Shown: one piece after another, positions 1 to 64,000 of the stretch | Position numbering within the stretch: the first letter of the stretch is position 1 | Layout of the letters: each line of letters opens with the position of its first letter | Source of the DNA: an uncultured bacterium | GTDB lineage: Bacteria; Krumholzibacteriota; Krumholzibacteriia; LZORAL124-64-63 | Assembly (NCBI GenBank): GCA_963727525.1 | Contig: CAVSGO010000003.1 | Coordinates: 256,001-320,000 of the forward strand | Direction: 5' to 3' | Length of the DNA: 64,000 nt | Notes under the pieces: model-generated | Databases searched by the model: none | What the model saw: only the letters and a program-made list of their open reading frames with translations | Told to the model about the DNA's origin: nothing | Translations under genes and position numbers: made by a program

Positions 1-56
1 CCGCACAGGGCCAGCGAGCGTAGGCGCGGGACGACGCGATCAGGGTTCGCGAACAC
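1..56 (-). CDS. 5' fragment of a gene downstream of the GH1 gene, running off the window edge
   Basis: AAGGAG RBS then GTG at 56, overlapping the GH1 3' end; open frame MFANPDRVVPRLRSLALC to the edge. Confidence 0.5.
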   Translation of the reverse strand, partial: MFANPDRVVPRLRSLALC

Positions 57-1443
57 GGGAGTCTCCTTGGCTGGCGGCGGGTACGGGCGCGTCGACGGCG
101 TGGGTGGCCACGACATCGCGATACCAAGCGACACTGTCCCGGGGGATGCGTCGCAGTGTCTGGGGATCGACGGCGTACAGCCCGAAGTGCTGGGTGTAGC
201 CGTAGCCCCATTCGAAGTTGTCCATCAGCGACCACACGAAGTACGCGTCCACCGGTACGCCGGCCGCGATGGCGCGATGCACGGCCTGCAGGTGGGAGCG
301 CAGGTAGGCGATGCGCCTGGTGTCGCGGATGCGGCCATCGGGATCGGGCGCGTCGTCATAGGCCGCACCGTTCTCGGTGATGGCGATGCGGGCGGGCCGG
401 TACTCGCGCTGGATGCGCACGAGGCTGGCGAGGAGGCCGTCGGGGTAGACCTCCCAGCCCATGGTGGTGCGCGATGGCGTGTCCGCGGGGGGCACCGCTT
501 CGGGCTGTCCGTCGGCGCCTGCGCGCATGACCACGCGGCTGTAGTAGTTCACGCCCAGGAAGTCCAGCGGTGCGGCGATGGCGTCCATGTCGCCCGGCTG
601 CACGAACGGCAGCTCGGGACCCGCCAGGTGGCCGCGGGCCACGCGGTCGGCGATCGCGTCGGCGGGGTACGTGCCACGGAACACCGGGTCGAGGTACCAG
701 CGGTTGAAGAAGCCGTCGAAGAAGCGGGCGGCGTCGTGGTCGGCCTCGCTGTCCGTGGCCGGATACGCCGGCGAGTGGATGAGCACGAGCCCCAGTTCGG
801 CCTGCGGCTGCTCGCGGCGGATGGCCGTCGTCGCGAAGCCGTGCGACAGCAGCAGATGGTGCGCCACGCGCAGCGCCTCGGCCGGGTCGCGATGGCCGGG
901 GGCGTGGTGCCCCTCCTCGTGGCCGAGCGTGGCGGCGCACCAGGGCTCGTTGTGCGTCACCCAGCGGCGCACGCGGTCGCCTAGGCGCCGGATCACCGCG
1001 CCGGCGTAGTCGACGAAGGCCGCCACCGTGTCGCGGTTCGCCCAGCCGCCGCGGTCTTGCAGCGCTTGCGGCAGATCCCAGTGGTAGAGCGTGGGCCAGG
1101 GTTCGATGCCGGCGGCCAGCAGGGCGTCGACGAGGGCGTCGTAGAAGTCGAGTCCCGCGGGGTTCACGGCACCGGTGCCGCCGGGGATGATGCGCGGCCA
1201 GGCGATGGAGAAACGGTACGCGCCCAGCCCGAGGTCGCGCATCACGGCGATGTCCTCACGCCAGCGGTGCCAGTGGTCGCACGCCCGCGCGGGCGTGGAG
1301 CCGTCAGCAATGCGGCCGGAGGTGGCGGCGAAGCGGTCCCAGATCGACTCCCCGCGCCCACCTTCGCGGCTGGCGCCCTCCACCTGCTGGGCCGAGGTGG
1401 CAGCGCCCCAGAGAAAGCCATCGGGGAAGCGGAGTCGTGCCAT
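40..1443 (-). CDS. GH1 beta-glucosidase
   Basis: FPDGFLWGAATSAQQVEG N-terminal signature, NEP acid/base, ITENG nucleophile, WSLMDNFEW. Confidence 0.95.
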   Translation of the reverse strand: MARLRFPDGFLWGAATSAQQVEGASREGGRGESIWDRFAATSGRIADGSTPARACDHWHRWREDIAVMRDLGLGAYRFSIAWPRIIPGGTGAVNPAGLDFYDALVDALLAAGIEPWPTLYHWDLPQALQDRGGWANRDTVAAFVDYAGAVIRRLGDRVRRWVTHNEPWCAATLGHEEGHHAPGHRDPAEALRVAHHLLLSHGFATTAIRREQPQAELGLVLIHSPAYPATDSEADHDAARFFDGFFNRWYLDPVFRGTYPADAIADRVARGHLAGPELPFVQPGDMDAIAAPLDFLGVNYYSRVVMRAGADGQPEAVPPADTPSRTTMGWEVYPDGLLASLVRIQREYRPARIAITENGAAYDDAPDPDGRIRDTRRIAYLRSHLQAVHRAIAAGVPVDAYFVWSLMDNFEWGYGYTQHFGLYAVDPQTLRRIPRDSVAWYRDVVATHAVDAPVPAASQGDSRVREP

Positions 1444-1504
1444 GTACGTCCACCCGTGATGCATCCGGTTCATCGCCAGCGGTCACGTGGGGCCCGAAAA
1501 TATT

Positions 1505-1527
1505 CTTTGTTCGGGCTCCGAACATAG
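1505..1527. promoter_or_regulatory. Palindromic operator copy 1 within the divergent promoter region
   Basis: CTTTGTTCGG-GCT-CCGAACATAG; overlaps TTGTTC-N17-TATGAT on + (1507-1535) and lies next to a minus-strand TTGACA (1552-1547). Confidence 0.8.
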
Positions 1528-1613
1528 TGTATGATGGGCACCGCCCTGTCAAGACTCCATTCGATCCGCGCCGGCACGCGCCGGGCGGGTCGCTCCCAGC
1601 AGGAGGTCCTTCC

Positions 1614-2589
1614 ATGACTCCACGCGCGACCGCGATCCTCGCCGTGATGGCCCTGGCCTGCGCCCTTCCGGCGGCCAGCTGGGCCATCACGCCCTATAGC
1701 CAGAACTTCGAGGGGCTCAACCAGGCCGATCCTGCCGCCCTCGCCAACGACGGCTGGGTGGTCTACGGCAACGTTTCCAGCCCGAGCGGCACGTATCTCT
1801 ACGGCTACGGACCCTTCCCCGCGCCCAACGACGGCAGCGGTTTCTGCCAGCTCACCACCGGCGAGGGTGGCACCGAGCAAGGCGCCCTGCAGCTCGTGGT
1901 CTACAGCGACTATCAGAACGCCGACCACGCCAACGGCAACATCATCGAGTCGAACGTCTACCATGAACAGACGATCGAAGCCGGCGACGTGGGTACCACC
2001 TGGACATTCGCATTTCAGGCCAAGCTGGGCAACATCGAGGGTGCGTCCACGGCCGCGGCGTTCCTCAAGACGCTCGATCCCGACAACGGCTATGCGCTCA
2101 CGAACTACATCACGACCGACATGACGAGCATCCCGGCCACGTGGAACGGCTACGAGGTGTCCATCACCGTCGACGCCAGCCTCGCGGGCCAGCTCCTGCA
2201 GTTCGGTTTCGTGAATACGGCCACCTACTACGAGGGCTCGGGCATCTTCTACGACAACCTCGACTTCCATCAGGGTGCCGACGTGGCCGTGCCCGACGCC
2301 ACCGAGTTCGCGGGCAACGCCTTGCGCCAGAATCACCCGAACCCGTTCAACCCCCGCACGGAGATCGATTTCTCCCTCGCGCGGACCGGCACCGTGTCCC
2401 TCGTCGGTGTACGACCTCGCCGGTCGCCGCGTCGCCGCCCTTGTGCAGGGCGACCTCGCCGCGGGCGAGCATCGCGTGGCCTGGGACGGCCGCACCGACG
2501 CGGGCGCAACCGCGCCCTCCGGACAGTATCGCTATGTGCTGCGCACGCCCGACGGCGTGGCCGCGCGCAGCATGGTCCTGCTGAAGTAG
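1614..2589 (+). CDS. Secreted protein of unknown function with C-terminal FlgD-Ig/T9SS-like domain; one extra base near 2401 (probable sequencing error, otherwise pseudogene)
   Basis: AGGAGG RBS, signal peptide, NHPNPFNPRTEIDFSL in one frame continuing as SVYDLAGRRVAALV...WDGR...MVLLK in another; close paralog of 6130-6852. Confidence 0.8.
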
Positions 2590-2596
2590 CGCCACG

Positions 2597-5500
2597 ATGG
2601 CCGGCCGACCGTTGCCCGCAAGGGACCCTTCTGCTGTCGTCGCGAGCTCGACGTCGCCCACTGGCGGCTTCGTCGAGCTCGACGGCGAACGGCACTACCG
2701 GATCGAGGCATACCACCGCCTCAAGCCGTTCCTCATGAGCCTGGCGAGCGACAGCGACCTGTGGATGTTCGTCACCTCCGGGGGCGGGCTCACGGCCGGC
2801 CGCGTCGATGCCGACGGCGCCCTCTTTCCGTACGAGACCGTCGACCGGCTTCACGACGCCCATCATCACACCGGGCCGATCACCCTGCTGCGCGTGGCGC
2901 GGCCCGACGGTGCCACGGTGCTGTGGGAACCGTTCACCGCCGTCACGGCGAATGACGCGGCGATCACGCGCCGTCTGGCCAAGAGCGCTCTGGGCAACAG
3001 TCTCGTGTTCGAGGAGATCGCGCGCGTGCTCGGCCTGGCGCTGCGATACCGCTGGTCGAACAGCGATGCGTATGGCTGGGTGCGCACGACGACGCTCGAG
3101 AACATGGGCGACACCCCGGTATCGCTCATGCTGCTCGACGGTCTGCGCAACATCTTGCCGTACGGAGCGCCAGTTGCGCTCTATCAGCAGGCCAGCGTGC
3201 TCGTCGATGCCTACAAGACGGCCGAGGTGGATCCCGACACCGGCCTGGGCGTTTTCGCCCTCACTGCGGGCATCACCGACCGCGCCGAGGCGCTCGAGGT
3301 GCTGCGCGCCAGCACCGTGTGGTGCCACGGTCTCGAGGGTGGCCGCGTGCACCTCGATGGCAATGTGGTGGCGGCGTTCCGGGCCGGCCGTGTGCTCCCG
3401 GCGCCGCCGACGCTGCACGGCGCGCGGGGGAACTACCTGGTGAGCGCCACGCTCACGCTCGCGCCGGGGGCGAGTGCGCAGTGGCTCATCGCGGCCGACA
3501 GCGGCCGCGATCACCGTCAGGTGGCGGCGCTGCGCCAGCAGATCCTCGGCGACCCCGACATCGACGCGCGCGTACGCGCGAGCATCGCCCACGACACGGA
3601 GCAGCTCCGGGATCGCGTAGCCAGCGCCGACGGCCTGCAGCTCACGCGCCGGCCCGAGGTCGCGAGCCACCACCTGGCCAACGTCCTCTTCAACGGCATG
3701 CGCGGCGGCGTCTTCGTGCATGGACACAGCATTCCCATGGCCGACCTGCGCGCCTTCCTGGCCGAACGCGGCCACCACGTGGCCGCGCGCCACGACGAGG
3801 CCCTCGCCGCCCTCCCCGCGACCATACCCGCGGCCGAGCTGCGCCGGTACGGCTTGGCGTCGGGCGATCCTGATCTGGCGCGCCTATGCCACGAGTATCT
3901 GCCCCTGTATTTCGGTCGGCGCCACGGCGATCCGAGCCGCCCCTGGAATCGCTTCGCCATCCGCGTGCGAGGCGCCGACGGCGAGCGCGAGCTGAACTTC
4001 GAGGGCAACTGGCGCGACATCTTCCAGAACTGGGAGGCGCTCTGTCTGTCGTTCCCGGGCTTCCTGCCGCACATCGTCGCGCGCTTCGTGAACGCCTCCA
4101 CCGTGGACGGCTTCAATCCCTACCGCATCACGCGCGATGGCGTGGACTGGGAAGTCGTCTCGCCCGACGATCCCTGGGGCAACATCGGCTACTGGGGCGA
4201 CCACCAGCTCATCTATCTCGTGCGCCTGCTCGAGCTGCTCAATCGGCACGATCCCGACGCTCTGGGCTCGCTGCTCACGGCGGGCATCTTCAGTTACGCG
4301 GACGTCCCCTATCGCATCCGGCCGTACGCCGAGATCCTCGCCAATCCCCGGGAGACGATCGACTTCGACACCGCGCGCGCCGCCCGTGTCGACGCGCGCG
4401 TGGCCCAGCGCGGCGCTGACGGCAAGCTGGTCGTCGATCGCGACGGCGCCATCCGGCGTGCCACGCTCCTCGAGAAGCTGCTCGTGCCCGCCCTCGCCAA
4501 GCTGTCGCAGCTCATTCCCGATGCCGGCATCTGGATGACCACCCAGCGCCCCGAGTGGAACGACGCCAACAACGCCCTGGCCGGCGGCGGCGTGTCCGTG
4601 GTCACGCTCTGCCACCTGCGCCGCTATCTGGCCTTCGTCGCCGACCTGCTCGAGCGCGAGGACGACGCCACGGTGACGATACCCGTGGAGATCGCCGACT
4701 GGCTCGCGCATATCGAGGTCGTGCTTGTCGAGCACGACGCACTGGCCGCGAACGTGTGCGACCCGCGCCGTCGCAAGCAGGTGATGGATGTTCTCGGCGA
4801 GGCCTTCTCGGACTACCGGACTCGCGTGTACGATCAGGGCTTTACCGGCGAAACGCCGCTGGCCTCGCGTCGCGTGGCCGCGCTGTGCCGGGCGGCGCTG
4901 CCGCTCGTGGAACGCAGCATCGCATCCAACCGGCGCGAGGACGGCCTCTATCACACGTACAACCTGCTCGCGTTCAGCGACGACGGATGCGGCGTGGCGG
5001 TGGTTCCCCTGGGCGAGATGCTCGAGGGTCAGGTGGCGGTGCTCGATGCTGGCGTGCTCGACGCCGCCGAAGCCCGCGCGGTCCTCGATGCGCTCTTCGT
5101 CAGCCAGATGTACCGGCCCGACCAGCACAGCTTCATGCTCTATCCGGCGCGCGATCTACCGGGTTTCCTGGCGCGCAACCAGGTGCCCGGGTCGCGCGTG
5201 CAGGCCGTGCCGCTGCTTGCCGCTTTGCTCGAGGTGGGCGACGTCTCCGTGCTATCCCGTGACGCCGATGGAATCCTCCGCTTCCAGGCCGATCTCGCCA
5301 CGGCGGACGATCTCGCCGCGGCTCTCGACGCGCTCGCGGAGCAGGCCGCGTGGGCCGACGCGGTGGCCCGCGACCGTACCGCCGTGATCGATCTGTACGA
5401 GACCGTGTTCGCGCACCGTTCCTACACCGGCCGCTCGGGCTACATGTATGCGTACGAGGGCGTGGGGTGCATCTACTGGCACATGGTGGCCAAGCTGCTG

Positions 5501-6073
5501 CTGGCCGTGCAGACCACGATCCTGCGCACCGCCGACGCCGACGCTCCGGACAATGCGCTCGTGGCCCACTACTTCCGCATCCGCGCGGGTCTCGGCTACG
5601 AGAAATCGGTGAGGGAGTATGGTGCGTTCCCCACCGACCCCTACTCCCACACGCCGGCCTCCGGCGGCGCCAAGCAGCCGGGCATGACGGGTCAGGTGAA
5701 GGAGGAGATCCTCAGCCGCTTCGGCGAGCTTGGCGTGGAGGTGGCGCGCGGCCTCGTGCGCTACCGGCCGCGTCTGCTGCGCGCGGACGAGGTCTTGCAG
5801 GACGCCTCCACGTTCTTCCACCACGACGCCGACGGCACCGTGCGTCCTCTCGTCGTCCCCGCCGGCGGTCTCGCCTTCACGCACTGCCAGGTGCCCGTGG
5901 TGTACGAGCCGAGCGAGGGCGACGCGTGGATCGAGGTCGCCTGGCTCGGCGCCCCGCCGCAGCGGCGCGCCGGCTGTGCCCTCGACGCGGCGCAGAGCGC
6001 GGCCTTGCTGGCGCGCGACGGCCACCTCGCCCACATCCGCGTGGGCATCCCGCGCCGCTTCCTCCACGCCTGA
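2597..6073 (+). CDS. GH149-like beta-1,3-glucan phosphorylase
   Basis: 1158 aa; motifs GGLTAGR, EYLPLYFGRRHGDPSRPWNRF, EGNWRDIFQNWEAL, IGYWGDHQ, YEGVGCIYWHMVAKL, FPTDPYSHTP, QPGMTGQVKE recalled from GH149 enzymes; GH1/GH17 context. Confidence 0.85.
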   Translation: MAGRPLPARDPSAVVASSTSPTGGFVELDGERHYRIEAYHRLKPFLMSLASDSDLWMFVTSGGGLTAGRVDADGALFPYETVDRLHDAHHHTGPITLLRVARPDGATVLWEPFTAVTANDAAITRRLAKSALGNSLVFEEIARVLGLALRYRWSNSDAYGWVRTTTLENMGDTPVSLMLLDGLRNILPYGAPVALYQQASVLVDAYKTAEVDPDTGLGVFALTAGITDRAEALEVLRASTVWCHGLEGGRVHLDGNVVAAFRAGRVLPAPPTLHGARGNYLVSATLTLAPGASAQWLIAADSGRDHRQVAALRQQILGDPDIDARVRASIAHDTEQLRDRVASADGLQLTRRPEVASHHLANVLFNGMRGGVFVHGHSIPMADLRAFLAERGHHVAARHDEALAALPATIPAAELRRYGLASGDPDLARLCHEYLPLYFGRRHGDPSRPWNRFAIRVRGADGERELNFEGNWRDIFQNWEALCLSFPGFLPHIVARFVNASTVDGFNPYRITRDGVDWEVVSPDDPWGNIGYWGDHQLIYLVRLLELLNRHDPDALGSLLTAGIFSYADVPYRIRPYAEILANPRETIDFDTARAARVDARVAQRGADGKLVVDRDGAIRRATLLEKLLVPALAKLSQLIPDAGIWMTTQRPEWNDANNALAGGGVSVVTLCHLRRYLAFVADLLEREDDATVTIPVEIADWLAHIEVVLVEHDALAANVCDPRRRKQVMDVLGEAFSDYRTRVYDQGFTGETPLASRRVAALCRAALPLVERSIASNRREDGLYHTYNLLAFSDDGCGVAVVPLGEMLEGQVAVLDAGVLDAAEARAVLDALFVSQMYRPDQHSFMLYPARDLPGFLARNQVPGSRVQAVPLLAALLEVGDVSVLSRDADGILRFQADLATADDLAAALDALAEQAAWADAVARDRTAVIDLYETVFAHRSYTGRSGYMYAYEGVGCIYWHMVAKLLLAVQTTILRTADADAPDNALVAHYFRIRAGLGYEKSVREYGAFPTDPYSHTPASGGAKQPGMTGQVKEEILSRFGELGVEVARGLVRYRPRLLRADEVLQDASTFFHHDADGTVRPLVVPAGGLAFTHCQVPVVYEPSEGDAWIEVAWLGAPPQRRAGCALDAAQSAALLARDGHLAHIRVGIPRRFLHA

Positions 6074-6081
6074 AAACCGCG

Positions 6082-6103
6082 GGCCCGGGGCGAACCCCGG
6101 GCC
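6082..6103. terminator. Hairpin between convergent genes
   Basis: GGCCCGGGG-CGAA-CCCCGGGCC. Confidence 0.6.
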
Positions 6104-6129
6104 ACGCACTGATCGCGAGTCGTGTCCGA

Positions 6130-6852
6130 TTAGTCGAACAGCGCCTTCACCGTGCTCCACGAGGCCGGCTCGGTGGCGACGGAGTCGTCCTGGTGGAAGT
6201 TGATGTTGTCGTAGAAGATGCCCGAGCTATCGTAGTTCGTCGCGTCGTTGGTGAAGCCGAACTGCAGGAGCTGGTTCTCGAGACTCGCATCGATGGTGAG
6301 GTTGATGGTGTAGCCAGCCCATGTGGCTGGGATGCTAGTCATGTCCAGTGTGATGTAGTTCGTCGTCGCGTAGCCGTTGTTGGGATCGAGCGTCTTGATG
6401 AATGCCGCGGCCGTGGAAGGGGCCACGATGTTGCCCAGCTTGGCCTCGAAATCGAACACCCAGGAATGGCCGACGTCACCGGCGGCGACCGTCTGCTCGT
6501 GATAGACGTTCGACTCGATGATGTTGCCGTTGGCATGGTCGGCATTGTTGTAGTCGCTGAAGACGACGAGCTGCTGCGCGCCCTGCTCGGTGCCGCCCTC
6601 GCCGGTGACGATCTGGCAGAACGCCGCGCCGTCGTTGGGCGCGGGGAAGGGACCGTAGCCGTAGAGGTAGCTATGGTCGGGCGCGAAGACGTTGCCGAAG
6701 ACCAGCCAACCGTCGTTGCCGAGGGCGGCGGTATCAGCCTGGTTGAGTCCCTCGAAATCCTGGCTGTAGGCTGCGAGCTGTGCCTGGCTCGTCGCGGGCA
6801 CGGCCACGGCCGCGATCGCGAGGGCACACAGGGCGATCACTCTGAGTTTCAT
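6130..6852 (-). CDS. Secreted protein, paralog of 1614-2589, with SWSTVKALFD C-terminal tail
   Basis: Signal peptide; shares YLYGYGPFPAPND and ADHANGNIIESNVYHEQT with the 1614 protein. Confidence 0.85.
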   Translation of the reverse strand: MKLRVIALCALAIAAVAVPATSQAQLAAYSQDFEGLNQADTAALGNDGWLVFGNVFAPDHSYLYGYGPFPAPNDGAAFCQIVTGEGGTEQGAQQLVVFSDYNNADHANGNIIESNVYHEQTVAAGDVGHSWVFDFEAKLGNIVAPSTAAAFIKTLDPNNGYATTNYITLDMTSIPATWAGYTINLTIDASLENQLLQFGFTNDATNYDSSGIFYDNINFHQDDSVATEPASWSTVKALFD

Positions 6853-6976
6853 CTTGCCAACCTCTCGTCTGGATGTCCGTGTTCGTCGCGGGACCGGACC
6901 GCGCGGAGGCAGCCGCCGGGCGGCAAGGATGAAGGGCGCACCCGGCCATGGTCCGACCTGATGCGACGAGTATAAA

Positions 6977-6999
6977 CTATGTTCGGTAACCGAATCAAG
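6977..6999. promoter_or_regulatory. Palindromic operator copy 2
   Basis: CTATGTTCGG-TAA-CCGAATCAAG; overlaps minus-strand TTGATT-N18-TATACT upstream of the 6852 start. Confidence 0.75.
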
Positions 7000-7195
7000 T
7001 CATTTTTTCCTGTTTCTGGCCCAGAATCGCCGGGTTTTCCGCTCCACGACTGCCTATCTGATCGCCGCGTGGTACCATCGTCTGGGTCGCGTGCGAGTGG
7101 GACGCGGGCGCGACGGCAGGGAACGGCTTTCAATCCCGCCGCCCGTTCGTTCAGGGAGCGACCTCACCCACTCAAGATCAACCTGGGAGGTAGTC

Positions 7196-7855
7196 ATGAG
7201 AACCCACGGCCTTGCCCTCGCGATCCTGACGGTCACGCTCATCATAGGGGGCTGCCAGACCGATACGGCCACCAAGCCGGACGATGGCGCCATGATCTCA
7301 GGCGCCACCGCGACCAAGGGTCTCGACGACCCGGCCTACTTCGACGATCTCGCCGGACAGATCGACAACCTCACCTGGCGGCGATTCAACGCACAGGTGG
7401 ATCTGGCGGGAGATTACGTCGAGTTCCGGCCGCCGACCTGGCCCCAGGACATGGTCTTCTCGGTGCGGATCGTTCCGCCACCAGAGTGTGGTCTGGTGCC
7501 TGGGACGACCTTCCAGTCCATCGCCATCGACCTGCCGCGGTGGCCCGCGGACGCCGACGCGGGGCCGATCGGCGACGGCACGCAGCTCCCGGTGCGATTC
7601 TGGCACCTTCCCGTGGGCGATTTCGACGTGGAGCTGGGTCTCTGCTTCGCACCGTGGCAAGACCTCGCCGCCTGTGACAATACCATCCTCGTCTATGATC
7701 TGAGCGACGCTCGGGCGGGCTTGCTACGGTTCGACGTCTTCCACGTGACGTATCCGATCCCCTCGAACGACTCCCCGCTGGTCGTCGACCCGTCGGAATG
7801 TACGACGCGTGACGACCCGGCGATCAAGATCGTCGAGCAGAAAGTCATCGACTAG
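7196..7855 (+). CDS. Hypothetical lipoprotein
   Basis: GGGAGG RBS; hydrophobic stretch then IGGC lipobox-like motif. Confidence 0.7.
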   Translation: MRTHGLALAILTVTLIIGGCQTDTATKPDDGAMISGATATKGLDDPAYFDDLAGQIDNLTWRRFNAQVDLAGDYVEFRPPTWPQDMVFSVRIVPPPECGLVPGTTFQSIAIDLPRWPADADAGPIGDGTQLPVRFWHLPVGDFDVELGLCFAPWQDLAACDNTILVYDLSDARAGLLRFDVFHVTYPIPSNDSPLVVDPSECTTRDDPAIKIVEQKVID

Positions 7856-7896
7856 GGCGCGACGGACCTTCACGCCTCGACGCGAACCGCGCCGGG

Positions 7897-10800
7897 TCAG
7901 AATGCGGTATGGACCGCCGTGAAGGCCCAGTAGTAGGGATGCTGCCAGGACTTGCTCGCCATCCGCACCTCGATCTGGGCGGTTCGCAATGCGGCCGCCC
8001 TCGTCGTTCCTGCCAGCAAGTGGTGATAGAAGCGTTCGGCCAGCATGCGCGCCGCGTCGTCGTCGACCTTGATGGACGACGCGACCACGGCCACCGCGCC
8101 GGCCCCGAGGAACGAGCGCACGAAACTGTCGGTCGATAGGCCACGATCGTTCGCGACCCGCGCCGTCTCGCAGCAGGAGAGATAGACGAGCGCGGCGTCC
8201 AGAGGGAGACTCCGGATCTCGCGGGGCGTGAGACCCCCGCCAGGTGATCCGGCGAGCAGGAGCGCGGAGTATTCCGGCGCACCCGGAAGGAACGTGGCGT
8301 GGCTCGCCACATGAATGGTGCCGAAGCGCGCGATGTCCAGGGACCGAACCTCGTTCCACGTCGCACGCTCACCCATCAGCATCTCGACCCTGCCGGCCGG
8401 CCAGAGAGCGGCCACGGCCTTGCCCTCGGATTCGGCCTGACGGAGTCCGTCGTTGCCGTGCCGTGCGTCATTGTTTGCCAGGACAAGGAGCGGGCGGACT
8501 GCAGGGGTGGGGGCAGGCAAGTCCACGGGTCGGTCGAGAGTCAGGTCGCCGAGGACCACGGGTCCGTGGTCGATCACCAGCACAGGCGCGCCGTCCGGTA
8601 CCGCCGCCTCCGGCTGCATCGGTTCAGGTAGTGCGGCCCAGGGCAGATCGATCAGCTCGGCGTCGGGGACGATCTCGAGCGTGCCTCCTGCCGGCCAGTG
8701 AGACCAGACCTGCGTCAGCAGGATCGACGCGAGTTCGCGCGCGGCAACCCAGTCCACCACGCGATCCGGGTATTCCATGTCCGTGATCACGTCGCGCGCC
8801 AGTGTCGCGATCCGCTGACGGTCGGGCAACTCCGACCACCACCAGTGGCCGTTGTTCGTCACCCACACGAACGCACGCTGGTCGCCGAGCAGGAACACCG
8901 CCAGGGGATCGTCGCGCTTCGCGGGCACGGGCAGTTCGCGCGTGCGGCCCCGGAGGATTCGGGCCACTCGTACGAATGCGGTCGCGCCGCCGTCGCCACG
9001 GGTACGGACCTGGGGAAAATCCCAGAGGAGGGACGCCGTGAATTCCGCCACCTCGCGCGCGAGTCCGTGCTGGGCCGCTCTCACGACCTCGTTCTCGACG
9101 TCGTCGACGGCTTCGCCGCGGACGAAGACGACGTCGCCCAGCAATTGGTTCGCGAGCTTCGGGTCATCCCGGCTCGCGGCGATACGCGCCTGCTCGAGTC
9201 GCAGGCGCGACCGGAGATCGCGGGGAGCGTCATGGGTCAGCATGGCGTCCACTTCCTCGAAGCAACGGCTGGCGTTCCCGACATCAGCCTCGCGCGCCCA
9301 GGCGATGCCGGTGAATAGCCTGGCCGCGATCCTCGGCCAGAACACGGGAGTGTCGAGATTCGCCGCGAAGAGTGCACGCGCCTCCGCGAGACGGCCGTCG
9401 CGGATCAGGATCTCACCGAGCCGGACCTGGCTACGGTCGATCAGCGGATCGTCGCGCATGCGTGTCGCCAGCTCGAGGCACTGCTGGTACGCGTCGACCG
9501 CGGTTGCATCGTCGCCCGCTAGGGCTGCCACCTCGGCGCGGCATTGCTGGAAGCGCCAGGAGGTCTGCAGGTTCTGGGTGGCGAAAGGATGCTCGGCCGC
9601 TCGCCGTAGCCTGTCGCGAGCCGCACCGAGATCGCCCTGCCTGGCACGGACGCGGGCGCCGATCAGCAGCAGTTCCCAGGCCGGATCCTGGTTTCCGCTC
9701 GAGAGAAAGAGCTGGTCGCTCCTGGCCTCGGCCGCGGCAAGATGCTCGATGGCCTGTGCGACGCGACCGGTTTCCAGGTCTTGCTGGACGAGATCGATCA
9801 GGAGCGAGCCGACCGAGCGGGTGTCGCCCTGGCGCGAGTCCCGAGCCTTGACCAGCGAGAGCAGGGAGTCGGCAGAGGCGAATTGCCCTTCCTGAAGGTC
9901 GATCCACATCCAGGCTTCGGTGATGGCATTGGCCGCCCGCCCACCTGTCCAGGTCGCATCGAGGTCCTCGGCCCGGTGCATCCAGTACAGGACCGAGTCC
10001 GGCGCCACGGCACGCCTGTGGACACTTCCGATGCCCAGGATGCTCTTGATGATGCCGAAGGTATCGCGCGTGGCGACCGCCAGCTCGCGCGTGCGGTGGA
10101 TCATCGCCAGCTCGCCGCTCAGATCACCCCGACTGTGCGCCAGGATCGCCAGCCGGCCCACGGCGACCCGTGTCCAGTTGGGGTAGCCCTCCGCGATCGC
10201 AAGAGTTTCGCATTCCGTGAAGATGGAGCGTGCGACATCATACTCGCACCGCGCGTCGCAGATCTGCCCCTGGAGGAGTCGGACCTGGATCTCCAGGTAG
10301 GGAGCATGCGCGCGGCGCGCGCATGCCGCGGCGTCCGCGCAGGCGACCAGGGCATCGCCGAGACTTCCAGCCCACAGGCTCGAACGCGCGATGTCGTACC
10401 AGTAGAGACCCGCGAGTACGGGGCCGCCCTCGTGCCAGGCCTCCTCGAGGTGAGCAGCGAGCCGCGCGATGCCGTCGGCGTGACGACCGGCGCGGCTCTC
10501 CACGAGCGCGAGGCGGTACGTGAGCCAGAGGCGTTGCAACGGATCGAGTTCGTCCGCCCGCGCCGACGCCGCCCAGAAGGCGTCGATGGCATCGGATCGG
10601 CGACCCCATTTGCGGCGGGCAAAGACGAATCGTGCGACGGCCGAGGTCGAGTCGTCACCTGCCGCGAGTGCGACCATCCGCTCGTAGGCGTCCTGCCGTC
10701 GCAGGAACTGATGCTCGGTGACGGCCGCGTCGATGCACAGGAAATCGTCAGGATGGGCTTCCCAGCGGCGGAAGAGGCTGTCCTCGGCGGCTACGCGGTC

Positions 10801-11061
10801 GTCGGGATCGTTGAGCCCGGCCCGGATCCGTAAGTACGCCTGGAGCCGATCGTCGTAGGGGGCGTGCCGGTCTTCCTCCCGGAACAGCGAATGCTGGAGC
10901 GAATCGGTCGGCGCGAGGGCAAGGCTCGGTTGGAGCGACGGTGCGATGTCCGATGACATGTCAGCGGAGAGGCGCTGGCAACCGGAACCGGCGACGATGA
11001 TGAGGAGGGTGATCGTCAGCCGGAATTTGCCGATGTTCGCCGACATGCCGCGGGTTGCCAT
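7897..11061 (-). CDS. TPR-CHAT (caspase-like) domain protein; start uncertain (11046-11160)
   Basis: C-terminal IVPD.L..LPW, IHVASHA (His), LVYLSCCET (Cys), HPYYWA; long helical TPR-like N-terminal region; hydrophobic N-terminus ending AGSGC. Confidence 0.85.
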   Translation of the reverse strand: MATRGMSANIGKFRLTITLLIIVAGSGCQRLSADMSSDIAPSLQPSLALAPTDSLQHSLFREEDRHAPYDDRLQAYLRIRAGLNDPDDRVAAEDSLFRRWEAHPDDFLCIDAAVTEHQFLRRQDAYERMVALAAGDDSTSAVARFVFARRKWGRRSDAIDAFWAASARADELDPLQRLWLTYRLALVESRAGRHADGIARLAAHLEEAWHEGGPVLAGLYWYDIARSSLWAGSLGDALVACADAAACARRAHAPYLEIQVRLLQGQICDARCEYDVARSIFTECETLAIAEGYPNWTRVAVGRLAILAHSRGDLSGELAMIHRTRELAVATRDTFGIIKSILGIGSVHRRAVAPDSVLYWMHRAEDLDATWTGGRAANAITEAWMWIDLQEGQFASADSLLSLVKARDSRQGDTRSVGSLLIDLVQQDLETGRVAQAIEHLAAAEARSDQLFLSSGNQDPAWELLLIGARVRARQGDLGAARDRLRRAAEHPFATQNLQTSWRFQQCRAEVAALAGDDATAVDAYQQCLELATRMRDDPLIDRSQVRLGEILIRDGRLAEARALFAANLDTPVFWPRIAARLFTGIAWAREADVGNASRCFEEVDAMLTHDAPRDLRSRLRLEQARIAASRDDPKLANQLLGDVVFVRGEAVDDVENEVVRAAQHGLAREVAEFTASLLWDFPQVRTRGDGGATAFVRVARILRGRTRELPVPAKRDDPLAVFLLGDQRAFVWVTNNGHWWWSELPDRQRIATLARDVITDMEYPDRVVDWVAARELASILLTQVWSHWPAGGTLEIVPDAELIDLPWAALPEPMQPEAAVPDGAPVLVIDHGPVVLGDLTLDRPVDLPAPTPAVRPLLVLANNDARHGNDGLRQAESEGKAVAALWPAGRVEMLMGERATWNEVRSLDIARFGTIHVASHATFLPGAPEYSALLLAGSPGGGLTPREIRSLPLDAALVYLSCCETARVANDRGLSTDSFVRSFLGAGAVAVVASSIKVDDDAARMLAERFYHHLLAGTTRAAALRTAQIEVRMASKSWQHPYYWAFTAVHTAF

Positions 11062-11210
11062 CGAGATGCCGTTTCGCTCGCGCATGCCCTCCCGTGGACT
11101 TCCCCCGACTCCGATTCTATAATAATGGCCCCCGGTACGATGGCGGGCAACCCGAGTCACGGGTCGGCCGATTCCTGACGCCGACCGTCAACCTGTCGCG
11201 ATGAAGGCCC

Positions 11211-11861
11211 ATGTCTCCCACGGATCCCAGCTGCTCGCCTGAGGAGCTTGCTCCCCATCTCGACGCCTATCGTGGCGGCGATGGCGAGGCTGCGGACCAC
11301 CTGAGTCGCGTGCTGTGGCCGCCGGTGCGTCGCGCCGTGGCGGATCTGCTCGGTGACGACCACGGGGATTGCGACGACGTCATCCAGGAAGCCCTGCTGG
11401 CGGCAATGGCCTATCTGCGTCGCGACGAGGTTTTCGAGGGCGACTTCGCCCGCCTGGCGGTCACCATCGCGCGGAACCGCTGCCGCGACCTGTTGCGCCG
11501 CCGCACGCGATTCCCTCACCTCGATATCGAGCCGCTCGCGGACTGGATCGTCGACAGGCAAGCCTCGCCTCTCGATCACCTCGAAGCCGAGGAGAAGCGC
11601 CACATGATGCAGCAGGCGCTGGATCGCCTGGGGCCGGCTTGCCGCGAACTGCTGCACGCCATGTACGTGGACGAGGAGAAGACCGAAGTCATTCGACGGC
11701 GGCTCGGGCTGGGCACGGTTCAGGCGGTCTTCTATCGTCGGACCGCATGTGTGGATCAGATGAAAAATTACTTGCAGAAGTGGTCCCGCGTTCGTTCCGG
11801 AGCGGACGGCAAGGCCGCAGCTGGGGGACGAACACGGGGAGAGCGACACCATGAGCGATGA
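11211..11861 (+). CDS. ECF RNA polymerase sigma factor
   Basis: DDVIQEALL, IARNRCRDLLRRR region 2; ALDRLGPACRELL...LGLGTV region 4. Confidence 0.88.
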   Translation: MSPTDPSCSPEELAPHLDAYRGGDGEAADHLSRVLWPPVRRAVADLLGDDHGDCDDVIQEALLAAMAYLRRDEVFEGDFARLAVTIARNRCRDLLRRRTRFPHLDIEPLADWIVDRQASPLDHLEAEEKRHMMQQALDRLGPACRELLHAMYVDEEKTEVIRRRLGLGTVQAVFYRRTACVDQMKNYLQKWSRVRSGADGKAAAGGRTRGERHHER

Positions 11862-12606
11862 CCGGAATCGCCTATCCGAGCTCGAGAACTACGAGTGCAT
11901 CGATCCTGCGGTCGGCGCCGAGCTATGGAAGCGCGAGGTTCCGAATACGGACGCCGAGACACGCCGCCGCCTCGAGTCGCACCTCGACTTCTGCGCCGCG
12001 TGCCGCCTGCGCGCCGCGGTCGGCGATGAACTCGCCGCGGGATTACGCACCGGTGAACTTCGTGTGAGCGGTCGGCAACACGTAGCCTGGCGGCGGGCCA
12101 GGCGTTTCAGCGGCGTCGGGGCCGGTGCGCTGGCGGCCGGGCTGGCGCTGATGTTCCTCATACCCCCGGTGCCGGTAGGCCACGGGCACCTCGTTCGCGG
12201 TGGTGAGCGGGCGGGGATCGTGCGCCCGCTCCCGGACGAGGAGATCGTCTCGGCGCGTCCGGAGATCCACTGGCACCCGGTCGACGCCGCTTCCTCCTAC
12301 CGGGTCACGGTCAGGGATGTCGCGGAGAATTACGACTACTCCGAAGAAACGCGCGCGAACCACCTGCAGATCCCTGCGGATCGAGCCTTGCCGCCGCACT
12401 CGCGCTTCCGTGTCACCGTCGAGACCGTGCCGGCCGACCTCTCACCTGCCGGTGGCTGGCGCACGTCGTTCGCGCGCGTGTCGCTCGGCGAGTTCTTGAT
12501 GTACAGGGTTCGCTCGTCGCATCCCTTGGCGCGGTGGACCGGACTCGCCGGGCTGCTGGCGCTCGGTACGGCACTCGTACTCGCCATCAGGTCGCCCAGA
12601 CCGTAG
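11851..12606 (+). CDS. Putative zinc-binding transmembrane anti-sigma factor
   Basis: HLDFCAAC (HxxxCxxC), TM segment, Ig/FN3-like extracytoplasmic region, second C-terminal TM; overlaps the sigma stop. Confidence 0.78.
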   Translation: MSDDRNRLSELENYECIDPAVGAELWKREVPNTDAETRRRLESHLDFCAACRLRAAVGDELAAGLRTGELRVSGRQHVAWRRARRFSGVGAGALAAGLALMFLIPPVPVGHGHLVRGGERAGIVRPLPDEEIVSARPEIHWHPVDAASSYRVTVRDVAENYDYSEETRANHLQIPADRALPPHSRFRVTVETVPADLSPAGGWRTSFARVSLGEFLMYRVRSSHPLARWTGLAGLLALGTALVLAIRSPRP

Positions 12607-12783
12607 CGACCATTCCCTACGCGACCAAAATCTCCTTGCAAGCCGAGTGCTGATCCGTTCTGGGGCGGATCCACCGCAGCCGCGCGGTCGGGTACCGCGA
12701 TGCCGACCGTCGTATCGCGGTCGGGATCGTTCGGAAGGGTCATGCCGAGCCCACGTCGGGCCGGCGCAGAGAGAGGAGATCCC

Positions 12784-15700
12784 ATGTTCAAAGCAGGAAT
12801 GGTATGTCTCGTGCTCGGCATTGCCGGATTGGCTTTCGCGCAGAGCGCCATCGAGGTCACCGGCGTTGGCGCCGGTGGCGAGTTGCATACGGCCGTCTTC
12901 AATCCGCTGAATCCAGACGAGATCCTGATGGGCGAGGACATGTGCGGCGTGGTCATCTCCTCATCCGACGGTAGCCAGGTCCACTGGTCGCCCTACAACG
13001 AGAACCTCATCAACGAGGACAACCAGGAAACCTCCAACGTCTATGAGATCCACGCGATCGAGAGCAACGGCACCGTGCAATACGTCGCCGCGACAGTCGG
13101 GGGGCTCTACACCCGCTGGGCTGGCCAGACGTCCTGGGTTGCCATGACCTCCACGAACCACTGGTACAACGACGGTTCGACGGGCTTTGACCGGGCGATC
13201 CCATTCTGCTGTATCGACGACAACGGCGAAGGCATTCTGGTGGCAGGCGCGGGTGTGAATCTGCATTCGCGGGCCACCGACACCGAGGATGATTCCAATG
13301 GCGTACGGCTCTACCCCGGTCTGGACGGTACGATCTCGAGTCCGTGGGGAAGCACGCAGTACACCGTCTGGATCAAGGAAGGTGCCGGCGCCACGTGGCA
13401 GCCCTACACCTATGGCTCGACCGAATGTGCATTCGGTGCGGCCCGCGACATCATCATCCGCAAGGTCGACGGCACGAATTACATCATCGTCACCACGGAC
13501 TCGGGAATCTGGATGCATGACATGGGCGCGGGTCCCTGGGTGAATCTGGCCGACCTCGACGCGTACGTCTATGGCGTCCAGCGCGGTCCGCTGCGCCACT
13601 ACGGCTGCTCGGAACCATACTCGGGCGCATGCGGCCTCCATCCCTGGAACCTGTATCTCACCGCACGGGGCACGCTGTACGCGACCCTGGCGCGCAAGAC
13701 ACCTCAGCCCGACTACGACTCCCAGGCTGTGATCTACGCCGGGCTCTACAAGATTCACGACCTCTTCAACACCACCGCGCGCGAGTGGCACTGGGTCGGC
13801 AACGCCACGGCCCTGCCACGCAACGATACCGTCTACACCTGGAATGGGTCGTGGAGCGTGCTCGAAACGCTCAGCCTGGACGTCATCGGCAGGGGCGACC
13901 TGAACTGGGGTGCCCACACGCCGCTGACCTATCCGATCCGCCTGAACGTCCTCGAGGGTACCGGAGCCGACGATGACATCGTCTACCTGGGTTGCGCGAC
14001 CAGCGGTTCCTGCGGTCTCCTGGAAGGGACCGTCGAGTACTCGCCCACCGTCGATTCCAGCACCTGGCGCAGCCTGTTCTACTCGCAGGATGGAATCCCG
14101 TACCAGAGCACGCACGAGCCGATGACCGAGGAGGAGTTCGGCTGGAGCGCCATGCATGGCGTTCGCGTCAACTTCAATCCCGACGTCTACCACGACGGTT
14201 CCGACCTGCGCCTGGTAGTGCAGGCAGGCGTCACGCCGCTCTATTCCGAAGACGGAGGCACCCACTGGCACCAGATCCAGGACCAGTACGACGCGACCTG
14301 GCCCGGAAGTCGAACCCTCGGCTACAACGAGATCTGCGTCACCGGTCTCGATGTCGATGCCGGCGGCAACCTCGTGCTGAGTACCGGAGATTGCGGGCTC
14401 TTCGAGGAGAACGATGGCGGGTTCTTCGAGTATCGCGACGTTCGCTCCTGCGACGGCAGCGACACCTGGGAGGATCCGTGTTACGACAACGCCGAGACCG
14501 GCGCGGTTCAGGTGGCGGCAAACTGGGAGGGTAGCGGCTATCCCGCCACCATTGTCGTCGCCGGCGAGGTCAGCCAGGGGTCGACCGGCTCGCACAAGTT
14601 GCTGGCGCTCGAACACGATGGTACGTGGATTCACGTCACCGCCGGATTGAGCAGCGTCATCACGAATATCGCGGACCTGGATCTCCGAATCGAGGACTTC
14701 ATCGTCGTCGACGGTACGACGATCTACATGGCGTTCGAGACGGATTCCAATTATCCGACGGAGAGCCGCGGTGTGGCGATAGGAGCGTATGCCACCGGCG
14801 GCTGGACGTGGACCATCACGACGGCCGGACTCTCCGGCGATCCCAACCTGTCGCAGCTGCGAGACCTGGAGTATTTCCCCGAGTACGGCCGGTTGTTCCT
14901 GGCGGCCAACACGGGTGTCTGGTTCTACGATCTCAACAATCCGACCTGGATCAATCTGTGTGGTTCCGGTGCTCCCGAACTGGCGCCCTTCAAGGACGTG
15001 CTCTGCCTGGCGCGCGATACCGCCGGTACGCGGCTTTACGCAGGGACTCAAGGTGGCACTGGCAGCGAGATCGGAACCGTGCTCAAGTGCACCGATCCCG
15101 GCTCTTTGCGCCCGTTCCCGGGATTCACGCCGATGGTCAACACCACGGGAACGGGGCGGCCGTTCGGATTCGAGCAACCCGCCTTCTACTATCCGCTCGA
15201 CGATCCCGATCAGTCCCTCACTGCTGTCCACGCGCTGGCGGTCAAGCCTGGCAAACCCAACCAGATCGCCGTGGGAATCATGGTGACCGGGTACGAGACC
15301 CATGGCTTCTTCTCGCAGTGTGGCGTCTACATGTACGGGCGAAACCGCAACTGTCCCACGTGGGAGGAGCTCTACGTGAATACGCCCTACAAGGGGCTAC
15401 CGGTCGCTCATCTGAAGTTCAATAACCTGGATGATGATATCCTGCACGTGGGCCACGCCGGATACGGTGCTGTGAACATCGATCTGGGGCTCGTCAATCC
15501 TCCGGGTTGCGGTGGAGGCGGCGATCCGCAGCTGTGGTTCCGCAGTCAGGGGACGCAGGTCAACACCGACGGACAGGCTGTCTTCGCATTGCGCCTCGAG
15601 CAGTCAGCCGAAGTCTCGATGAAGGTGTACGACGTGCGCGGGCGCCTCGTGTCCCGTACGCACTACGGCGTCCTCGCTGCGGGTCAGCACGAGCTTGCGT

Positions 15701-15807
15701 GGAACGGACGGGGTCAGCACGGAGAACGCGTCGCTTCGGGCGTGTACTTTGCGCGGGTCACGGCCGGTGGCGCTGCCGCGTCGCAACGGGTCGTGATGAT
15801 CAGGTAG
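12784..15807 (+). CDS. Large secreted beta-propeller-like protein with FlgD-Ig/T9SS-like C-terminal domain
   Basis: AGGAG RBS, signal peptide, GAGG/SEDGGTHW BNR-like motif, VYDVRGRLV...WNGR...ASGVYF tail. Confidence 0.75.
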   Translation: MFKAGMVCLVLGIAGLAFAQSAIEVTGVGAGGELHTAVFNPLNPDEILMGEDMCGVVISSSDGSQVHWSPYNENLINEDNQETSNVYEIHAIESNGTVQYVAATVGGLYTRWAGQTSWVAMTSTNHWYNDGSTGFDRAIPFCCIDDNGEGILVAGAGVNLHSRATDTEDDSNGVRLYPGLDGTISSPWGSTQYTVWIKEGAGATWQPYTYGSTECAFGAARDIIIRKVDGTNYIIVTTDSGIWMHDMGAGPWVNLADLDAYVYGVQRGPLRHYGCSEPYSGACGLHPWNLYLTARGTLYATLARKTPQPDYDSQAVIYAGLYKIHDLFNTTAREWHWVGNATALPRNDTVYTWNGSWSVLETLSLDVIGRGDLNWGAHTPLTYPIRLNVLEGTGADDDIVYLGCATSGSCGLLEGTVEYSPTVDSSTWRSLFYSQDGIPYQSTHEPMTEEEFGWSAMHGVRVNFNPDVYHDGSDLRLVVQAGVTPLYSEDGGTHWHQIQDQYDATWPGSRTLGYNEICVTGLDVDAGGNLVLSTGDCGLFEENDGGFFEYRDVRSCDGSDTWEDPCYDNAETGAVQVAANWEGSGYPATIVVAGEVSQGSTGSHKLLALEHDGTWIHVTAGLSSVITNIADLDLRIEDFIVVDGTTIYMAFETDSNYPTESRGVAIGAYATGGWTWTITTAGLSGDPNLSQLRDLEYFPEYGRLFLAANTGVWFYDLNNPTWINLCGSGAPELAPFKDVLCLARDTAGTRLYAGTQGGTGSEIGTVLKCTDPGSLRPFPGFTPMVNTTGTGRPFGFEQPAFYYPLDDPDQSLTAVHALAVKPGKPNQIAVGIMVTGYETHGFFSQCGVYMYGRNRNCPTWEELYVNTPYKGLPVAHLKFNNLDDDILHVGHAGYGAVNIDLGLVNPPGCGGGGDPQLWFRSQGTQVNTDGQAVFALRLEQSAEVSMKVYDVRGRLVSRTHYGVLAAGQHELAWNGRGQHGERVASGVYFARVTAGGAAASQRVVMIR

Positions 15808-15836
15808 CTGGTCCGTCACTATCCGTCGCGCGTACA

Positions 15837-15868
15837 AGGAGGCCGGGAGTCGTCGCTCCCGGCCTTCT
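15837..15868 (+). terminator. Intrinsic terminator-like hairpin
   Basis: AGGCCGGGAG-N6-CTCCCGGCCT followed by TCT. Confidence 0.55.
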
Positions 15869-15895
15869 CGTCGGTTCGGCCGACGGGGTAAACTC

Positions 15896-15943
15896 TTGAC
15901 TGCCCGCCGCCTTTCCGGTACTTTGTTCGGGGTTCGTACAAAG
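15896..15943 (+). promoter_or_regulatory. Sigma70-like promoter with operator copy 3
   Basis: TTGACT(15896)-N17-TACTTT(15919); operator CTTTGTTCGG-GGT-TCGTACAAAG at 15921-15943 overlaps the -10. Confidence 0.8.
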
Positions 15944-15978
15944 CGTCGCCATGTCTCGAACGCGACCCCTGGCAGGAG

Positions 15979-17442
15979 TTGACGCCCATGACCGCCGCCA
16001 CGCACGCGCCGACCGCACCCGAAGATCGCATCGCCCTGGGGCAGAAGGTCGCCTACGGGGCCGGCGCGTTCGTCAACAACCTGCTGGCCGCGGCCAGCGG
16101 GGGCATGATGATCGTGCTCAACCTCGGCCTGGGCATGGATCCGGCGCTGGTGGGGCTGCTCGGGGCGCTGCCACGCCTCACCGATGCGTTCACCGATCCG
16201 CTGATGGGATACATCTCCGATCACACGAAGACGCGCTGGGGGCGCCGCCGCCCGTACATCTTCTGGGGGGCGATCGCGGCGGGCGTGATATTTGCGCTGT
16301 TGTGGCAATTGCCGCGCGGCCACAGTCAGACCTTCCTCTTCGTCTACTTCCTCGTGGGTTCGATTCTTTTCTATGGCGGCTACACGGTCTTCGCCACGCC
16401 ATGGGTGGCGCTCGGCTATGAGCTCACGCCCGACTACCACGAGCGCACGCGCCTGATGGGCACGCAGAACTTCATCGGCCAGCTCGCCTACGTGGTGTCG
16501 CCATGGTTCCTGTGGATCATGACGTCACGGCGCTTCTTCCCCGACCAGGTGTCCGGCGCAGCGGGCCTGGCGATCGTCGTCGCGGTGGTGGCGATCGGCC
16601 TGGGCATCCTGCCGGCACTGCTGCTGCGCGAGCGCATGCTCAACGTCGCCGTTGCCGAGTCCGAGGCTGCCGATACCGGGGCCACGGGCCTGCGGCGCAA
16701 CCTGGCGGAGTTCTTCCGCGGTTTCGGCACGACGCTGGCGTCAGGGCCGTTTCTCAAGCTCTGCGTGGCCACGTTTACGGTATTCAACGGCTTCATGCTG
16801 ATCTCGTCGTTCCAGTATTACGTGATCATCTACTACGTCTGCGGCGGCGATCAGAACGTGGGCGCCAGATACTCCGGGTACGCCGGTACCGTGGGCGCCG
16901 TGTGCACGTTCCTCGTGGTCGTCTTCGTCACGTGGCTCTCCACGCGCATCGGCAAGCGGTCGGCTTTCTTCGTGGCCACCGGGCTGTCGATGGTGGGGTA
17001 TGCGCTGAAGTGGGTGTGCTACAATCCTGCCCACCCGATGCTGGTGGTGGCGCCGGCACCTCTGCTCGCATTCGGTCTCGGCGGGCTGTTCACGTTGATG
17101 CCCTCGATGATCGCCGACGTCGTGGACACCGACGAGCTGAAGACCCATCAGCGCCGCGAGGGCATGTTCGGTTCGATCTTCTGGTGGATGGTGAAGTTGG
17201 GCATGGCGGCGGCGCTGGCCGGGGGTGGCTACCTGCTCAACGCCACCGGCTTCGACGTGGCGCTCGGTGGCCAGCAGGCGGCGCGGTCGATCATCCTCAT
17301 GCGTCTGTGCGATGCGGGCATTCCCATCGTGACGTCGGCCATCGCGATCTGGGCTGTCGTGCGCTACCCCATCACCGAGGAACGCGCGCGCGAGGTACGA
17401 CGCGAACTCGAAGCCCGGCGAGGTCAAGCATGGGCCCAATGA
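15979..17442 (+). CDS. MFS glycoside-pentoside-hexuronide (MelB-like) sugar transporter
   Basis: DAFTDPLMGYISDHTKTRWGRRRPYI, ELTPDYHERTRL, IADVVD.DE..T.QRREG; about 12 TM; start TTG 15979 or ATG 15988. Confidence 0.92.
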   Translation: MTPMTAATHAPTAPEDRIALGQKVAYGAGAFVNNLLAAASGGMMIVLNLGLGMDPALVGLLGALPRLTDAFTDPLMGYISDHTKTRWGRRRPYIFWGAIAAGVIFALLWQLPRGHSQTFLFVYFLVGSILFYGGYTVFATPWVALGYELTPDYHERTRLMGTQNFIGQLAYVVSPWFLWIMTSRRFFPDQVSGAAGLAIVVAVVAIGLGILPALLLRERMLNVAVAESEAADTGATGLRRNLAEFFRGFGTTLASGPFLKLCVATFTVFNGFMLISSFQYYVIIYYVCGGDQNVGARYSGYAGTVGAVCTFLVVVFVTWLSTRIGKRSAFFVATGLSMVGYALKWVCYNPAHPMLVVAPAPLLAFGLGGLFTLMPSMIADVVDTDELKTHQRREGMFGSIFWWMVKLGMAAALAGGGYLLNATGFDVALGGQQAARSIILMRLCDAGIPIVTSAIAIWAVVRYPITEERAREVRRELEARRGQAWAQ

Positions 17443-18410
17443 CCACCTGGATCATGCTGGCCGCGCTCGCCGGAGCGGGCGGCGCGACGCCAATAGACCG
17501 GGAGGTGCCATTCGTGGTGCGACCCTACCGTGTGGATGACGGCGATACGTGGCGGGGCAACGCCGTATGCTATGGCCCGCACCGCGATGGCGAGCAGCCT
17601 GGCGTGGTCGAGCCTTCGGCATCCGAGATCGCCGAGGACCTGCACCTGATGGCGCCGCACTGGTCGCTGCTGCGCACCTATGGGGCCGATGGATATGCCG
17701 CCACGCTTCTCGCCCAGATCCGCGCGTCGCATCTGCCCCTGTATGTCATGCTCGGGGTCTGGATCGCCGCCGACGATGCGGTCGCCAACCAGCGCGAGAT
17801 CGACGCCGCGGTGCGACTGGCCCGTCAATACCCGGATCTCGTGACCTCCGTCTGCGTGGGCAACGAGACCCAGGTCTCATGGTCGTTCAACCGGGTGCCG
17901 CTCGACACGCTCGTCGCTGCCGTACGCCAGGTGAGGGCGGCCGTGGCGCAGCCAGTGACGGCCGCAGATGATTACCAGTACTGGCGCGAGCCCGAGAGCC
18001 GCCATCTCGCCGCCGAGGTCGACTTCCTCACGGTGCACGCCCATCCGCTCTGGAACGGTCGCCAACTGGAAGACGCGCTGCCCTGGCTACAGGACCAGCT
18101 CGCCGCCGTCCAGACCGTGCACCCCGACCGCGACCTCGTGATCGGCGAGACGGGCTGGGCCACCTCGGTGGCCGATCACGGCGAGCAGGCAAAGCTCATC
18201 AAGGGCAAGGTGGGCGAGCCGCAGCAACGCGAATTCTATCGGTCGCTGCGCGCCTGGGCCGACTCGACCCGGCAAGTGGTCTTCGTCTTCGAGGCCTTCG
18301 ACGAGCACTGGAAGGGCGGCGACGACCCGGCCGAGGTGGAGAAGCACTGGGGGTTGTTCCGGGCCGATCGAACGGCGAAGGCGGCGTTGGCGCCGGCACC
18401 ATCGCGCTGA
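17439..18410 (+). CDS. GH17 beta-1,3-glucanase/glucanosyltransferase, exported
   Basis: ATGA overlap with MFS stop; AVCYGPHRDG, LLRTYG, VGNE (acid/base), IGETGW (nucleophile), FEAFDE.WK, EKHWGLF. Confidence 0.88.
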   Translation: MTTWIMLAALAGAGGATPIDREVPFVVRPYRVDDGDTWRGNAVCYGPHRDGEQPGVVEPSASEIAEDLHLMAPHWSLLRTYGADGYAATLLAQIRASHLPLYVMLGVWIAADDAVANQREIDAAVRLARQYPDLVTSVCVGNETQVSWSFNRVPLDTLVAAVRQVRAAVAQPVTAADDYQYWREPESRHLAAEVDFLTVHAHPLWNGRQLEDALPWLQDQLAAVQTVHPDRDLVIGETGWATSVADHGEQAKLIKGKVGEPQQREFYRSLRAWADSTRQVVFVFEAFDEHWKGGDDPAEVEKHWGLFRADRTAKAALAPAPSR

Positions 18411-18576
18411 AACCTACCGGAAGCACTGACGCGACTTCCCTCGTCCGCAATAGCCATATTTCTGCTGGGCATGGCGAACAGCCTGCCCGTGCGTTTCTAT
18501 CGCAAGCGATAGTCATAGGCGCATGAGCGAGTCCAATGGTCGTGGCCGCGCCAGGACCGGTTCCGCGCGGCTCCGC

Positions 18577-19584
18577 CTACTCCATCGGATAACGCAGGCC
18601 GCACTGCGCGCGGATGGTGTCCATCGTTCGCACGATGGCCAGGCTCTCGCGCAGGGGCATGATGTCCGACTCGCGGCGACCGGTGCGGATCAGGTCCATG
18701 AACGCCTCGGCCTCATGCGCGTAGCCGGCGCCGCGACTCGGCAGGTCCATCACCTCGTCGTCATCGCTTTCGCGCTGCACGACGATGCGCGTGGCGCCCC
18801 ACCAGGGCTGGACGATCCGGATCCGGCCCGACGTGCCCAGCACGTGCGCCTCGCGCGGCGTGTCCAGGCGCAAGCTCGCCGCGAGCACCGCCAGGGCGCC
18901 GTCCGCGTGGCGCAGCAGGATCGCAACCTCCTCGTCGACACCCGTCGTGCCGAGGTTCGCTTTCGCCTGGATCTCGGCCGGCGTGCCGCAGAGCATCGAG
19001 GCGAGCGTCAGCGGATAGACGCCCACGTCGAGCAGGGCGCCGCCGCCCAGCTCCAGTGCGAACAGGCGGCTCGTAGGGTCCAGCGGCGCGCGGAATCCGA
19101 AGTCGGCCATGACCAGGCGCACGTCGCCGATGGCGCCGGTTGCGATCAGCTCGCGCACGCGCACGATCGCGGGCAGGAAACGGGTCCACACGGCCTCCAT
19201 CAGGACGCGATCCGCCCGGGCGGCCGCAGCGATCATGCGCTGCGCCTGCGCGGCGTTTATGGCCAGCGGTTTCTCGCACAGCACGTGCTTGCCGGCGGCC
19301 AGGCAGAGCAGCGTGTGCTCCTCGTGGCCCACGTGGGGCGAGGCGACGTAGATGGCGTCCACGTCGGGATCGTCGACCAGGGCGGCATAGCTGGCATGGG
19401 CGCGGGGGATCCCGAATTCGGCCGCGAACGCGGCCGCGCGCGCACCATCACGCGAGCCCACCGCCACCAGTTCGGCGCCCGCGGCCTCGCGCAGCCCCGC
19501 GGCGAATTTGCGGGCGATGCGGCCCGGAGCGAGGATGCCCCATCTGATCGTGCGCCCGGTCTGTCCTGATCTTCGGCGTGACAC
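18577..19584 (-). CDS. Gfo/Idh/MocA family oxidoreductase
   Basis: IRWGILAPGRIA, GKHVLCEKP, GGGALLDVGVY. Confidence 0.92.
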   Translation of the reverse strand: MSRRRSGQTGRTIRWGILAPGRIARKFAAGLREAAGAELVAVGSRDGARAAAFAAEFGIPRAHASYAALVDDPDVDAIYVASPHVGHEEHTLLCLAAGKHVLCEKPLAINAAQAQRMIAAAARADRVLMEAVWTRFLPAIVRVRELIATGAIGDVRLVMADFGFRAPLDPTSRLFALELGGGALLDVGVYPLTLASMLCGTPAEIQAKANLGTTGVDEEVAILLRHADGALAVLAASLRLDTPREAHVLGTSGRIRIVQPWWGATRIVVQRESDDDEVMDLPSRGAGYAHEAEAFMDLIRTGRRESDIMPLRESLAIVRTMDTIRAQCGLRYPME

Positions 19585-19645
19585 GGTGTTTCCGTATACC
19601 TTGCGATTCTACTCGGTACCGCCCTGCTCGAGCGCGGCCAGCGTC

Positions 19646-20725
19646 TTACCGATCCAGGACCGCGAGCAACTCCTCGATGTTCCAATGTTCGGCGATGGAA
19701 CGCACCGAATCCCCGTCGCTGTTGGCCCGGTCCGGGTCGGCGCCCGCGGCCAGCAGCCGCTTGACCATCTCGCGCTGGCCTTCGAACAGGGCCCACATGG
19801 CTGGTGTGTTGCCAGCCGCGCCGACCGGATCGATCTCTACCCCGGCAGCCAGTAGCCGCGCGACCAGGTCGCTGTTGCCACCGATGGCCGCCAGATGCAG
19901 CGGTGTCAGGCCCAGGCCGGACCGCAGCGACTGATGAGCGGGATCGGCGCCGGCGGCCAGCAGCTGCCGGCCGACACCGGCATGGGCACAACGCCCGGCG
20001 ATCATCAACGGTGTGAACCCGATGGGGTCGGTGGCGTCGACCAGGGCACCGGCTGACATCAGCAACGCCACGACGCCTTCATCGCCGGCGGCGGCGGCCC
20101 GGTGCAAGGGCGAGCGGTCCACGCTGTCCCGGGCATCGACATGGCCACCGGCGGCCAGGGCGGCGCGCAAGGCAGCGGTGTCGGCGTCGGCGATCGCCGT
20201 GAACACCGCCTGATCGGCGGGTGCGACCTGTCGGGCCAGGCCCAGGCGTTCGGCCAGCGGCTGCAGCAGGGCCTCGTGCCCCCGTCGCCGGGCGACGTCC
20301 AGGGCATTGCCATGGCCGACCAGCGACGGATCCGCGCCCACCTCGAGCAGCATGGTGGTTGTGGCCAGGTAGCCGTAGTAGGCGGCCCAGTTCAGTGCGG
20401 TGTCGCCGGCCTTGTCCCGTGCGTCGGGGTCGGCACCGTGCGCCAGGAGCGTGCGGCCGACAGCCGTATTGTCGTGTTCGGCCGCCAACATCAGAGCCGT
20501 CGCGTTGTAGTAGTCGGCGTCGCGGGTTTCGGGCGACGCCCCGGCGGTGAGCCAGGTTTCGACGGCGGCCGGGTCGCCCGCGCGTACAGCGGCCAGGAGC
20601 GAGTCGGCCACGGCCACTGCAGAGGGTGCAGACTCCGTATCACTGGCCGCGAAGGCCGCGCCGGCACTTCCCAGCGCGATGACCAGGAGGCCGCCCAGAA
20701 GAGCCCGCCGCCGATCCCGCCTCAA
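19646..20725 (-). CDS. Exported ankyrin-repeat protein
   Basis: Repeated TALMLAA / TALNWAA / SPLHRAA / TPLMIA / TPLHLAA ... GADP units; signal peptide; TTG start uncertain. Confidence 0.88.
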   Translation of the reverse strand: MRRDRRRALLGGLLVIALGSAGAAFAASDTESAPSAVAVADSLLAAVRAGDPAAVETWLTAGASPETRDADYYNATALMLAAEHDNTAVGRTLLAHGADPDARDKAGDTALNWAAYYGYLATTTMLLEVGADPSLVGHGNALDVARRRGHEALLQPLAERLGLARQVAPADQAVFTAIADADTAALRAALAAGGHVDARDSVDRSPLHRAAAAGDEGVVALLMSAGALVDATDPIGFTPLMIAGRCAHAGVGRQLLAAGADPAHQSLRSGLGLTPLHLAAIGGNSDLVARLLAAGVEIDPVGAAGNTPAMWALFEGQREMVKRLLAAGADPDRANSDGDSVRSIAEHWNIEELLAVLDR

Positions 20726-21060
20726 GGGCTGACCCCAGACAAACAGAAACTGCCGAGTCCGATAAATTTCATGCCGAGATCTCCTGCTATTGTCCGCAGC
20801 GAATCACCGTGCCGGTGAAGATACGGGACCCATCCAGGAGATTCAACCGGATCCGCTGGCGCACCAGAGTCAGCCGTTCGTCGTTCCGCGGCGAGGGTAT
20901 CCAGCTCGTTCTACGGCCGGTCACGATCGGTTCCGTCAATGGAACGGTGCCGACCGAGCAGGGCGTCGTACGCGAATTCTCAGGTCTCGCCCTGGTGGGC
21001 GACCAACCCACGAGATCGTGATGATTGCGCGGGCGTGCGCGCCGTGACGTCGCACCGGAC

Positions 21061-21089
21061 TTGACTCCGGTCGCCAAAGGTCCGACAAT
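21061..21089 (+). promoter_or_regulatory. Sigma70-like promoter of the Sec/TusA/DsrE/MetE-like operon
   Basis: TTGACT-N17-GACAAT. Confidence 0.65.
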
Positions 21090-21119
21090 TCCAGAGGTCT
21101 CCGTCGACAGGAATGTTCC

Positions 21120-21206
21120 ATGCTCCGATTCCTCGTTGTCACCGGCTTCACCTGAGGCCGCCCGCTGGACGCCGCCCGGGTCTGGCAGGCGCGTCGTGTC
21201 GGCTAG
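21120..21206 (+). CDS. Putative 28-aa selenopeptide MLRFLVVTGFT-U-GRPLDAARVWQARRVG
   Basis: AGGA RBS 7 nt before ATG 21120; in-frame TGA 21153-21155; hairpin 21168-21195 with CCG-GGUC-UGG apex; TAG 21204-21206. Confidence 0.55.
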
Positions 21207-21313
21207 CTGACGAGGAAACCGTCTTCTCCCGCACACACCCCCCGCCCTTCCGATCCCGGCGTCCACCCCTGGGCGTGACCTCGAGGCACATCCTCCAACC
21301 GGGATCAGCGAGC

Positions 21314-21559
21314 ATGGCGGGCTATCCGCGACACTGGAATTTCGACGACGTCTACGACTCCGTCGACCGCGGCTGCGGCGATTTCATCATCGACCTGCGT
21401 CAGGTCGTGCGCGAGCTCGAGCCGGGTGCGGTACTGATGATCGCGAGCCGCGACGCCGGTGCGCCCGTGGAAATCCCGGCCTGGTGCCGCCTCACCGGTC
21501 ATACCCTCCTCGATGCTGAGCCTCCGTTCTACCTCGTGCGCAAGCGCGAGGGCACCTGA
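21314..21559 (+). CDS. TusA/SirA-like sulfur carrier protein
   Basis: DRGCG...LEPGAVLMIASRDAGAPVEIPAWCRLTGHTLL...YLVRK; CG instead of canonical CP. Confidence 0.85.
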   Translation: MAGYPRHWNFDDVYDSVDRGCGDFIIDLRQVVRELEPGAVLMIASRDAGAPVEIPAWCRLTGHTLLDAEPPFYLVRKREGT

Positions 21560-21583
21560 CCCTGTTTCCGAAAGGATAGCGAC

Positions 21584-21949
21584 ATGGCAAGCACATTCTG
21601 CGTCACGATCTCCGAATGCAAGACCAACGGCGACAAGGCGACCCTGGGTTTCGTGGTGGCGAATGCCGCCCTGGGCAGCGACAAGGACACGATGGTGTTC
21701 CTGAGTGCCGATGGCGTGTGGGCCGCAGTGAAGGGCGAGGTCGACAAGATCAATGAGGGCGACCCGTTCGCGCCCTTGAAGGACCTCGTGGAGAAGTTCG
21801 TGAAGAACGGTGGCAAGATCCTCGTCTGCTCGCCGTGCATGAAGAAGCGCGGGCTCACGGAGGCGAACCTGGTGGAAGGCGCGTCACCAGCCGGCGGCGC
21901 GGCGCTCGTGGAGTGGCTGTCCAATGGGTCGCCCAGCGTGGGGTACTAG
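21584..21949 (+). CDS. DsrE/DsrF-like protein
   Basis: VANAAL...VFLSADGVW...GGKILVCSPCMKKRGL (CxxC). Confidence 0.88.
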   Translation: MASTFCVTISECKTNGDKATLGFVVANAALGSDKDTMVFLSADGVWAAVKGEVDKINEGDPFAPLKDLVEKFVKNGGKILVCSPCMKKRGLTEANLVEGASPAGGAALVEWLSNGSPSVGY

Positions 21950-21950
21950 C

Positions 21951-22698
21951 ATGAGCGATCTCGAGAGCCTGCGGCCCGATCACGTGTTCGACGGCGGCGA
22001 TCTCGACTGCGGCAGCGGTCTGGTGCTGCTCATCCGCGAGCACATGCAGAACGGTGCCCGAGGGCGGCGTGCTGGAGATGCGCAGCGTCGAGGTCACGGT
22101 GATCGACGACCTGCCACCTTGGTGCCGCATGGTAGGCCACGAGTACCTCGGCCACCTGCCGGGCCAGACAGCGCAGCAGAAGCGTTACTTCGTGCGCAAG
22201 GGTGGGGGCGAGGCTGCGCGGGCCGAGCAGCAGGCGCTCGAGGACGACAAGGCGCGCGCCCGCGAGTTCGAATGGCGACTGCGGGCGCGCGCGTCCGGCC
22301 ACCTGGCCACCACGGTCTACTGCCGCAACTTCCAGTGGACCCTGGGGCAGTCGGCAAGTTTCGAGGAGACGGACCAGCACCCGTCGGCGGTGGAGGCGCT
22401 GCTGGGTGCCGTCGCCGCCGATCTGGTCACGGGGTTCGGTACGGCGTGCGCCCAGGCCGGTCTCGATGTGGACGACGTGGAGCTCACCATCCGCGGGCGT
22501 TTGCACGATCCCATGGCCTTGCTGGGCCTTTCCGGCGGCGACCCGTCGCTCGCGTCCATCGACGCGAAGCTGTTCGCGTCCACGTTCGATGATGAGGACC
22601 GCGTGCGCGCGGTGTGGGACACGGTGGTGGCGCGTTCGCCCCTGGTGGCCACGCTGCGCAAGGCCACCGCGATGGAAACCAGGATCGCCATCGTCTGA
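21951..22698 (+). CDS. TusA-like plus OsmC-like fusion protein; one extra base near 22050
   Basis: FDGGDLDCGSGLVLLIREHMQ continues in another frame as VPEGGVLEMRS...DDLPPWCRMVGHEY; C-terminal PSAVEALLGAVAADL...RSPLVATL OsmC-like fold. Confidence 0.78.
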
Positions 22699-22709
22699 GG
22701 AGGACGACC

Positions 22710-23861
22710 ATGTTCAACGTGACCCAGGTGGGGAGCTGGCCCCGCTCCCGCGACCTGTTGAAAGCTCTGCGCGCCAAGCAGAAGGGTGGGCTGAGCCGCG
22801 CGGAGTTCGAACGCGTGGCCGACGCGGAGGTGCGTCGCTGCGTGCAGCATCAGGTGGACGCCGGGGTGGATGTGATCGTGGACGGCGAGCACCGTCGCGA
22901 CAACTTCTACAGCTTCGTCACCGACAAGCTCGACGGTACCCGCCTCATGTCCCTCGCCGAGATGCTCGATACGGTGGACGACAAGTCTGCCTTCGAGGAG
23001 ATGCTCTCCACCCTCGACGTACCGGCCTCGGCCATCCGCAACCCCACCTGCACCGGCAAGCTGGCCAGGCGCGAACCGCTGGCGGTGGAGGAGCTGCGCT
23101 TCGTGCAGCAGCTCACGGACAGGCCCGTGAAGGTGACGCTCCCGGGTCCGTACCTGCTCACGCGATCGATGTGGGTGGGCGCGTTCAGCAAGGCCGGCTA
23201 CGGCGACAAGACCGAGCTGGGCGACGACGTCGTGCGCATCCTGCGCGAGGAACTCACCGAGCTTCGCGATGCCGGCGCGGCCTTCGTGCAGTTCGACGAG
23301 CCAGTGCTCACCGAGATCGTGATGAGTGAGGACTGCGACCGCCGCACCTTCATGTGAGCGACGCTTGCGACCCGCCGTGATGCGGGTGCCGAGCTGGAAT
23401 ACGCGGCGGACCTGATCAACCGCATCGTCGAGGGCGTCGACGGGGTGCGCACCGGTGTGCACGTGTGCCGGGGCAACTGGAGCCGCCAGGAGGAGGTTCT
23501 GCTCACCGGAGACTACCACGCCCTGTTGCCGGCGTTCACCGCGATGCAGGTGCGTCAGTTCGTGCTGGAGTACGCCACGCCGCGCGCGGGCGAGCTGCGC
23601 GTGGTGGGCGAGAGCCTGTGCGATCGCGAGATCGGCCTGGGCTGCGTGAATCCCCGCACCGACGAGGCCGAGGACCCGGCCACCATCGTGGCGCGGGCCG
23701 AGGAGGCCCTGCAGTACTGGCGCCCGGAGCAGATCTGGCTGAATCCCGATTGCGGCTTCGGCTGCTTCGCCAACCGCTGCGTGAACGAGGAGAGCCACGC
23801 CGTGGCCAAGCTGCGCAGTATGGTGACGGCGTCGCGGATCTTGCGGGAAAGGCACGGTTGA
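22710..23861 (+). CDS. Cobalamin-independent methionine synthase (MetE C-terminal barrel)-like protein with in-frame UGA, putative Sec216
   Basis: GGAGG RBS; VGSWPR, DGEHRR, KVTLPGP, VQFDEP, TFM-TGA(23355)-ATL, HVCRGN, VLEY, NPDCGF all in one frame, 383 aa. Confidence 0.85.
23363..23394 (+). promoter_or_regulatory. Bacterial SECIS-like hairpin
   Basis: GCTTG-CG-ACCCGC-CGTGAT-GCGGGT-GC-CGAGC; loop starts after 18 nt following the UGA and contains GU. Confidence 0.7.
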
Positions 23862-23924
23862 AGGGATTGGGGCGCACCAGGCGGCCCGGCGCAATCGGCG
23901 ATGCACGCGATCGCCGCTGCGAGC

Positions 23925-25769
23925 TCAGATCTGCTTCCGGAACCAGAGCACGATCCCGTACCCGAAGACACCAAACACGACAGACACGATGATGAGCATC
24001 GCCAGATCAAACCCCGACCCCGAGAGTATCTCGATACCCCAGCGTCCGCCCAACCTGATCGCGTGATCGTCGACAAGGCCCTTGAGATTTCCGACGAGAT
24101 CGAAGCCGAACGTACCGATTGCGATCAACCCGAGAAGATATGCGAGTCGGTTGTCATTGCGCTTGGCAATTCGCGCTTCACGATCCTGCGTCTGCTTCTC
24201 GACGTTGTCGACCATCGCTTCGATCGCGGCGACGTTGCGCGCGATGCCGCGCCGCGCCTCGAGAGCCTCGAACGTGTCCTTTTCGGTGTCGTATCGAAAT
24301 ACGTTGATGTAGCGCTTCTGCTGATAGTCGCTGACCTGCCGCCTGCGGAAGGCGTAGAAGAGTTCGGTCGCTGCGCGGAGATCGTGCTTCTCGTCGGCGC
24401 GAATCACCTCCCGGAGCAGGGACGTGGCGCTCCGCTCGTAGGCGCGCACGAAGAACTCATTGTGCATCGCGAGAGCGTGGATGAGAAACGCGTAGGGGCA
24501 GGTCCCGATCCAGTCATTGCCGGCCTCGAGGCTGCGGGAGCGAGACACGAACGTCATCAGTGCGCGAGGATTCGCGAAACGAATGAAGAAGCTCTCCTCT
24601 TCCTGTTCGGCCGTCGCCGGGTAGATCGGATCGAGGCTGTCGAGGACCTCGGAAGCATCCTGATTGATGAAGTCGATGATATTCTGGGTGAAGCCTGCAA
24701 GGAACAGATAGATCAGGTCTTCCTTGGCGAACTTCTCGATCTCGGCAAGGGGAAGTTTGACACGGGCGAGCCCGGAAGACTGGGCCGCGTCGCGACAATC
24801 CGTGACGAACTCCGGATACCGATCGAACGCATCCATCGTGACGCGGTCCATCCGCCTCACGCGAATCGGTTCACCGTGTTCACCCGGCCGGGACGGCGGT
24901 ACCAGCGCCTCGAAAAACTCGCGATCCTGAAAGAAGAACATGTAACGAGCGCGCGGCATCATCAGGCCAGGTATCTCGAGGAACGCGTCTTTCTCGATGT
25001 ACAATTCGAACGGGCTCGTGGCGGGAGGTCGTGACGCCGATGAATTGCGGATCCGGCGTTCCAGGTCCGAGAAGTCACGGTCGAATCGGGATGCGACCCA
25101 CGCCCACAGCGAGATGGTCTGGCCGCCGACAGGTTCACGCACGCAGACCGAATCCAGAGGCAGGATATGCGTCGGACGCGCCAGGACATGGGAGGCGCGC
25201 CCGTGCCCGCCGTAGCGAAATTCCTTGGGGGCGACGGCTTTCTGGAGCAAGCCTAGGCGGTAGAAATCAGCCGCCGAGTGCTCGTACGGTACCGAAAACG
25301 ACAAGTGGTAGGAAAGCGCGTAGGCGAGATGGACGTACCAGAATCGCCGCGCCCGCACCATGCGCACGTCTGGCTCTTCGAGATCGACCTCGAACGTCGT
25401 GCCCTCCGTCGTCCAGGTGATGGACCGCGGCATGTGCAACTCGAGTTCCTCGCCTTCGGGACGCCCCGAAACGTCGAGCAGAAAATCCAGGACCCGACCG
25501 TTACGCTCGCGGTTGGCGATATCGTTGAATAGCGGGTCCATCGCTTCCTGCAGGTCGCGAGTTCCGAGATACTCGCGGGGCGCGGGTGCTCCAGGGGCCT
25601 TGCCGCTCGACGATGCTTTTGGCATCCCCGATCGCGCCGGATCGCGATTCTCCGCGCTGAGGAATTCCTGGAACGTCGCCGGGAGTTCGTCGTGTCCGAT
25701 GTATAGCGAAATCGTGAAAGATAGTGTCCTGTCCGTACAGCTTTCCCATATCAGGCGAGCCTCGCTCAT
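23925..25769 (-). CDS. Hypothetical membrane protein with two C-terminal TM helices (CorA-like topology)
   Basis: GGAGG RBS before ATG 25769; soluble region, coiled segment, then NRLAYLLGLIAIG...LIIVSVVFGVFGYGIVLWF. Confidence 0.7.
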   Translation of the reverse strand: MSEARLIWESCTDRTLSFTISLYIGHDELPATFQEFLSAENRDPARSGMPKASSSGKAPGAPAPREYLGTRDLQEAMDPLFNDIANRERNGRVLDFLLDVSGRPEGEELELHMPRSITWTTEGTTFEVDLEEPDVRMVRARRFWYVHLAYALSYHLSFSVPYEHSAADFYRLGLLQKAVAPKEFRYGGHGRASHVLARPTHILPLDSVCVREPVGGQTISLWAWVASRFDRDFSDLERRIRNSSASRPPATSPFELYIEKDAFLEIPGLMMPRARYMFFFQDREFFEALVPPSRPGEHGEPIRVRRMDRVTMDAFDRYPEFVTDCRDAAQSSGLARVKLPLAEIEKFAKEDLIYLFLAGFTQNIIDFINQDASEVLDSLDPIYPATAEQEEESFFIRFANPRALMTFVSRSRSLEAGNDWIGTCPYAFLIHALAMHNEFFVRAYERSATSLLREVIRADEKHDLRAATELFYAFRRRQVSDYQQKRYINVFRYDTEKDTFEALEARRGIARNVAAIEAMVDNVEKQTQDREARIAKRNDNRLAYLLGLIAIGTFGFDLVGNLKGLVDDHAIRLGGRWGIEILSGSGFDLAMLIIVSVVFGVFGYGIVLWFRKQI

Positions 25770-25813
25770 GGGCGCCTCCACAGGTGTCGCTAATTCTGGC
25801 GGTCCAACAGTCA

Positions 25814-26731
25814 TCATCCGAGCGCATGAATCGCGTCGCGCAGATTGACCGGACGCCGAGGCGCGATCCGGCCGATACCGTCCGCTGTCGCGACACGCGC
25901 CAGAAGCATCGTCGGGTCGAGAAGGGGGATCTCCGTACCCGCGACGCACATGTCCGAGAGTAATTCGACCTGACGCCGCGCGACATCGCTATTCTCGATC
26001 GCCGCGCCCTTCAAGACCGAGATGCCGAAGAAGCCGCGGAGATGGTGTTCGAGGATGCACGCCGGCACGGTGGTTGCGGGTGCACCGACAACGGAATATA
26101 CCAGATGCGACTCGGCCACCTGCCCGGGCGAGAGCGGCGGCTGGATATAGGGAAAGTCCACGACACGGGCTCCGCGCCGGGCCCAGACACGCAGGCGATC
26201 GAATTGATCGAGGCCGGTGTACCTCGTGTCGCGCTCATAGGCTTCGGCGCTCATCGCAAACGGATCGTTTTGCTCGATGAACATCAAAGGACGTGTCTCG
26301 AATCGGGCCGAGATCGTCTGGCGAACGGCCGCGAGCATGGGCGTGAATCGGCCAGAGCCGCGGGCCGCCTCATCGATGTAGATGTAGTTGAGGTTTGCCG
26401 TGATAGCATGCTGGTACGCGATGGTGATGACGTTGGCACCACCGACACGAAGACCCGCCGCGATGTCATCGGCAACGAGGCAGATCTCGCTAAACGCACC
26501 GTACTTGGCCGCAAGTTCCTCGTATGCCGGCGAATCGTTCAATGCCAGGCACCGCTCGAAGCCGCTGACATCTTCCTTCTCGTCGGGGAGGACGAAAGCT
26601 CGATCGTAGCCGGCGTAGAATTCCGCGAAGACCTCGCTGCCCGGCTGGCTGGTCGCGTAAACCCGAAGGCCCTCTGCCGTCGTCAAGGCCCAGTCGCCAG
26701 CTGCGAGTCGCAGCGGTCTGGCGTGCGTCAT
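25814..26731 (-). CDS. GNAT-like hypothetical protein
   Basis: NLNYIYIDEAARGSG acetyl-CoA-binding-like motif; RVVDFPYIQPPL. Confidence 0.65.
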   Translation of the reverse strand: MTHARPLRLAAGDWALTTAEGLRVYATSQPGSEVFAEFYAGYDRAFVLPDEKEDVSGFERCLALNDSPAYEELAAKYGAFSEICLVADDIAAGLRVGGANVITIAYQHAITANLNYIYIDEAARGSGRFTPMLAAVRQTISARFETRPLMFIEQNDPFAMSAEAYERDTRYTGLDQFDRLRVWARRGARVVDFPYIQPPLSPGQVAESHLVYSVVGAPATTVPACILEHHLRGFFGISVLKGAAIENSDVARRQVELLSDMCVAGTEIPLLDPTMLLARVATADGIGRIAPRRPVNLRDAIHALG

Positions 26732-27063
26732 GTTCGTGGGTTCATTCCGCCGTGGTCTCCTGGGAGCCTGGCGCCCGACAGTCGGGCGCGGCCTCGCTCT
26801 TGCATTATGGCACAAAGAGGGCGCGACAAGGATGGACCATTTTCTCGCCCTCCGCCGGCGAACGTACCTTGCCTGGGACCAAACTCGCCATGGAGCGCCG
26901 CGTGGCCAGCTGCATGCCCTGCTCGTTCGGCGCGAAAATTTGGCGTAAATATTCCAGCATCTCCAGGATTCCGCCTCTCAACGGTACCGGCGCGGCTTCC
27001 GGTCTGTTACATTGGACCGTCCCCGACGACCGTCGACCCACCAAACCCGAAAGGTGCTCCGTG

Positions 27064-29151
27064 ATGCGTCTGAACCGTAATGCCCTGATCGCGCTGGTCC
27101 TGCTCGTCGCCGGCTTATTGCCGTATGCGCGCGCGCTGGCCGAGGACAAGGATCCGTATGCCTGGCTCGAGGATGTCGAGGGGAAGAAGGCCCTCGAGTG
27201 GGTGAAGAAGCGTAGCGACAAGGACACCGCCGAGCTCGAGAAGGTGCCGGAGTTCGCGTCCATGCACGAGGAGTTGCTGAAGATCTACAACTCGCGCGAC
27301 CGCATCCCCTTTGCGGGGATCGACGGGGCCTGGCTCTACAATTTCTGGCAGGACGCTGACCATGTGCGCGGCATCTGGCGTCGCACGTTCCTCGACTCGT
27401 ACGTGCAGGCCGATCCGCAGTGGGAGACGGTGCTCGACGTCGACGCCCTGGCCGAGAAGGAGGGCGAGAACTGGGTGTGGCACGGGGCCGAGGGGTTGCC
27501 GCCGGACTACAGCCGCTTCCTGGTCACGCTGTCGCGTGGTGGCGGCGACGCGGCCGTCACTCGCGAGTTCGACGCCATCGCCAAGGACTTCGTGAAGGAT
27601 GGCTTCACCGTCCCCGAGGCCAAGGCGGAGGTGTCGTGGAAGGATGCCGACACTGTCTGGATCGGCACGGATTTCGGCGAGGGTTCGCTCACGACGTCGG
27701 GCTATCCGCGCATCGTCAAGCTGTGGAAGCGCGGCACGCCGCTCAGCGCGGCGAAGACCGTGTTTGCCGGCGAGGAATCCGATGTGTCGGTTGGCGCCGG
27801 TACCAACGTCACGCCCGAGGGAACCTACGACGTGGTCTATCGTTCGCCGGCGTTCTTCCGCGCCACCAGCTATCTGGTACTCGGCGGCAAGCTCGTGAAG
27901 ATCGACGTGCCCGACGACGCGCAGATGCGCGGCATCTTCAAGAACCACATGATGCTCTCCCTGCGGTCCGACTGGACCGTTGGCGGCACCACCTATCCGC
28001 AGGACGCCCTGCTGGCCATCGATCTCGACCGCTTCCTGGCCGGCGATCGCGATTTCACCGTGCTCTTCCATCCCGAGGAGCGCGTGTCCCTCGACCAGGT
28101 GCGCACCACCCGCGACTTCCTGCTGCTCTCCACCCTCGACAACGTGCGTGGGCGCCTCTACAAGCTCACGCCCGGAGATAAGGAGTGGGCGCGCGAGGAG
28201 ATCGCCCTGCCCGGCCTGGGCTCGGTGGGCATCGGTTCCACGACCGACGTCGACAACACCTTCATGTTCACCTACAACGACTTCCTCACGCCGCCCAGCC
28301 TGTATCTCGTGCGCGACGGTGAGGAACCGCAGGCGATCAAGACCATGCCCGCGTTCTTCGACATCGACGGTATGGCGGTGAAGCAATACGAGGCCACGTC
28401 GAAGGACGGCACCAAGATCCCGTACTTCGTCTTCATGCCCAAGGGTTTCACGGCCAATGGCAAGAACCCGACGGTGCTCTACGGGTACGGCGGTTTCGAG
28501 ATCTCCCTCGAGCCCAACTACTCCGCGACCACCGGCAAGGCCTGGGTGAGTCGCGGTGGCGTGTACGTGCTCGCGAATATCCGCGGCGGTGGCGAGTTCG
28601 GCCCCAAGTGGCACCAGGCCGCCATGAAGGAGAAGCACCAGAACGCGTTCGACGACTTCATCGCGGTTGCCGAGGACCTCATCGCCCGCCACATCACGTC
28701 GTCCGAACACCTGGGCATCATGGGCGGATCCAACGGCGGCCTGCTCGTGGGGGCCTGCTTCGTCCAGCGTCCCGAGCTGTTCGGCGCCGTGGCTTGCCAG
28801 GTGCCGTTGCTGGACATGAAGCGCTACAGCCACCTTCTGGCCGGCGCGAGCTGGATGGCCGAGTACGGCAACCCGGACACCGACGACTGGAACTACATGA
28901 AGACGTGGTCGCCGTACCAGAATCTCGACAAGAACAAGACCTACCCCAAGGTCTTCTTCTACACGTCCACCCGCGACGACCGCGTGCACCCGGGCCACGC
29001 CCGCAAGATGGTGGCCAAGATGACCGACATGGGCAAGCCCGTGTATTACTATGAAAACACCGAGGGCGGCCACTCGGCCGGCGCCAACCTCAATCAGCGC
29101 GCCTACATGATGGCGCTGACCTACGCGTATTTCTGGAAGATGCTGCGGTAG
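27064..29151 (+). CDS. Prolyl oligopeptidase (S9A), exported
   Basis: Signal peptide; DPYAWLE, YGYGGF, NIRGGGEFG, GGSNGG (Ser), DDRVHP (Asp), EGGH (His). Confidence 0.95.
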   Translation: MRLNRNALIALVLLVAGLLPYARALAEDKDPYAWLEDVEGKKALEWVKKRSDKDTAELEKVPEFASMHEELLKIYNSRDRIPFAGIDGAWLYNFWQDADHVRGIWRRTFLDSYVQADPQWETVLDVDALAEKEGENWVWHGAEGLPPDYSRFLVTLSRGGGDAAVTREFDAIAKDFVKDGFTVPEAKAEVSWKDADTVWIGTDFGEGSLTTSGYPRIVKLWKRGTPLSAAKTVFAGEESDVSVGAGTNVTPEGTYDVVYRSPAFFRATSYLVLGGKLVKIDVPDDAQMRGIFKNHMMLSLRSDWTVGGTTYPQDALLAIDLDRFLAGDRDFTVLFHPEERVSLDQVRTTRDFLLLSTLDNVRGRLYKLTPGDKEWAREEIALPGLGSVGIGSTTDVDNTFMFTYNDFLTPPSLYLVRDGEEPQAIKTMPAFFDIDGMAVKQYEATSKDGTKIPYFVFMPKGFTANGKNPTVLYGYGGFEISLEPNYSATTGKAWVSRGGVYVLANIRGGGEFGPKWHQAAMKEKHQNAFDDFIAVAEDLIARHITSSEHLGIMGGSNGGLLVGACFVQRPELFGAVACQVPLLDMKRYSHLLAGASWMAEYGNPDTDDWNYMKTWSPYQNLDKNKTYPKVFFYTSTRDDRVHPGHARKMVAKMTDMGKPVYYYENTEGGHSAGANLNQRAYMMALTYAYFWKMLR

Positions 29152-29176
29152 GACGCCGTCGCATCACGGGGACACG

Positions 29177-29204
29177 GCGGGGCGCTCCATTCGGGGCGCC
29201 CCGC
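29177..29204 (+). terminator. GC hairpin after the peptidase gene
   Basis: GCGGGGCGCTCC-ATTC-GGGGCGCCCCGC. Confidence 0.5.
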
Positions 29205-29584
29205 GTCGTTCGGCGACTCAGGACCGCGCCGCCACCTACCGCGCATCCACTCCCTTGAGCGGCAGCCACAGGCAGAAGCCCACCTCGGCGCCGAGGGCGG
29301 AGGCGTGAGGGCGGGATGGCAACAAGGCGAATCCGTGTCGATGTGGTCGAAGGATCACGGCCAGGCGCGACGGGAAGTGCCTGGTCGCCGCCGGTCTGAC
29401 CTTGCGAATTGCGCGGGGCGCGGGTGACGCGCGCGGAATGCGACCGCGTCGCGGTCCCTCCGCTGGTGTCAGTGGCCACGATGTGCCATCGCGAGGAACG
29501 CCACGCATGACCAGCGCGAGAACGGCACGGAAGTTGGACCGCGTCGCTCGGCATACTGATGTTCGTTGCGAAGTTCGAGGAGAT

Positions 29585-30451
29585 ATGAAGCGATCCGTAC
29601 GCCCGTACTTGCCCATACTCGCGCTACTGCTGGCTCTTCCGCCCGCGCGCGTGACGGCTGACGAGTACTCGCGGCGCCTGACCCGCGTGCCGCCGCCATC
29701 TGCCCCGCGGCCGTCGGACGAGGCGCCGGTGCCGGCACCGGTGCCGCCGGCGCCGCAAGCCGCCCTGCCGAGCATCGTGCGTCCCTCCGTCGCGAAACCG
29801 GCGCTGCTCGAACCGGCATACGAGGTGGCCGGCCTGGGACGTGGCAACGTCGTCAGCTTCCAGGTGGCGGCCACGGATGCCGTGGTCTGGCAACTCGTCG
29901 TGCGCGAGGTGGACGGGCCCGTGGCGCAGATCTTCTCGGGGGAGGGTGCTCCCCCACCCCGGATCAACTGGGATGGCCGTCTCATCGACGGCGGCCTGGC
30001 GTGGTGCGCGCTGACCTACACCTACGACCTGTACTACACCGATGCGGCCGGTGAGGATGGTACCGTCGCCGGCTCCGATTTCACGCTTCCGGCATACACG
30101 CGCGAGGATCCCCAGGGCGTGACGTTCCTCATCCCCGGCGACCAGCTCCGGCCGGGCCACGGCCCGCAGGCCACGCCGGCCGGCGACACCGCGGCGGCGG
30201 CACGCTCACGGCTGGCTCCGGTGGCGGGGCGGCTCGATCGTGCCCCCGACCGGATCACGATCCGCATCGAGGTGTTCGCCCGCGACGCCGGATCGGCCCA
30301 GGATCTCGGCGAGGCGGTACGCGTGGCGCTCCTCGCCCTGCTCGAGCGTCGCGATCGCGCGATCGAACTGTACGTGGGTGATGCGCCGGCGGCGCCAGCG
30401 GCGGGAACGATCGCGATCACCACCGTGCCCGTGTCACCGGGAGCGAGCTAG
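29585..30451 (+). CDS. Exported hypothetical protein (Pro-rich linker, FlgD-like WDG domain, possible [10 protein letters not shown] OmpA-like C-terminus)
   Basis: AGGAG RBS; signal peptide; WQLVV...SGEGAPPPRINWDGR. Confidence 0.65.
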   Translation: MKRSVRPYLPILALLLALPPARVTADEYSRRLTRVPPPSAPRPSDEAPVPAPVPPAPQAALPSIVRPSVAKPALLEPAYEVAGLGRGNVVSFQVAATDAVVWQLVVREVDGPVAQIFSGEGAPPPRINWDGRLIDGGLAWCALTYTYDLYYTDAAGEDGTVAGSDFTLPAYTREDPQGVTFLIPGDQLRPGHGPQATPAGDTAAAARSRLAPVAGRLDRAPDRITIRIEVFARDAGSAQDLGEAVRVALLALLERRDRAIELYVGDAPAAPAAGTIAITTVPVSPGAS

Positions 30452-30464
30452 CCTGACGCGACGG

Positions 30465-31334
30465 TCAGTCATGGAGCAACCGGGCCAGCTCGACCAGGCG
30501 CGCGAGCACCGTCTCGGATCGTTCAACCGCATTGTCGAGGCCATGGATCTCGTACGGGCCTTCGTGGTACATGATCTCCGTGCGCGTGACGCCGAGCACG
30601 CCTTCGCGCGTGTACACCTGTGGCTGGGAGATCGCGAAGTCGGCCATGGCGTCCAGGAACGCCGGTGTCAGCGATTCGCGGACGGCATCGGCGGGCTCGC
30701 CTCGGACGAGGAAATGGCGGTCGAAGCGTTCGTGGCCGATCCGGATGTCGTGCCCCGGGTTCAGGCCGAAATGGTGGGCGAGGGTGGCGTACCAGCGCTC
30801 CTTGTCGATGCGCAGGTCGAACGGTAGCGGCTGGGGGAAGAAAACCTCGATGCGCAGGTAGGTGGCCGGCGTCGGATTGGCACCGATCCCGGGAATCCGC
30901 GCCGGCATGACCTGCGACACCAGATCGACACGTACGAGGAATCCGTCGCGATACTCGCGCAGCTCCTGCGCCGCGTGTGTGGGCGTGAGTGCCTGCAGCT
31001 CGCGGTTCATGGCCGCGAGTTCGCCCCGATCGAGGAAGAACGACTCGCAGCGCGGACACGCGTCGAACACGATGTCGGAGAACGCGAGCAGGTTGACCTT
31101 GCGCATCGCCTCGCCGTCGCAGCGCGGGCAATGCCGTACCGCGTGGTCGTCGTTGTGGAGATTCTCGTCGAGGGAGCAGTACTCGATATCGCCGGCCAGA
31201 CCGGTGGCCAGGACGTTCAGCTCGTCCTTGTCGAGGAAGATGCCGCCACAGTGCGGGCAGCGGTCACTCGTGAAGTCGGGTTCGGTCACACGCTTCATTG
31301 GCGTGCCGCAGGCGGGGCAGGTTCGATTGGCCAT
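30465..31334 (-). CDS. Tandem zinc-ribbon (zf-TFIIB-like) domain protein
   Basis: AAGGAGG RBS; CPAC...DRCPHCGGIFLDKDEL and CPRC...DACPRCESFFLDRGEL. Confidence 0.8.
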   Translation of the reverse strand: MANRTCPACGTPMKRVTEPDFTSDRCPHCGGIFLDKDELNVLATGLAGDIEYCSLDENLHNDDHAVRHCPRCDGEAMRKVNLLAFSDIVFDACPRCESFFLDRGELAAMNRELQALTPTHAAQELREYRDGFLVRVDLVSQVMPARIPGIGANPTPATYLRIEVFFPQPLPFDLRIDKERWYATLAHHFGLNPGHDIRIGHERFDRHFLVRGEPADAVRESLTPAFLDAMADFAISQPQVYTREGVLGVTRTEIMYHEGPYEIHGLDNAVERSETVLARLVELARLLHD

Positions 31335-31854
31335 GCGCGTCGTCCTCCTTTCGTCATGAGAGCCTTCGCGTGGGCCCAGCATTCGCGAGATTTGTACGAT
31401 TTTCCAGTGTCCAGACGGCGGCGCGTCCGTCGGCCTGCAGATGATGCGGGATGAATCCCACCGCGGAGTCGGATAGTGCGAGTCCCACCTGGCTCGCGTC
31501 GTCGTTGCGGTCGCCGCGTGGGCGTCGGTCGCACGATGCCGACCGTTGCCTGAATGTGGTGCGTGCGGACATCCCCATGGCCTCCCCCTCGCGCGAGACT
31601 CCATATCCAGCGCGACGCGTCAGACGCGACCGCGTGACCATATCCGATCAAACGGACCGTGACTACAGAACTCTCGCGGGCGGTGGCGCGCATGACCACC
31701 CGCGAACTGGACCGTTTCAATCCGAAACGTTTGCGCAGGCTCGCAAGTCGGCGCAATGCCATGGCATCGCGATCCCAGATATGAGATAATCGCGCTGGCG
31801 CCGGGGATGCCGCCTAGCCTGGGGATTACGCCACGCGAACGAAAGCGACGATCC

Positions 31855-34800
31855 ATGAAGTCCACCCACCGGATCTTCGTGAGGCTGCTGCTTGCAGCGG
31901 CCTCGGTCTCTCTTGCACTGTCTGCCAGTGCGACCGATCAGATCGGGATCTTCTTCGATTCCGAAGGTACCGTGACCACGGCCACCACCACCGCGCCCAT
32001 GCAGGTGCTCACGGCCTACGTCATGCTGATGGATCCGCCGAGCAGCGGGGGCATCACGGGCTGGGAATGCGAGCTCTCCATCCTCACCGATGGGCCCGAT
32101 CCGCAGTTCACATGGACATTGCCACCGACGTCGCTGAACATCGCCACGCCGCCGCGTTTCGCGGTGGGCATCGGGACGCCGTTGCCGGCGGGCCCGCGCG
32201 TTGTGCTCGCCACCGCGACGATCCTCGTGCCGGAGGCGGGCCAGACGATCGACTTCCACATCAGCGCCTACGACCCACCCTCGCTTCAGGATCCGCCGGC
32301 CTCGGGCTATTACCTCTGGCAACCGATCTACAACCACGGCGCGCTGCGCACCCTCGATCCGCTCACCCAGGCGAGCGGCTGCGAGAGCCTGCCCGTCGCG
32401 CGCATCAACCCCGGGGATGATGTGCCGTCGCCGGTTCTGACGGGACCGGCGCGCGTGTGCTTCGACGATGGCGGAGCGGCGTTCCAGGAGTTTGCGGGGC
32501 AGTTCGTCAATCCCACGGATCGGCCGTTCGCGGGCGTGGTGACGATCAGTGGCAACGGATACCAGATCGCGCACGGCGACGGCGCGTACATGACGGAGCC
32601 CACGTGGCTGCATCTGGCCCCCGGCGAGTCGAAGAACCTGCGCGTGTACCTGACCAACGCGCCGGGTACCCCCCAGGTCGGCCAGATCACCGTCACGTCG
32701 TGCGATGGCGAGATCTTCCAGTGCGTTGTGTCCGATGACTGCGCGGGTAGCGCAGACGTGTACTTCGACCCATCCTCGCTCGCGTTCGGGCCAGTGCCGG
32801 TAGGAACGACGGTGTGGCAGCAGAGCGAGCTGATCAACGCCACCGACACGCCCGTGACGATCTCCCTGAGCGAACTCGCGGAGAATCCCGCCTTCGAGAT
32901 CGCGGCACCGCTGGAGTTCGATCTCCCGGCGCTAGGGCAGGCCACGGTGAGTGTCGGGTTTCACCCGCAGGCCGAGGGCGCCACGAGCATGACCGTCGCC
33001 ACCGGCGTTGCCGGAGCCGAACTGGCATGCACGGGCACCGGCCTGCCGTCCTGCGAGCTCATGATGCCGCAGGCCGGATACTTCGGCGTCATCTTCGTCG
33101 GAGACACCGTGACGCAGACCTTCGCCGTGGCGAACACCTCGGCGATCACGATCGCGGGCGACGTCGCCCTGGCGACAACGGGTACCGATTTCGCGATCAC
33201 CGCGGGCGGCGGGCCGTTCAGCCTCGCGCCGGGCGACACGTTACACGGCGAGGTGACGTTCGCTCCGCAGAGCGACGGGCCCCAGGCCACGACGCTGCTC
33301 GCGGGCGCGAACTGCGACATCGATCTCACCGGAACAGGCGTGCCCGTCGTCGAGGAGTGCGCGCTCACGCCGACCACGCTCGACTTCTCCAACGTCGCGC
33401 CCGGCGGCTCCCGCACCCTCGGCGTCACCGTCACGAACACGGGCAACGTACCCCTGGAGATCGCGCCGGTGCCGCCGGCCGCGCCCTTCGCCATCGCGAG
33501 CAACGGGGATCCCGCCACGCTCGCGCCGGGCACGAGCCGTGTGGTCGGCGTGCGCTTCTCGCCCGACGCGGAGGGTCTCTACGCCGGTACTCTGGATCTG
33601 GGCGCCAGTGCCTGCGCGAGCGTGCCGCTCTCCGGAGTGGGTGCAGATCCGGCCCAGCTCGAGCAGGTGGGCGTGTTCTTCGACGCCGACGGCACCCTCA
33701 CCGAGACGACGACGACGGCCCCGGGGCAGGAGGTCACGGCCTACGTCGTGCTGATCAATCCGCACGCGGCGGAGGACATCACGGGCTGGGAGTGCCGGTT
33801 CTCCGTCTTTACGGACGGCCCCGATCCGGACATCCTCTGGGAGGTCGCCGGAAACGGCCTCAACATCGGTACGCCGCCGGCCTTCGCCGTGGGACTCGGC
33901 ATTCCGCTGCCATGGGCGTCGCGCGTCGTCCTCGCCACCGCGCGGATCACGGTGCCGGAGGCGGGGCAGAGCATCGACTTCCATGTCGGCGCCTACGACC
34001 CGCCGTCCCTGCGCCAGCCGCCAGGCTCCATGTACTATCTCTGGCAGCCCGTCTACAACCATGGTCCGTTGCGCACACTCGACCTCATGACATCGGCCAG
34101 CGGGTGCGAGAGTCTGCCGACGGCGCGTATCAATCCTGTCGCCGCCCCCACGGAACCGGCGCTGATCGGCCCGCTGCGCGTGTGCTTCGATGACGCCCTG
34201 GCCGGCGACCAGCCGCTGACGGTTCAGCTCATCAACCCCACCACGGTGCCGATCGCCGCCGAGCTGAGCATGGCGGGAACCGGCCCCCTGCGCGTGGCGC
34301 ACCATGGCGGCGCGCTCACGGATCAGACCACATGGATCCGCCTGGAGCCGGGCGAGACGATGGAACTCCAGGTCGTCCTCACCAATACGCCCGGGCAGCA
34401 CCAGCAGGGCAATCTCGTCGTGTCCACCTGCGACGGCGCCATCTTCACGGTGCCCTACGACGATAGCTGCACCGATGGTGGCGGGCTCTACTTCGATCCT
34501 GATCAGCTCGCGTTCGGCAACGTGACGGTGGGTGCCACGGTCGCGCTGTCCACACCGCTGTACAACAACACGGCGTCGCCCATCGCGGTGTCGCTGAGCG
34601 AGGTCCAGGACAATCCGGCCTTCGTGATCACGCCGCCGCTGGCGTACGAGATCGCCCCGTTCGACAGCGCCGTCGTCACCGTGAACTTCGCCCCCCAGAC
34701 CCTCGGGGCGACGTCCGTGGTCGTCACGACCGGCGCCACCGGAGCCTTGCTGGCCTGCGCGGGTACGGGCACGCCCGCGTGTGCCGTCGGAGCGCCCCAG

Positions 34801-37800
34801 GGTGCCGATTTCGGCGAGGTTCCCCAGGGCACCAGCCTGACGCGCCCCTTCGCCGTGATCAACACGACCGCCGAGCCCATCGCCGGCGACATCGTTCTCG
34901 CCAATGCGAACACGGACTTCACGATCACCCTCGGTGCCGGCGCCTTCGCGCTGGCGCCCGGCGACACGCACCACGTGGAAGTGACCTTCGCCCCCCGGGT
35001 GTACGGCGAACAGACGAACCTGCTGCAAGCCGGCGCGCTCTGCGAGCTGGCGATCACCGGCGTGAGCCACGACTTCACGGGCGCGTGCGAGATCACGCCC
35101 GAGGTCGTGGATTTCGGCGCCGTGCTGGTCGACGTGCCGACCACCCGCGCGCTCACCATCCACAACGCCGGGTCGCTGCCGTTCACCGTCGATCTGCAGC
35201 TCGCGTCACCCGTGTTCTCCATCGTGTCCGGCGGCGGTGTGCACGAGATCGCGCCCAGCGGCAACCTCGTCGCTAGCGTGCGCTGCCTCGCGACCGATAT
35301 CGGTGACTTCACGGCGACCATCGCTGTCGGCTCGCCCTACTGCGCCACCGTGCCCGTGCAGGCATCGGCCGCGCCGCCGACCCCCGACTGCGACTGGAAC
35401 GGCGCCACCGTCGCCGATTTCGGCAACGTGGCCGTGGGGCTCACCACGACGCAGTCGATCGTCTACCGCAACACGGGCAACGTGAGTCTCACGGATGTGA
35501 CCTTCACGGCCCAGGGTGCGGGATTCTCGATCGTGTCGGGTGGCGGTCCGGTGAGCATCCCGCCCGGGCAGACCCAGGACATCACCGTGCAGTTCGCGCC
35601 GGCGCAGCAAGCCGCCTACACCGGAGCACTGGTGCCGAGCACCGACGCCTGCGATCCGCTCCCGCTGCAGGGCGTGGGCGCTCCGCCGCCGCCGCCGGGA
35701 TCGATCCTGATGGCGTTCGATACCAACGGGATCGACACGCGCGCCACGACCACGGCCCCCAACCAGACGGTGACGGCCTACCTGCTCATGGCCGAGTCGT
35801 CCATTCCGGATCTGATCTACGGCTGGGAGTGCACCGTGCAGATCACGACCGGCGGTCCGCAACCGGTCGTCATCTGGGAACTCGCGGGCGTCAACCCGCT
35901 GAACATCGGCACACCGCCGGAGTTCATCGTCGGTCTGCAGTTGCCGATGCCCCACGGCGTCGTCGTGGTACTCGCCACGGCGACGATCGTCGTGCCCGAT
36001 CCCGATAGCGAGATCGAGTTCCGGATCCTCTCGGTGCCGCGTCCGTCCGTCGTGTCGCCGCCGGGATATCCCGTGGAACTGCCCGCGTGGGCCGGCGCGC
36101 CGGGACACATCTTCTCGCTGACGCCGGCGTCCGGCTGCTCCGGCGAGCCGGTGGCCTGGATCAACGACAACGACCTGCCGGTACCGCAGAACATCACCAC
36201 CGACGACGTCGCCGCATTCGGCGCCGTGTCCGTGGGCGGCGAGGCCACGCGCACCGTGACCCTGACGAACAATACCTCCATCACCACGAGCGGCGTGCTC
36301 TCCCTCACCGGCGACGCCTACGCCTTCCGCCACGGCGATGGCGACTGGACCACCGAGCCCGTGTGGTGCCGCCTGGATCCCGGCGAGAACCTCGATCTCG
36401 ACGTGCGCTTCGCGCCCACGGTGTCGGGCCCACAGTTCGGCGACATCGTGCTGGAAGGATGCGGTCCGGTGTTCGCCGCGGCGCTCTCCGGTGGCGGGGG
36501 CGAGGCACCACCTGCCGCCCTCGCACCCAATCCCCTCGAGTTCGGCATCACCTCGTTGAACTCCGGCGTCGAGCACGCCTGCACCGTGACCAATTCGGGT
36601 TCCACGTCACTCGATTTCGCGCCCTTCGTCGTCGAGAGCGACGGCTTTGCGCTCGTGGACGATACGCCGTTCACCCTGCCGGCCGGCGGCAGCCAGGATC
36701 TCGCGGTGCGCTTCTCCGCCACGTCGCCGGGCCTTCATCTCGGCCGCGTGGCCCTTGGCCAGTCCCTCGCGCCGGATCTCCTCGTGCACGGCATGGCCCT
36801 GATCGCCACCGGCGAATGCCTGGTCACGCTCGACGGGAACGGATCCGGCGACTGCGGCAACGTCGTCGTCGGCTATCCCGTCACCCGGGTGGCCACGATC
36901 CTCAACATCGGTGATGACCCCATCGACGGCTTCATCGGCTTCGAGGGCGCCACCGACGTGTTCACGATCACGGACGGTGGCGGCTTCGTGGAACTCGCGC
37001 CCGGCGGGAATCACGAGGTGACGATCGAGGTCGCGCCCCAGGAGCCCGGCGACTACGGCGCCACGCTGGTATCGCTAGGCGGTTGCAGCACCGTCGGGTT
37101 CCACGTGGTGGGACTACCGGCCATCACGGCGTGCGCCGTATCGCCCGTGGCGATCGACTTCGGCGCCGTGATCGTCGACACCACGGCCACGGTCGTCGTG
37201 ACGGTGAAGAACACCGGCACGTTGCCGCTCGACCTCGATCCCGAGCTGCCGGCAGGTCCCTTCGTCATCACGGCAGGAGGCGATCCCGTGGTGCTCGCGG
37301 CCGCGGACTCGGTGCTGGTGCGGCTTGCGTTCACCCCGCCGGCGCTGGAGTCGTACAGTGCCACGCTCACTCTCGGGGCCGATGCCTGCTCGTCGGTACC
37401 GCTATCCGGCTCGGGACGACCCTGGGGCGGGCTCTGCGTGCTCGAGCCAGAGGTCCTCGACGGCGGCACCACGCCGGCGAACATTCCCGTGCTGATCACA
37501 CTGACCGTGCGCAACGAGGGCGAGGACTCGTTCGCCATCGATCCGGTGCTCGACTCGCCGGTCTTCACGCTCATCGATGGCGTGGGGGTGTCCACGATCG
37601 ACCCCGGGTACCAGCGCGCGATCACCGTGCGCTTCGTCGCGGGCGCCCCTGGCGACTACACCGGCGAACTCGACCTGCAAACGGACGGTTGCCCGGTGGT
37701 GCCTCTCATCGCCACGGCCACCGCGCCGGTGGTTGCGTGCGACTGGGGCGGCCTCGAGGATCTCGACTGGGGCCCTCTGCCCAGCGGCGGCATCTACACC

Positions 37801-40302
37801 GAGGTGGTGCACTACCGCAACATCGGCAACGTGCCCCTGCAGGCCGTCACCTTCGCGGTGGAGGGCCCCGGCTTCGCGATCACGAGCGGCGCCGGTCCGG
37901 TCACCATCGCGCCGGGTGGCTCACACTCGATCACGCTCACCTTCACGCCCCTGGACGACACGCCGTACTCCGGCGCGCTCATCACGCCCGTCGGCGGCTG
38001 CTCGGTGCTTCCGCTGCTCGGCGAGGGGCTCGCCACGTCGCCCGGGCTGCTCCTCGATCCCGACCACCTTGCCTTCGGCGCCTCCTGCGTCGGCTCCCCG
38101 CTCACGCAGATGGTGACCCTCACCGCGCTCGGCGCCGTGCCGCAGTTGGTGTACCCACAGATCACCGGCGCCGGTTTCAGTCTGCCGGGCATCGCTGGCG
38201 GCGATTCGCTGATCCTCGCCCCGAACGTGGCCACCCCGGTCACCGTCGTCTTCACTCCGGACGCCCCGGGCAGCTACAGCGGCGAGCTGGCATTCGGCCT
38301 CTTCTATCCCGCCGCCGTGCCTCTCACCGGTTCCGGCGTGGAGCCCCAGGCCATTTGCGTCGTCGACCACGACCTGCTCGATTTCGGGCAGGTGGGCGTG
38401 GGACGCGGCGCCGACCTCTCGCTCATGGTCGGCAACAACGGCTGCGAGCCGCTCACCATCGTCCCGGCCATCACGGGGAACGATTTCGCCTTCCTGTCCG
38501 GCGGGGACGCGGGCGTGCTCGAGCCGGGGACGTCACGCGAGATCGTCGTGCACTTTGCGCCCGACGCCCTGGGACTGTTCACCGGCTCGCTCGATCTCGG
38601 CACCCTGGGTTGTCCGAGCGTGCTGCTGATGGGTGAGGGCATCGAGATCGTCTACGATTGCTACACCTTGCCGGCGTATCTCAACGTGGACTTCCTACCG
38701 GTGGGCCACACGCGTCTCGCGTCGTTCGTCATCTACAATGGCGCCACCGCGGCGGTGTCGCTCAACGTGAACGACGTGCCCGACCGTGCCACGGTTGTGT
38801 CCGGCGGTGGCGCCATCACCGTGCAGCCGGGCCAGACCCACACGGTGTCAGCCCAGTTCGGGGCGTCCGTGCTCGGCGAGACGATCTGGGACTGGGATTT
38901 CGGTCTGGATTGCCGCCCGCTCACGGTCATCGTCTTCGGCGCCAACCAGATCTGCCACGTCGCGCCCGCGTATCTCGATTTCGGCACCGTGCCGCTCGGC
39001 GGTACGGCGGAGCGCAACTGGGTGGTGTCGAACCCAGGCATCGAAGGGCTCATGTACGATCCGCAGTGCGACGATCCGAACTATGTCGTCGAGCCCGATG
39101 CGCCGCAATCCCTGCCGCCGGGCACGTACTTCAGCGGGGCCGTGCGCTTCTCTCCGCAGACGGTGGGCACCCACGACGTGGAGCTGGTCTTCAACCATCC
39201 CACGTCCTACCCCATCGATCTGCTCGGCATCGCGACCGCGCAGATCGCGCTGAAGCGCTTCGACCTCCCGAGGCTGGAGTTCGGCCCCGTCGGCCCGGGC
39301 GAGACGCTCACACGCGCCTGCGTGCTAATCAACGATGGAACCGACCCGCTCACCGGCACCATCGCACTGGCCAACCGCGATTTCCGCGTCGTCGAGGGCG
39401 CAGGTAGCGTCACGGTGCCGGCTGGCGGTCGGCATACGGTGCGGGTGCGGTACACGCCGCAAACCACCGGCGAGCACATGGCGACCATCGTGCTCGAGGG
39501 CACCGACCTCGAACCCGTCGCCCTGCTCGGCCGCTGCCTCGTGACCGATCCCGACAGCAACCGTGTGACCATCGTGTGGGACGACGGCATCGCCGCGATG
39601 GACGCGGCGAGCGATCTCTTCGGCGAGCGCGAGCTGACCGGGCGCCTCGTGCTGCGCCAGCCCACGGCCGTGGGCGGCGTGTTCGCCTGGCAGGGCCGTC
39701 TCCTCGCCACCGGCGACGGACACTTCGCCTCGTGGCAGTACGCCGCCGGCGCCGCGAACCGCGCCGAGGCGCCCACCTTCGAGGTGGTCGCCAGCGGCGT
39801 GATCCCGCCGCCCACGGAAGAGATCACGCTGGCCACGTTCCACTACGTCGTCCCGGCCGGCGGCACGGCCGACTTCGCGCTGGCCGCCGTCGCCGGCGAG
39901 GAGGTCGTGGGCTGGCCCGCGTGGTTCGACGCCTCGGCGCCTGACTCCGCCCTCGTCGCCATGACCACCGACGGCTCGCACCTGCTCGCGACGATCCGCC
40001 CGGACGGTCACCAGACCTTGCCCGGACTCGTGCGCCTGCACGCGCCATACCCCAACCCGTTCAACCCCATGACCACCGTGGCCTTCGACCTGGGCGAGCC
40101 CGGCCACGCCCGCCTCGAGATCTTCGACCTCATGGGCCGCAAGGTATGCTCGCTCCTGGACGCCGCGCTGCCCGCCGGCCGTCACGAGATCGTGTGGCAG
40201 GGCGTGGACGACGCCGGCCGCACGGTGGCGAGCGGCGGCTATCACGTGCGGCTGACGGCGGGAGGCAAGACGCAGACGCGCAAGCTCACGTTGCTGAAGT
40301 AG
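31855..40302 (+). CDS. Giant (about 2815 aa) secreted surface protein with many ASH/PapD-like Ig repeats and FlgD-Ig C-terminal domain
   Basis: Signal peptide; repeated LDFG.V.VG...N.G...F.P...L.G.G units; PNPFNPMTTVAFDL...WQG.DDAG...LTLLK tail. Confidence 0.88.
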   Translation: MKSTHRIFVRLLLAAASVSLALSASATDQIGIFFDSEGTVTTATTTAPMQVLTAYVMLMDPPSSGGITGWECELSILTDGPDPQFTWTLPPTSLNIATPPRFAVGIGTPLPAGPRVVLATATILVPEAGQTIDFHISAYDPPSLQDPPASGYYLWQPIYNHGALRTLDPLTQASGCESLPVARINPGDDVPSPVLTGPARVCFDDGGAAFQEFAGQFVNPTDRPFAGVVTISGNGYQIAHGDGAYMTEPTWLHLAPGESKNLRVYLTNAPGTPQVGQITVTSCDGEIFQCVVSDDCAGSADVYFDPSSLAFGPVPVGTTVWQQSELINATDTPVTISLSELAENPAFEIAAPLEFDLPALGQATVSVGFHPQAEGATSMTVATGVAGAELACTGTGLPSCELMMPQAGYFGVIFVGDTVTQTFAVANTSAITIAGDVALATTGTDFAITAGGGPFSLAPGDTLHGEVTFAPQSDGPQATTLLAGANCDIDLTGTGVPVVEECALTPTTLDFSNVAPGGSRTLGVTVTNTGNVPLEIAPVPPAAPFAIASNGDPATLAPGTSRVVGVRFSPDAEGLYAGTLDLGASACASVPLSGVGADPAQLEQVGVFFDADGTLTETTTTAPGQEVTAYVVLINPHAAEDITGWECRFSVFTDGPDPDILWEVAGNGLNIGTPPAFAVGLGIPLPWASRVVLATARITVPEAGQSIDFHVGAYDPPSLRQPPGSMYYLWQPVYNHGPLRTLDLMTSASGCESLPTARINPVAAPTEPALIGPLRVCFDDALAGDQPLTVQLINPTTVPIAAELSMAGTGPLRVAHHGGALTDQTTWIRLEPGETMELQVVLTNTPGQHQQGNLVVSTCDGAIFTVPYDDSCTDGGGLYFDPDQLAFGNVTVGATVALSTPLYNNTASPIAVSLSEVQDNPAFVITPPLAYEIAPFDSAVVTVNFAPQTLGATSVVVTTGATGALLACAGTGTPACAVGAPQGADFGEVPQGTSLTRPFAVINTTAEPIAGDIVLANANTDFTITLGAGAFALAPGDTHHVEVTFAPRVYGEQTNLLQAGALCELAITGVSHDFTGACEITPEVVDFGAVLVDVPTTRALTIHNAGSLPFTVDLQLASPVFSIVSGGGVHEIAPSGNLVASVRCLATDIGDFTATIAVGSPYCATVPVQASAAPPTPDCDWNGATVADFGNVAVGLTTTQSIVYRNTGNVSLTDVTFTAQGAGFSIVSGGGPVSIPPGQTQDITVQFAPAQQAAYTGALVPSTDACDPLPLQGVGAPPPPPGSILMAFDTNGIDTRATTTAPNQTVTAYLLMAESSIPDLIYGWECTVQITTGGPQPVVIWELAGVNPLNIGTPPEFIVGLQLPMPHGVVVVLATATIVVPDPDSEIEFRILSVPRPSVVSPPGYPVELPAWAGAPGHIFSLTPASGCSGEPVAWINDNDLPVPQNITTDDVAAFGAVSVGGEATRTVTLTNNTSITTSGVLSLTGDAYAFRHGDGDWTTEPVWCRLDPGENLDLDVRFAPTVSGPQFGDIVLEGCGPVFAAALSGGGGEAPPAALAPNPLEFGITSLNSGVEHACTVTNSGSTSLDFAPFVVESDGFALVDDTPFTLPAGGSQDLAVRFSATSPGLHLGRVALGQSLAPDLLVHGMALIATGECLVTLDGNGSGDCGNVVVGYPVTRVATILNIGDDPIDGFIGFEGATDVFTITDGGGFVELAPGGNHEVTIEVAPQEPGDYGATLVSLGGCSTVGFHVVGLPAITACAVSPVAIDFGAVIVDTTATVVVTVKNTGTLPLDLDPELPAGPFVITAGGDPVVLAAADSVLVRLAFTPPALESYSATLTLGADACSSVPLSGSGRPWGGLCVLEPEVLDGGTTPANIPVLITLTVRNEGEDSFAIDPVLDSPVFTLIDGVGVSTIDPGYQRAITVRFVAGAPGDYTGELDLQTDGCPVVPLIATATAPVVACDWGGLEDLDWGPLPSGGIYTEVVHYRNIGNVPLQAVTFAVEGPGFAITSGAGPVTIAPGGSHSITLTFTPLDDTPYSGALITPVGGCSVLPLLGEGLATSPGLLLDPDHLAFGASCVGSPLTQMVTLTALGAVPQLVYPQITGAGFSLPGIAGGDSLILAPNVATPVTVVFTPDAPGSYSGELAFGLFYPAAVPLTGSGVEPQAICVVDHDLLDFGQVGVGRGADLSLMVGNNGCEPLTIVPAITGNDFAFLSGGDAGVLEPGTSREIVVHFAPDALGLFTGSLDLGTLGCPSVLLMGEGIEIVYDCYTLPAYLNVDFLPVGHTRLASFVIYNGATAAVSLNVNDVPDRATVVSGGGAITVQPGQTHTVSAQFGASVLGETIWDWDFGLDCRPLTVIVFGANQICHVAPAYLDFGTVPLGGTAERNWVVSNPGIEGLMYDPQCDDPNYVVEPDAPQSLPPGTYFSGAVRFSPQTVGTHDVELVFNHPTSYPIDLLGIATAQIALKRFDLPRLEFGPVGPGETLTRACVLINDGTDPLTGTIALANRDFRVVEGAGSVTVPAGGRHTVRVRYTPQTTGEHMATIVLEGTDLEPVALLGRCLVTDPDSNRVTIVWDDGIAAMDAASDLFGERELTGRLVLRQPTAVGGVFAWQGRLLATGDGHFASWQYAAGAANRAEAPTFEVVASGVIPPPTEEITLATFHYVVPAGGTADFALAAVAGEEVVGWPAWFDASAPDSALVAMTTDGSHLLATIRPDGHQTLPGLVRLHAPYPNPFNPMTTVAFDLGEPGHARLEIFDLMGRKVCSLLDAALPAGRHEIVWQGVDDAGRTVASGGYHVRLTAGGKTQTRKLTLLK

Positions 40303-40323
40303 CAGCCTGGACAGGCGACGCGA

Positions 40324-40355
40324 ACGACCCCCGGCTCCAGCGAGCCGGGGGTCGT
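40324..40355. terminator. Bidirectional terminator-like hairpin
   Basis: ACGACCCCCGGCTC-CAGC-GAGCCGGGGGTCGT, 14-bp stem between convergent genes. Confidence 0.7.
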
Positions 40356-40385
40356 CTTGCGAGGCTTGGTGAACGTTCGACGGCG

Positions 40386-41888
40386 CTACCTGTAGAGGCT
40401 CTTGATGGCGCCCCACGTCATGGGTTCCGTCTGTACGGAGCCCTGGAGCCCAGTGAATTCACAGACGTAGTTATAGGAGTTGCTAGCCCCTTGCGGAGGG
40501 GCGAACACCGTGGAGCCCGCCCAGAACCAGACGATCGCCCCCTGCGCGTATCCCGTGATGGTCATGTACGCTTCGAGGCAGGGTCCCCCGGTGGCCTGCT
40601 GGATCACGGCGACGCTGTTGCAGTCCTGAGGCCCCAGCTCGAACATGTAGGTCTCAAACTCCGCATCGAGCGTGATGTCGATGGCGCCGCTCGGGCCCAT
40701 GGTGAGGAGGTACCAGTCGGTATCGCGATACTGCGCTCCGCCCGGGCTGTTGTACCAGCCCGCGACGCCACAAAGCGTCAGGGAGCCGTAATTGTAGGCC
40801 GATAGCCACTGGAACGGGTTTCCTGGGGTGTTGCAGCCGCCGTTCCAGTGGTCGACGTATCCGTCCTGCAGGGGCGGCTCGCCCTCCGTTACACTGCCCG
40901 ATGGGCAGTCGATGACGCATCCGGTGTATGTCGTGATGTCCATCTGGTAGTCACCGAACGATCCGCCGTAGCCGTCGACCACGATGTAGTAGGTCTGTCC
41001 CGCGTTCATGGTCACGTTCTCGAGCTTCGACGAGTACGTGAAGCACGGCGCCCCGAAGTAGAAGTCGTCGTTGCAGACGATCACGTTCAGGCTGGTGTCG
41101 TAGACATAGGCCTTGGTGTCGTAGGACGAATTGCAGAAATCGATGTCGACCGAGGCCGTCGACGACGGCGTGTAGCTGTAGACCACATCGGGCGCGGTGG
41201 AGCCGGTATAGGGGCAGGCCTCGTCGTAGTCGTTCACGAAGCCCGCCGTGGTGCCCGTGGCGCTGTAGGGGAGACTCGGGATGATGGTGGCGTTGAAGAT
41301 CGTGTCGCCACCCTGGCCGCCGCCACCGCCCTCGCCGTCGCCGGTCCAGCGGCGTACCTCGAACTCGTAGTCGCCGGAGGTACCGGCCGCGCCGTCGACG
41401 ACGAGGTAGAATGTCTCGCCGGTCGGCACCCAGAGGTTGTCGATGCGCGAGGTGTGATAGCCGCAGACACTGTTGTCGTAGAAGTCGTCATTGCAATCGA
41501 TCACCTCGCCATCGGCGCGCATGACGAAGATCTTCGTGTCGTAATCCGATCCGCAGAAGTCGATCGTCAGCGTCCCGTACTCTGGGCGGGTGAACGAGTA
41601 CACCACGTCAGGGGCGGTGGAACCGGTATTGGGGCACACCGCGTCATAATCGTTGGTGTGTCCGGTCGTGGTGCCCGAACCCCAGAAGGGGATGGCAGTG
41701 ATCGGCGTCGCGTCGGCGACCGTCTCGCCGCCCTCGCGCTCGATCGGCGGCAATGCGCGCTGCATCGCGTCGAGCTTCGGTGGCCGCAGGGGTGCGGCCT
41801 TGCCCGTGGTCTGGGCGCTCGCGGCTGTCGTCAGCACGACGGCGGCCAGTACGATCAACCAGGTATGACGCATGATCAGGGTGACCAT
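40386..41888 (-). CDS. Secreted Cys-rich protein with two tandem PPC-like domains and TWGAIKSLYR tail
   Basis: GGAGGAGG RBS; duplicated NDYD..CP.TGSTAPDVVYS...YDTK...CNDDF...VVDG module. Confidence 0.82.
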   Translation of the reverse strand: MVTLIMRHTWLIVLAAVVLTTAASAQTTGKAAPLRPPKLDAMQRALPPIEREGGETVADATPITAIPFWGSGTTTGHTNDYDAVCPNTGSTAPDVVYSFTRPEYGTLTIDFCGSDYDTKIFVMRADGEVIDCNDDFYDNSVCGYHTSRIDNLWVPTGETFYLVVDGAAGTSGDYEFEVRRWTGDGEGGGGGQGGDTIFNATIIPSLPYSATGTTAGFVNDYDEACPYTGSTAPDVVYSYTPSSTASVDIDFCNSSYDTKAYVYDTSLNVIVCNDDFYFGAPCFTYSSKLENVTMNAGQTYYIVVDGYGGSFGDYQMDITTYTGCVIDCPSGSVTEGEPPLQDGYVDHWNGGCNTPGNPFQWLSAYNYGSLTLCGVAGWYNSPGGAQYRDTDWYLLTMGPSGAIDITLDAEFETYMFELGPQDCNSVAVIQQATGGPCLEAYMTITGYAQGAIVWFWAGSTVFAPPQGASNSYNYVCEFTGLQGSVQTEPMTWGAIKSLYR

Positions 41889-42123
41889 CGCGGCCCTCCT
41901 CCGCTAGCATCCAGTCCGTGACAACGATGCCATGATGCTACCGCAGACGCGGGCATCATTCAATCGGCTCGCGTCGAGGATGTGGAGGAATGCCGTCCGG
42001 GATCATCGTCGCCGGGCGGTGTATCCTCCCGATCCCGTGGTACTCGCCACCGGGAATTCCCGTACTTTCTCCGACCCCTATTGCGGCCAGATGTGACCAT
42101 CGATAACGAAGGAGGGATCGATC

Positions 42124-43041
42124 ATGAAACGGCTCGCAGTCGTCGCCGCGATGACGTTCGCCCTGGTTCTGGGGGCCTGCTCCGCACTCGCCTCGACCAC
42201 CTTTCCGCTGGGGATCTACAGCTGGACCTTCGAGGGCACGAATGGCGACACCTGGAACTACTACCTGAGCACGCAACAGATCTTCAATGGCGCCTACTGC
42301 TACCCTCGTACCGAGGTTCTTCCGGGCGCCAATGGCGGGATCACCTTCTGGAGCGAGGACGATCAGGGCAGGACCCTGTTCCACGGCATGATCTACCAAT
42401 CGACGCCCTCCTACACGTTCTACCTGGATCCGCCGGCCGTGTACGTCGATCCGACGCTGCAGCCGGGCGAGATCACGACCTCGTCGGTCAATGTCTACCA
42501 GGTGCGCACCGAGGGCGACCTCTGGCTGGGCAATTACACGGTGGACCTCACCTGCATCGCCCGAGGTCCGGTCACCACGCCACTGGGCACGTTCAGCGCC
42601 GTCACCCAATGGCCTCACTGGATCGAGGGCGTGGGGGCGTGGAGCTACGGCGCGAACGGCGACCACAGCTACGGCATGGGCGTGGGGCCCGTGCGTATCG
42701 CCAACCACGCCAATCCGAGCGTCCAGTGGAACCTCATCGGCGCCACGGGTCTCGATCTGACGGGGGCGCCGGCGCCCGCGGCGACCGTGTCGCTGAACGC
42801 GGCGCCCAACCCGTTCAATCCGGAGACGACGCTGAGCTTCCGGCTCGCGGTGGCCGGGCCCGTGCGGCTGGAGGTCTTCGACCTGGCCGGCCGCCGGGTG
42901 GCCAGCCTGATCGACGGCGACCTGGCCGCCGGGCCGCACTCCGTGCCGTGGCAGCCCCGGAATCTCGGCTCGGGGATCTACCTGGCAAGGCTGGCGGCGG
43001 CGGATCAGGTGCGGACGTTGCGCGTGACACTGGTCGAGTGA
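42124..43041 (+). CDS. Secreted protein with FlgD-Ig/T9SS-like C-terminal domain
   Basis: AAGGAGG RBS; signal peptide; APNPFNPETTLSF...VFDLAGRRVA...SGIYLARL. Confidence 0.82.
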   Translation: MKRLAVVAAMTFALVLGACSALASTTFPLGIYSWTFEGTNGDTWNYYLSTQQIFNGAYCYPRTEVLPGANGGITFWSEDDQGRTLFHGMIYQSTPSYTFYLDPPAVYVDPTLQPGEITTSSVNVYQVRTEGDLWLGNYTVDLTCIARGPVTTPLGTFSAVTQWPHWIEGVGAWSYGANGDHSYGMGVGPVRIANHANPSVQWNLIGATGLDLTGAPAPAATVSLNAAPNPFNPETTLSFRLAVAGPVRLEVFDLAGRRVASLIDGDLAAGPHSVPWQPRNLGSGIYLARLAAADQVRTLRVTLVE

Positions 43042-43059
43042 GCGGAATCATGAGAAAAA

Positions 43060-43077
43060 TACTTGACCAGTCAACTA
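43060..43077. promoter_or_regulatory. Putative MarR operator 1
   Basis: TACTTG-ACCAGT-CAACTA overlapping the TTGACC -35. Confidence 0.6.
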
Positions 43078-43098
43078 AATGACGTTATTCCTGTGGGC

Positions 43099-43584
43099 AT
43101 GAAGTCCCGCAAGAGCAACGTGCAGGCCGAGATCAAGCAGCAGCGCCCGTTCCACTCGGCGGCGCAGGAGGCCCTGGTGGCCCTCTTTCGGACCACCGAC
43201 CTCCTACGCCGCGAACTGGCCCGCGTACTCGAACCCGCCGGGATCACGCCCCAGCAATACAACGTGCTACGCATCCTGCGGGGCGCCGGGGAGGCCGGGC
43301 TGCCGACCCTGGAGATCGTGACCCGCATGATCGAGCAGGCGCCGGGCATCACCCGTCTGCTCGACCGGCTGGAACGTAAGACCCTGGTGCAGCGGGAGCG
43401 TTGCCCCGAAGATCGCCGCCGCGTCACTTGCCGGATCGCGCCCGCCGGGCTGGAACTCCTCGCGCGCCTGGATACGACCATGAACACGATGGACGCGCGC
43501 CTAGTACCGCTCGATGCTCTCGAGAATCGCAGTCTGCTCACCCTGTTGGACCGGATCCGGGCCGACCTTCACCAGGGCGCTTGA
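43099..43584 (+). CDS. MarR family transcriptional regulator
   Basis: ITPQQYNVLRILRGA...ITRLLDRLE...DRR. Confidence 0.92.
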   Translation: MKSRKSNVQAEIKQQRPFHSAAQEALVALFRTTDLLRRELARVLEPAGITPQQYNVLRILRGAGEAGLPTLEIVTRMIEQAPGITRLLDRLERKTLVQRERCPEDRRRVTCRIAPAGLELLARLDTTMNTMDARLVPLDALENRSLLTLLDRIRADLHQGA

Positions 43585-43618
43585 GGAAGGGATACGTCTG
43601 ACACGTCGTTGTTGTGAT

Positions 43619-43636
43619 TGGTTGATCAGTCATGTA
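43619..43636. promoter_or_regulatory. Putative MarR operator 2 upstream of doxX
   Basis: TGGTTG-ATCAGT-CATGTA resembles the site at 43060. Confidence 0.5.
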
Positions 43637-43685
43637 TTGATAGGTCGTGGAATTGGTTCATTGGACGGACGAAAGGAGACCTCTC

Positions 43686-44132
43686 ATGTTGCGCAAACTC
43701 TTCACCACCGGGGACGACCGCGTCGCCCTCCTCCTGCGCCTCGTTCTCGGCGTGGTGATGTTCCCCCATGGCGCGCAGAAGGTGCTGGGCTGGTTCGGCG
43801 GCTACGGCTTCTCGGGCAGCCTCGGATTCTTCACGGGACAGCTCCATATCCCCGCCTTCTTCGGTGTGCTGGCGATCATCGCCGAGTTCGCCGGATCCCT
43901 GGCCCTGATCGCGGGCTTCGCCACTCGCGTGGCCGCAGCCGGCATCCTGACGAACATGGTGGTGGCCGTCCTCATGGTGCACGCCAAGGTCGGGTTCTTC
44001 ATGAACTGGTACGGCCAGCAGCAGGGCGAGGGCTTCGAGTATCACCTGCTCGCGATCGGCATCGCGCTGGCGCTCATCATCCGCGGCGGCGGCACGGCTT
44101 CCGTCGATCATGGGCTCGCGCGGAAGCTATAG
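43686..44132 (+). CDS. DoxX family membrane protein
   Basis: AAAGGAG RBS; RLVLGVVMFPHGAQK...EFAG...GFEYHLL. Confidence 0.92.
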   Translation: MLRKLFTTGDDRVALLLRLVLGVVMFPHGAQKVLGWFGGYGFSGSLGFFTGQLHIPAFFGVLAIIAEFAGSLALIAGFATRVAAAGILTNMVVAVLMVHAKVGFFMNWYGQQQGEGFEYHLLAIGIALALIIRGGGTASVDHGLARKL

Positions 44133-44351
44133 CGACGATCTCGAGTTCGCCGAACACGGCGTGACCGCGTCGACAATCATTGCGATTTCGTAACAAGCCA
44201 GTGCGGGCAGTCGTCGCTTGGGGTGATAGTCGATGTTCACTCGCATCTTCTCGTGACAGACCCACGACTCCGGCGTCGATTCGTGGTAAAATGGATGTCT
44301 TGTGGCCTGTTGGGTCGAGGTCACTACCTGTCCCGATAGAAGGTGGAGTCG

Positions 44352-47300
44352 ATGATGCCAAGGCTGAAGCTGGTCGTGCCGATACTCGTGCTCGTCGCGT
44401 GTGCGCTGCCCGTTCTCGCAGCGGACGACGCGACCCAACCACTGTCGCTCTCGCCGCGTGGCGAGGTGGCGCCGCCGGTCGTCAAGGTGCTTGCGCAGCG
44501 ACCGGGTGCGATGTCGCTCGAGCTGGATGTCACGAGTCTGGATGTGGCGGACGTCACCATCGACGGCCGCGCCTACCAGGCCATGACGCTGACGGACGGT
44601 GGCACGCTGGGCGAGCCCGGCGAACCGATGCTGCCCACTGTCACACGCCTCGTGGCCGTGCCAGCGGGCGTCGGCGTGCGGCTGACCGTGACCGGCAAGG
44701 ACATGGCGCCACTGCCATCCACGTCGCTCGCACCTGTGCAGCCGGTTCTGGATGGTTCGCGCGGTGAAGCGGCACCGGTCGCCACGGCCAGCGTCTATGC
44801 AGCCGCGCCACGTCGCGAGGCCACAGCCAGCGTGGGCGAGCCGGCTCTCGTGCGCGGTATACGCGTGGTGCCGGTGACATTCTCCCCCGTGAGCTACGAC
44901 CCGCGCACGGGCGAGCTCGCCGTGGCGCGCACGCTCACCGTGGATCTCACCTTCGCGGGCCGCGATACGCGCAATGACCCGACCGGCGCGCCCCACGCGA
45001 TTCCCGAGTCCTTCGCCCGCATGTACGAGCAGGAGATCATCGGCTACGAGCGGTCCGGCGACGTGGCCGAAGGGCCGGGCAGCTACCTGATGATCTGCCC
45101 GAGCGATCCCGCCGTGGTGGCGGCCGTGCAACCGCTGGTCGAATGGCGCCGGCGCCAGGGCTACAACGTCGTCCTGGCCACCACGGCCGAGACCGGCACC
45201 ACGACCACCACCATCAAGGACTATATCCAGAATGCCTATGACACGTACGATCCGCCGCTCGAGTTCGTCAGCCTCGTGGGCGACGGCGCGGGTTCCTTGA
45301 GTCTGCCCACCTTCCACGAGTCTCTCTCGGGATACAACGGTGAAGGCGATCACCCGTACACGCTGCTGGATGGCAACGACCCGCTGGCCGACATCCACAT
45401 CGGCCGCATCTCGGTGACCAGCGTCTCCGAGCTCCAGCTGGTGATCGCGAAGATCGTGCAATACGAGAGCGATCCCGACATGAGCGAGACGAATTGGTTT
45501 ACCACCGCCGGCGTGACGGGAGATCCCTCCGCATCGGGTTACAGTACGGTGTGGTGCCAGCAATTCGTGAAGGAGTCCCTGCAACATCTGGGCTACACGC
45601 GTGTCGATACGATTTTCGGCGGCGACTATGCCACGCAGATGTTCAACACCATCAACAACGGCGAGACCCTCTTCACCTATCGCGGCTACATCGGGATGAG
45701 CGGATTCAACACGGGATACATCACCGCGCTCGGCAACCAGCGGCAATTGCCGTTCGCCATCGTGATGACCTGTGGCACGGGTTCGTTCGCGAGCGAGACC
45801 ACGTGTCGGAGCGAGGCTTTCCTGCGCGCCACCAACGGTGGTGGTGTGGCCGCCATCGGCACGGCCACCACCGGCACCCACACCCGCTACAACAACTGCA
45901 TCTTCCTGGGTACGGCCCACGGCGTGCTAAACACCGGCGAGTACCGCGTGGGCCCCGCGCTCACGCGCGGCAAGCTGAACCTCTACAAGAACTACGAGGT
46001 GAACGAGCCCGACCGCGTGGTCATCTGGTCTTACTGGAACAACCTGATGGGCGATCCGGCCACGGAGATCTTCACGGGCGTGCCACAGATTCCCACCGTT
46101 ACCTATTCCGCCAACGTGGCCAGCGGCGCCAACGCATTGCCGGTGACGGTGGCGGTGGGCGCCGCTCCGCTCGCCGGCGCCCGGGTCACCGTCGTTCAAG
46201 CCGGAAACCTGCGCGCCACCGGCACCACCGATGCGGCCGGCCAGATCGTGCTGCCGCTCGCCGGTGCCGTGGACGGCGTGCTCCAGGTCACCGTGACGAA
46301 ACACAACCTCAAGCCCTATCTCGGTTCGTGTACGATGGGTGCGGTGAGCGCGTCTCTCGACTACTCGGCGCTCCAGGTGTCCGAGAGCAGCGGCAACGGC
46401 GACGACGTGGCGAACCCGGGCGAGTCGCTGCTCCTGAACGTACAGCTCACGAACCATGGCGGCAACTCGCTGAGCGGTGTCGTGGCGACGTTGAGCTGCC
46501 CGCTGTCTTACGTGCACATCACCGCGGCCACGCGCTCGTTCGGCACGTTGGCCGGCGGCGCGTCGGCGTGGAGCCAGGGTACCTACGCGCTTGGCCTCGA
46601 CGTCGACGCACCCGGCGGCAGGACCATCCCGCTGCGCCTCGATGCCACCAGCGGTGCGCAGACGTGGACGAGCCTGGTGGACCTCGATGTCACCGGTCCG
46701 CGCGCCACGATCGCGTCGCTCACCTACGGCGGGCCGGGTGGGACCCTGGATCCCGGCGAGTCGGGCACAATCGTGCTCACGCTCACCAACGACGGCAATC
46801 TGGCCACGAGTGGCGCCACGGCCACGCTTCTGTGCGACAGCGATTGGATCACCGTCGGCGACCCGAACGGCGCCTTCGGAGCCATACCACCCGGTGGCAT
46901 GGGGGCCCAGACCAATTCGTTCACCGTGAGCGTGACGACGGACTGCTATCCTGGCCATCTGGCGAACTTCCAGGTGGCGTTGCAGTTCGCCGAGGGGGGC
47001 GTGGATACGCTCGAGTTCCAGGAAGTGGTCGGCACCTCGCAACCAGGCGACCCCTCTGGTCCGGACATGCACGGCTACTACGCCTTCGACAACGAGGACA
47101 CCGACGTCAACGCGCCCACGTTCGCCTGGTCCGACATCACCGCGCTCGGTCAGAACACCGGTATCGTGGACAACAGCCTTTACGACGACGACACCAAGAC
47201 CTTGGACCTGCCGTTCACTTTCGTGTTCTACGGCAAGCCGCAGAACAAGGTCTCGATCTGTTCGAATGGCTGGCTCGCCTTCGGTACCACGTACCAGCGC

Positions 47301-49484
47301 TTGTACCGCAACTGGCACCTGCCCAGCGACGGCGGTCCCGGCAACATGATCTGCGCGTTCTGGGACGACCTCGCCAACGGCACGATCTACACCTACAACG
47401 ACACGGCGCAGCACCGTTTCGTCGTGCAGTGGACCGGCTGGCGCACCAAGTCGGGCAGCGGTTTCACGGGCAACAATACGTTCCAGATCATCCTCTACGA
47501 TCCCGCATTCTATCCCACGTCGACAGGCGACGGTCCCGTCGTACTGCAGTACAATGCGGTGACGGTGGTCGGTGACGAGACGACCTATTTCACTACCGGC
47601 ATCCAGAACGAGGATCGCACCGACGGCCTCACCTACGCTTACGGCAATCACTACGCAGGTGGTGCGGCCGAGCTCGAGCCGGGTCGTGCCATCGCCTTCC
47701 GTCCCGTGGTGCCCTTGCCACACGGCGACCTCGCGGGGCTCGTCACCAATGCCTCCGGCGGCACCGGCACGCCGGTACCCGACGCGATCATCACGGTGCT
47801 GGGCACCAACGCGAACCTGTCCACGGGCGACGACGGTCGCTATGTGGGCAGCATCCCGGTGGGCACCTGGGATCTCGCGTGCCAGCACGACGGTTTCGCG
47901 CCCGACACCACCCGCAGCGTGATGATCGCCGCCGACCAGGTCACAGAGGTGGACTTCGCGCTCACCGACATCGGTGGGCCGTCGTTCCTCAATACCACCA
48001 ACCTCTCCAACACGACGGACACGACGGGCCCGTACGTCGTGGAGAGCGCGATCACCGACTTCACGGGCGTCGCCGATCGGCACATGTATTACACGTCGTC
48101 GGTCACCGGCGGACCGTTCGAGGTGTCCCTCACCATCGTGGATCCGCAGACCGGCCTCGTGCGCGGCGAGATCCCCGGCCAGCCCGTCGGCACCCGCATC
48201 CAGTACTGGCTCACGGCCGCCGACGTGCTCGGCTACGAGTCGTCCGATCCGGCAGGGGCGCCGTGGCCGGTGTACAGCTTCCAGATCGTGCTCACGTCTC
48301 AGGTCATTACCGACAACATGGAGACGGGCCTCGGCTGGCAGACCAACGCGGAGGGCCTCGATACGGCCTCGTCCGGCCTCTGGACCCGCGTCGACCCCAA
48401 CCAGGTGCTCACCATGCCCGGCGGTCTGACCGTGGTGCCGGGCAACGATCATACCCCTGGTTCGGGAATCTACTGCTGGGTCACCGGCCAGGATGCCGAC
48501 GGCGCCGTGCAGGGCGGCAACGATGTCGATGGCGGTGCGACGACGCTCTACAGCCCGGTCTACGATCTTTCCGGCTACGACAGCGCCCGCCTCAGCTACT
48601 GGCGCTGGTACACCAACGACACCGGCGGCAACGTGGACGACTGGTGGTACGTGCAGGTGAGAAGCGGCTCGTCGCCCTGGGTTCCGCTCGAACACATGCA
48701 GACCAGTCAGCGCGCCTGGGTGCAGCAGACCTTCGCCCTCGAGAACTACATTCCGTTGACGTCGGGCGTGCAACTCCGGTTCGTCGCCGAGGACCACGGC
48801 GCCGAATCGATCGTCGAGGCCCTGATCGACGACCTCTCCATCGATGCCAACGAGCTGGTGACCGATCTGGCGGTCCCCACCGTCATCCTCACCGCTCCCA
48901 ACGGCGGCCAGACGTTCCACGCGAACGAGCCGGTCGCCGTGACCTGGAACGCCACCGACGACATCGGCGTGGTGCAGGCCCAGCTCACCTTTGTCGAGAC
49001 CGGCGGCCTGGTCCGCGACGTGGCCACGGGCCCATTCAACGGCAGCTACACCTTCGTGTGGTCGGAGCACTTCGGTTCGCTCACGCAACCCACGAGCGGC
49101 CGCTTCCGCGTGACGGTGTTCGACGGCGCTCAGCACCAGGCCACCGACACCGCCGATGGCGACGTGGCCTTTGATGTCTCCACCGGCATCGACGACCTGT
49201 TGCCGTCCGTGGTCTCGCTGGCCCAGAACCAGCCCAACCCCTTCAACCCACGCACGACCATCCATTTCAGCGTGCCGCGCACCCAGGAGATCTCGGTGCA
49301 GATCTTCGACCTGCAAGGCAAGCTGGTGCGCACGCTCGTGCACGGCCTGCAGGCCCCGGGCGACCACGCCGTCACCTGGCAGGGCCAGGACGACCGCGGC
49401 GTCCAGGCCGCCAGTGGCATGTACTTCTACCGCCTCACCAGCGAGGAGGGGCAACAGACGCGCAAGATGCTGCTGTTGAAGTAG
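44352..49484 (+). CDS. C25 (gingipain-like) peptidase with propeptide, accessory domains and FlgD-Ig C-terminal domain
   Basis: PGEPMLP propeptide, YLMI, LVGD, IHIGRIS, FTYRGY, VMTCGTG, NLMGDP; QNQPNPFNP...ASGMYFYRL tail. Confidence 0.88.
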   Translation: MMPRLKLVVPILVLVACALPVLAADDATQPLSLSPRGEVAPPVVKVLAQRPGAMSLELDVTSLDVADVTIDGRAYQAMTLTDGGTLGEPGEPMLPTVTRLVAVPAGVGVRLTVTGKDMAPLPSTSLAPVQPVLDGSRGEAAPVATASVYAAAPRREATASVGEPALVRGIRVVPVTFSPVSYDPRTGELAVARTLTVDLTFAGRDTRNDPTGAPHAIPESFARMYEQEIIGYERSGDVAEGPGSYLMICPSDPAVVAAVQPLVEWRRRQGYNVVLATTAETGTTTTTIKDYIQNAYDTYDPPLEFVSLVGDGAGSLSLPTFHESLSGYNGEGDHPYTLLDGNDPLADIHIGRISVTSVSELQLVIAKIVQYESDPDMSETNWFTTAGVTGDPSASGYSTVWCQQFVKESLQHLGYTRVDTIFGGDYATQMFNTINNGETLFTYRGYIGMSGFNTGYITALGNQRQLPFAIVMTCGTGSFASETTCRSEAFLRATNGGGVAAIGTATTGTHTRYNNCIFLGTAHGVLNTGEYRVGPALTRGKLNLYKNYEVNEPDRVVIWSYWNNLMGDPATEIFTGVPQIPTVTYSANVASGANALPVTVAVGAAPLAGARVTVVQAGNLRATGTTDAAGQIVLPLAGAVDGVLQVTVTKHNLKPYLGSCTMGAVSASLDYSALQVSESSGNGDDVANPGESLLLNVQLTNHGGNSLSGVVATLSCPLSYVHITAATRSFGTLAGGASAWSQGTYALGLDVDAPGGRTIPLRLDATSGAQTWTSLVDLDVTGPRATIASLTYGGPGGTLDPGESGTIVLTLTNDGNLATSGATATLLCDSDWITVGDPNGAFGAIPPGGMGAQTNSFTVSVTTDCYPGHLANFQVALQFAEGGVDTLEFQEVVGTSQPGDPSGPDMHGYYAFDNEDTDVNAPTFAWSDITALGQNTGIVDNSLYDDDTKTLDLPFTFVFYGKPQNKVSICSNGWLAFGTTYQRLYRNWHLPSDGGPGNMICAFWDDLANGTIYTYNDTAQHRFVVQWTGWRTKSGSGFTGNNTFQIILYDPAFYPTSTGDGPVVLQYNAVTVVGDETTYFTTGIQNEDRTDGLTYAYGNHYAGGAAELEPGRAIAFRPVVPLPHGDLAGLVTNASGGTGTPVPDAIITVLGTNANLSTGDDGRYVGSIPVGTWDLACQHDGFAPDTTRSVMIAADQVTEVDFALTDIGGPSFLNTTNLSNTTDTTGPYVVESAITDFTGVADRHMYYTSSVTGGPFEVSLTIVDPQTGLVRGEIPGQPVGTRIQYWLTAADVLGYESSDPAGAPWPVYSFQIVLTSQVITDNMETGLGWQTNAEGLDTASSGLWTRVDPNQVLTMPGGLTVVPGNDHTPGSGIYCWVTGQDADGAVQGGNDVDGGATTLYSPVYDLSGYDSARLSYWRWYTNDTGGNVDDWWYVQVRSGSSPWVPLEHMQTSQRAWVQQTFALENYIPLTSGVQLRFVAEDHGAESIVEALIDDLSIDANELVTDLAVPTVILTAPNGGQTFHANEPVAVTWNATDDIGVVQAQLTFVETGGLVRDVATGPFNGSYTFVWSEHFGSLTQPTSGRFRVTVFDGAQHQATDTADGDVAFDVSTGIDDLLPSVVSLAQNQPNPFNPRTTIHFSVPRTQEISVQIFDLQGKLVRTLVHGLQAPGDHAVTWQGQDDRGVQAASGMYFYRLTSEEGQQTRKMLLLK

Positions 49485-49508
49485 CGCTGATACTGGCCGA
49501 GACAGAGC

Positions 49509-49535
49509 AAGCCGGGGCCCTCAAGGCCCCGGCTT
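49509..49535. terminator. Hairpin between convergent genes
   Basis: AAGCCGGGGCC-CTCAA-GGCCCCGGCTT. Confidence 0.65.
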
Positions 49536-49582
49536 CATTACGCCAGGCGCCGGCCTCGGAGCCGTGCGCCGCACGCGTGATT

Positions 49583-50692
49583 TCAGGGCGCCGATTTCCC
49601 GTAGGAAATCCGCCAGATCCGCCCGCCATAGTCGTCGCTTACAAGCAGCGAGCCGTCCGGCAGCGTGAGCAGGTCGACCGGACGCCCACTCACGTCGTCG
49701 CCGCGGAGCCAGCCGGTGACGAAGTCCTCATCGCTGGTGACTTTCGCCCCAGTACGACGGACGAGGCGGACTCGGTAGCCGATCTTCTGGCTGCGATTCC
49801 AGGAGCCGTGCTCGGCGATGAAGATCTGGCCGCGGTACTCGGGCGGGAACATCGTCCCCTCGTAGAACTCGAGACCGAGAGCGGCCACGTGGGCCCCCAG
49901 CTCGGCCACCGGCGGCGTCCATTCGAGGCCGGCTGGCATGCGGTCGTAGAACTCAGGGTCGTGGACCCCGGCCGCATGGACGAACGGATAACCGAAGTGC
50001 AGACCCGCGACCGGTGCGCGGTTCAGCTCGTCGGACGGTACGTCGTCCCCGAGATTGTCGCGGCCATTATCGGTGAACCACATCACACCGGTCTGCGGCT
50101 CCCAGGCGAACCCCACGGTGTTGCGGATCCCGTGCGCGAAGATCTCGCGGTCGCTGCCGTCGGGATTCATGCGCGTGATCGACGCGAAGATCGGATCGTC
50201 CGACAGGCAGATGTTGCACGGCGCCCCCACGGGCACGTAGAGCTTACCGTCCGGCCCGAACGCAATGTATTTCCAGCCATGATGGCGCGCCGTGGGGAAG
50301 TCGTCTCGCACGACGACGGGCGCGGGCGGGGCATCGAGGTGGGCCCCGATCTCCGGGTAGCGTGTCACCCGCGAGATCTCCGCCACATAGAGGTCGCCGT
50401 CGTGCATCGCCACCCCGTTGGGCGAGTCGATGTCCGACGCGATCGTGATCACACGCTCGGCGATCATGTCGCCATCCTCGTCACGCACCGCATACACCTT
50501 GCCCGCACCCTGTGAACCCACGTAGACAGTGCCGTCGCCACCCAGGGCCATCGACCGGGCGCCGGGGACCTCGGCCCAGACCGCGATGGAGAAGCCGGGA
50601 GGGAGGTGGAGGTCGGCGGTGGGGGCCTCGGCGGTGGCGGCGTGGCGGCAGGAGGGGGAGGTGAGCATGATTCCCACCACCAGAACCCCCAT
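49583..50692 (-). CDS. Glucose/sorbosone dehydrogenase (PQQ-dependent beta-propeller) family protein, exported
   Basis: HHGWKYIAFGPDGKLYVPVGAPCNIC, GIRNTVG, AHVAALG, EHGSWNR, GRPVD. Confidence 0.9.
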   Translation of the reverse strand: MGVLVVGIMLTSPSCRHAATAEAPTADLHLPPGFSIAVWAEVPGARSMALGGDGTVYVGSQGAGKVYAVRDEDGDMIAERVITIASDIDSPNGVAMHDGDLYVAEISRVTRYPEIGAHLDAPPAPVVVRDDFPTARHHGWKYIAFGPDGKLYVPVGAPCNICLSDDPIFASITRMNPDGSDREIFAHGIRNTVGFAWEPQTGVMWFTDNGRDNLGDDVPSDELNRAPVAGLHFGYPFVHAAGVHDPEFYDRMPAGLEWTPPVAELGAHVAALGLEFYEGTMFPPEYRGQIFIAEHGSWNRSQKIGYRVRLVRRTGAKVTSDEDFVTGWLRGDDVSGRPVDLLTLPDGSLLVSDDYGGRIWRISYGKSAP

Positions 50693-50851
50693 TATGCGTC
50701 CTCCAGGTTGTGCCTCGAAGATTGTTGAACGCGCCCGCCGACGGATCATTTCGATATTAAACACATGAAACCTCGTCGTTCTTGGGTCGCCTACGTTGGT
50801 AATCGGCCATTTTCTAGCCGTTTCGGCCCCCTCAACATTCTTCCAGGCACG

Positions 50852-51526
50852 TCAAGTGTGCCGCCGAATGGGGAGGCGGCGGAGGCGTTCGCAGTGCCGC
50901 ATCCCCTCGTATTCCCCACTCACCTCCTCCTTCACGAACGTCGCCATCTTCTCGAAATCCGGGAACTGCGACGCGTGGCACGCGAGTAGCTCCAGCTTCT
51001 CGCCGATCACCTCCGAGATGTCGACGAACGTGTCGGGCTGGTGGCTGCCGAAGAAGAGCATCTCTTCCGTGGCGTGCGTTTCGCCGGGGTACATCCAGCG
51101 ATTGCGGGCGGCGAACACCGCGTCGAAGACGGCCACGGCAGCGGCGCGATGGTCGCGATGGAAGAGGTTGAGGTCGTCGAACATCTGGTTCGCCGGGTCG
51201 AAGCTGTAGACGGCGCGCGGCCTGGTGCGGCGGATCACCGCCACGAGGTGGGCGCGGAGGTCCTCGGTGGGCTCGAGAAAGCCGTCGCGGTACCCGAGGA
51301 ACACCACCTCGCCGAGGCCGAGCTTCGCGGCGGCTTCGCGTTGCTCCTGCTGGCGGATGGCGATGCGCTGGGCTGGCGGAAGGTCGGCGGTCTTGAAACC
51401 GTTTTCGCCGTTGGTGATCACCACCAAGGTGCCGGTCCAGCCCTCGCGCAGGCGCAGGATCAAGGTGCCGGTGCAGACGAACTCGGCGTCGTCGGGATGG
51501 GCGCTCACGCAGAGGAAGTGCGGCAT
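50852..51526 (-). CDS. PIG-L/LmbE family deacetylase
   Basis: SAHPDDAE, HRDH, CHASQ. Confidence 0.9.
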   Translation of the reverse strand: MPHFLCVSAHPDDAEFVCTGTLILRLREGWTGTLVVITNGENGFKTADLPPAQRIAIRQQEQREAAAKLGLGEVVFLGYRDGFLEPTEDLRAHLVAVIRRTRPRAVYSFDPANQMFDDLNLFHRDHRAAAVAVFDAVFAARNRWMYPGETHATEEMLFFGSHQPDTFVDISEVIGEKLELLACHASQFPDFEKMATFVKEEVSGEYEGMRHCERLRRLPIRRHT

Positions 51527-51533
51527 CGGTGTC

Positions 51534-51734
51534 TCATTCCCAGGGCTTCGTGTGGCCGCTGTGGGACCAGCGCACCATGAAGACGATGGTCAGACCTAGG
51601 GCGATCAAGAAGAATACGAGGTCGACGACGAAATCGTCGTCGGTGAGCAGATCGTGGAACTGGACGGCTGTCAGCAGGGCCGACACGAGGCCCAGCGCGA
51701 ACCAGATTCCGACACCCGGGGTTCGATCGGCCAT
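51534..51734 (-). CDS. Small two-TM membrane protein
   Basis: GGAGG RBS; two hydrophobic segments; 7 nt from the PIG-L start. Confidence 0.6.
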   Translation of the reverse strand: MADRTPGVGIWFALGLVSALLTAVQFHDLLTDDDFVVDLVFFLIALGLTIVFMVRWSHSGHTKPWE

Positions 51735-51865
51735 CGCCTACCTCCAGGACACAGCTTACGGCGGTGGGCAGCGGTCGCCAGCGTCCGAGGTTGCCGGGCC
51801 ACGAACTTGGGTGTTTCCTGACACGCGATCGTGTTGACGTCGTTGCCGCAACGAGGGAGGTTCCC

Positions 51866-52324
51866 ATGTCCGTCGGCAAGAAAGCCCCGGCCTTCACCCT
51901 GTCCGACCAGGAAGGCAGGATGGTCAGGCTGAGCGATTTCACGGGAAAGACGATCGTGCTCTTCGCCTACCCGAAGGCGGCCACCTCGGGCTGAACCGTC
52001 CAGGCGAGCGGTTTCCGCGATCATCACGCGGAGATCGAGGCGGCCGGTGCGGTCGTCCTGGGCATCAGTCCCGACTCCGTGGCCACGCTCAAGAAGTGGC
52101 ACGACAAGCAGGCTTTTCCCTACGATCTCCTGTCCGACGTGGACCACGCGGTGCTCGCCAGGCTCGGTGCGTGGGGGGAGAAATCGATGTATGGAAAGAA
52201 GTACGAGGGCGTGATCCGCAGCCACTGGATCATTGGTCCCGACGGCAAGATTCTCGACGAGCAGCTGAAGATCAGTCCCAAGGACAGCGTGGCGAAGGCC
52301 GTGGCGTTTCTCACGTCGGTCTGA
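51866..52324 (+). CDS. bcp: BCP/PrxQ peroxiredoxin, selenoprotein (Sec43)
   Basis: GGAGG RBS; YPKAATSG-TGA(51992)-TVQA, with UGA at the peroxidatic Cys of PxxxTxxC; frame continues VLGISPD, LLSD, WGEKSMYGK. Confidence 0.9.
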
Positions 52325-52364
52325 GAGGTTGCGGTGATCGGTCTGGATGCCGTACAATGAGGGT

Positions 52365-52628
52365 GTTCGATTCGCACCACGGTGCGGCGGATCCTGCGGC
52401 CGGGGCGGTCAAGGGGTCCGGGCGAGGTGGGACTCGCCGAGAACGACACGCCCGGTGAGGAGGTGATCCAGTGAGTTCTGATAGACATGGCTCAGTGGAG
52501 GTGGTGTCCCCGCGCTAGAGGGGCCTTCTCCAGTTCGACTGGCCAGGGAGCCCCGAGTGGGGTCAACCCAACGCCACCGATACTGAACCGACCGGGCGCC
52601 GTCGCTGGACCAGCGGCGGCGCCTTCTT
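52365..52628 (+). ncRNA. Candidate small RNA or micro-ORF transcript
   Basis: TTGCGG-N18-TACAAT promoter (52329-52358); 13-bp hairpin plus TTCTT at 52595-52628; internal AGGAGGTGATCCAG and 15-codon ORF 52471-52518. Confidence 0.4.
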
Positions 52629-52760
52629 GCTACGGGAGTACCGAACGCCCAACGGACCTTGACCGTGAAGGGGGCCAGGGAGATACTGCCGGGTGGCGAT
52701 CGGGCGTGTCGACCGGCGACGGGAGACGCGTCGCGAGCTACAGGAAGGTGGTGGCCACCG

Positions 52761-54350
52761 ATGATCCGGTTCCCAGGGTCCGCTCTCAGTAGGCGCGCGT
52801 CCTTCGTATTGCTCGGCTGGATCGTCCTCGCAGCCTTCCCGGGATGCGCGACCGATCACGATGCCGCGCATGCTGCCGCAGCCGCCTCGACGCTCCGGAC
52901 AACCCCGCAGACACCGCCCAGCGAGCCCCGGCCGCCCGTCACGGTGACACCCCAGCAGAGCTGGGACGACGCGATCCTCTACTTCGTCATTCTCGATCGC
53001 TTCGTCGATGGCGACCCGACCAACGACACGAATGTCGAGCTCGGGGGCAAGGGCACGTTCCACGGCGGCGATCTCGCCGGTCTCATCGCCAGGCTCGACG
53101 AGATCTCGTCCCTGGGGGCCACCGCGCTGTGGGTGACGCCGGTGGTCACCCAGATTCCGGGCTTCGTATCGGGAGCCGGATTCCCGGATTGGCCGTACCA
53201 CGGCTACTGGGCCGACGACTTCCAGACCGTCGACCCGCGCTTCGGCACCGAGGCCCAGCTCAAGCTGCTGGCCGACGCCTGCCACGCGCGGGGCATGAAG
53301 CTGCTGCTCGATGTCGTCTACAACCACTGCGGCTACGACTCGCACTATATCAAGGACAAGGGCCGTGCCTGGCTGCGCTTCGGGAGCCAGTGCGGCAACG
53401 ACGACCTCACGATGTGCCTGTCGGGTTTGCCCGACTTCAAGACCGAGAATCCCGAGGTGCGCGACTACCTGATGGATGCCCACCTCGGGCGTGCCAGGCG
53501 CACCGGAATCGACGGCTTCCGTCTCGACACGGTGAAGCACGTCTCACACGACTTCTGGGACGAGCACCGACGCCGCACGCGCACCGAGCTGGGCCACGAC
53601 TTCTTCCTGATCGGCGAAGTCTGGGGCGGGGACGCGCAGAACCTCGATCCCTGGTTCGAGCCCGACGAGATGGACGCGGGCTTCGACTTCGGTTTCCAGG
53701 GAAGCGTCACCGGCTTCCTGCTCGGCCGCGGCCGTCCCGTGGCCTTCGACCATTACCTCGAGAGACGCGAGAACGTGCGCGCCGGCCACTACCTGAGCGA
53801 CTATCTCTCGAGCCACGACACCGACGGCGCGCTTTTCACGCTGCATGGCGACAAGGACCTCTACCGCCTGGCCGTGGTGCTCCAGATGACGGCGAAGGGG
53901 ATCCCGTGCATCTTCTACGGCGAGGAGGTCGGGCGCCATATCGGCACCTGGCCCGAGAACCGTACCGACATGCCGTGGGGGAACACCGGCATCCTGCCGG
54001 GGGCCGGCGTGGCGCGCGACGAGGACCTGCGTACCTTCTATCGAAAGGTGATCGCGCTCCGGCGCGCACATCCGTCCCTGTGGCGGGGGACCCGCGAGGG
54101 GCTCGATTTCGGCAAGGACCATCTCGTGTTCGCACGCACCGATACGCTCGGTAGCGACGCCGTCGTGGTGGCGGTGAACCGCGGTGACACCAAGGCCACG
54201 GCCACGGTGGCGTCCCTTGCGGCGTGGGGGGGACATCCGGCACTGATCGACTACCTCACCGGGACGCCCTGCGCTGTCGCGGACGGCAAGGTGAATCTGA
54301 CGCTGGCGCCGCGTTCCGCGCAGATCGTGGGACCGGGGCCGCAACGCTAG
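52761..54350 (+). CDS. GH13 alpha-amylase, lipoprotein
   Basis: AFPGC lipobox-like; [28 protein letters not shown]. Confidence 0.92.
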
Positions 54351-54366
54351 CAGGAGGGAAGTCCCG

Positions 54367-55467
54367 ATGGCCGGGGTCGTCTTCGAGGGTATCCGGAAAT
54401 GCTACGGCGATGTCGAGGTTATCAAGAAGCTCGACCTCGAGGTCGAAGACCACGAGTTCATGGTGCTCGTGGGGCCCTCGGGCTGCGGCAAGTCGACGGC
54501 TTTGCGCATGATCGCCGGCCTCGAGGAGATCACCGACGGCGTGGTGCGCATCGGCGATCGGGTGGTGAACGATCTGCCGCCCAAGGACCGCGACATCGCC
54601 ATGGTCTTTCAGAGCTATGCGCTCTACCCGCATATGTCGGTGCGGGAGAACATGGATTTCGGGCTGCGCATCCGCAAGATGGACCGCGGCGAGATCGACC
54701 GGCGCGTGAACGATGCCGCGCAGATCCTGGGCATCGAGGACTACCTTGATCGCAAACCGCGCCATCTCTCCGGCGGTCAGCGCCAGCGCGTGGCCGTGGG
54801 ACGGGCCATCGTGCGGCAGCCGGCGGTCTTCCTCTTCGATGAGCCGCTGTCGAATCTCGACGCCAAGTTGCGCGTGCAGATGCGTGCCGAGATCACGGGA
54901 CTGCAGCGCCGTCTCAAGACCACCACCGTATATGTGACCCATGATCAGGTCGAAGCCATGACGATGGGCTCGCGCATCGCCGTGCTCAACGCCGGCGATC
55001 TCCAGCAGGTGGGTGCACCTCTCGAGCTGTATGATCGTCCGGCCAACCTCTTCGTGGCGCGCTTCATCGGCACGCCGCCCATGAACATCATGCGCGCCCA
55101 GGTGTCCGGCGGCGGTACGCGGGTGAAAGGGACGGGATTCGAGCTGGGTCTGGTGGAGCCGCTGCGCGGGCTCGTGCGCGGTGGAGACGGGCAAGAGGTC
55201 TACGTGGGCGTTCGCCCGGAGAATCTATGCATCAAGTCCGCCGCCGGGAACGGTCAGCCGGCGACGGTGCGCGTGAAGGTGGAACTGGTGGAAACCCTGG
55301 GCCACGAAGTGCAGGTGCACGGTCGTTGTGGCGACAACCTGCTGGTGGCCAAGGTCGATCCCCACGACAAGCCCGAGATCGAGAGCGATATCGACCTTTC
55401 CGTGGATCTCGGGACCCTGCAACTCTTCGACGCCGACAGCGAGCGGCGTCTGCAGCAAGGAGTATGA
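54367..55467 (+). CDS. malK: Sugar ABC transporter ATPase (MalK/MsmX)
   Basis: [35 protein letters not shown]. Confidence 0.93.
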
Positions 55468-55470
55468 ACG

Positions 55471-56697
55471 ATGATGAAGAACGGTGCCGGCTGGTCGCTC
55501 GTCGTGGCACTGGCCCTGGTCGTCGGGAACGTCGCCGGTGACGTTGCGTTCGCGCAGACGCCACTCGTGGTCTGGCACGCGTACCGTGGCAAGGAGAAGG
55601 CGGCCTTCGAACAGGTGGTGGCCGAATTCAATGCCGCCAACCCCAGGATCCACGTCTCGCCACTGGCCGTCCCATACGATGCCTACGCCGACAAGATCAG
55701 CGCCGCCGTACCGCGCGGTAAGGGGCCCGACGTGTTCATCTACGCCCAGGACCGCCTCGGCGGCTGGGTGGAGGCGGGCGGCACCGTCGAACCTATCGAC
55801 TTTTACATCGACGATACCGTGACGAAACGGTTCATCCCTACCACGCTCGCTGCGATGACGTACCAGGGCAACGTCTGCGGGCTGCCGCTCAATTTCAAGG
55901 TGCTCACGATGTTCTACAACAAGAAGCTCGTGAGCACGCCTCCGAAGACCAGCGGCGAGCTGGTGAAGGTGGCCCGGTCGCTCACCGACGCCAACGCCGG
56001 CCGCTTCGGCCTCGCCTACTGGTACAGCGACTTCTATTACCACTCGGCGCTCATGAACGCGTTCGGCGGCGGTGTCTTCGGGCCCGGCAAGGTGCCCACG
56101 ATGAACACGCCGCAGAACGTGAAGTCCATGGAACTGCTGCTCAAGTGGCTGAACACGGACAAGATCCTGCCTGCCGAGCCATCGACGAGCCTCATCACCG
56201 AGCTCTTCAACAAGGGCAACACGGGCATCGTGTTCTCGGGGCCGTGGTTCCTGGCCGAGGTCGCCGACGACGTCGACTTCGGCCTGGCGTTGCTGCCCAC
56301 CATCGACGAGGCCGGCGGCGCGCCCATGAAACCGTGGATGACGGTGGAAGGCGCCTACATCGCGGAACCGAGTGCGCACAAGGACGAGGCCTACGCCTTC
56401 ATCTCCTACCTCACCGACGTCGCGGCGGCGCGCGTCATGGCGCTGCAAGGCCGGCAGACGCCCGCCAACATCATGATCTACGACGATCCGCAGGTGGCGG
56501 CCGATCCCGTGCTGCAAGCGTTTCGCAAGCAGGTGGAGAATGCGATCCCGATGCCGAACTACGCCGAGATGACGATGGTCTGGTCGCCCGCGACCACGGC
56601 GATGAACAGCGTCGTGCGCGGGGCAGCGACGCCGCAGGCCGCACTCGATCAGGCGCAGAAAGAAGTCGTGGAACGGATCTCCAGTCTGCGGAAGTGA
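55471..56697 (+). CDS. malE: Maltose/maltodextrin-binding protein
   Basis: Signal peptide; GPDVFIYAQDRLG, FSGPW, PMPN..EM..VW. Confidence 0.85.
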   Translation: MMKNGAGWSLVVALALVVGNVAGDVAFAQTPLVVWHAYRGKEKAAFEQVVAEFNAANPRIHVSPLAVPYDAYADKISAAVPRGKGPDVFIYAQDRLGGWVEAGGTVEPIDFYIDDTVTKRFIPTTLAAMTYQGNVCGLPLNFKVLTMFYNKKLVSTPPKTSGELVKVARSLTDANAGRFGLAYWYSDFYYHSALMNAFGGGVFGPGKVPTMNTPQNVKSMELLLKWLNTDKILPAEPSTSLITELFNKGNTGIVFSGPWFLAEVADDVDFGLALLPTIDEAGGAPMKPWMTVEGAYIAEPSAHKDEAYAFISYLTDVAAARVMALQGRQTPANIMIYDDPQVAADPVLQAFRKQVENAIPMPNYAEMTMVWSPATTAMNSVVRGAATPQAALDQAQKEVVERISSLRK

Positions 56698-56704
56698 ACA
56701 GACG

Positions 56705-58624
56705 ATGCGTCGCGTATTCACGGGACTGCTGATCGGGCTGCTGGTGGGGCTGGGGTTGATGACTCTGGTCATGGGTGCCGGCCGTGGCGGCAACCGCCAG
56801 CGAGTGGAAGAACAGACGTGCGTGGTCACGGCGGCTGCCGCCACGCAGCAATTCACCTCGGCCTCGTCGGATAGCGCGGTCGACCTCCAGGCGATCGCCG
56901 AGCGTCTCGTGCACGCGGTGCCCGGACTCGTCTCCCTGCGCGTCGTCGACATCGACCAGCGCCTGCTCGTGGCGTCGACGATCGCGAGCGACTCCGAAGG
57001 CAAGACCCTGCCTGCGCGCCTGACGCGCGATCAGAAGGACTGGTACGACCAGGCCCGCGAGCTGCGATCGAACTATCACAGCAATCGCAGCGAGGGCGCG
57101 GCGCGCAAGGACGAGGTGCTGGCGGCCGCAGGTAAGGGTGGCGATATCTGCATCGCCCTGCCGATCGTCTTCCAGGACGAGGTCGTGGGCGCCGTGTTCG
57201 CCACGGCGCTCCCGATGGCCGACGTGGGTAACGATCGGGCGCGCAATGTGCTCTGGCTCGTCCTCGTCGTCGCAGCTCTGTTCGTGTTCCTGGTGGTGGG
57301 TGCGCGGCTGCCCGGACGGGCGGCGCGACTCGTGCTCGCCCTGGCGCTGCTCGTGGGGGCGTTGTGGCTCTATGGCTCCTTCGGACTGAGCGCACTGGCG
57401 GGCGATCGCGTCGCAGCCGAGACGGCCATGCGCGACCATGCGCTGTCGGTGCGTGACAGCCTACGCGAAATGCCCGGCACGTCCGGCGCGATGCTCGACC
57501 CCACGACCTGGGATCTCGATCGCTTCGGCCAGGCGCGTGGCGTGTTCGACCGCAGCGGCACCGTCGATGCCGCGACGGTAGCCGATGCCTATGCGCCGGC
57601 GCTGGGCCGCTTCCGACAGTCTTTCGTGGCGCTGGGCGTGATCGCCATCCTCCTGGGCGCATGGATCGCGCTGGGCTGGGCGCAGCGTACCGGCAGCGCG
57701 CTCGTGAAACACAACATGGCCTACGCGTTCGTGGCGCCGGCCATGGTGGGCATGGTGCTGCTGGTCTTCTTCCCGTTCCTCTACGGCATCGCGCTCTCGT
57801 TCACCAACCAGACGCTCTACAGCGTCAATCAGCCGCTGTACGAGGTGTGGACCGGCCTGCAGAATTACATCAGCATCCTGAGCGACTTCCATATCAAGAC
57901 GACCACCGCGGCCGGTACCTCGATCAACTACCAGAACTTCTACTGGACCCTCGGTTTCACAGTGCTGTGGACGGTGAGCAACGTGACCATCGGCGTGACG
58001 GTGGGGTTGATCCTGGCACTGATCCTCAATACGAAAGGGCTGTGGGCACGGCCCGTCTATCGCGTGATCCTGATCCTGCCCTGGGCGGTCCCCAACTACA
58101 TCACGGCCCTCATCTGGCGTGGCATGTTCCACCGGCAGTTCGGCGTGATCAACCAGGTGATCCAGATCTTCGGGGGTCAGCCTGTCTCGTGGTTCGATCA
58201 CTGGTACACGTCGTTCGCGGCGGTGCTCACCACCAATGCCTGGCTGAGTTTCCCGTTCATGATGGTGATCGCGCTCGGTGCGCTGCAATCGATCGCGGCC
58301 GACCTCTACGAGGCCGCGCGTGTCGACGGCGCCGGCCGCTGGCAACAGTTCCGCTACATCACGCTCCCCTCGCTGAAGCCGGCGCTGGTGCCGGCGGTGA
58401 TCCTGTCGGTGATCTGGACCTTCAACATGTTCAACATCATCTTCCTCGTGTCGGCCGGTCAGCCGGCGGGCGCCACGGAGATCCTCATCACCGACGCCTA
58501 CAAGATCGCCTTCGAACAGTATCGCTACGGCTACGCGGCCGCGTACTCCACGATCATCTTCCTGATCCTGCTTGCCTACGGTGTCTGGCAGAACCGGGTC
58601 ACGCGGGCGACGGAGGGCATATGA
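56705..58624 (+). CDS. malF: Maltodextrin ABC permease (MalF-like) with long N-terminal extension
   Basis: ILPWAVP, LYEAARVDGA EAA motif, WTFNMFN. Confidence 0.88.
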   Translation: MRRVFTGLLIGLLVGLGLMTLVMGAGRGGNRQRVEEQTCVVTAAAATQQFTSASSDSAVDLQAIAERLVHAVPGLVSLRVVDIDQRLLVASTIASDSEGKTLPARLTRDQKDWYDQARELRSNYHSNRSEGAARKDEVLAAAGKGGDICIALPIVFQDEVVGAVFATALPMADVGNDRARNVLWLVLVVAALFVFLVVGARLPGRAARLVLALALLVGALWLYGSFGLSALAGDRVAAETAMRDHALSVRDSLREMPGTSGAMLDPTTWDLDRFGQARGVFDRSGTVDAATVADAYAPALGRFRQSFVALGVIAILLGAWIALGWAQRTGSALVKHNMAYAFVAPAMVGMVLLVFFPFLYGIALSFTNQTLYSVNQPLYEVWTGLQNYISILSDFHIKTTTAAGTSINYQNFYWTLGFTVLWTVSNVTIGVTVGLILALILNTKGLWARPVYRVILILPWAVPNYITALIWRGMFHRQFGVINQVIQIFGGQPVSWFDHWYTSFAAVLTTNAWLSFPFMMVIALGALQSIAADLYEAARVDGAGRWQQFRYITLPSLKPALVPAVILSVIWTFNMFNIIFLVSAGQPAGATEILITDAYKIAFEQYRYGYAAAYSTIIFLILLAYGVWQNRVTRATEGI

Positions 58625-58652
58625 TGGCGAAGCCCATGAGGACGGATCGGAC

Positions 58653-59540
58653 ATGAGCGAACTGTCGCGCACCGACGCGGTGAAACACGTCTGGCTGCAC
58701 CTCATCCTGATCATCATGGTGCTGGTGACGATCTATCCCATTCTGTGGGTGCTGACGGTCGCGTTCAGCGGCCAGCAGAACCTGGCGTTCATCAATCTGC
58801 CGGCCGACCCCACGGTCGTCGACCGCCTGCGCGCCGTGGTCCCGTGGCCCGAGCATGTGACGCTCTCGAACTTCGTGTCCGTATTCCGCGATCAGCCGTT
58901 CGGTCGCTGGCTGCTGAACAGCATGATGGTGTCGGTGGCCACCACCATCGTCGGCGTGTTTCTGGCCTGCACGGCGGCTTACGCCTTCAGCCGGTTCCGA
59001 TTTCCTGGTCGGCGCGCCGGCATGATGTCGTTCCTGATATCGCAGATGTTCCCCGGCACGCTCACGCTGGTACCCCTGTACATCATCGTCGTGCAGTGGT
59101 TGCACCTGGGCAGCAACTACATCGGGCTGGTCCTGCTCTATTCGACCACGGCCATACCTTTCTGCGTGTGGATGCTCAAGGGCTATTTCGACACGATCCC
59201 ACGGGAGCTGGAGGAGTCGGCCCTGATGGACGGAGCCTCGCCCGGGGTCATCTTCTGGCGCATCGTCCTGCCGCTTTCCAAGCCCGCGGTGGCGGTGACG
59301 GCCCTCTTCAGCTTCATGACGGCCTGGAACGAGTTCATCCTGGCCCTGACGATCATGGACAAGGAGTCCATGTACACCGCCCCCGTGGGCCTGCGGTTCT
59401 TCGTGGGTGGTTATGCCGAGCAGCAGTGGGGCTACTTCGCGGCCGGATCGATCGTGGCTGCGCTGCCCGTGGTGCTGCTCTTCCTGGTGTTACAACGATA
59501 TCTGATCTCCGGCCTGACCGCGGGTGCGGTCAAGGGCTGA
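58653..59540 (+). CDS. malG: Maltodextrin ABC permease (MalG-like)
   Basis: AAYAFSRFRF, KGYFDTIPRELEESALMDGA, GLTAGAVKG. Confidence 0.92.
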   Translation: MSELSRTDAVKHVWLHLILIIMVLVTIYPILWVLTVAFSGQQNLAFINLPADPTVVDRLRAVVPWPEHVTLSNFVSVFRDQPFGRWLLNSMMVSVATTIVGVFLACTAAYAFSRFRFPGRRAGMMSFLISQMFPGTLTLVPLYIIVVQWLHLGSNYIGLVLLYSTTAIPFCVWMLKGYFDTIPRELEESALMDGASPGVIFWRIVLPLSKPAVAVTALFSFMTAWNEFILALTIMDKESMYTAPVGLRFFVGGYAEQQWGYFAAGSIVAALPVVLLFLVLQRYLISGLTAGAVKG

Positions 59541-59580
59541 GCGATGTGGTCCGAAAACCCGAACCCTGCGAGGTGATGAC

Positions 59581-60354
59581 ATGCGCTCATTGCGAATGAC
59601 GCTCCTGATGCCGGTGGCGCTTGCTCTGATGGCGGGCAGTGCGCTGGCCGAGAAGATCACGATCAAGGACGCGCTCGGCGACGACAACGGACCGGGCAAC
59701 TACGTGTATCCGACCGACGCCGTCTACATTCCCGGGTCCTTCGACATCAAGGACTTCGAGCTCGAGACCAAGGGCGACAAGGCCGAGATCTCCGTCACCG
59801 TGGCGGCCAAGCTCGATGATCCCTGGCGCATGGGCACCGGCTTCTCGGTGCAGATGGCATTCGTCTTCATCGACACCGGCGAGCCGGGAGGGTTCACCCA
59901 GGTGCCTCCTGGCCTGAACTTCGAGTTCGCCAAGGACACCCCCTGGAACACCTGCGTGATCCTGTCGCCGCAACCGTCCGCGCGGGTGCAGCAGGAAGTG
60001 AACGCCAAGGCGGGCGATATGGCATCGCACATCGTCATCCCCAAGCGCACGCGCGGCTCGGGCTCCACGATCACCGGCACGGTCGACCTGGCCTCACTGG
60101 GCAAGGGCGACCCCAAGACCTGGAAATACGAGTGCATCATGCAGTCGAACGAGGGCTTCCCGGCCGGTAACGATCTGCTGACGCGCAAGGTCAACGAGTA
60201 CGAGGGCCAGCACCGCTTCGGCGGCGGCACCGACTACGACTGCGACCCCAACGTCATGGATATTCTGGGTGACCAGAAGCAGCTCGCGGATTACGCTTGC
60301 AACGACGACGGTTCCACCAAGAAGCTGGCCGTGCTCACGATGGTCAAGCCGTAG
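59581..60354 (+). CDS. Exported glucodextranase-C/DOMON-like domain protein
   Basis: Signal peptide; D..GDDNGPGNYVYPT, GSFDI, DPW...GFS.Q...FID. Confidence 0.75.
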   Translation: MRSLRMTLLMPVALALMAGSALAEKITIKDALGDDNGPGNYVYPTDAVYIPGSFDIKDFELETKGDKAEISVTVAAKLDDPWRMGTGFSVQMAFVFIDTGEPGGFTQVPPGLNFEFAKDTPWNTCVILSPQPSARVQQEVNAKAGDMASHIVIPKRTRGSGSTITGTVDLASLGKGDPKTWKYECIMQSNEGFPAGNDLLTRKVNEYEGQHRFGGGTDYDCDPNVMDILGDQKQLADYACNDDGSTKKLAVLTMVKP

Positions 60355-60389
60355 GCTCTCGTCTTCTCGGCGATAAGGAGGTCCAGGAA

Positions 60390-62510
60390 ATGAGGCGAAC
60401 GTACGTCATGAGTCTGGCCTTGCTGCTCCTGCTCGGAGCGGTGGCGAGCAGTGCCTTCGCTGCCGACGGCCAGAAGCTGCAGTGGACGGGCACCAACTAC
60501 ACGAAGTGGCTCTGGGGTACCCAGCGCTACGACGGTTCCATGTACAATTTCACGACGATTCCTGGCGAGGGCTACGGCGACAACGGCCAGGCGACCGAGT
60601 TCGAGATGCTCATCCACAGCCGGCCGTCGAGCCAGGTCGAAGTGAACGGCCGCATCAAGAGCCGCTTCAACCAGAACGAGTGGACGAACTACGGCGGCTT
60701 CGGCGGCGATCCGACAGCCGAAGGTCCCAACGGCGGCGCCTGGGGCGGCAACCGTGGCGAGTTCGATCCGCGCAGCAACGAGTACATCAAGCTGCGTGGC
60801 CTGACCATCACCATCACGCCGGGATATAGCTGGATCAACCGCGCCACGATCGGCTCCAGCGACTTCGGAATGTTCGATCCCTTCACGATCGGCAAGATCC
60901 GTTACATCGACCGCGACAACGGCAAGGGCCTGATCTTCCAGGGCAGCTTCAACCAGGGCAAGTTCGCGTACGACCTGGCCCGGATCAGCCTGCCGCGGCT
61001 CTGGGCTGGATACAACTACAGCACGGGCGACTACACCGCTCAGGATGCGTGCTACGGCGCGCAGGCCCGGTTCGCGCCGATGCGCAACCTCAACGTCACG
61101 GCCATGTTCGACTACGTGAACGACATCGAGATCGACCCGGCCGACATGAACTCCGACAACGGCACGTCCGTGACGCCGCGCTCGCGCAACGCGGTGTACG
61201 GCATGAAGGCCCAGGGGCGGCCCGCGGGCTGGCTCGATGTCAGCGCTGCGGCCTACTACAGTTCCTTCAACACGGCCGACGCGTTCACGACGCCGTCCTA
61301 CGGCTTCGGCTCCTTCAGCTCCACGCTGGTGGGCGACCAGAGCGGCTGGGCCGGTTTCGCGAACGCCAACGTCAGTGATCCGCTGGACGTGGGCTTCAAC
61401 CTGAACCTGCAGTACTTCAACATCGGTGCCGAGTACGAGTCGGTCATGGCCGCCCGGCGCGAGTCCGACGTGCTTTTGACCGAGGGCCACGACGGCTCCT
61501 TCGCGTATCCGGGCCCCAACAACGCCAAGTACGGCGTGTTCGGGGGCAACGATTCGGTGATCGGCTACGGCGGCTGGCTGGGTCACGACCAGCAGGTGGC
61601 CACGATCAACGTCGACAACGAGTTCACCGACTTCGACGAGCCGGTGGCAGAGACCTGCATCGGCTGGAAGGGTGTCACGGCGCAGCCGGAGTACACGCTC
61701 GCCGGTATCGATCTGACGGGCGAGGTCAGCTACATCGACTACAACACGAACTGGCAGAACTGGGGCATGGGCATGGGGCAAGACCCCTTTGGCGGCACGC
61801 CGTACCCCACCAACGAACCAGGCGCGGGCTTCGGTTCGTTCCGCAACGCGTACAACCCGTTCCAGGATCGTACGACGTACATCTACGTCCTGAAGGCGAA
61901 CTACTTCCTGGACGTGGCGAGCGGCGTCGACCTGCACGCAAAGTTCAAGTACATCGACGACGAGGACCTGCGGATCAACGATCCGGCATACCTCCCCTTC
62001 GATCCGGACGGTACCGAGAACAACGCGTTCACGGCGGCGTACTTCCGCAACCCGGTTCCGGCGAACGGCGAGGATCCCAACCAGTGGAAGCAGTTCGACA
62101 GCCTCACCGACGACGACAAGAAGATGGCCTATCGCCTCGTCAGCGTCGGCGCAGGCTATCAGCTCACGAGCGAGTTGCACCTCGACGCCACCTGGGAGCA
62201 CTTCAATATCGACATGGTCGATGGCACCACGGCATTTCAGGCGTACAACCTGCACGAGATGACCGGTGGCAAGCACGTCAAGAACAACCTCATCGGCCGC
62301 GCGAGCTACATCGTCGGCGGCACGGAGTTCGGCGGCACGTTCGAGTACAGTTTCGGACGCTTCTCGCCGAATTTCGGATCGGGCTATACGGTTCAGTACG
62401 ACGATAACGGTGATCCGGGCTTCGCCGGCCGCTACGGCGGCTGGAACAGCCTGAACCAGCGCGACTTCGCCCAGGTGCGCCTGAAGGCGTACATGAAGCT
62501 GAACTTCTAG
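60390..62510 (+). CDS. Putative outer-membrane beta-barrel protein
   Basis: Signal peptide; Gly/Asn/Tyr/Asp-rich amphipathic strands; terminal AYMKLNF with C-terminal Phe. Confidence 0.7.
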
Positions 62511-62532
62511 CCGGCGGCTCGCTGCCCACACG

Positions 62533-62562
62533 GGACCCCGGGGCACGTCGTCCCCGGGGTCC
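62533..62562 (+). terminator. Hairpin after the barrel gene (terminator or mRNA stabiliser)
   Basis: GGACCCCGGGG-N8-CCCCGGGGTCC. Confidence 0.55.
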
Positions 62563-62583
62563 GTTGCTTGTGAAGGAGACACC

Positions 62584-64000
62584 ATGTTCCGTCCTCGCAC
62601 GTTCGTTTTCGCCCTCGTCCTCGTGTGGGCTTGCAGTGTCCAGGCCGCCAAGCCGGTCTTCACGCTCACGGATCCGACCGGCGACGACAACGGCGATGGC
62701 CACCTGCTCTACCCTTCGCAGGGATTTCACAAGGGCGATCTCGACCTGGTCGGGTTCTCGGTCACCAACGGCAAGGACGACGCGACGTTCACCGTCGAAT
62801 TCGCCGACAAGATCAAGCAGCCGCAGCGGGGTGCGGCCGACGAGCTGGGCACCGATTTCACCCGGATCGCGCGCCACGGCTTCTACCAGTTCAACGTCGA
62901 CATCTACATCGACACCGATCGCAAGCCCGGCTCCGGCTTCACGCGCATGCTGCCGGGGCGCCTGGCCGTGATCGCGCCCGACGCCGCCTGGGACGTCTGT
63001 GTGGCGGCCGTGCCGCGTCCCGACGTCACACAGCGGCAGCTCGCCAGCATCATGGCTGACGAGGTGGAGGCGGCGCAGTCGGCGGGCACCGACGCGCGCG
63101 TTGCCGATACCGCGCGCCGCACGGCCCTCACCCTGCAGCGGCAGGTCTTCTTTCCCGACCGTTTCCGCGTGAAGGGTCGCACGCTGCGCTTCACGGTCCC
63201 GCAGTCATTTCTCGGGGGACCGGCGCAGGCCACGTGGTCGTATGTCGTCGTCGTCACCGGCGCCGACCTCGTCAACTCCACGGATCTGAGCGCCGCGGCC
63301 GGGCTTTCACAAGCCACGCGGGACAATCTGGGGGTGCTTCCCATCTCGCCCGGCGAGTGGACCGATCGCTTCGGCGGTGGTCGCACCGGTGAACCGCTGC
63401 AGCCCCCGATCGTCGACCTGATCACGCCGCCCGGCGTGGAGCAGACCTGGGTGCTGAGCGACTTTGACAGCCGCGCCGAACGCCCTGCCGAGCTGCCCGG
63501 CGTGGTGCCGGCCGGCGGCGCTCCCGAGACGGCGGCGGGCCGCCAGACACCACGCTGGGACGATGCGCGCTGGCGCGGCCGTGTGTGCTACGAGATCTTC
63601 GTGCGCAGCTTCCAGGACAGCGACGGCGACGGGATCGGCGATTTCCAGGGCCTGATCAGCCGTCTCGACTACCTGAACGACGGCGACCCCGCCACCACGA
63701 ACGATCTGGGCGTGGAGGGTATCTGGCTCATGCCGGTCTTTGCCTCGCCGAGCTACCACGGCTACGACACCACCGACTACTACGCCCTCAATCCGCAGTA
63801 CGGCACGCCGGACGACTTTCAACGCCTCCTCGACGAATGCCACCGCCGCGGCATCGCCGTGGTGATCGACCTCATGATCAACCATACCAGCGACCAGCAT
63901 CCGTGGTTCGTGGAGTCGAGCCGCGGGCCCGACTCGCCTCTGCGCGACTGGTATGTCTGGCGCGACGACGACCCCGGCTGGACGCAGCCGTGGGGCTCGG
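62584..64000 (+). CDS. Exported DOMON-like plus GH13 alpha-amylase fusion, truncated by window end
   Basis: AAGGAG RBS, ATG 62584; [10 protein letters not shown] domain, then in frame [38 protein letters not shown]; absent from the ORF track because no stop falls in the window. Confidence 0.88.

Follow-up and report, generated by a model that had tools for sequence, protein, structure and literature searches.

A candidate selenoenzyme operon pairing a single-barrel MetE-like protein with TusA-, DsrE- and OsmC-like partners

Sulfur relays built from TusA and DsrE proteins, such as those of tRNA thiolation and the DsrE3/TusA systems of sulfur oxidisers, draw on families known as sulfur carriers and not as reductases; TusA usually carries the motif C-P-x-P, and the relays end on tRNA, molybdopterin or a heterodisulfide-reductase-like complex. 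Among bacterial leaders, the 5′ leader of E. coli selAB carries a SECIS-like element, and TnaC is a stop-codon-sensing leader peptide. DsrE-like (UxxC), OsmC-like (UxxT) and rhodanese-like proteins have been described as families with Sec and Cys forms, and the bacterial SECIS (bSECIS) model places the element 16–37 nt from the UGA (PMC13188914). In the methionine synthase MetE of T. maritima, H618, C620, E642 and C704 are reported as the zinc ligands, and D577, E462 and S411 as homocysteine-binding residues of the type that grips the amino and carboxyl groups of that amino acid (PMC539065). Single-barrel methionine synthases with other methyl donors, MesA–D, are also known (PMC7857596), of which MesA–C use a corrinoid protein and MesD uses MesX/DUF1852.

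Here we analyse a gene cluster in a 64,000-nucleotide stretch of DNA (the window) from an uncultured bacterium of the phylum Krumholzibacteriota, and compare it with these systems. Its last gene encodes an enzyme that is single-barrel, like MesA–MesD, and that shares with the catalytic barrel of MetE the fold (TM 0.76 to the T. maritima protein), the Pfam family, a zinc site of His, Cys, Glu and Cys, and the Ser, Glu and Asp that bind homocysteine, but that has no folate-binding N-terminal barrel, carries a 12-residue Sec/Cys loop after a D-E-P motif and has an extra invariant cysteine, Cys114. Whereas the Mes enzymes work with corrinoid or MesX proteins, the partners here are TusA-, DsrE- and OsmC-like. 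These belong to the same Pfam families as the TusA/DsrE relays, and their invariant cysteines could carry persulfide sulfur; they differ in that TusA has G-C-G and D-C-G contexts and a second invariant cysteine, DsrE shows CxxC, an OsmC-like part is fused to one of the TusA proteins and the acceptor appears to be a Zn/Sec enzyme. The same DsrE-like and OsmC-like families are among those in which Sec replaces a reactive Cys (PMC13188914), but in this operon they are Cys forms or Cys-less, and the selenoprotein is the MetE-like enzyme.

As in the selAB leader and TnaC, genes linked to selenium are preceded by a short ORF that ends or pauses at UGA and by an RNA hairpin shaped like a SECIS, whereas here the hairpin lies 3′ of an in-frame UGA inside the translated short ORF, and this putative leader comes in three unrelated sequence versions. 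Of the NCBIfam families Rv1679, Rv1680 and Rv1681, for whose genes we found no published account, the first two have members beside Cys-type relatives and in two Sec-type loci, and the window's operon has no Rv1679- or Rv1680-family gene. A first-pass annotation, made by a model from the sequence alone, knew of no characterised pathway with this composition, and we likewise found no published description of the enzyme family, the pathway or the gene composition. The MetE-like selenoprotein family is unlisted in the main texts of two selenoproteome reviews (2022 and 2026), whose supplementary survey tables may list more.

Layout of the locus

Five co-oriented reading frames, for a leader ORF and for TusA-like, DsrE-like, TusA–OsmC-like and MetE-like proteins, follow a sigma-70-like promoter candidate (Table 1), the 1 such site found in 20700–24100 against 0.3 expected in shuffles. 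This is the arrangement that the first-pass annotation had described, together with its remark that the open-reading-frame track splits or misses both genes with UGA codons: the table-11 ORF list gives 22614..23357 and 23445..23861 as separate fragments of the MetE-like gene, and the short leader ORF is absent from it. Both in-frame UGAs named in that annotation are present. It had also placed a hairpin after each; single-sequence folding of the two post-UGA stretches gave no significant hairpin (z −1.51 and +0.24), and the support for both structures comes from comparison with relatives. The TusA–OsmC gene is not a single open frame in the assembly, a break that had gone unmentioned. Its N part runs in the frame of 21951 and its C part in that of 22054, offset by +1; DNA comparison with 6 close loci indicates one extra G near 22053, and the frame is unbroken at the same point in 63/63 other loci examined.

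Rfam searches of 20500–24500 at E values up to 10 returned no family except a chance-level sRNA match. A 7-bp pairing of the leader start with the TusA start appears in the fold of the whole leader (z −1.9).

Table 1. Features of the candidate operon, in positions of the window
Feature	Position	Strand	Evidence
Sigma-70-like promoter candidate	21061..21089	+	TTGACT, 17 nt, GACAAT; consensus match, 9/12
Leader ORF, 28 codons, in-frame UGA 21153-21155, motif G-F-T-U	21120..21206	+	Translation; core conserved in 7 genomes of the same family
Hairpin 3′ of leader UGA, apical loop at nt 22-25 from U of UGA	21159..21191	+	Comparative pairing, 7 genomes
TusA-like protein, 81 aa, C21 and C58 invariant	21314..21559	+	PF01206, 32.2 bits (cut-off 28.6)
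DsrE-like protein, 121 aa, invariant C82-x-x-C85	21584..21949	+	PF02635, 59 bits (cut-off 22.7)
TusA–OsmC-like fusion gene, frame-broken in assembly near 22053	21951..22698	+	OsmC PF02566, C part, 29.8 bits (cut-off 27.5)
Single-barrel MetE-like Zn enzyme, 383 aa, Sec at residue 216	22710..23861	+	Translation, PF01717, Foldseek
Sec codon UGA-216, motif T-F-M-U-A	23355..23357	+	Aligned Cys/TGA codons in relatives
SECIS hairpin, 6-bp stem, 6-nt loop, G-U at loop positions 2-3	23370..23387	+	Comparative pairing, 74 sequences

The MetE-like enzyme and its UGA codon

Read through the UGA, the last gene matches PF01717 (Meth_synt_2) over residues 4–375 with 115.1 bits against a cut-off of 21, and its AlphaFold2 model (pLDDT 82.4) aligns with T. 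maritima MetE (1t7l) at a TM score of 0.76 in Foldseek. The protein is not a classical folate-dependent MetE: it has 383 aa where the two-barrel enzyme has ~750, scores 101.6 against a cut-off of 929.95 with TIGR01371, the model of folate-dependent MetE, matches PF08267 only at residues 140–212, and stays far under the cut-offs of all NCBIfam methionine-synthase models (best 181 vs 406).

Its zinc-binding and homocysteine-binding residues are nonetheless those of MetE. A profile alignment maps the T. maritima zinc ligands H618, C620, E642 and C704 to H251, C253, E287 and C348, so that the His-x-Cys, Glu and Cys ligands read from the sequence at first pass are all present, and maps D577, E462 and S411 to D196, E60 and S9; all seven residues are invariant in 20 sequences. 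Since the zinc site and the homocysteine-binding residues of MetE are retained, the amino acid held on the zinc is most likely homocysteine or a close analogue with a thiol or selenol group. In the alignment with MetE, the loop that contains residue 216 is a subfamily-specific insertion of 12 residues directly after D-E-P. This region (residues 203–221) has a pLDDT below 50 in the model, so Sec216 is placed relative to the zinc by sequence position only.

For comparison we used the loci of the best 80 relatives, 73 Sec-type and 7 Cys-type. The codon aligned with UGA-216 is TGA in 73 of them, TGC in 5 and TGT in 2, and Cys114, Cys253 and Cys348 are invariant in 80/80. Among full-length database homologues the aligned residue is Cys in 18/19, and in a sample of the window's phylum it is TGA in 20 of the 21 matches that cover it. 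Reading frame and residue conservation run on past the TGA. The hairpin behind it begins 12 nt 3′ of the UGA, has a fold energy of −9.5 kcal/mol and, with a spacing of 18 nt, falls inside the range of the bSECIS model. Across 74 sequences its positions pair in 95.9% of cells, compared with 29–50% when the partners are slid, and two pairs show compensatory change; synonymous sites of the gene are frozen only inside the hairpin arms. The hairpin is missing from 7/7 Cys forms, in which 1–3 of the 6 positions pair. Searches of the window's genome found selA, selB, selD (which itself has a TGA) and tRNA-Sec (selC, 70.4 bits), all above cut-offs. Given that TGA alternates with Cys codons, that the SECIS is kept in TGA forms and gone in Cys forms, and that the genome holds the Sec machinery, comparative sequence evidence identifies UGA-216 as a selenocysteine codon and agrees with the first-pass proposal of a Sec-containing enzyme.

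Partner proteins, gene neighbourhoods and leader ORFs

In the TusA-like protein, C21 and C58, set in G-C-G and D-C-G contexts, are both kept in 64/64 aligned loci, as are C82 and C85 of the DsrE-like protein; the fused TusA domain has two cysteines invariant in 63/63. The C part of the fusion, whose PF02566 match is barely above the cut-off, probably has an OsmC-like fold. Among 30 sequences this part shows no invariant cysteine, in a larger alignment its cysteines are kept in 41/70 and 54/72, and an OsmC/Ohr-type peroxidase role for the fusion was rejected, as the two catalytic cysteines are not conserved. The window's TusA-like protein also gives a weak match to the N-terminus of the Rv1681-family radical SAM model.

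The genes recur together well beyond the window, as a syntenic unit: among the best 80 relatives, 59 of the 73 Sec loci have the full TusA/DsrE/TusA–OsmC/MetE cluster, whereas 0 of the 7 Cys loci do. It spans at least 12 phylum labels, the Sec family occurs in 73 species-level genomes among these relatives, and carriers make up roughly one in nine genomes of the sample of the window's phylum. Cys forms also adjoin an OsmC-like gene, together with an Rv1679-family flavoprotein and an Rv1680-family protein resembling solute-binding proteins (SBP-like). The latter two genes lie directly upstream in two Sec-type loci as well, L036 and L059, the second of which combines them with the TusA/DsrE module. 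Scores for both families are under the equivalog cut-offs (378–406 vs 600 for Rv1679 and 224–250 vs 400 for Rv1680), and the SBP-like protein weakly resembles a family of putative selenate-binding proteins, with 86 bits where the cut-off is 250. Selenium genes adjoin the cluster in 2 of the 80 loci, both from Bacteroidota: yedF and selD stand directly upstream in L027, and a Sec-lyase-like gene, yedF and selD in L031. These neighbourhoods, with the known Sec and Cys forms of DsrE-like and rhodanese-like proteins, suggest a connection of the system with sulfur and selenium metabolism. In L079 the MetE-like gene adjoins a homocysteine S-methyltransferase family gene and a PNP_UDP_1 nucleosidase-like gene.

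In 19 genomes the operon opens with a UGA-containing leader ORF and its hairpin, and these leaders fall into three unrelated sequence versions, GFTU (7 genomes), PFTU (4) and RRRL-U (8), so the FTU form accounts for 11 altogether. By locus, a leader was recognised in 10/63 operon-bearing loci, in 8 of another 10 genomes from the same family and in the window, whose own genome holds the element once. The window's hairpin (−19.2 kcal/mol) has its loop at the same distance from the UGA as the SECIS of the MetE-like gene, inside the bacterial SECIS model of PMC13188914. Its positions pair in 85.5% of cells, compared with 27–48% when slid, and no compensatory change was found in these 7 genomes of one family. 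The GFTU and RRRL-U hairpins fit the SECIS model in spacing, loop and energy. The PFTU version lies outside it: the stable hairpin is spaced by 9 nt and lacks a G at loop positions 1 and 2, and an alternative hairpin has 4 bp and only −3.0 kcal/mol. UGA also frequently serves as a plain stop codon in GC-rich genomes like these.

A covariance model of the leader (R1) matches the GFTU group only: its 5 training sequences among the window and the 80 loci, and 2 new genomes among 18 further stretches. A BLAST match to the leader in one genome (G007) proved spurious. A generic scan for a short UGA ORF plus hairpin returned 8/58 loci, a figure that missed known cases and is too insensitive to count absences. 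The first-pass term ‘selenopeptide’ is better replaced by short leader ORF, given an FTU form in 11 genomes and a different UGA leader in 8 others. A regulatory role fits this ORF at least as well as that of a carrier peptide, and its sequence would be compatible with a leader that possibly senses Sec.

Proposed function and competing readings

With moderate confidence, which applies jointly to the full explanation, we read the whole region as a single operon that encodes a selenoenzyme system not catalogued before. In it a Zn/Sec enzyme would act on a substrate like homocysteine, thiol carriers dedicated to the enzyme would serve it and a Sec-coupled leader would head the genes, a putative chemistry drawn from comparison. 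The loop bearing Sec216 (Cys in some lineages) would sit at the mouth of the active site, right after D-E-P, where Sec216 and the invariant Cys114 on a capping β-hairpin could form a second reactive chalcogen centre. As dedicated partners of the enzyme, the TusA-like, CxxC DsrE-like and TusA–OsmC-like proteins may use their invariant cysteines to deliver sulfane sulfur (or selenium), or else reducing equivalents, to Sec216; the zinc-bound substrate would then be modified by chalcogen or alkyl transfer and not by folate-dependent methylation. The first-pass annotation had likewise proposed a putative relay of S/Se or of an alkyl group. The upstream UGA ORF and hairpin would tie expression of the operon to the capacity of the cell to decode UGA as Sec.

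A more specific version can be drawn, which we regard as speculative and, in all its detail, rather unlikely. Sulfane sulfur (or selenium) from TusA/DsrE would be held as a selenosulfide on Sec216, the MetE-type zinc would join it to, or remove it from, a homocysteine-type amino acid with neither folate nor PLP, and the leader UGA would be decoded as Sec only in the presence of charged tRNA-Sec and SelB.

The first-pass annotation had judged that this is probably not ordinary methionine synthesis. That is plausible in so far as the folate barrel is missing, MetH is encoded in the window's genome and in 21/22 carrier genomes of the phylum sample, and Rfam detected neither a SAM nor a B12 riboswitch in 26 related loci or the window region; the co-occurrence of MetH and the lack of a detected riboswitch argue that the enzyme is not a lone methionine synthase. 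Against it, all homocysteine-binding residues of MetE are kept, and together with the zinc residues these would suit ordinary methyl transfer equally well. The enzyme could thus be a plain cobalamin-independent ‘core’ methionine (or selenomethionine) synthase with a non-folate donor, in which Sec/Cys216, Cys114 and the TusA/DsrE/OsmC-like proteins only protect or re-reduce an oxidation-prone zinc-thiolate site. This reading is unlikely in our view, but has several points in its favour: it accounts for the MetE catalytic barrel fold and every retained residue, single-barrel synthases with other donors exist in MesA–D (PMC7857596), the neighbours of the MetE-like gene in L079 are of a kind that suits it, and the DsrE-like CxxC and two-Cys TusA proteins could make a thiol–disulfide chain. 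However, neither a corrinoid protein nor a MesX partner turned up among the neighbours scanned. MetH and the riboswitch result count against it too, keeping four genes together over at least 12 phyla would be costly for mere repair, and the carrier families are not known as reductases. A DUF1852/MesX search gave no match in the window's genome but is uninformative, as its control matched in no genome.

A role in selenium salvage or trafficking is improbable, though several observations bear on it. The MetE-like enzyme would run in reverse on selenomethionine, Se-methylselenocysteine or a similar compound, and the TusA/DsrE/OsmC-like proteins would bring the freed selenium to SelD. To our knowledge, there is no precedent for a MetE-type site that demethylates thioethers or selenoethers. 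The selenium genes upstream in L027 and L031, the restriction of the TusA/DsrE cluster to Sec-type enzymes among the best 80 relatives and the selenate-binding-like trace in the SBP-like protein favour such a role. In Methanococcus maripaludis, selenium depletion is reported to raise TusA/TusD transcripts 4.5–4.6 log2-fold, along with those of UroD-superfamily methyl-selenide methyltransferases (PMC11097638), and related methyltransferase clusters have been tied to the use of methyl-selenium (PMC10418091). Yet a Sec-dependent salvage enzyme would be disabled just when selenium runs short, selD adjacency is confined to two loci of one phylum, and close Cys-type relatives stand in other contexts.

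The adjoining TusA–OsmC gene does have a one-base frame break and the single-sequence folds are not significant, but the reading of both UGAs as stops or errors, with the MetE-like gene a pseudogene disrupted in an assembly of low quality and the leader ORF a chance occurrence, is close to refuted for the enzyme by the same TGA in 73/80 independent assemblies and in 20/21 phylum-sample matches, by hairpin pairing and frozen synonymous sites confined to the arms, by conservation that carries through the TGA and by the complete Sec machinery.

If confirmed, the Zn/Sec enzyme would add a widespread selenoprotein family, with 73 species-level genomes among the best 80 relatives alone, in one of the best-studied enzyme folds, where gene callers split it into two fragments. 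That it stays so closely linked with TusA-, DsrE- and OsmC-like proteins across phyla suggests a chemistry on homocysteine, or on a close analogue, outside the known methionine, sulfur-relay and selenium pathways. Natural Cys forms allow expression in standard hosts, and the system is directly testable in cultivable carriers. The UGA leader ORFs are a concrete candidate for how the expression of a selenoprotein gene could be matched to selenium supply and, if truly gated by Sec, would be the first translational leaders in bacteria known to sense selenium.

Codon 216 of the MetE-like gene

Downstream of a single sigma-70-like promoter candidate (one site in 20700–24100 compared to 0.3 expected by chance), five co-oriented reading frames follow one another, and because the genes on both flanks sit on the opposite strand we treat these frames as a self-contained unit. 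As the first-pass annotation had stated, the standard ORF list breaks the MetE-like gene into two and leaves out the short leader ORF. The divergent upstream gene (19646–20725, minus strand), judged by eye from its translation, appears to encode an ankyrin-repeat-like protein with a signal peptide.

Features of the putative operon, in window coordinates
Feature	Position	Strand	Support
Sigma-70-like promoter candidate	21061-21089	+	Consensus match, sole one in 20700-24100
Leader ORF, 28 codons, UGA at codon 12	21120-21206	+	
TusA-like gene	21314-21559	+	Pfam TusA, 32.2 bits
DsrE-like gene	21584-21949	+	Pfam DsrE, 59 bits
TusA-OsmC-like gene	21951-22698	+	Pfam OsmC, 29.8 bits
MetE-like gene, codon 216 UGA	22710-23861	+	Pfam Meth_synt_2, 115.1 bits

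The Pfam Meth_synt_2 match spans residues 4–375 of the 383-residue MetE-like protein (hereafter the enzyme) and crosses the UGA uninterrupted. Cysteine stands at aligned residue 216 in 18 of 19 full-length database homologues (roughly 60–72% identity), the remaining one having a 6-residue gap there. Of at least 575 relatives, the 80 best, all taken from species-representative genomes, divide at this codon into 73 with TGA (Sec-type loci) and seven with a cysteine codon (Cys-type; TGC in five and TGT in two). A hairpin with a 6-bp stem and a 6-nt loop lies 12 nt 3′ of the UGA; across 74 sequences, 95.9% of its cells are paired, with compensatory double changes at two pairs, compared to just 29–50% pairing when the partners are slid as a control. 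Synonymous third positions vary freely immediately 5′ of the hairpin and are nearly frozen inside its arms, and just one to three of the six positions are paired in the seven Cys forms. The element's spacing of 18 nt, the G and U at positions 2 and 3 of its loop and its energy of −9.5 kcal/mol conform to the bacterial SECIS model as excerpted from PMC13188914.

The genome also carries selA, selB, selD and a tRNA-Sec (70.4 bits), and a close relative of the enzyme is found in 22 of 201 genomes sampled from the phylum. Residue 216 is covered in 21 matches, and 20 of them contain exactly one TGA. Both the homologue alignment and the presence of the Sec machinery thus bear out the first-pass proposal of a Sec-containing enzyme: judged from sequence, UGA-216, in the motif T-F-M-U-A, is a selenocysteine codon, and the alignment, conserved hairpin, machinery and phylum sample together make an assembly error or a pseudogene very unlikely. 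In the same genome SelD (C8:225636-226547, minus strand) is a selenoprotein too: its reading frame contains a TGA, in the motif S-A-G-U-A-A-K, and a hairpin comes after it.

The AlphaFold model of the enzyme (pLDDT 82.4) superposes on the catalytic barrel of Thermotoga maritima MetE with a TM score of 0.76. By profile alignment, the zinc ligands H618, C620, E642 and C704 of that protein correspond to H251, C253, E287 and C348, and its homocysteine-binding residues S411, E462 and D577 to S9, E60 and D196 (roles as described in an excerpt of PMC539065); all these positions are invariant in a 20-sequence alignment, and C114, C253, C348 and position 216 are invariant in all 80 loci. Unlike MetE, the enzyme lacks the N-terminal barrel that binds folate, and its scores against all NCBIfam methionine-synthase models are far below cut-off. 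Sec216 falls within a 12-residue insertion immediately C-terminal to the D-E-P motif that is missing from MetE and from two solved single-barrel relatives; as the surrounding loop (residues 203–221) is modelled at low confidence, with pLDDT below 50, we infer its geometry relative to zinc. In the model, C114 lies on a predicted extra-barrel β-hairpin which, by homology to one that caps the active site in a homologue (PMC539065, in excerpt), may cap the active site here.

Conservation of the cluster and its carrier proteins

The complete TusA, DsrE, TusA-OsmC and MetE-like cluster recurs in 59 of the 73 Sec-type loci, so that the gene neighbourhood proposed for the window is syntenic elsewhere; TusA lies upstream in 54 of these and downstream in five. 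Two further loci, both at a contig end, are missing just TusA, in one the enzyme is accompanied by TusA-OsmC and by a TusA on its downstream side, four are on truncated contigs (the OsmC part adjacent in three) and seven have no cluster next to the enzyme gene. None of the seven Cys-type loci has the cluster. At least 12 phylum labels are represented among the loci, and a quick gene tree mostly tracks them; this tree, which is no careful search, places the Cys forms inside groups of Sec forms, implying at least two to three Sec/Cys switches. A TusA variant of about 205 residues, with an unassigned N-terminal domain of about 140, occurs at L015:6191-6805, L023:6300-6905 and seven more loci; in Acidobacteriota and some Planctomycetota-labelled loci its gene comes after that of the enzyme.

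Both cysteines of TusA and the CxxC of DsrE are invariant (64/64 each), as are the two cysteines of the fused TusA domain of TusA-OsmC (63/63). The OsmC-like domain has no invariant cysteine and is therefore not a typical OsmC/Ohr peroxidase. In the window, the TusA-OsmC gene has a +1 frame break near 22053 (22050–22056), at which all 63 other loci are continuous; compared with six close loci, the window has a single additional G there, which may reflect faulty assembly or a genuine inactivating mutation. There is also a weak match between the window's TusA-like protein and the N-terminal part of NF049973, the model for Rv1681-family radical SAM proteins. Together with the Rv1679- and Rv1680-family neighbours of some enzyme relatives, this hints at a larger set of genes that mycobacteria would share; we found no paper on such a set.

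UGA-containing leader ORFs

Otherwise diverged leaders keep a G-F-T-U core and hairpin in seven genomes of one family (the window, L002, L003, L005, L029, G132 and G187), and the element is unique within the window's genome. Eight other genomes of this family have instead an R-R-R-L-U short ORF with a conserved Shine–Dalgarno sequence and start, a 7-bp hairpin and a G-U-C loop, and a P-F-T-U ORF heads the operon in four Eisenbacteria/Gemmatimonadota loci. The G-F-T-U and R-R-R-L-U hairpins agree with the bacterial SECIS model, and their spacing between UGA and apical loop is close to that in the enzyme SECIS; the P-F-T-U version falls outside the model. The G-F-T-U hairpin shows no compensatory change, and no UGA-bearing leader ORF was recognized in 53 of the 63 operon-bearing loci. 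In GC-rich genomes, UGA often serves as a plain stop codon. That the leader senses Sec or SelB is a tentative but sizeable possibility and the free selenopeptide of the first-pass annotation is improbable; the rest of the probability goes to chance or to a short leader of the ordinary kind. When the entire leader is folded to minimum energy, the leader ORF start (21118–21124) pairs over 7 bp with the TusA start (21310–21316; z −1.9).

In three of the four P-F-T-U loci the next gene encodes a signal-peptide protein without a family match. This protein, of about 320 residues (L032:2328-3434, L016:2607-3551 and L070:2450-3523), lies between the P-F-T-U ORF and TusA, has no Pfam or NCBIfam match and is a candidate outer-membrane channel or further selenoprotein; a longer reading in L032, with TGA as Sec, places G-G-C-G-U right after the signal peptide.

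Metabolic setting and candidate roles

On balance we lean towards a Zn/Sec enzyme that would bind a homocysteine-type substrate and in which Sec216, probably with C114, would supply a second reactive chalcogen, the TusA-, DsrE- and TusA-OsmC-like proteins being dedicated carriers that would bring it sulfane sulfur, selenium or reducing equivalents. In Methanococcus maripaludis, selenium depletion raises TusA/TusD transcripts (PMC11097638, in excerpt). Less probably, the enzyme is a plain core methionine synthase, with partners that merely protect or re-reduce it. The enzyme is the only Meth_synt_2 gene in the window's genome, which also has a full MetH, as do 21 of 22 carrier genomes in the phylum sample (the exception, G104, is 86% complete and has no MetH among the matches listed); no SAM or cobalamin riboswitch was detected in the window region or 26 related loci.

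Two Bacteroidota loci carry yedF and selD immediately ahead of the four-gene cluster and in the same orientation (L031:411-3467 and L027:1798-3545), and L031 has a cysteine desulfurase/Sec-lyase-like gene beside them. A selenium salvage route supplying SelD is nonetheless a still weaker candidate, as the enzyme itself requires Sec, and an artefact is scarcely credible.

OsmC-like, Rv1679-family acyl-CoA-dehydrogenase-like flavoprotein and Rv1680-family SBP-like genes lie upstream of the Cys-type relatives and of two Sec-type ones (L036 and L059), and L059 joins the Rv1679/Rv1680 and TusA/DsrE modules in a single gene string. One gammaproteobacterial locus has homocysteine S-methyltransferase family, nucleosidase-like and ArsR-rhodanese genes nearby, and a UbiE/ArsM-like methyltransferase adjoins the cluster in six loci (L023, L025, L026, L056, L060 and L080). 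The one just 5′ of TusA at L026:2796-3500 (plus strand) has an in-frame UGA (W-S-D-U-V-A-G-A) and a perfect 8-bp hairpin with a GGUC loop, and looks like the known arsenite-methyltransferase-type selenoprotein.

The terms methionine synthase, MetE, homocysteine, TusA, PF01717 and PF01206 are absent from the main text and tables of the 2022 and 2026 prokaryotic selenoproteome reviews, whose supplementary tables might list the family; full-text literature searches returned nothing on a Sec MetE-like/TusA/DsrE system, and none of the four cluster proteins has an NCBIfam model of its own. We therefore see in the system a Sec-bearing MetE-fold subfamily with a conserved, undescribed partner set. 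While they do not fix the reaction, the neighbours, MetH, the lack of riboswitch hits and the M. maripaludis transcript response together place this system in sulfur/selenium and homocysteine metabolism.

Follow-up and report, generated by a model that had tools for sequence, protein, structure and literature searches.

The 64,000 nucleotides analysed here (the window) contain a micro-ORF interrupted by an in-frame UGA, which stands ahead of an operon that begins with a TusA-like gene and whose architecture recurs at homologous loci in relatives. On balance, we lean towards the view that it is a regulatory leader ORF. Its UGA would be either recoded as selenocysteine (Sec) or used for termination, and the outcome would report the supply of Sec-tRNA and SelB to an attenuation step downstream. 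That step is probably transcriptional; its output is a prediction from sequence, as are Sec insertion at the leader UGA and the regulatory effect. Since the features of any single site of this kind are common, it is conservation, not one site, that makes the micro-ORF convincing.

The leader and its operon in the window

All features given by coordinate lie on the forward (+) strand. A sigma-70-like promoter, TTGACT-17-GACAAT, occupies 21061..21089 (1 site versus 0.1 expected in shuffles) and would start the transcript about 20-25 nt upstream of the micro-ORF. Reading the relatives' sequences by eye, we also see similar TTGAC-17-xAxAAT boxes at the same place. A Shine-Dalgarno-like AGGA (21109..21112) stands 7 nt 5' of the micro-ORF's ATG. 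The first part of the ORF, the ATG and 10 further codons (21120..21152), encodes MLRFLVVTGFT, whose terminal G-F-T is conserved in variant 1 of the leader. It is followed by the in-frame UGA (21153..21155), the proposed decision point between Sec insertion and termination by RF2, and then by a read-through extension (21156..21206) of 16 codons, GRPLDAARVWQARRVG, closed by the second stop, TAG, at 21204-21206. The preliminary description had laid out this same series of AGGA, ATG, 11 codons, TGA, 16 codons and TAG, and each element is where it was placed. It had also pointed to a hairpin with a GGUC apex and 23 nt between the UGA and the loop, and this too is correct. The SECIS-like hairpin GCCGCCCG-GGUC-UGGCAGGC runs from G21171 to C21190 (21171..21190) with the apex CCG-GGUC-UGG, a loop at 21179-21182 (G at +28 and U at +29, counted from the U of UGA) and a stem of 7 pairs with two bulges.

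A purine-rich conserved motif, GCUGACGAGG (21206..21215), is recognized from the variant-1 alignment and the leader distances. It carries the in-frame second stop, a UGA, in most variant-1 leaders; in the window this UGA is shifted out of frame by 1 nt, and the TAG lying 4 nt further upstream does its work. The spacer from the second stop to tusA (21207..21313) is rich in C and poor in G, with a C/G ratio of 2.27 in its first 70 nt, and is a candidate rut-like tract for Rho loading. A terminator scan of 20600-21700 gave no intrinsic-terminator-like site. An Rfam scan of the 8 kb from 19500 to 27500, at E <=1, gave no match, and this includes the genuine SECIS of the MetE-like gene. The leader is an element that both standard gene calling and Rfam miss.

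The operon's first gene encodes a TusA-like protein of 81 aa (21314..21559; Pfam PF01206, 32.2 bits, above cut-off), and the second a DsrE-like protein of 121 aa (21584..21949; Pfam PF02635, 59 bits). A second TusA-like domain fused to an OsmC-like domain follows at 21951..22698 (Pfam PF02566 on the frame 22054-22695); this gene is split by a +1 frameshift near 22050 in the window and is a single frame at the loci L013, L018 and L010. The MetE-like (Meth_synt_2) enzyme at 22710..23861 contains a TGA in frame at 23355-23357 (U216), followed by a SECIS of its own, ACCCGC-CGUGAU-GCGGGU, with the loop at +22 to +27. Its TGA is retained in 15 of the 15 loci that reach that position, the window's own counted. 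We considered an N-terminal extension of TusA (ORF 21113-21559) and reject it on the relatives, in which stops interrupt the tusA frame after the leader and ahead of tusA; in L013, for instance, one falls at +128.

The window's genome encodes tRNA-Sec (70.4 bits), SelB (302 bits), a Sec-containing SelD and Rho (703 bits). Of the five genomes G157, G135, G018, G050 and G021, all 5 have SelB and 4 have tRNA-Sec, and SelB scores above cut-off in 189 of the 208 genomes of the class. The Sec machinery is near-universal in the class, so its co-occurrence with the leader has no discriminating power.

Conservation of the leader among relatives

A DNA search of 40 relatives with the leader gave a match only inside tusA, in 1 genome. 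For this reason the relatives' loci were anchored by protein instead. The preliminary description had named a conserved micro-ORF upstream of homologous operons as the test of its proposal, and the leader architecture is present at 28 of the 33 assessable homologous loci of the tusA/dsrE type. These are made up of 15 of 19 class genomes with a dsrE-type operon, all 3 additional GTDB contigs and 10 of the 11 new metagenome contigs that could be assessed. We excluded L062, whose contig ends 86 nt upstream of tusA, and L048, a spurious 14-residue match; the low-GC leader of G021 was kept out of all counts as doubtful. The five homologous loci that keep the operon and have no leader are L016, L019, L027, L029 and L059, and the first two of these still carry the Sec codon in the MetE-like gene.

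The same architecture is found at 3 loci upstream of an unrelated operon for a double-cubane reductase and its activase, which gives 31 leaders in total. In G157, found with the covariance model R1, the leader module precedes genes for an HGD-D/NF040772 double-cubane reductase and its activase, together with an ECH gene. At the orthologous double-cubane loci the module is present too, as variant 1 in G135 and as a third variant in G018. We see no selenoprotein gene among the first two genes of the double-cubane operon. Haft and Gwadz describe double-cubane proteins as statistically tied to a selenoprotein system (10.1101/2022.07.06.499078). Neither covariance model, R1 or R2, picked up a further copy in the window's genome (G000), the best other matches having E of 0.48 and 0.18. 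Three R1 matches in other genomes (about 27-29 bits) were dismissed on inspection as having no UGA, and two R2 matches in other genomes (29 and 31 bits) were dismissed as weak by score.

The leader core spans at least 9 genera and 2 families and is far better conserved than the surrounding leader. It comes in four versions that are unrelated in sequence: GFT-UGA (variant 1), RRL-UGA (variant 2), SLT-UGA and RAT-UGA. Each of them has a Shine-Dalgarno (SD) sequence, a start codon, 5-11 codons and the UGA, followed by a hairpin whose loop, of the N-G-U type, falls at +22 to +30. By our pattern list, an SD-like motif lies 5-12 nt 5' of the start in 23 of the 27 tabulated tusA-type leaders; the list finds none in L057, L058, L037 and L022. 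The consensus anticipated in the preliminary description, F-x-[C/U]-G...ARR-x-G, holds only partly, the string conserved in variant 1 being G-F-T-U-x(3-4)-D-A-A-R. The suggestion that the F-x-U context mirrors that of the MetE-like enzyme is right for the window (GFT-U against TFM-U) and fails for RRL-U, SLT-U and RAT-U.

How closely do the hairpins resemble real SECIS elements? The bSECIS model, as PMC13188914 sets it out, has an upper stem of 4-16 bp capped by an apical loop of 3-9 nt, a G at loop position 1 or 2 or at both (most often G and then G or U), 16-37 nt from the UGA to the apical loop and an MFE of at most -7.5 kcal/mol. When +14 to +44 is folded and the stem is read from the MFE structure, each of the 31 leader hairpins has a loop of 3-9 nt, a UGA-loop spacing of 18-24 nt and an MFE of -8.3 to -14.4 kcal/mol, within the threshold. 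A G stands at loop position 1 or 2 in 30 of the 31 folds, and in G135 only in an alternative register; the loops observed are GGUC, UGUC, UGUU, UGAC, GGUCC, AGUUC and GUU. A fit to this model is weak evidence when taken alone, because 399 of the 1461 TGAs on both strands of the window (27%) pass the criteria as we implemented them and 86 of 1461 pass a stricter version. The genome's two genuine SECIS elements, in the MetE-like gene and in SelD, resemble the leader hairpins. The window's leader loop lies 3-5 nt farther from its UGA than the loops of the genome's genuine SECIS elements, at 23 nt against 18 in the MetE-like gene and 20 in SelD (loop GGA at +24 to +26).

Among the aligned hairpin cells 97.8% pair, against 14-44% in slid controls. 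Covariation within variants is not significant (187 of 500 shuffles reach the observed score, and 50 of 500 in a second test) because the hairpin is nearly invariant there, 5 of its 7 pairs never varying. The structural support therefore has to come from comparing variants. We place no weight on a candidate long-range helix between ACCGGC, 5' of the UGA, and GCUG of the second-stop motif, because it shows no compensatory change and L015 and L060 disrupt it.

Recoding or termination at the leader UGA

All 31 leaders have UGA as the first stop; for the second, 24 use UGA and 7 use UAG. In the frame that continues past the first UGA the next stop always comes 45-69 nt on (31/31), in length classes of 45, 48, 51, 54, 66 and 69 nt that are multiples of 3 apart. 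Of the 31 leaders only 13 in the +1 frame and 12 in the +2 frame reach a stop ahead of the downstream gene, and these frames end at any distance between 26 and over 500 nt. In the window and in L018, where the conserved UGA within GCUGACG has been lost or has slipped out of frame, a UAG 4-9 nt upstream takes its place. The second stop is selectively kept in place.

The codons just before the UGA change synonymously among relatives, to TTT (L017), ACT (L058) and GGA (L060, G157) in variant 1 and between the Leu codons CTA and TTG in variant 2, and for this reason we consider the leader frame to be translated. Past the UGA, the pairing of the RNA and the place of the following stop are retained and the amino acids are not, with non-synonymous changes such as W to R (G-U to G-C) and V to D keeping the pairing. 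Codon-position variability past the UGA is not periodic in a way that would single out one frame. If translation as such were all that counted, this is what one would see, and it gives no positive support.

We propose that a ribosome would initiate at ATG 21120 and meet the UGA at 21153 after 11 codons. With SelB.GTP.Sec-tRNA(Sec) on the hairpin 18-24 nt downstream, the UGA would be decoded as Sec, and the ribosome would then melt the hairpin and travel 45-69 nt to a second stop that abuts the C-rich, G-poor tract. With the complex absent, RF2 would terminate translation at the UGA. The position at which the leading ribosome ends would decide transcription or expression into tusA-dsrE-tusA/osmC-metE-like(Sec) or, in other genomes, into the operon of the double-cubane reductase and its activase. 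Once at the second stop, a ribosome could cover the rut-like tract; in variant 2 it could instead disrupt the adjacent hairpin. We think the operon is about twice as likely to be on when Sec can be inserted as the other way around, a direction read from sequence like the rest of the scheme.

Several observations bear on the output step. The C/G ratio after the second stop is at least 1.3 in 28 of the 31 leaders, against 22% of 60-nt background windows. Variant 2 has a covarying hairpin at or just past the second stop, and at L021, the only variant 2 locus tested, the group-2 hairpin passes the terminator scan. Modelling a ribosome at the first or second stop gave no consistent shift in the accessibility of the downstream SD, which went up in 4 and down in 4 of the 31 leaders.

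It could be argued that the UGA is never read as Sec and that this is an ordinary regulatory uORF ending at UGA, with a hairpin and a tract that work without Sec. Such a uORF might act through coupling, a Rho attenuator or a protein or ligand site, or in variant 2 through a stop-restart relay in which re-initiation at a GUG or AUG carries the ribosome on to the tusA AUG. We regard this explanation as possible and doubtful. In its favour, in variant 2 a GUG or AUG overlaps the UGA (cuGUGA, cuAUGA, uuGUGA) and opens the +2 frame in 14 of 14 leaders, and that frame ends at a UGA overlapping the tusA AUG in 14 of 14 despite length differences of 3 and 12 nt. However, an open +2 frame is weak evidence, since about 60% of off-frames (16/26) are open for at least 116 nt by chance, and the relay is absent in variant 1, where 6 of the 13 tusA-type leaders have stops in the +2 frame before the gene.

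An ordinary uORF would also agree with UGA being the commonest stop anyway (24 of the 31 second stops), with the bSECIS-like hairpins that follow 27% of TGAs and with the missing codon periodicity past the UGA. The doubtful low-GC leader of G021 has a 5-codon uORF ending in UGA and then a clear terminator-like hairpin with U6, a second in-frame UGA lying 2 codons on, and this arrangement fits classical attenuation better than Sec. What an ordinary uORF leaves unexplained is that the next stop lies 45-69 nt on in the UGA-continuing frame only, in 31 of 31 leaders, and that a replacement UAG is present where the conserved stop is out of frame. It also does not account for the placing, in all four unrelated versions, of an N-G-U hairpin loop at +22 to +30.

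The evidence for read-through applies also to a true small selenopeptide, 20-33 residues long and functional in itself, for instance as a selenium carrier, an enzyme substrate or a RiPP-like precursor. The residues just 5' of the UGA are conserved as amino acids, with synonymous changes, and the operon encodes proteins of the sulfur/selenium-relay type (TusA, DsrE). Small Sec peptides are among the predicted prokaryotic selenoproteins that PMC13188914 describes, for example the selenobacteriocin TIGR04081. Nevertheless, we consider a functional peptide improbable. The preliminary description had left a choice between a Sec-sensing leader and a peptide substrate or carrier for the operon, and we favour the former over the latter on three grounds. 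Two operons of unrelated function have the same module ahead of them. The peptide differs among the four variants (GFT-U-xxxxDAARV, RRL-U-xxRPVPAVRR, SLT-U-RRGREPVRL and RAT-U-GLRSRVG). Finally, past the UGA it is pairing and stop position that are kept, not residues, non-synonymous changes being tolerated where the pairing survives. In addition, there is no redox-type CxxU or UxxC motif, and the 28-residue product has no match in Pfam or NCBIfam.

The hairpin might instead be a SelB-binding operator, on which SelB with Sec-tRNA represses or modulates expression while the UGA goes unread. The hairpin fits the bSECIS model, and there is a precedent in the 5' UTR of E. coli selAB, where SelB.GTP.Sec-tRNA on a SECIS-like element 3 nt from the selA SD represses selAB (10.64898/2026.03.03.709296). 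Our proposal shares with that element a SECIS-type hairpin in an mRNA leader and regulation by the Sec-charged SelB complex. The selAB element, however, has no decoded UGA and adjoins its SD, while the leaders have an in-frame UGA at decoding distance and a more distant SD. The distance from the hairpin to the SD of the downstream gene is at least 34 nt in variant 2 (about 35-45 nt to the tusA SD), about 100 nt or more in the other variants and about 110 nt in the window, which makes steric occlusion as in selAB unlikely. An SD-adjacent hairpin without a decoded UGA, the mark of a selAB-type operator, is not what the leaders have. Moreover, an operator needs no start codon, no SD, no in-frame UGA at SECIS distance (31/31) and no constrained second stop, and we find it very improbable that they are all incidental to one.

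A chance ORF and hairpin of no function in a G+C-rich intergenic region would suit how common the single-site features are (27% of TGAs) and the fold z-score of only -2.61 for the window's 221-nt leader, but this barely credible reading is already contradicted by the conservation data, in which the core persists across genera, families, four versions and two operon types.

Known systems and significance

The trpL and hisL leader peptides sense amino acids. Like leaders of that type, the ones described here are very short, first-translated ORFs in which progress, on our proposal, would be set by the supply of one charged tRNA. They also share with leader-peptide attenuators a short translated ORF directly behind a promoter-like site and 5' of the operon's first gene. 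They differ in that the sensing codon would be a single UGA needing SelB and a SECIS hairpin, in that the alternative to decoding would be termination and not stalling, and in that no classical terminator/antiterminator pair is evident in the window.

At tna, a ribosome at the leader stop masks the adjacent rut site (tnaC/Rho attenuation), and the autoregulation of prfB (RF2) acts at a UGA and senses RF2. The leaders would resemble both systems in that what happens at a stop codon, in a short leader or an early ORF, sets expression, and the masking of a rut site resembles what we propose for the C-rich tract past the second stop. However, tnaC and prfB sense tryptophan or RF2 and do so without a SECIS, whereas the proposed signal here is Sec-tRNA and SelB. 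A recent example of amino-acid sensing by a leader comes from mycobacteria, where polycysteine short ORFs are described as cysteine-responsive attenuators (10.1101/834739).

In E. coli, recoding and termination occur in proportions that depend on the selenium supply (PMC4513850). In Treponema primitia selenium is reported to control elongation of the fdhF(Sec) transcript through translation across the UGA and SECIS (PMC3892789). The leaders would work in the same way, insofar as selenium-dependent passage of a UGA and SECIS decides the downstream transcript. The difference is that in T. primitia these elements lie inside the regulated selenoprotein gene, while here they lie in a dedicated leader ORF of 20-33 codons ahead of operons. 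The same holds when the leaders are set against the bSECIS elements of selenoprotein genes in general: the geometry of UGA and hairpin is shared, and the host ORF is a short leader, not an enzyme.

How bacteria sense their selenium status is largely an open question, the known cases being the SelB operator on selAB and the truncation of transcripts inside fdhF(Sec). Our literature search, largely confined to what can be read without subscription, turned up no leader ORF that senses Sec. We give about an even chance to the claim that these leaders are the first Sec-sensing attenuators, switching whole operons via a dedicated UGA/SECIS leader ORF.

If our reading is right, it would add a new member to the repertoire of attenuators and supply a compact natural part for selenium biosensors. 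It would define a selenium regulon in the Krumholzibacteria, consisting of the TusA-DsrE-OsmC-MetE-like(Sec) operon and the double-cubane operon. It would also be the first regulatory link between selenium status and the double-cubane enzymes, whose physiological role is unknown. Searching for leaders of this kind would then offer a new route to selenium-related genes that have no Sec codon of their own, and it would point to the double-cubane reductases.

The leader and the operon behind it

The preliminary description placed a short UGA-containing ORF at the head of the operon, and its parts are present in the window as described. An SD-like AGGA (21109-21112) precedes an ATG at 21120, the 11 codons MLRFLVVTGFT lead to a TGA (21153-21155), 16 further codons, GRPLDAARVWQARRVG, end at a TAG (21204-21206), and a hairpin with the apex CCG-GGUC-UGG spans 21171-21190. 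A sigma-70-like promoter, TTGACT-17-GACAAT, lies immediately upstream (21061-21089), so translation of the transcript would begin with the micro-ORF. Four genes follow: one TusA-like (21314-21559), one DsrE-like (21584-21949), one encoding a TusA/OsmC fusion (21951-22698) and one MetE-like (22710-23861), the last holding an in-frame TGA (23355-23357). In the fusion gene the frame is broken at about 22047-22056 by a +1 frameshift (CAG AAC G GTG CCC); it is uninterrupted at related loci L013, L018 and L010, and the frameshift is either an assembly indel at a GG run or a genuine disruption. Beside the operon a divergently transcribed gene (19646-20725, minus strand) encodes an ankyrin-repeat protein with strong Pfam Ank matches and probably an N-terminal signal sequence.

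The leader DNA is too diverged for a nucleotide search, so loci were anchored on the neighbouring proteins. We searched 208 genomes of the class for the DsrE-like gene; 19 have it, and 15 of these carry the leader. It is also present on 3 of 3 further distinct GTDB contigs, located with a TusA alignment, and on 10 of 11 further assessable metagenome contigs. The preliminary description proposed to look for a conserved micro-ORF upstream of homologous operons; one of this architecture is present at 28 of 33 loci, and in all 28 leaders an SD and a start codon are followed by 5-11 codons, a UGA and a hairpin. The loci without it are L016, L019, L027 and L029 in class genomes and L059 on a metagenome contig; L062 was excluded as unassessable, its contig being cut off too near tusA. 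We have high confidence that the conserved UGA/SECIS leader is real. L016 (genome G141, about 1040-1235) still has the promoter, SD and ATG seen in its relative L017, and its UGA-hairpin module has apparently been deleted, leaving a 27-codon uORF without a UGA. Its MetE-like gene retains the TGA despite this.

Selenocysteine use and the proposed recoding site

The genome of the window is a Sec user, since it has tRNA-Sec, SelB and a SelD with its own in-frame TGA. Otherwise TGA is an ordinary stop there; tusA, for example, ends in one. SelD is itself a selenoprotein (...KSAG-U-AAKLAPGDL; G000:C8:225636-226547 (-), locus L073), and its SECIS is CCAGG-[GGA]-CCUGG with the loop at +24 to +26. The MetE-like enzyme (Pfam Meth_synt_2) has a conserved in-frame TGA in the context RTFM-U-ATLATRRDAG, kept in 15 of 15 loci that reach the Sec position, the window's own included; its SECIS, which we call canonical, is ACCCGC-[CGUGAU]-GCGGGU (loop +22 to +27). 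No NCBIfam selenoprotein model matches this enzyme, and neither PF01717 nor 'methionine synthase' appears in the main text of a 2026 selenoproteome review. SelB has no discriminating power as a co-occurrence test, being positive in 189 of the 208 class genomes.

In the window a UGA with a G+C-rich hairpin behind it is not uncommon. We used our own implementation of the criteria for the bacterial SECIS (bSECIS) model in the legend to Fig. 2 of PMC13188914. The leader hairpins, the window's among them, fit this model, but 399 of the 1461 TGA trinucleotides in the window (27%) pass as well, with 86 (5.9%) passing a stricter version. The likeness to a SECIS noted in the preliminary description is therefore a weak argument taken alone.

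The stronger argument comes from comparing leaders. Together with three loci ahead of a second operon there are 31, and they fall into four versions unrelated in sequence. Variant 1 (the window, 12 other tusA-type loci, G157 and G135) has G-F-T before the UGA and the hairpin GCC-GCCCG-[K-G-W-Y]-YGGC-NGGC, with the loop G-U at +28/29 (+25/26 in L015). Variant 2 (14 loci) has R-R-L and CCCGGC-[GGUCC or AGUUC]-GUCGGG (+25/26). Variant 3 (G018) has S-L-T and GGAGCCG-[GUU]-CGGCUCC (+22/23), and variant 4 (G050, from another family) has R-A-T and GGGCACA-[GGUC]-UGUGUCC (+29/30). In all 31 the loop is 3-9 nt, the spacing 18-24 nt and the MFE -8.3 to -14.4 kcal/mol, and 30 have a G at loop position 1 or 2. 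Similar hairpins form the genome's two genuine SECIS elements, those of the MetE-like gene and selD. The features common to the four versions are exactly those of a bacterial recoding site, with little beyond them. Formal covariation within each version is not significant because the hairpin is nearly invariant there, so the structural argument rests on the comparison between versions.

Proposed translation up to and past the UGA

The use and placing of stops suggest that translation would go on beyond the UGA. The first stop is invariably UGA (31 of 31 leaders); at the second, 24 leaders have UGA and 7 have UAG. In the frame that continues through the UGA the next stop always lies 45-69 nt downstream. 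The first stop in frame +1 is 55 to >500 nt away, preceding the downstream gene in 13 of 31 leaders; in frame +2 it is 26 to >1000 nt away and does so in 12. The second stop turns over between sub-lineages in position (45, 48, 51, 54, 66 or 69 nt) and in codon. The UGA conserved in the GCUGACGAG motif has gone out of frame or been lost in the window and L018, where a UAG 4-9 nt upstream takes its place.

Right before the UGA, relatives carry synonymous codons: TTT, ACT or GGA among variant-1 leaders, CTA or TTG for the Leu among those of variant 2. This indicates that the leader is translated up to that point. Residues past the UGA may change as long as the RNA pairing is kept, and codon periodicity is absent there. 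This pattern would fit a leader that depends on being translated and not on the peptide made.

In variant 2 the Leu codon and the UGA make an overlapping GUG or AUG (cuGUGA, cuAUGA, uuGUGA; for example L024:2109-2271 (-) and L021:1084-1255). A stop-restart relay is therefore a live possibility in this lineage, as an alternative or an added layer, since at all 14 loci the +2 frame runs open from that codon as far as the UGA that overlaps the AUG of tusA (AUGA). Variant 1 has no such relay, and about 60% of off-frames (16 of 26) are open equally far by chance. Base pairing is also possible in variant 2 between the codons preceding the UGA and the SECIS-like hairpin, in its loop and 3' arm; it includes one GC to AU covariation.

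A second operon and the regulatory reading

Covariance model R1, built from the window's version, finds only the window's leader in its own genome. Across a sample of 151 genomes of the phylum it has an additional match in G157 (52.9 bits), a leader reading MTLYLFLGFT-UGA-ARRVDAARVQASAV. Behind it lies a different operon, with genes for a double-cubane-cluster reductase (NF040772, 469 bits) and the reductase's activase (TIGR00241) and a gene resembling enoyl-CoA hydratase. UGA leaders also stand at the orthologous loci of G135 and G018; the three loci are L086 (G157:C20, 941-4124), L088 (G018, 1489-3530) and L091 (G135). The tusA/dsrE operon was not found in these three genomes with the query used, and no in-frame TGA was seen in the double-cubane reductase or activase genes. 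The preliminary description had offered two readings, a Sec-sensing leader or a peptide substrate or carrier for the operon. A peptide serving the TusA/DsrE/MetE-like proteins as substrate or carrier is not expected before a double-cubane operon, while a portable cis-regulatory module would be. The first reading is favoured.

A further double-cubane locus, L089 in the low G+C genome G021 (about 2950-3010 (-)), has a 5-codon uORF, MRYYN, that stops at UGA; two codons further on, the frame meets another UGA. A hairpin and then a clear terminator-like GCCUG-GUU-CAGGC + U6 lie upstream of the double-cubane gene, and an AUG 2 nt past the first UGA starts a 14-codon ORF spanning the terminator. It looks like a classical attenuator and was left out of our counts.

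As for the output step, the RNA past the second stop is rich in C and poor in G: 28 of 31 leaders have a C/G of at least 1.3 (2.27 in the window), a level reached by only 22% of 60-nt background windows. Rho is encoded in the window's genome. Variant 2 has a hairpin at or just past the second stop; the stop is found inside the loop, or else 2 nt or 13-14 nt ahead of the hairpin. From one sub-lineage to the next the hairpin varies in sequence, with changes that are compensatory, and in L021 it passes a terminator scan. No terminator-like site is present in the leader of the window, and thermodynamic modelling of SD unmasking showed no consistent effect. We favour a mechanism in which Sec insertion at the leader UGA would relieve transcriptional attenuation, by analogy with T. 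primitia fdhF(Sec), where the downstream transcript is described as requiring selenium-dependent translation across the UGA/SECIS (PMC3892789); the opposite direction is possible.

We believe, with moderate confidence, that a selenocysteine-sensing attenuator is the best-supported explanation of these sequences. The leader is proposed to work like leader-peptide attenuators, differing in that the event sensed is Sec recoding, and it lacks the defining features of selAB-type operators and of small selenoprotein families. We found no description of a Sec-decoding regulatory leader in the main texts of the open full-text literature, and the word 'leader' is absent from a 2026 review of prokaryotic selenoproteomes. 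If true, this would be a new form of an already known type of regulation. Haft and Gwadz (10.1101/2022.07.06.499078) describe the association of double-cubane proteins with a selenoprotein system as purely statistical, with no connection to selenium metabolism known; it is possible that regulation ties selenium status to these enzymes.

Follow-up and report, generated by a model that had tools for sequence, protein, structure and literature searches.

A MetE-like zinc enzyme family with a probable selenocysteine residue, encoded in an operon with TusA-, DsrE- and OsmC-like proteins

The DNA analyzed here is a 64-kb stretch of bacterial sequence, referred to below as the window. The last gene of a four-gene operon in this window encodes a protein resembling the catalytic domain of the methionine synthase MetE, and its reading frame is crossed by a UGA at codon 216. 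This UGA is very probably decoded as selenocysteine (Sec), which would give a full-length product of 383 residues and, by our own estimate, about 43 kDa. Since neither selA, selB, selD nor a tRNA-Sec gene is found within the 64-kb window, Sec decoding in the organism that the window comes from is assumed. An earlier note on this DNA had proposed a MetE-like selenoprotein recoded at UGA, and that reading is supported by the pairing of Cys and TGA at one alignment column, by a SECIS-type hairpin and by the absence of the family from an inventory of prokaryotic selenoproteins. The features of the operon and of the UGA region are listed in Table 1.

Table 1. Positions, within the window, of the operon genes and of the elements around the in-frame UGA
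Feature	Position	Strand	Description
TusA-like sulfur-carrier gene (operon gene 1)	21314..21559	+	81 aa; C21 in 97/97 tblastn matches, C58 in 96/97
DsrE-like gene	21584..21949	+	121 aa; Cys form, C82-S-P-C85; both Cys in 91/91 aligned matches
TusA-like/OsmC-like fusion gene	21951..22698	+	Frameshifted here; intact (about 248 aa) in relatives
Shine-Dalgarno sequence, GGAGG	22699..22703	+	6 nt 5' of the ATG; directly 3' of the stop codon of the upstream gene (22696-22698)
Predicted MetE-like selenoprotein CDS (core methionine-synthase-like, PF01717)	22710..23861	+	383 codons plus terminal TGA
In-frame UGA, codon 216, probably read as Sec	23355..23357	+	Context TFM-TGA-ATL; aligns with the Cys of TFM-C-AxLA
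Extended stem, window only	23363..23394	+	Lower arms 23363-23367 and 23390-23394 flanking the conserved hairpin; 45-nt fold
Upper hairpin of the putative SECIS element	23370..23387	+	Arms ACCCGC (23370-23375) and GCGGGU (23382-23387); loop CGUGAU (23376-23381); encodes T-R-R-D-A-G

An in-frame UGA at a cysteine column

The MetE-like open reading frame starts with an ATG at 22710 and consists of 215 codons, the UGA and 167 further codons; the next stop after codon 216 is the terminal TGA at 23859-23861. The window therefore contains one MetE catalytic-domain frame interrupted by one TGA, and the claim of the earlier note that the frame continues across TFM-TGA-ATL is confirmed, the TGA being the sole interruption.

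To compare the residue at this column among relatives, full-length homologues were both aligned and scored by motif. Cys occupies the UGA column in 24 of 25 aligned homologues, and 117 of 120 homologues carry the Cys of TFM-C-AxLA when scored by motif. The earlier note had given FMC for related proteins, and this is correct; the Trp or variable residue that it named as evidence against recoding is not what the homologues carry, since the column holds Cys and neither Trp nor Gly. When the N-terminal piece was used as the query, the best 120 database matches were short proteins of 215 to 225 aa, 80 to 93% identical, all of which end in [RK]RTFM and therefore stop at the same column. The names given to these entries, where there are any, are MetE, "methionine synthase II" and "hypothetical protein."

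Contigs amounting to 596 Gb were then scanned on both strands with a DNA pattern of about 38 bits around the TGA. The scan looked for TGA only at the column of codon 216, and about 4 matches would be expected by chance in 596 Gb (our own arithmetic, assuming a uniform base composition). At least 119 loci were found, and 118 of those 119 are a MetE-like gene with TGA at the same column, so the prospect raised in the earlier note that no other genome might have TGA here is set aside. Among the 118 listed loci, the motif H[VI]CRGNW follows the UGA in frame in every case, and all three zinc motifs precede the next stop or the contig end in 111. The listed loci come from more than 10 phyla, among them Planctomycetota, Thermodesulfobacteriota, Verrucomicrobiota, Acidobacteriota, Bacteroidota and Chloroflexota, with Eisenbacteria, Krumholzibacteriota and Gemmatimonadota also represented. 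The TGA form is found in the cultured Desulfobacterota Desulfobulbus alkaliphilus DSM 24258 and Desulfopila aestuarii DSM 18488. On a tree of 126 rows (55 Sec forms, 66 Cys forms and 5 outgroups), Sec and Cys interchange at least four times.

A conserved hairpin and the decoding of the UGA

The earlier note had also described a hairpin whose loop begins 18 nt after the UGA, and this hairpin was found where it had been placed. It occupies positions +15 to +32, its stem is separated from the UGA by 12 nt, and its loop has a G at position 2. In the SECIS element of fdhF, the hairpin starts about 11 to 12 nt after the UGA and carries a G in the apical loop. Given this geometry, the MetE-like gene and FdhF-type selenoproteins are alike in having an in-frame UGA opposite Cys in homologues, in hairpin spacing, in the loop G and in the repeated interchange of Sec and Cys. 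In contrast to FdhF, the MetE-like protein belongs to a different protein family, and its predicted Sec does not count among the metal ligands but occurs in addition to them. The hairpin of the MetE-like gene, with 6 bp, is short and hardly varies between phyla.

When the 45 nt from the UGA were folded, the hairpin was the minimum-free-energy structure (-19.3 kcal/mol; z = -2.13; reached by 7 of 200 shuffles), whereas in 66 nt from the UGA a different fold wins that is no better than shuffled sequence (z = -0.34; 71 of 200). Folding energy alone is weak in DNA with a GC content of 66.5%, and the support for the hairpin therefore comes from comparison across genomes. In this comparison, 95.1% of 696 cells were paired, compared with 28 to 49% when the partner was slid. 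Two compensatory changes (A-U to G-C and C-G to A-U) and 10 G-U wobbles were found in the hairpin, 7 of the wobbles arising from the Ala-to-Val change of GCG to GUG. Synonymous-site constraint was ranked by lowest third-position entropy in 103 full-length genes; five codons of the hairpin (221, 225, 222, 226 and 223) ranked 1, 2, 3, 5 and 7 of 81, with entropies of 0 to 0.9 bit against a median of 1.67. The Bacteroidota variants fold a different hairpin at the same place. The TRRDAG residues encoded by the hairpin are also conserved, and some Cys forms (e.g., P0003) keep RRDAG, so the nucleotide sequence could in part be conserved for the sake of the protein. Taken together, the cross-genome data strongly support the reading of this hairpin in the coding sequence as a putative bacterial-type SECIS element, as the earlier note had suggested, lying at the canonical distance and held by selection at synonymous sites.

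A lower stem pairing +8 to +12 with +35 to +39 was considered as part of the element and was rejected for lack of conservation in relatives: of its five pairs, four occur in only about 20 to 55% of sequences, and the fifth (UA) is invariant. An Rfam scan of 23300-23450 with E values up to 10 returned only chance-level snoRNA and sRNA matches and no SECIS family.

If the UGA were a true stop, the locus would be a split gene or would yield a 215-aa N-terminal fragment, with the C-terminal zinc part separate or untranslated. Public annotation treats the gene in this manner, since the best 120 entries are all such fragments and a C-terminal piece (P0209) is annotated with a start immediately 3' of the stop; the lack of Sec machinery in the window is also in keeping with termination. 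However, a stop would leave the residues S9, E60 and D196 on one fragment and the four zinc ligands beyond it, the homologues are single chains with Cys at that column, and a split gene would have no use for a hairpin conserved at the distance of a SECIS element. The codon that follows the UGA is GCN (Ala) in 119 of 119 sequences, none of which shows a conserved start or ribosome-binding site after the UGA, and the frame between the two halves is unshifted in 118 of 118 listed loci. Termination is therefore very unlikely. The TGA could also have arisen from a TGC or TGT Cys codon, either through an error in sequencing or assembly or through a mutation that recently inactivated the gene. Compared with seven relatives, the adjacent TusA/OsmC-like fusion gene has one G too many near 22051-22052, which shifts its frame, so assembly errors or decay in the operon are possible and one or the other is not flawless in the window. 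Yet the same TGA occurs in at least 118 independently assembled species-level genomes, isolates included, and in the closest relative (L020; 88% identical), and the 167 codons 3' of the UGA clearly evolve under purifying selection and retain the zinc motifs; the probability of an error or a pseudogene is practically negligible. The UGA might instead be read by a tRNA other than tRNA-Sec, such as a near-cognate Trp or Cys tRNA, or under a reassigned code. Nothing specific favors such decoding, although reading-frame evidence alone cannot identify the inserted residue. Global reassignment of the code was rejected because TGA terminates neighboring operon genes and the MetE-like gene itself. Against non-Sec decoding more generally, the homologues carry Cys rather than Trp or Gly, the C-terminal part of SelB, yedF and selD lie directly upstream of the operon in one Bacteroidales locus (L016), and the host phyla include well-known Sec users. 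We consider decoding by a non-Sec tRNA highly improbable.

Zinc site, residue-216 loop and novelty of the family

The TGA falls within the Pfam domain PF01717 (Meth_synt_2), which spans residues 4 to 375 and scores 115 bits (E = 5.6e-33; cutoff, 21 bits). The zinc ligands H251, C253, E287 and C348 align with the His/Cys/Glu/Cys ligands of MetE, and the homocysteine-type binding residues S9, E60 and D196 correspond to MetE S433, E484 and D599, the roles of these residues being taken from PMC7857596. All seven residues are invariant in 26 aligned sequences. The earlier note had placed every zinc ligand downstream of the UGA and had described the Sec as additional to the canonical ligands; both statements hold, as all four ligands lie beyond codon 216 and residue 216 is distinct from each of them. 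The AF2 model of the protein has a pLDDT of 87.1 and a pTM of 0.89 and shows the TIM-barrel fold of MetE. Its best Foldseek matches are MetE 4ztx (E = 1.9e-19) and MesD 3rpd, with TM scores of 0.69 to 0.73 normalized to the query and 19 to 23% identity to solved structures.

The protein is not a canonical MetE, which has about 750 aa in two domains, the N-terminal one binding folate; it has 383 aa and scores 101.6 bits against TIGR01371 (cutoff, 929.95) and 103.8 against PRK05222 (cutoff, 541); no NCBIfam model reaches its cutoff. It shares the PF01717 fold and the zinc and Ser/Glu/Asp sites with both the MetE catalytic domain and the core methionine synthases MesA to MesD (PMC7857596), and like the core enzymes it has a length of about 380 aa and no N-terminal domain for folate binding. 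Unlike the MetE-like family, MetE lacks the loop insert that carries Sec/Cys216. The corrinoid protein of MesA, MesB and MesC and the MesX (DUF1852) of MesD are absent near the MetE-like gene, which is accompanied by TusA-, DsrE- and OsmC-like genes instead, and no Pfam domain for a corrinoid protein, MesX or a folate-binding domain was found among the 74 window ORFs scanned. No Sec has been reported in the Mes families, and the word "selenocysteine" occurs 0 times in PMC7857596 (Price et al. 2021). The sequence comparisons strongly support assigning the predicted product to a distinct clade of MetE-like zinc enzymes without the N-terminal domain ("core" enzymes). This enzyme may still bind a homocysteine-like amino-acid thiol or selenol at its His/Cys/Glu/Cys zinc site.

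Residue 216 lies in the segment RTFMCAxLAxR, an insertion without a counterpart in MetE 4ztx and also unaligned to 3rpd. In the AF2 model, the loop carrying it (residues 208 to 221) has a pLDDT below 50 within an otherwise confident structure, so residue 216 is unplaced there. Because the loop comes after the D196 strand and before the H251/C253 strand, topology would put it on the catalytic face of the barrel. The Sec/Cys216 loop appears to be specific to this family.

The MetE-like selenoprotein family is apparently unreported. The earlier note had called it a probable new selenoprotein family, and it is not among the 119 families in Table 1 of PMC13188914 (May 2026), which includes the families of Haft and Gwadz 2023 (PMC9879109) and of Haft and Tolstoy 2025 (PMC12013261). 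A full-text literature search found no description of a Sec-containing MetE, a Sec-containing homocysteine methyltransferase or the four-gene operon; supplementary tables or BSepDB could list the family. Deng et al. 2026 (Cell Rep) report "potentially novel candidate selenoproteins," and no row of Table 1 of PMC13188914 cites that paper. The family would add a metal enzyme without a thioredoxin fold to the prokaryotic selenoproteome. As the gene is present in at least 118 species-level genomes, recognition of the family would mend a recurrent truncation error in annotation.

Operon partners and possible roles of residue 216

The operon is ordered TusA-like, DsrE-like, TusA/OsmC-like fusion and, last, MetE-like. 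Directly upstream of the MetE-like gene, among the 118 listed loci, the TusA-like gene is present in 97, the DsrE-like gene in 92 and the TusA/OsmC-like fusion in 104; no other conserved neighbors were found across these loci. The cysteines of the three upstream proteins are invariant or nearly so. In Paracoccus ferrooxidans pFER4, a TusA domain is fused to a Cys-form enzyme (SFM-C) that is 43.5% identical to the MetE-like protein, and the fusion gene adjoins sufS, tusA, dsrE, selA and trxB. Relatives of the MetE-like protein in the plasmid collection reach at most 43.5% identity.

DsrE-like and OsmC-like selenoprotein families are listed in PMC13188914 (Table 1) and belong to the same domain families as two of the operon proteins, which here are Cys forms. 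The DsrE-like or the OsmC-like protein as the operon's own selenoprotein was therefore rejected: no TGA was found at their conserved Cys positions in 91 to 104 loci, the one "*" being at a non-motif DsrE Cys in one locus. The OsmC part matches NF041052, "OsmC-related (seleno)protein," weakly (16.6 bits against a cutoff of 95). YedF, a selenium metabolism protein, consists of fused TusA/SirA and DsrE domains according to PMC5322559, and the TusA-like and DsrE-like (CxxC) neighbors represent the same domain pair. YedF carries CGxC in a fused protein, whereas the window's TusA-like and DsrE-like proteins are on separate genes, and neither of the two matches TIGR03527. The tie of this pair to selenium rather than sulfur is unproven.

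From this genomic context, we tentatively favor a relay of sulfur or selenium between residue 216 and the TusA-type carriers. Sec/Cys216, forming a persulfide or selenosulfide, would trade sulfane sulfur or selenium with cysteines of the TusA-like, DsrE-like and TusA/OsmC-like carriers from the same operon, and the atom would thereby be delivered to the zinc-bound substrate or removed from it. In that case, the function of the operon would be sulfur/selenium trafficking and not plain methionine synthesis. The relay is weakened by the small number of listed loci with selenium genes beside the operon (selD in 3 of the 118, a full-length YedF match in 2 and trxB in 1).

Two other roles for residue 216 were weighed against this relay. 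Sec216 may be a redox switch or a protective residue, forming for example a selenenylsulfide with C114 or C209; the enzyme would then be an ordinary methionine synthase, independent of folate and supplied by a methyl donor encoded at another locus. This role is consistent with the intact homocysteine-binding and zinc residues (PMC7857596) and with the fact that most known selenoproteins are redox proteins (PMC13188914). Both proposed partners have some conservation: C114 is family specific and invariant in both alignments, and a Cys stands at position -7 in 81 of the best 120 Sec-form fragments. However, C114 is lost and C216 kept in the Paracoccus homologue, and C209 is missing from the aligned Cys forms. 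A linked corrinoid protein, MesX or folate-binding domain is lacking, and conservation of the gene neighborhood is confined to sulfur carriers, one of which forms a single protein with the enzyme in Paracoccus. A redox or protective function is possible, but we think it unlikely. It is also conceivable, as a speculation, that Sec216 is a methyl acceptor that becomes transiently Se-methylated and hands methyl groups on between zinc-bound homocysteine and a methylated compound of sulfur or selenium. The enzyme family transfers methyl groups to zinc-activated thiols, and methyltransferases of the UroD superfamily encoded near sel genes are proposed in PMC10418091 to demethylate methyl-selenium compounds. 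The conserved partners of the MetE-like enzyme are, however, persulfide carriers and not methyl carriers. In addition, a methyl selenoether is, as a matter of chemical judgment, a poor methyl donor. A methyl relay is accordingly improbable.

Along the lines of the sulfur/selenium relay, the four-gene operon might constitute an unrecognized trafficking pathway. The loop Sec would serve as the catalytic chalcogen-transfer residue of an enzyme with a zinc alkyl-transfer fold, loading sulfur or selenium onto, or unloading it from, a homocysteine-like substrate and possibly recycling seleno-amino acids towards SelD. This broader proposal is doubtful; if true, no selenoenzyme of the MetE/UroD superfamily would have been known before, and methionine-type chemistry would be linked to selenium supply in a new way. 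A role of the MetE-like enzyme in selenium or sulfur handling of some kind is plausible. The strict association with TusA-, DsrE- and OsmC-like genes suggests that these "methionine synthase II" proteins carry out non-textbook chemistry, and the TusA fusion and the selA, selD and yedF neighbors in distant lineages also suggest a role beyond methionine synthesis. The two cultured Desulfobacterota with the TGA form, Desulfopila aestuarii and Desulfobulbus alkaliphilus, allow direct testing.

The interrupted MetE-like gene

The MetE-like gene very probably represents a genuine, widespread selenoprotein family in which UGA216 is read as selenocysteine (Sec), and the recoding of this codon through a downstream hairpin to give a full-length MetE-like zinc enzyme is strongly supported. 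As the earlier note had described, the frame is continuous across TFM-TGA-ATL. It has 383 codons and no other internal stop. Under translation table 11, the gene appears as two separate ORFs (22614..23357 and 23445..23861). The MetE catalytic domain of Pfam (PF01717) spans residues 4-375 across the TGA (E = 5.6e-33), and several methionine synthase models of NCBIfam release 20 matched the protein, all below cutoff, so that none claims it. Substrate-binding residues S9, E60, and D196 all precede codon 216, and the zinc ligands H251, C253, E287, and C348 are all encoded 3' of it, again as the note had it; the roles of these MetE-type residues are from PMC7857596.

Features of the MetE-like operon and of three large proteins in the window
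Feature	Position	Strand	Remark
TusA-like gene	21314-21559	+	upstream of MetE-like gene
DsrE-like gene	21584-21949	+	upstream of MetE-like gene; C-S-P-C
TusA-like/OsmC-like fusion gene	21951-22698	+	upstream of MetE-like gene
GGAGG before ATG of MetE-like gene	22699-22703	+	from sequence
MetE-like CDS	22710-23861	+	ATG start, 383 codons, single interruption TGA 23355-23357
Terminal TGA of MetE-like gene	23859-23861	+	from sequence
Protein with FlgD Ig-like domain	12700-15807	+	PF13860
Protein with FlgD Ig-like domain	31756-40302	+	PF13860
Protein with FlgD Ig-like domain	44343-49484	+	PF13860

Sec and Cys forms of the family

Contigs totaling 596 Gb were scanned with a DNA pattern for R-T-F-M-TGA-A-[TA]-L-A (~38 bits), for which our own arithmetic gives an expectation of ~4 chance matches. 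At least 119 loci matched, and 118 of the 119 listed are the MetE-like gene; the other, L027, was rejected as an unrelated chance match. The motif DEP[VI]LTE lies upstream of the TGA in 116 listed loci, H[VI]CRGNW follows in frame 3' of it in 118/118, and all three zinc motifs come before the next stop or contig end in 111/118. Among the TGA-form loci, the frame of L036 breaks off 48 codons past the UGA, L040 carries stops a few codons before RTFM, and L077 has unrelated sequence upstream of RTFM; this damage probably stems from faulty assembly or gene decay in the MAGs concerned. Hosts belong to Planctomycetota, Thermodesulfobacteriota, Verrucomicrobiota, Acidobacteriota, Bacteroidota, Chloroflexota, Eisenbacteria, Krumholzibacteriota, Latescibacterota, Gemmatimonadota, Calditrichia, Armatimonadota, and others, and two among the listed loci are cultured (Desulfobulbus alkaliphilus DSM 24258 and Desulfopila aestuarii DSM 18488). 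The TGA is therefore not confined to one genome, a possibility that the earlier note had raised against its own proposal. Since the same TGA recurs in at least 118 loci across many phyla with the frame kept downstream, sequencing error and recent pseudogenisation are ruled out, and a reassigned genetic code is ruled out because TGA terminates the neighboring genes and the MetE-like gene itself.

A search of 5.8 billion proteins returned thousands of full-length relatives of 380-400 aa. Cys occupies column 216 in 24 of 25 aligned full-length homologues, and the motif TFM-C-AxLA is found in 117 of the best 120 full-length homologues listed. These counts bear out both the FMC motif that the note had ascribed to related proteins and, set beside the TGA at 118 of 119 listed loci, the Cys/TGA pairing that it had proposed to look for. 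The exception among the 25 is the JGI metagenome protein P0002 (377 aa), which at 71-72% identity is closer to the window gene than any other full-length database protein. Precisely the six residues RTFM-[C/U]-A are missing from it, a gap that may reflect a true deletion or annotation that jumped over the stop. In an exhaustive search of representative proteins, P0127, P0163, and P0249 terminated precisely at RRTFM, and P0216 (222 aa, 36% identical) ended in RSFY at the same alignment column, which suggests a second, divergent subfamily with a stop, possibly Sec, at column 216. The best 120 matches to the 215-aa N-terminal piece were 215-225 aa long, and the named fragments among them were labeled MetE, "methionine synthase II," or "hypothetical protein." All 120 end in [RK]RTFM; thus, the closest relatives listed for the window gene all stop at codon 216. 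Among the matches listed, these stop-form relatives (80-93% identical) are closer to the window gene than is any Cys form (at most 72%).

Two further cysteines were noted in these alignments. C114, in NPTC, is invariant in the Cys-form and Sec-form alignments and absent from MetE and the Paracoccus relative, and a Cys seven residues before Sec (C209 in the window) is present in 81 of the 120 Sec-form fragments listed; the aligned Cys forms all lack it. C114 and C209 may each be a redox partner of Sec216.

A FastTree phylogeny of 126 rows (55 Sec forms, 66 Cys forms, and 5 outgroups), a quick method suited to a coarse reading only, grouped 53 Sec forms with a single Cys form (support, 88). The sister group holds 36 Cys forms and 2 Sec forms, and support for both groups together was 100. 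The tree requires at least four Sec/Cys changes, and branching inside the Sec group broadly tracks phyla. The nearest relative of the window gene, at 88% identity, is L020, a TGA-form locus in a MAG labeled only "bacterium."

A May 2026 inventory of 119 prokaryotic selenoprotein families and subfamilies with domain identifiers, called the most comprehensive by its authors (PMC13188914), has in its Table 1 and text no entry for PF01717, MetE, methionine synthase, or homocysteine methyltransferase. These terms are likewise not mentioned in the main texts of the deep-Sep and BSepDB publications and a 2022 review, and Price et al. (2021; PMC7857596) do not mention Sec, TusA, or DsrE. A literature search of main texts found no account of a Sec-containing MetE-like family. 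With no entry in the inventory and no NCBIfam model claiming the protein, the suggestion that the family is new holds, and an earlier listing is conceivable.

A conserved hairpin downstream of the UGA

The hairpin was found where the earlier note had placed it, and every checkable detail of that description was accurate. ACCCGC-CGUGAU-GCGGGU follows the UGA in 46 of the 118 listed loci, and most others vary at two loop positions alone (the third, U/G, and the sixth, U/C). In a synonymous-site analysis of 103 full-length Sec genes, confined to Sec forms and 81 conserved columns, hairpin codons 221, 225, 222, 226, and 223 ranked 1, 2, 3, 5, and 7 from the lowest in third-position entropy (0 to 0.90 bit versus a median of 1.67). 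By our own arithmetic, the chance of five named columns falling within the lowest seven of 81 is ~8e-7. The Thr, Leu, and Ala codons just 5' of the hairpin vary freely. The 6-bp helix is paired in 95.1% of 696 cells, a figure that drops to 28-49% on shifting the 3' partner by 1-3 columns. The strong conservation of the helix leaves little covariation: both sides change in compensation in L011 (A-U to G-C) and in L066 (C-G to A-U), and there are ten G-U wobbles, of which seven arise where GCG (Ala) becomes GUG (Val) without loss of pairing. These data uphold the proposed role as a SECIS element, an argument that rests mainly on synonymous-site constraint; the hairpin codons also encode the conserved peptide TRRDAG, which could account for some of the sequence conservation. 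In the window, folding the 45 nt that start at the UGA gives this hairpin as the minimum free energy structure (-19.3 kcal/mol; z = -2.13). A lower stem seen there as part of the element was rejected, as it is unconserved in relatives, and no Rfam family matched the hairpin region.

The seven Bacteroidota loci (L010, L016, L036, L085, L101, L111, and L066) encode ATRSDAD, ATRSDAG, or ATRSDSG in place of ATRRDAG. Six of them lack the common hairpin and fold a longer, different one about equally far from the UGA. In the seventh, L066 (ATRSDSG), the common helix is retained with its compensatory change.

Operon context and the role of residue 216

tblastn placed the TusA-like, DsrE-like, and fusion genes immediately 5' of the Sec gene in 97, 92, and 104 of the 118 listed loci, respectively, and most loci without them are cut by locus ends. 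The carrier cysteines are nearly invariant among matches: TusA C21 in 97/97 and C58 in 96/97, DsrE C82 and C85 in 91/91, and, in the fusion gene, C20 in 96/96 and PPWC in 94/95. Clustering of all ORFs of the loci found no further conserved neighbor beyond the operon. The window's own fusion gene is frameshifted near 22051-22052 by one extra G relative to 7 relatives, leaving pieces of 33 and 214 codons; full-length homologues have ~248 aa, and the database copy of this protein has 206 aa. Either the assembly is wrong here or an operon partner is truly decaying.

Selenium genes adjoin some loci. In the Bacteroidales MAG locus L016 (1-2960), the C-terminal part of SelB (PF25461), YedF (TIGR03527, 199.5 bits versus 110), and SelD (TIGR00476, 370 bits versus 125) are encoded directly upstream of the operon. 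L111 and L066 also have selD on the upstream side, L030 has trxB there, and in L079 a YedF-like gene follows immediately downstream. YedF pairs a TusA domain with a CxxC-containing DsrE domain, the same pair as the operon's TusA-like and DsrE-like genes, and genome context ties it to SelD (PMC5322559). On the Paracoccus ferrooxidans plasmid pFER4 (L120; CP038202.1, 357-8571), a Cys-form relative (SFM-C; 43.5% identical) carries an N-terminally fused TusA domain, in the order sufS, tusA, dsrE, two unknown genes, the fusion, selA (TIGR00474, 565 bits; no adjoining selB), and trxB; the two unknown proteins (168 and 522 aa) had no match in Pfam or NCBIfam. These links to selenium or sulfur mobilization are few, a handful of 118 loci and one distant relative, and are no proof of a selenium role.

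An AlphaFold2 model built from 26 sequences (pLDDT, 87.1; pTM, 0.89; residues 208-213 and 216-221 below 50) gave as best Foldseek matches MetE 4ztx (E = 1.9e-19; TM, 0.73) and the core enzyme MesD 3rpd. In a profile search of PDB sequences, the segment ...KRTFMCAALAARK... fell in an alignment gap, with no counterpart in MetE; Sec216 is therefore on a loop peculiar to this family, one that the model leaves unplaced. The loop follows strand 192-196 (D196) and precedes helix 225-240 and strand 247-252 (H251, C253), and TIM-barrel topology would put it on the catalytic face.

Judging from its residues, the enzyme probably still binds a homocysteine-type substrate. Residue 216 on the mobile loop is presumably essential, since Sec or Cys is conserved there even in 36-44%-identical relatives, and the operon and the natural fusion lead us to infer that it communicates with TusA-type carriers. 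We tentatively prefer a mechanism in which residue 216 would form a relay with the cysteines of the carriers, taking up or giving off a sulfane S/Se atom. Only slightly less likely is that the enzyme is a core methionine synthase of the usual kind in which Sec216 acts as a redox switch, and a methyl relay through Sec216 is improbable. A zinc alkyl-transfer enzyme fold together with a fixed sulfur-carrier operon makes the family unusual among bacterial selenoproteins.

Elsewhere in the window, three very large proteins carry FlgD Ig-like domains, at the C-terminal end in two and, below cutoff, near the C terminus of a 2848-aa HYDIN/ASH-type Ig-repeat protein; one of the three is a C25 peptidase with a Por secretion tail. 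They suggest a type-IX-like secretion lifestyle of the host, unrelated to the selenoprotein.
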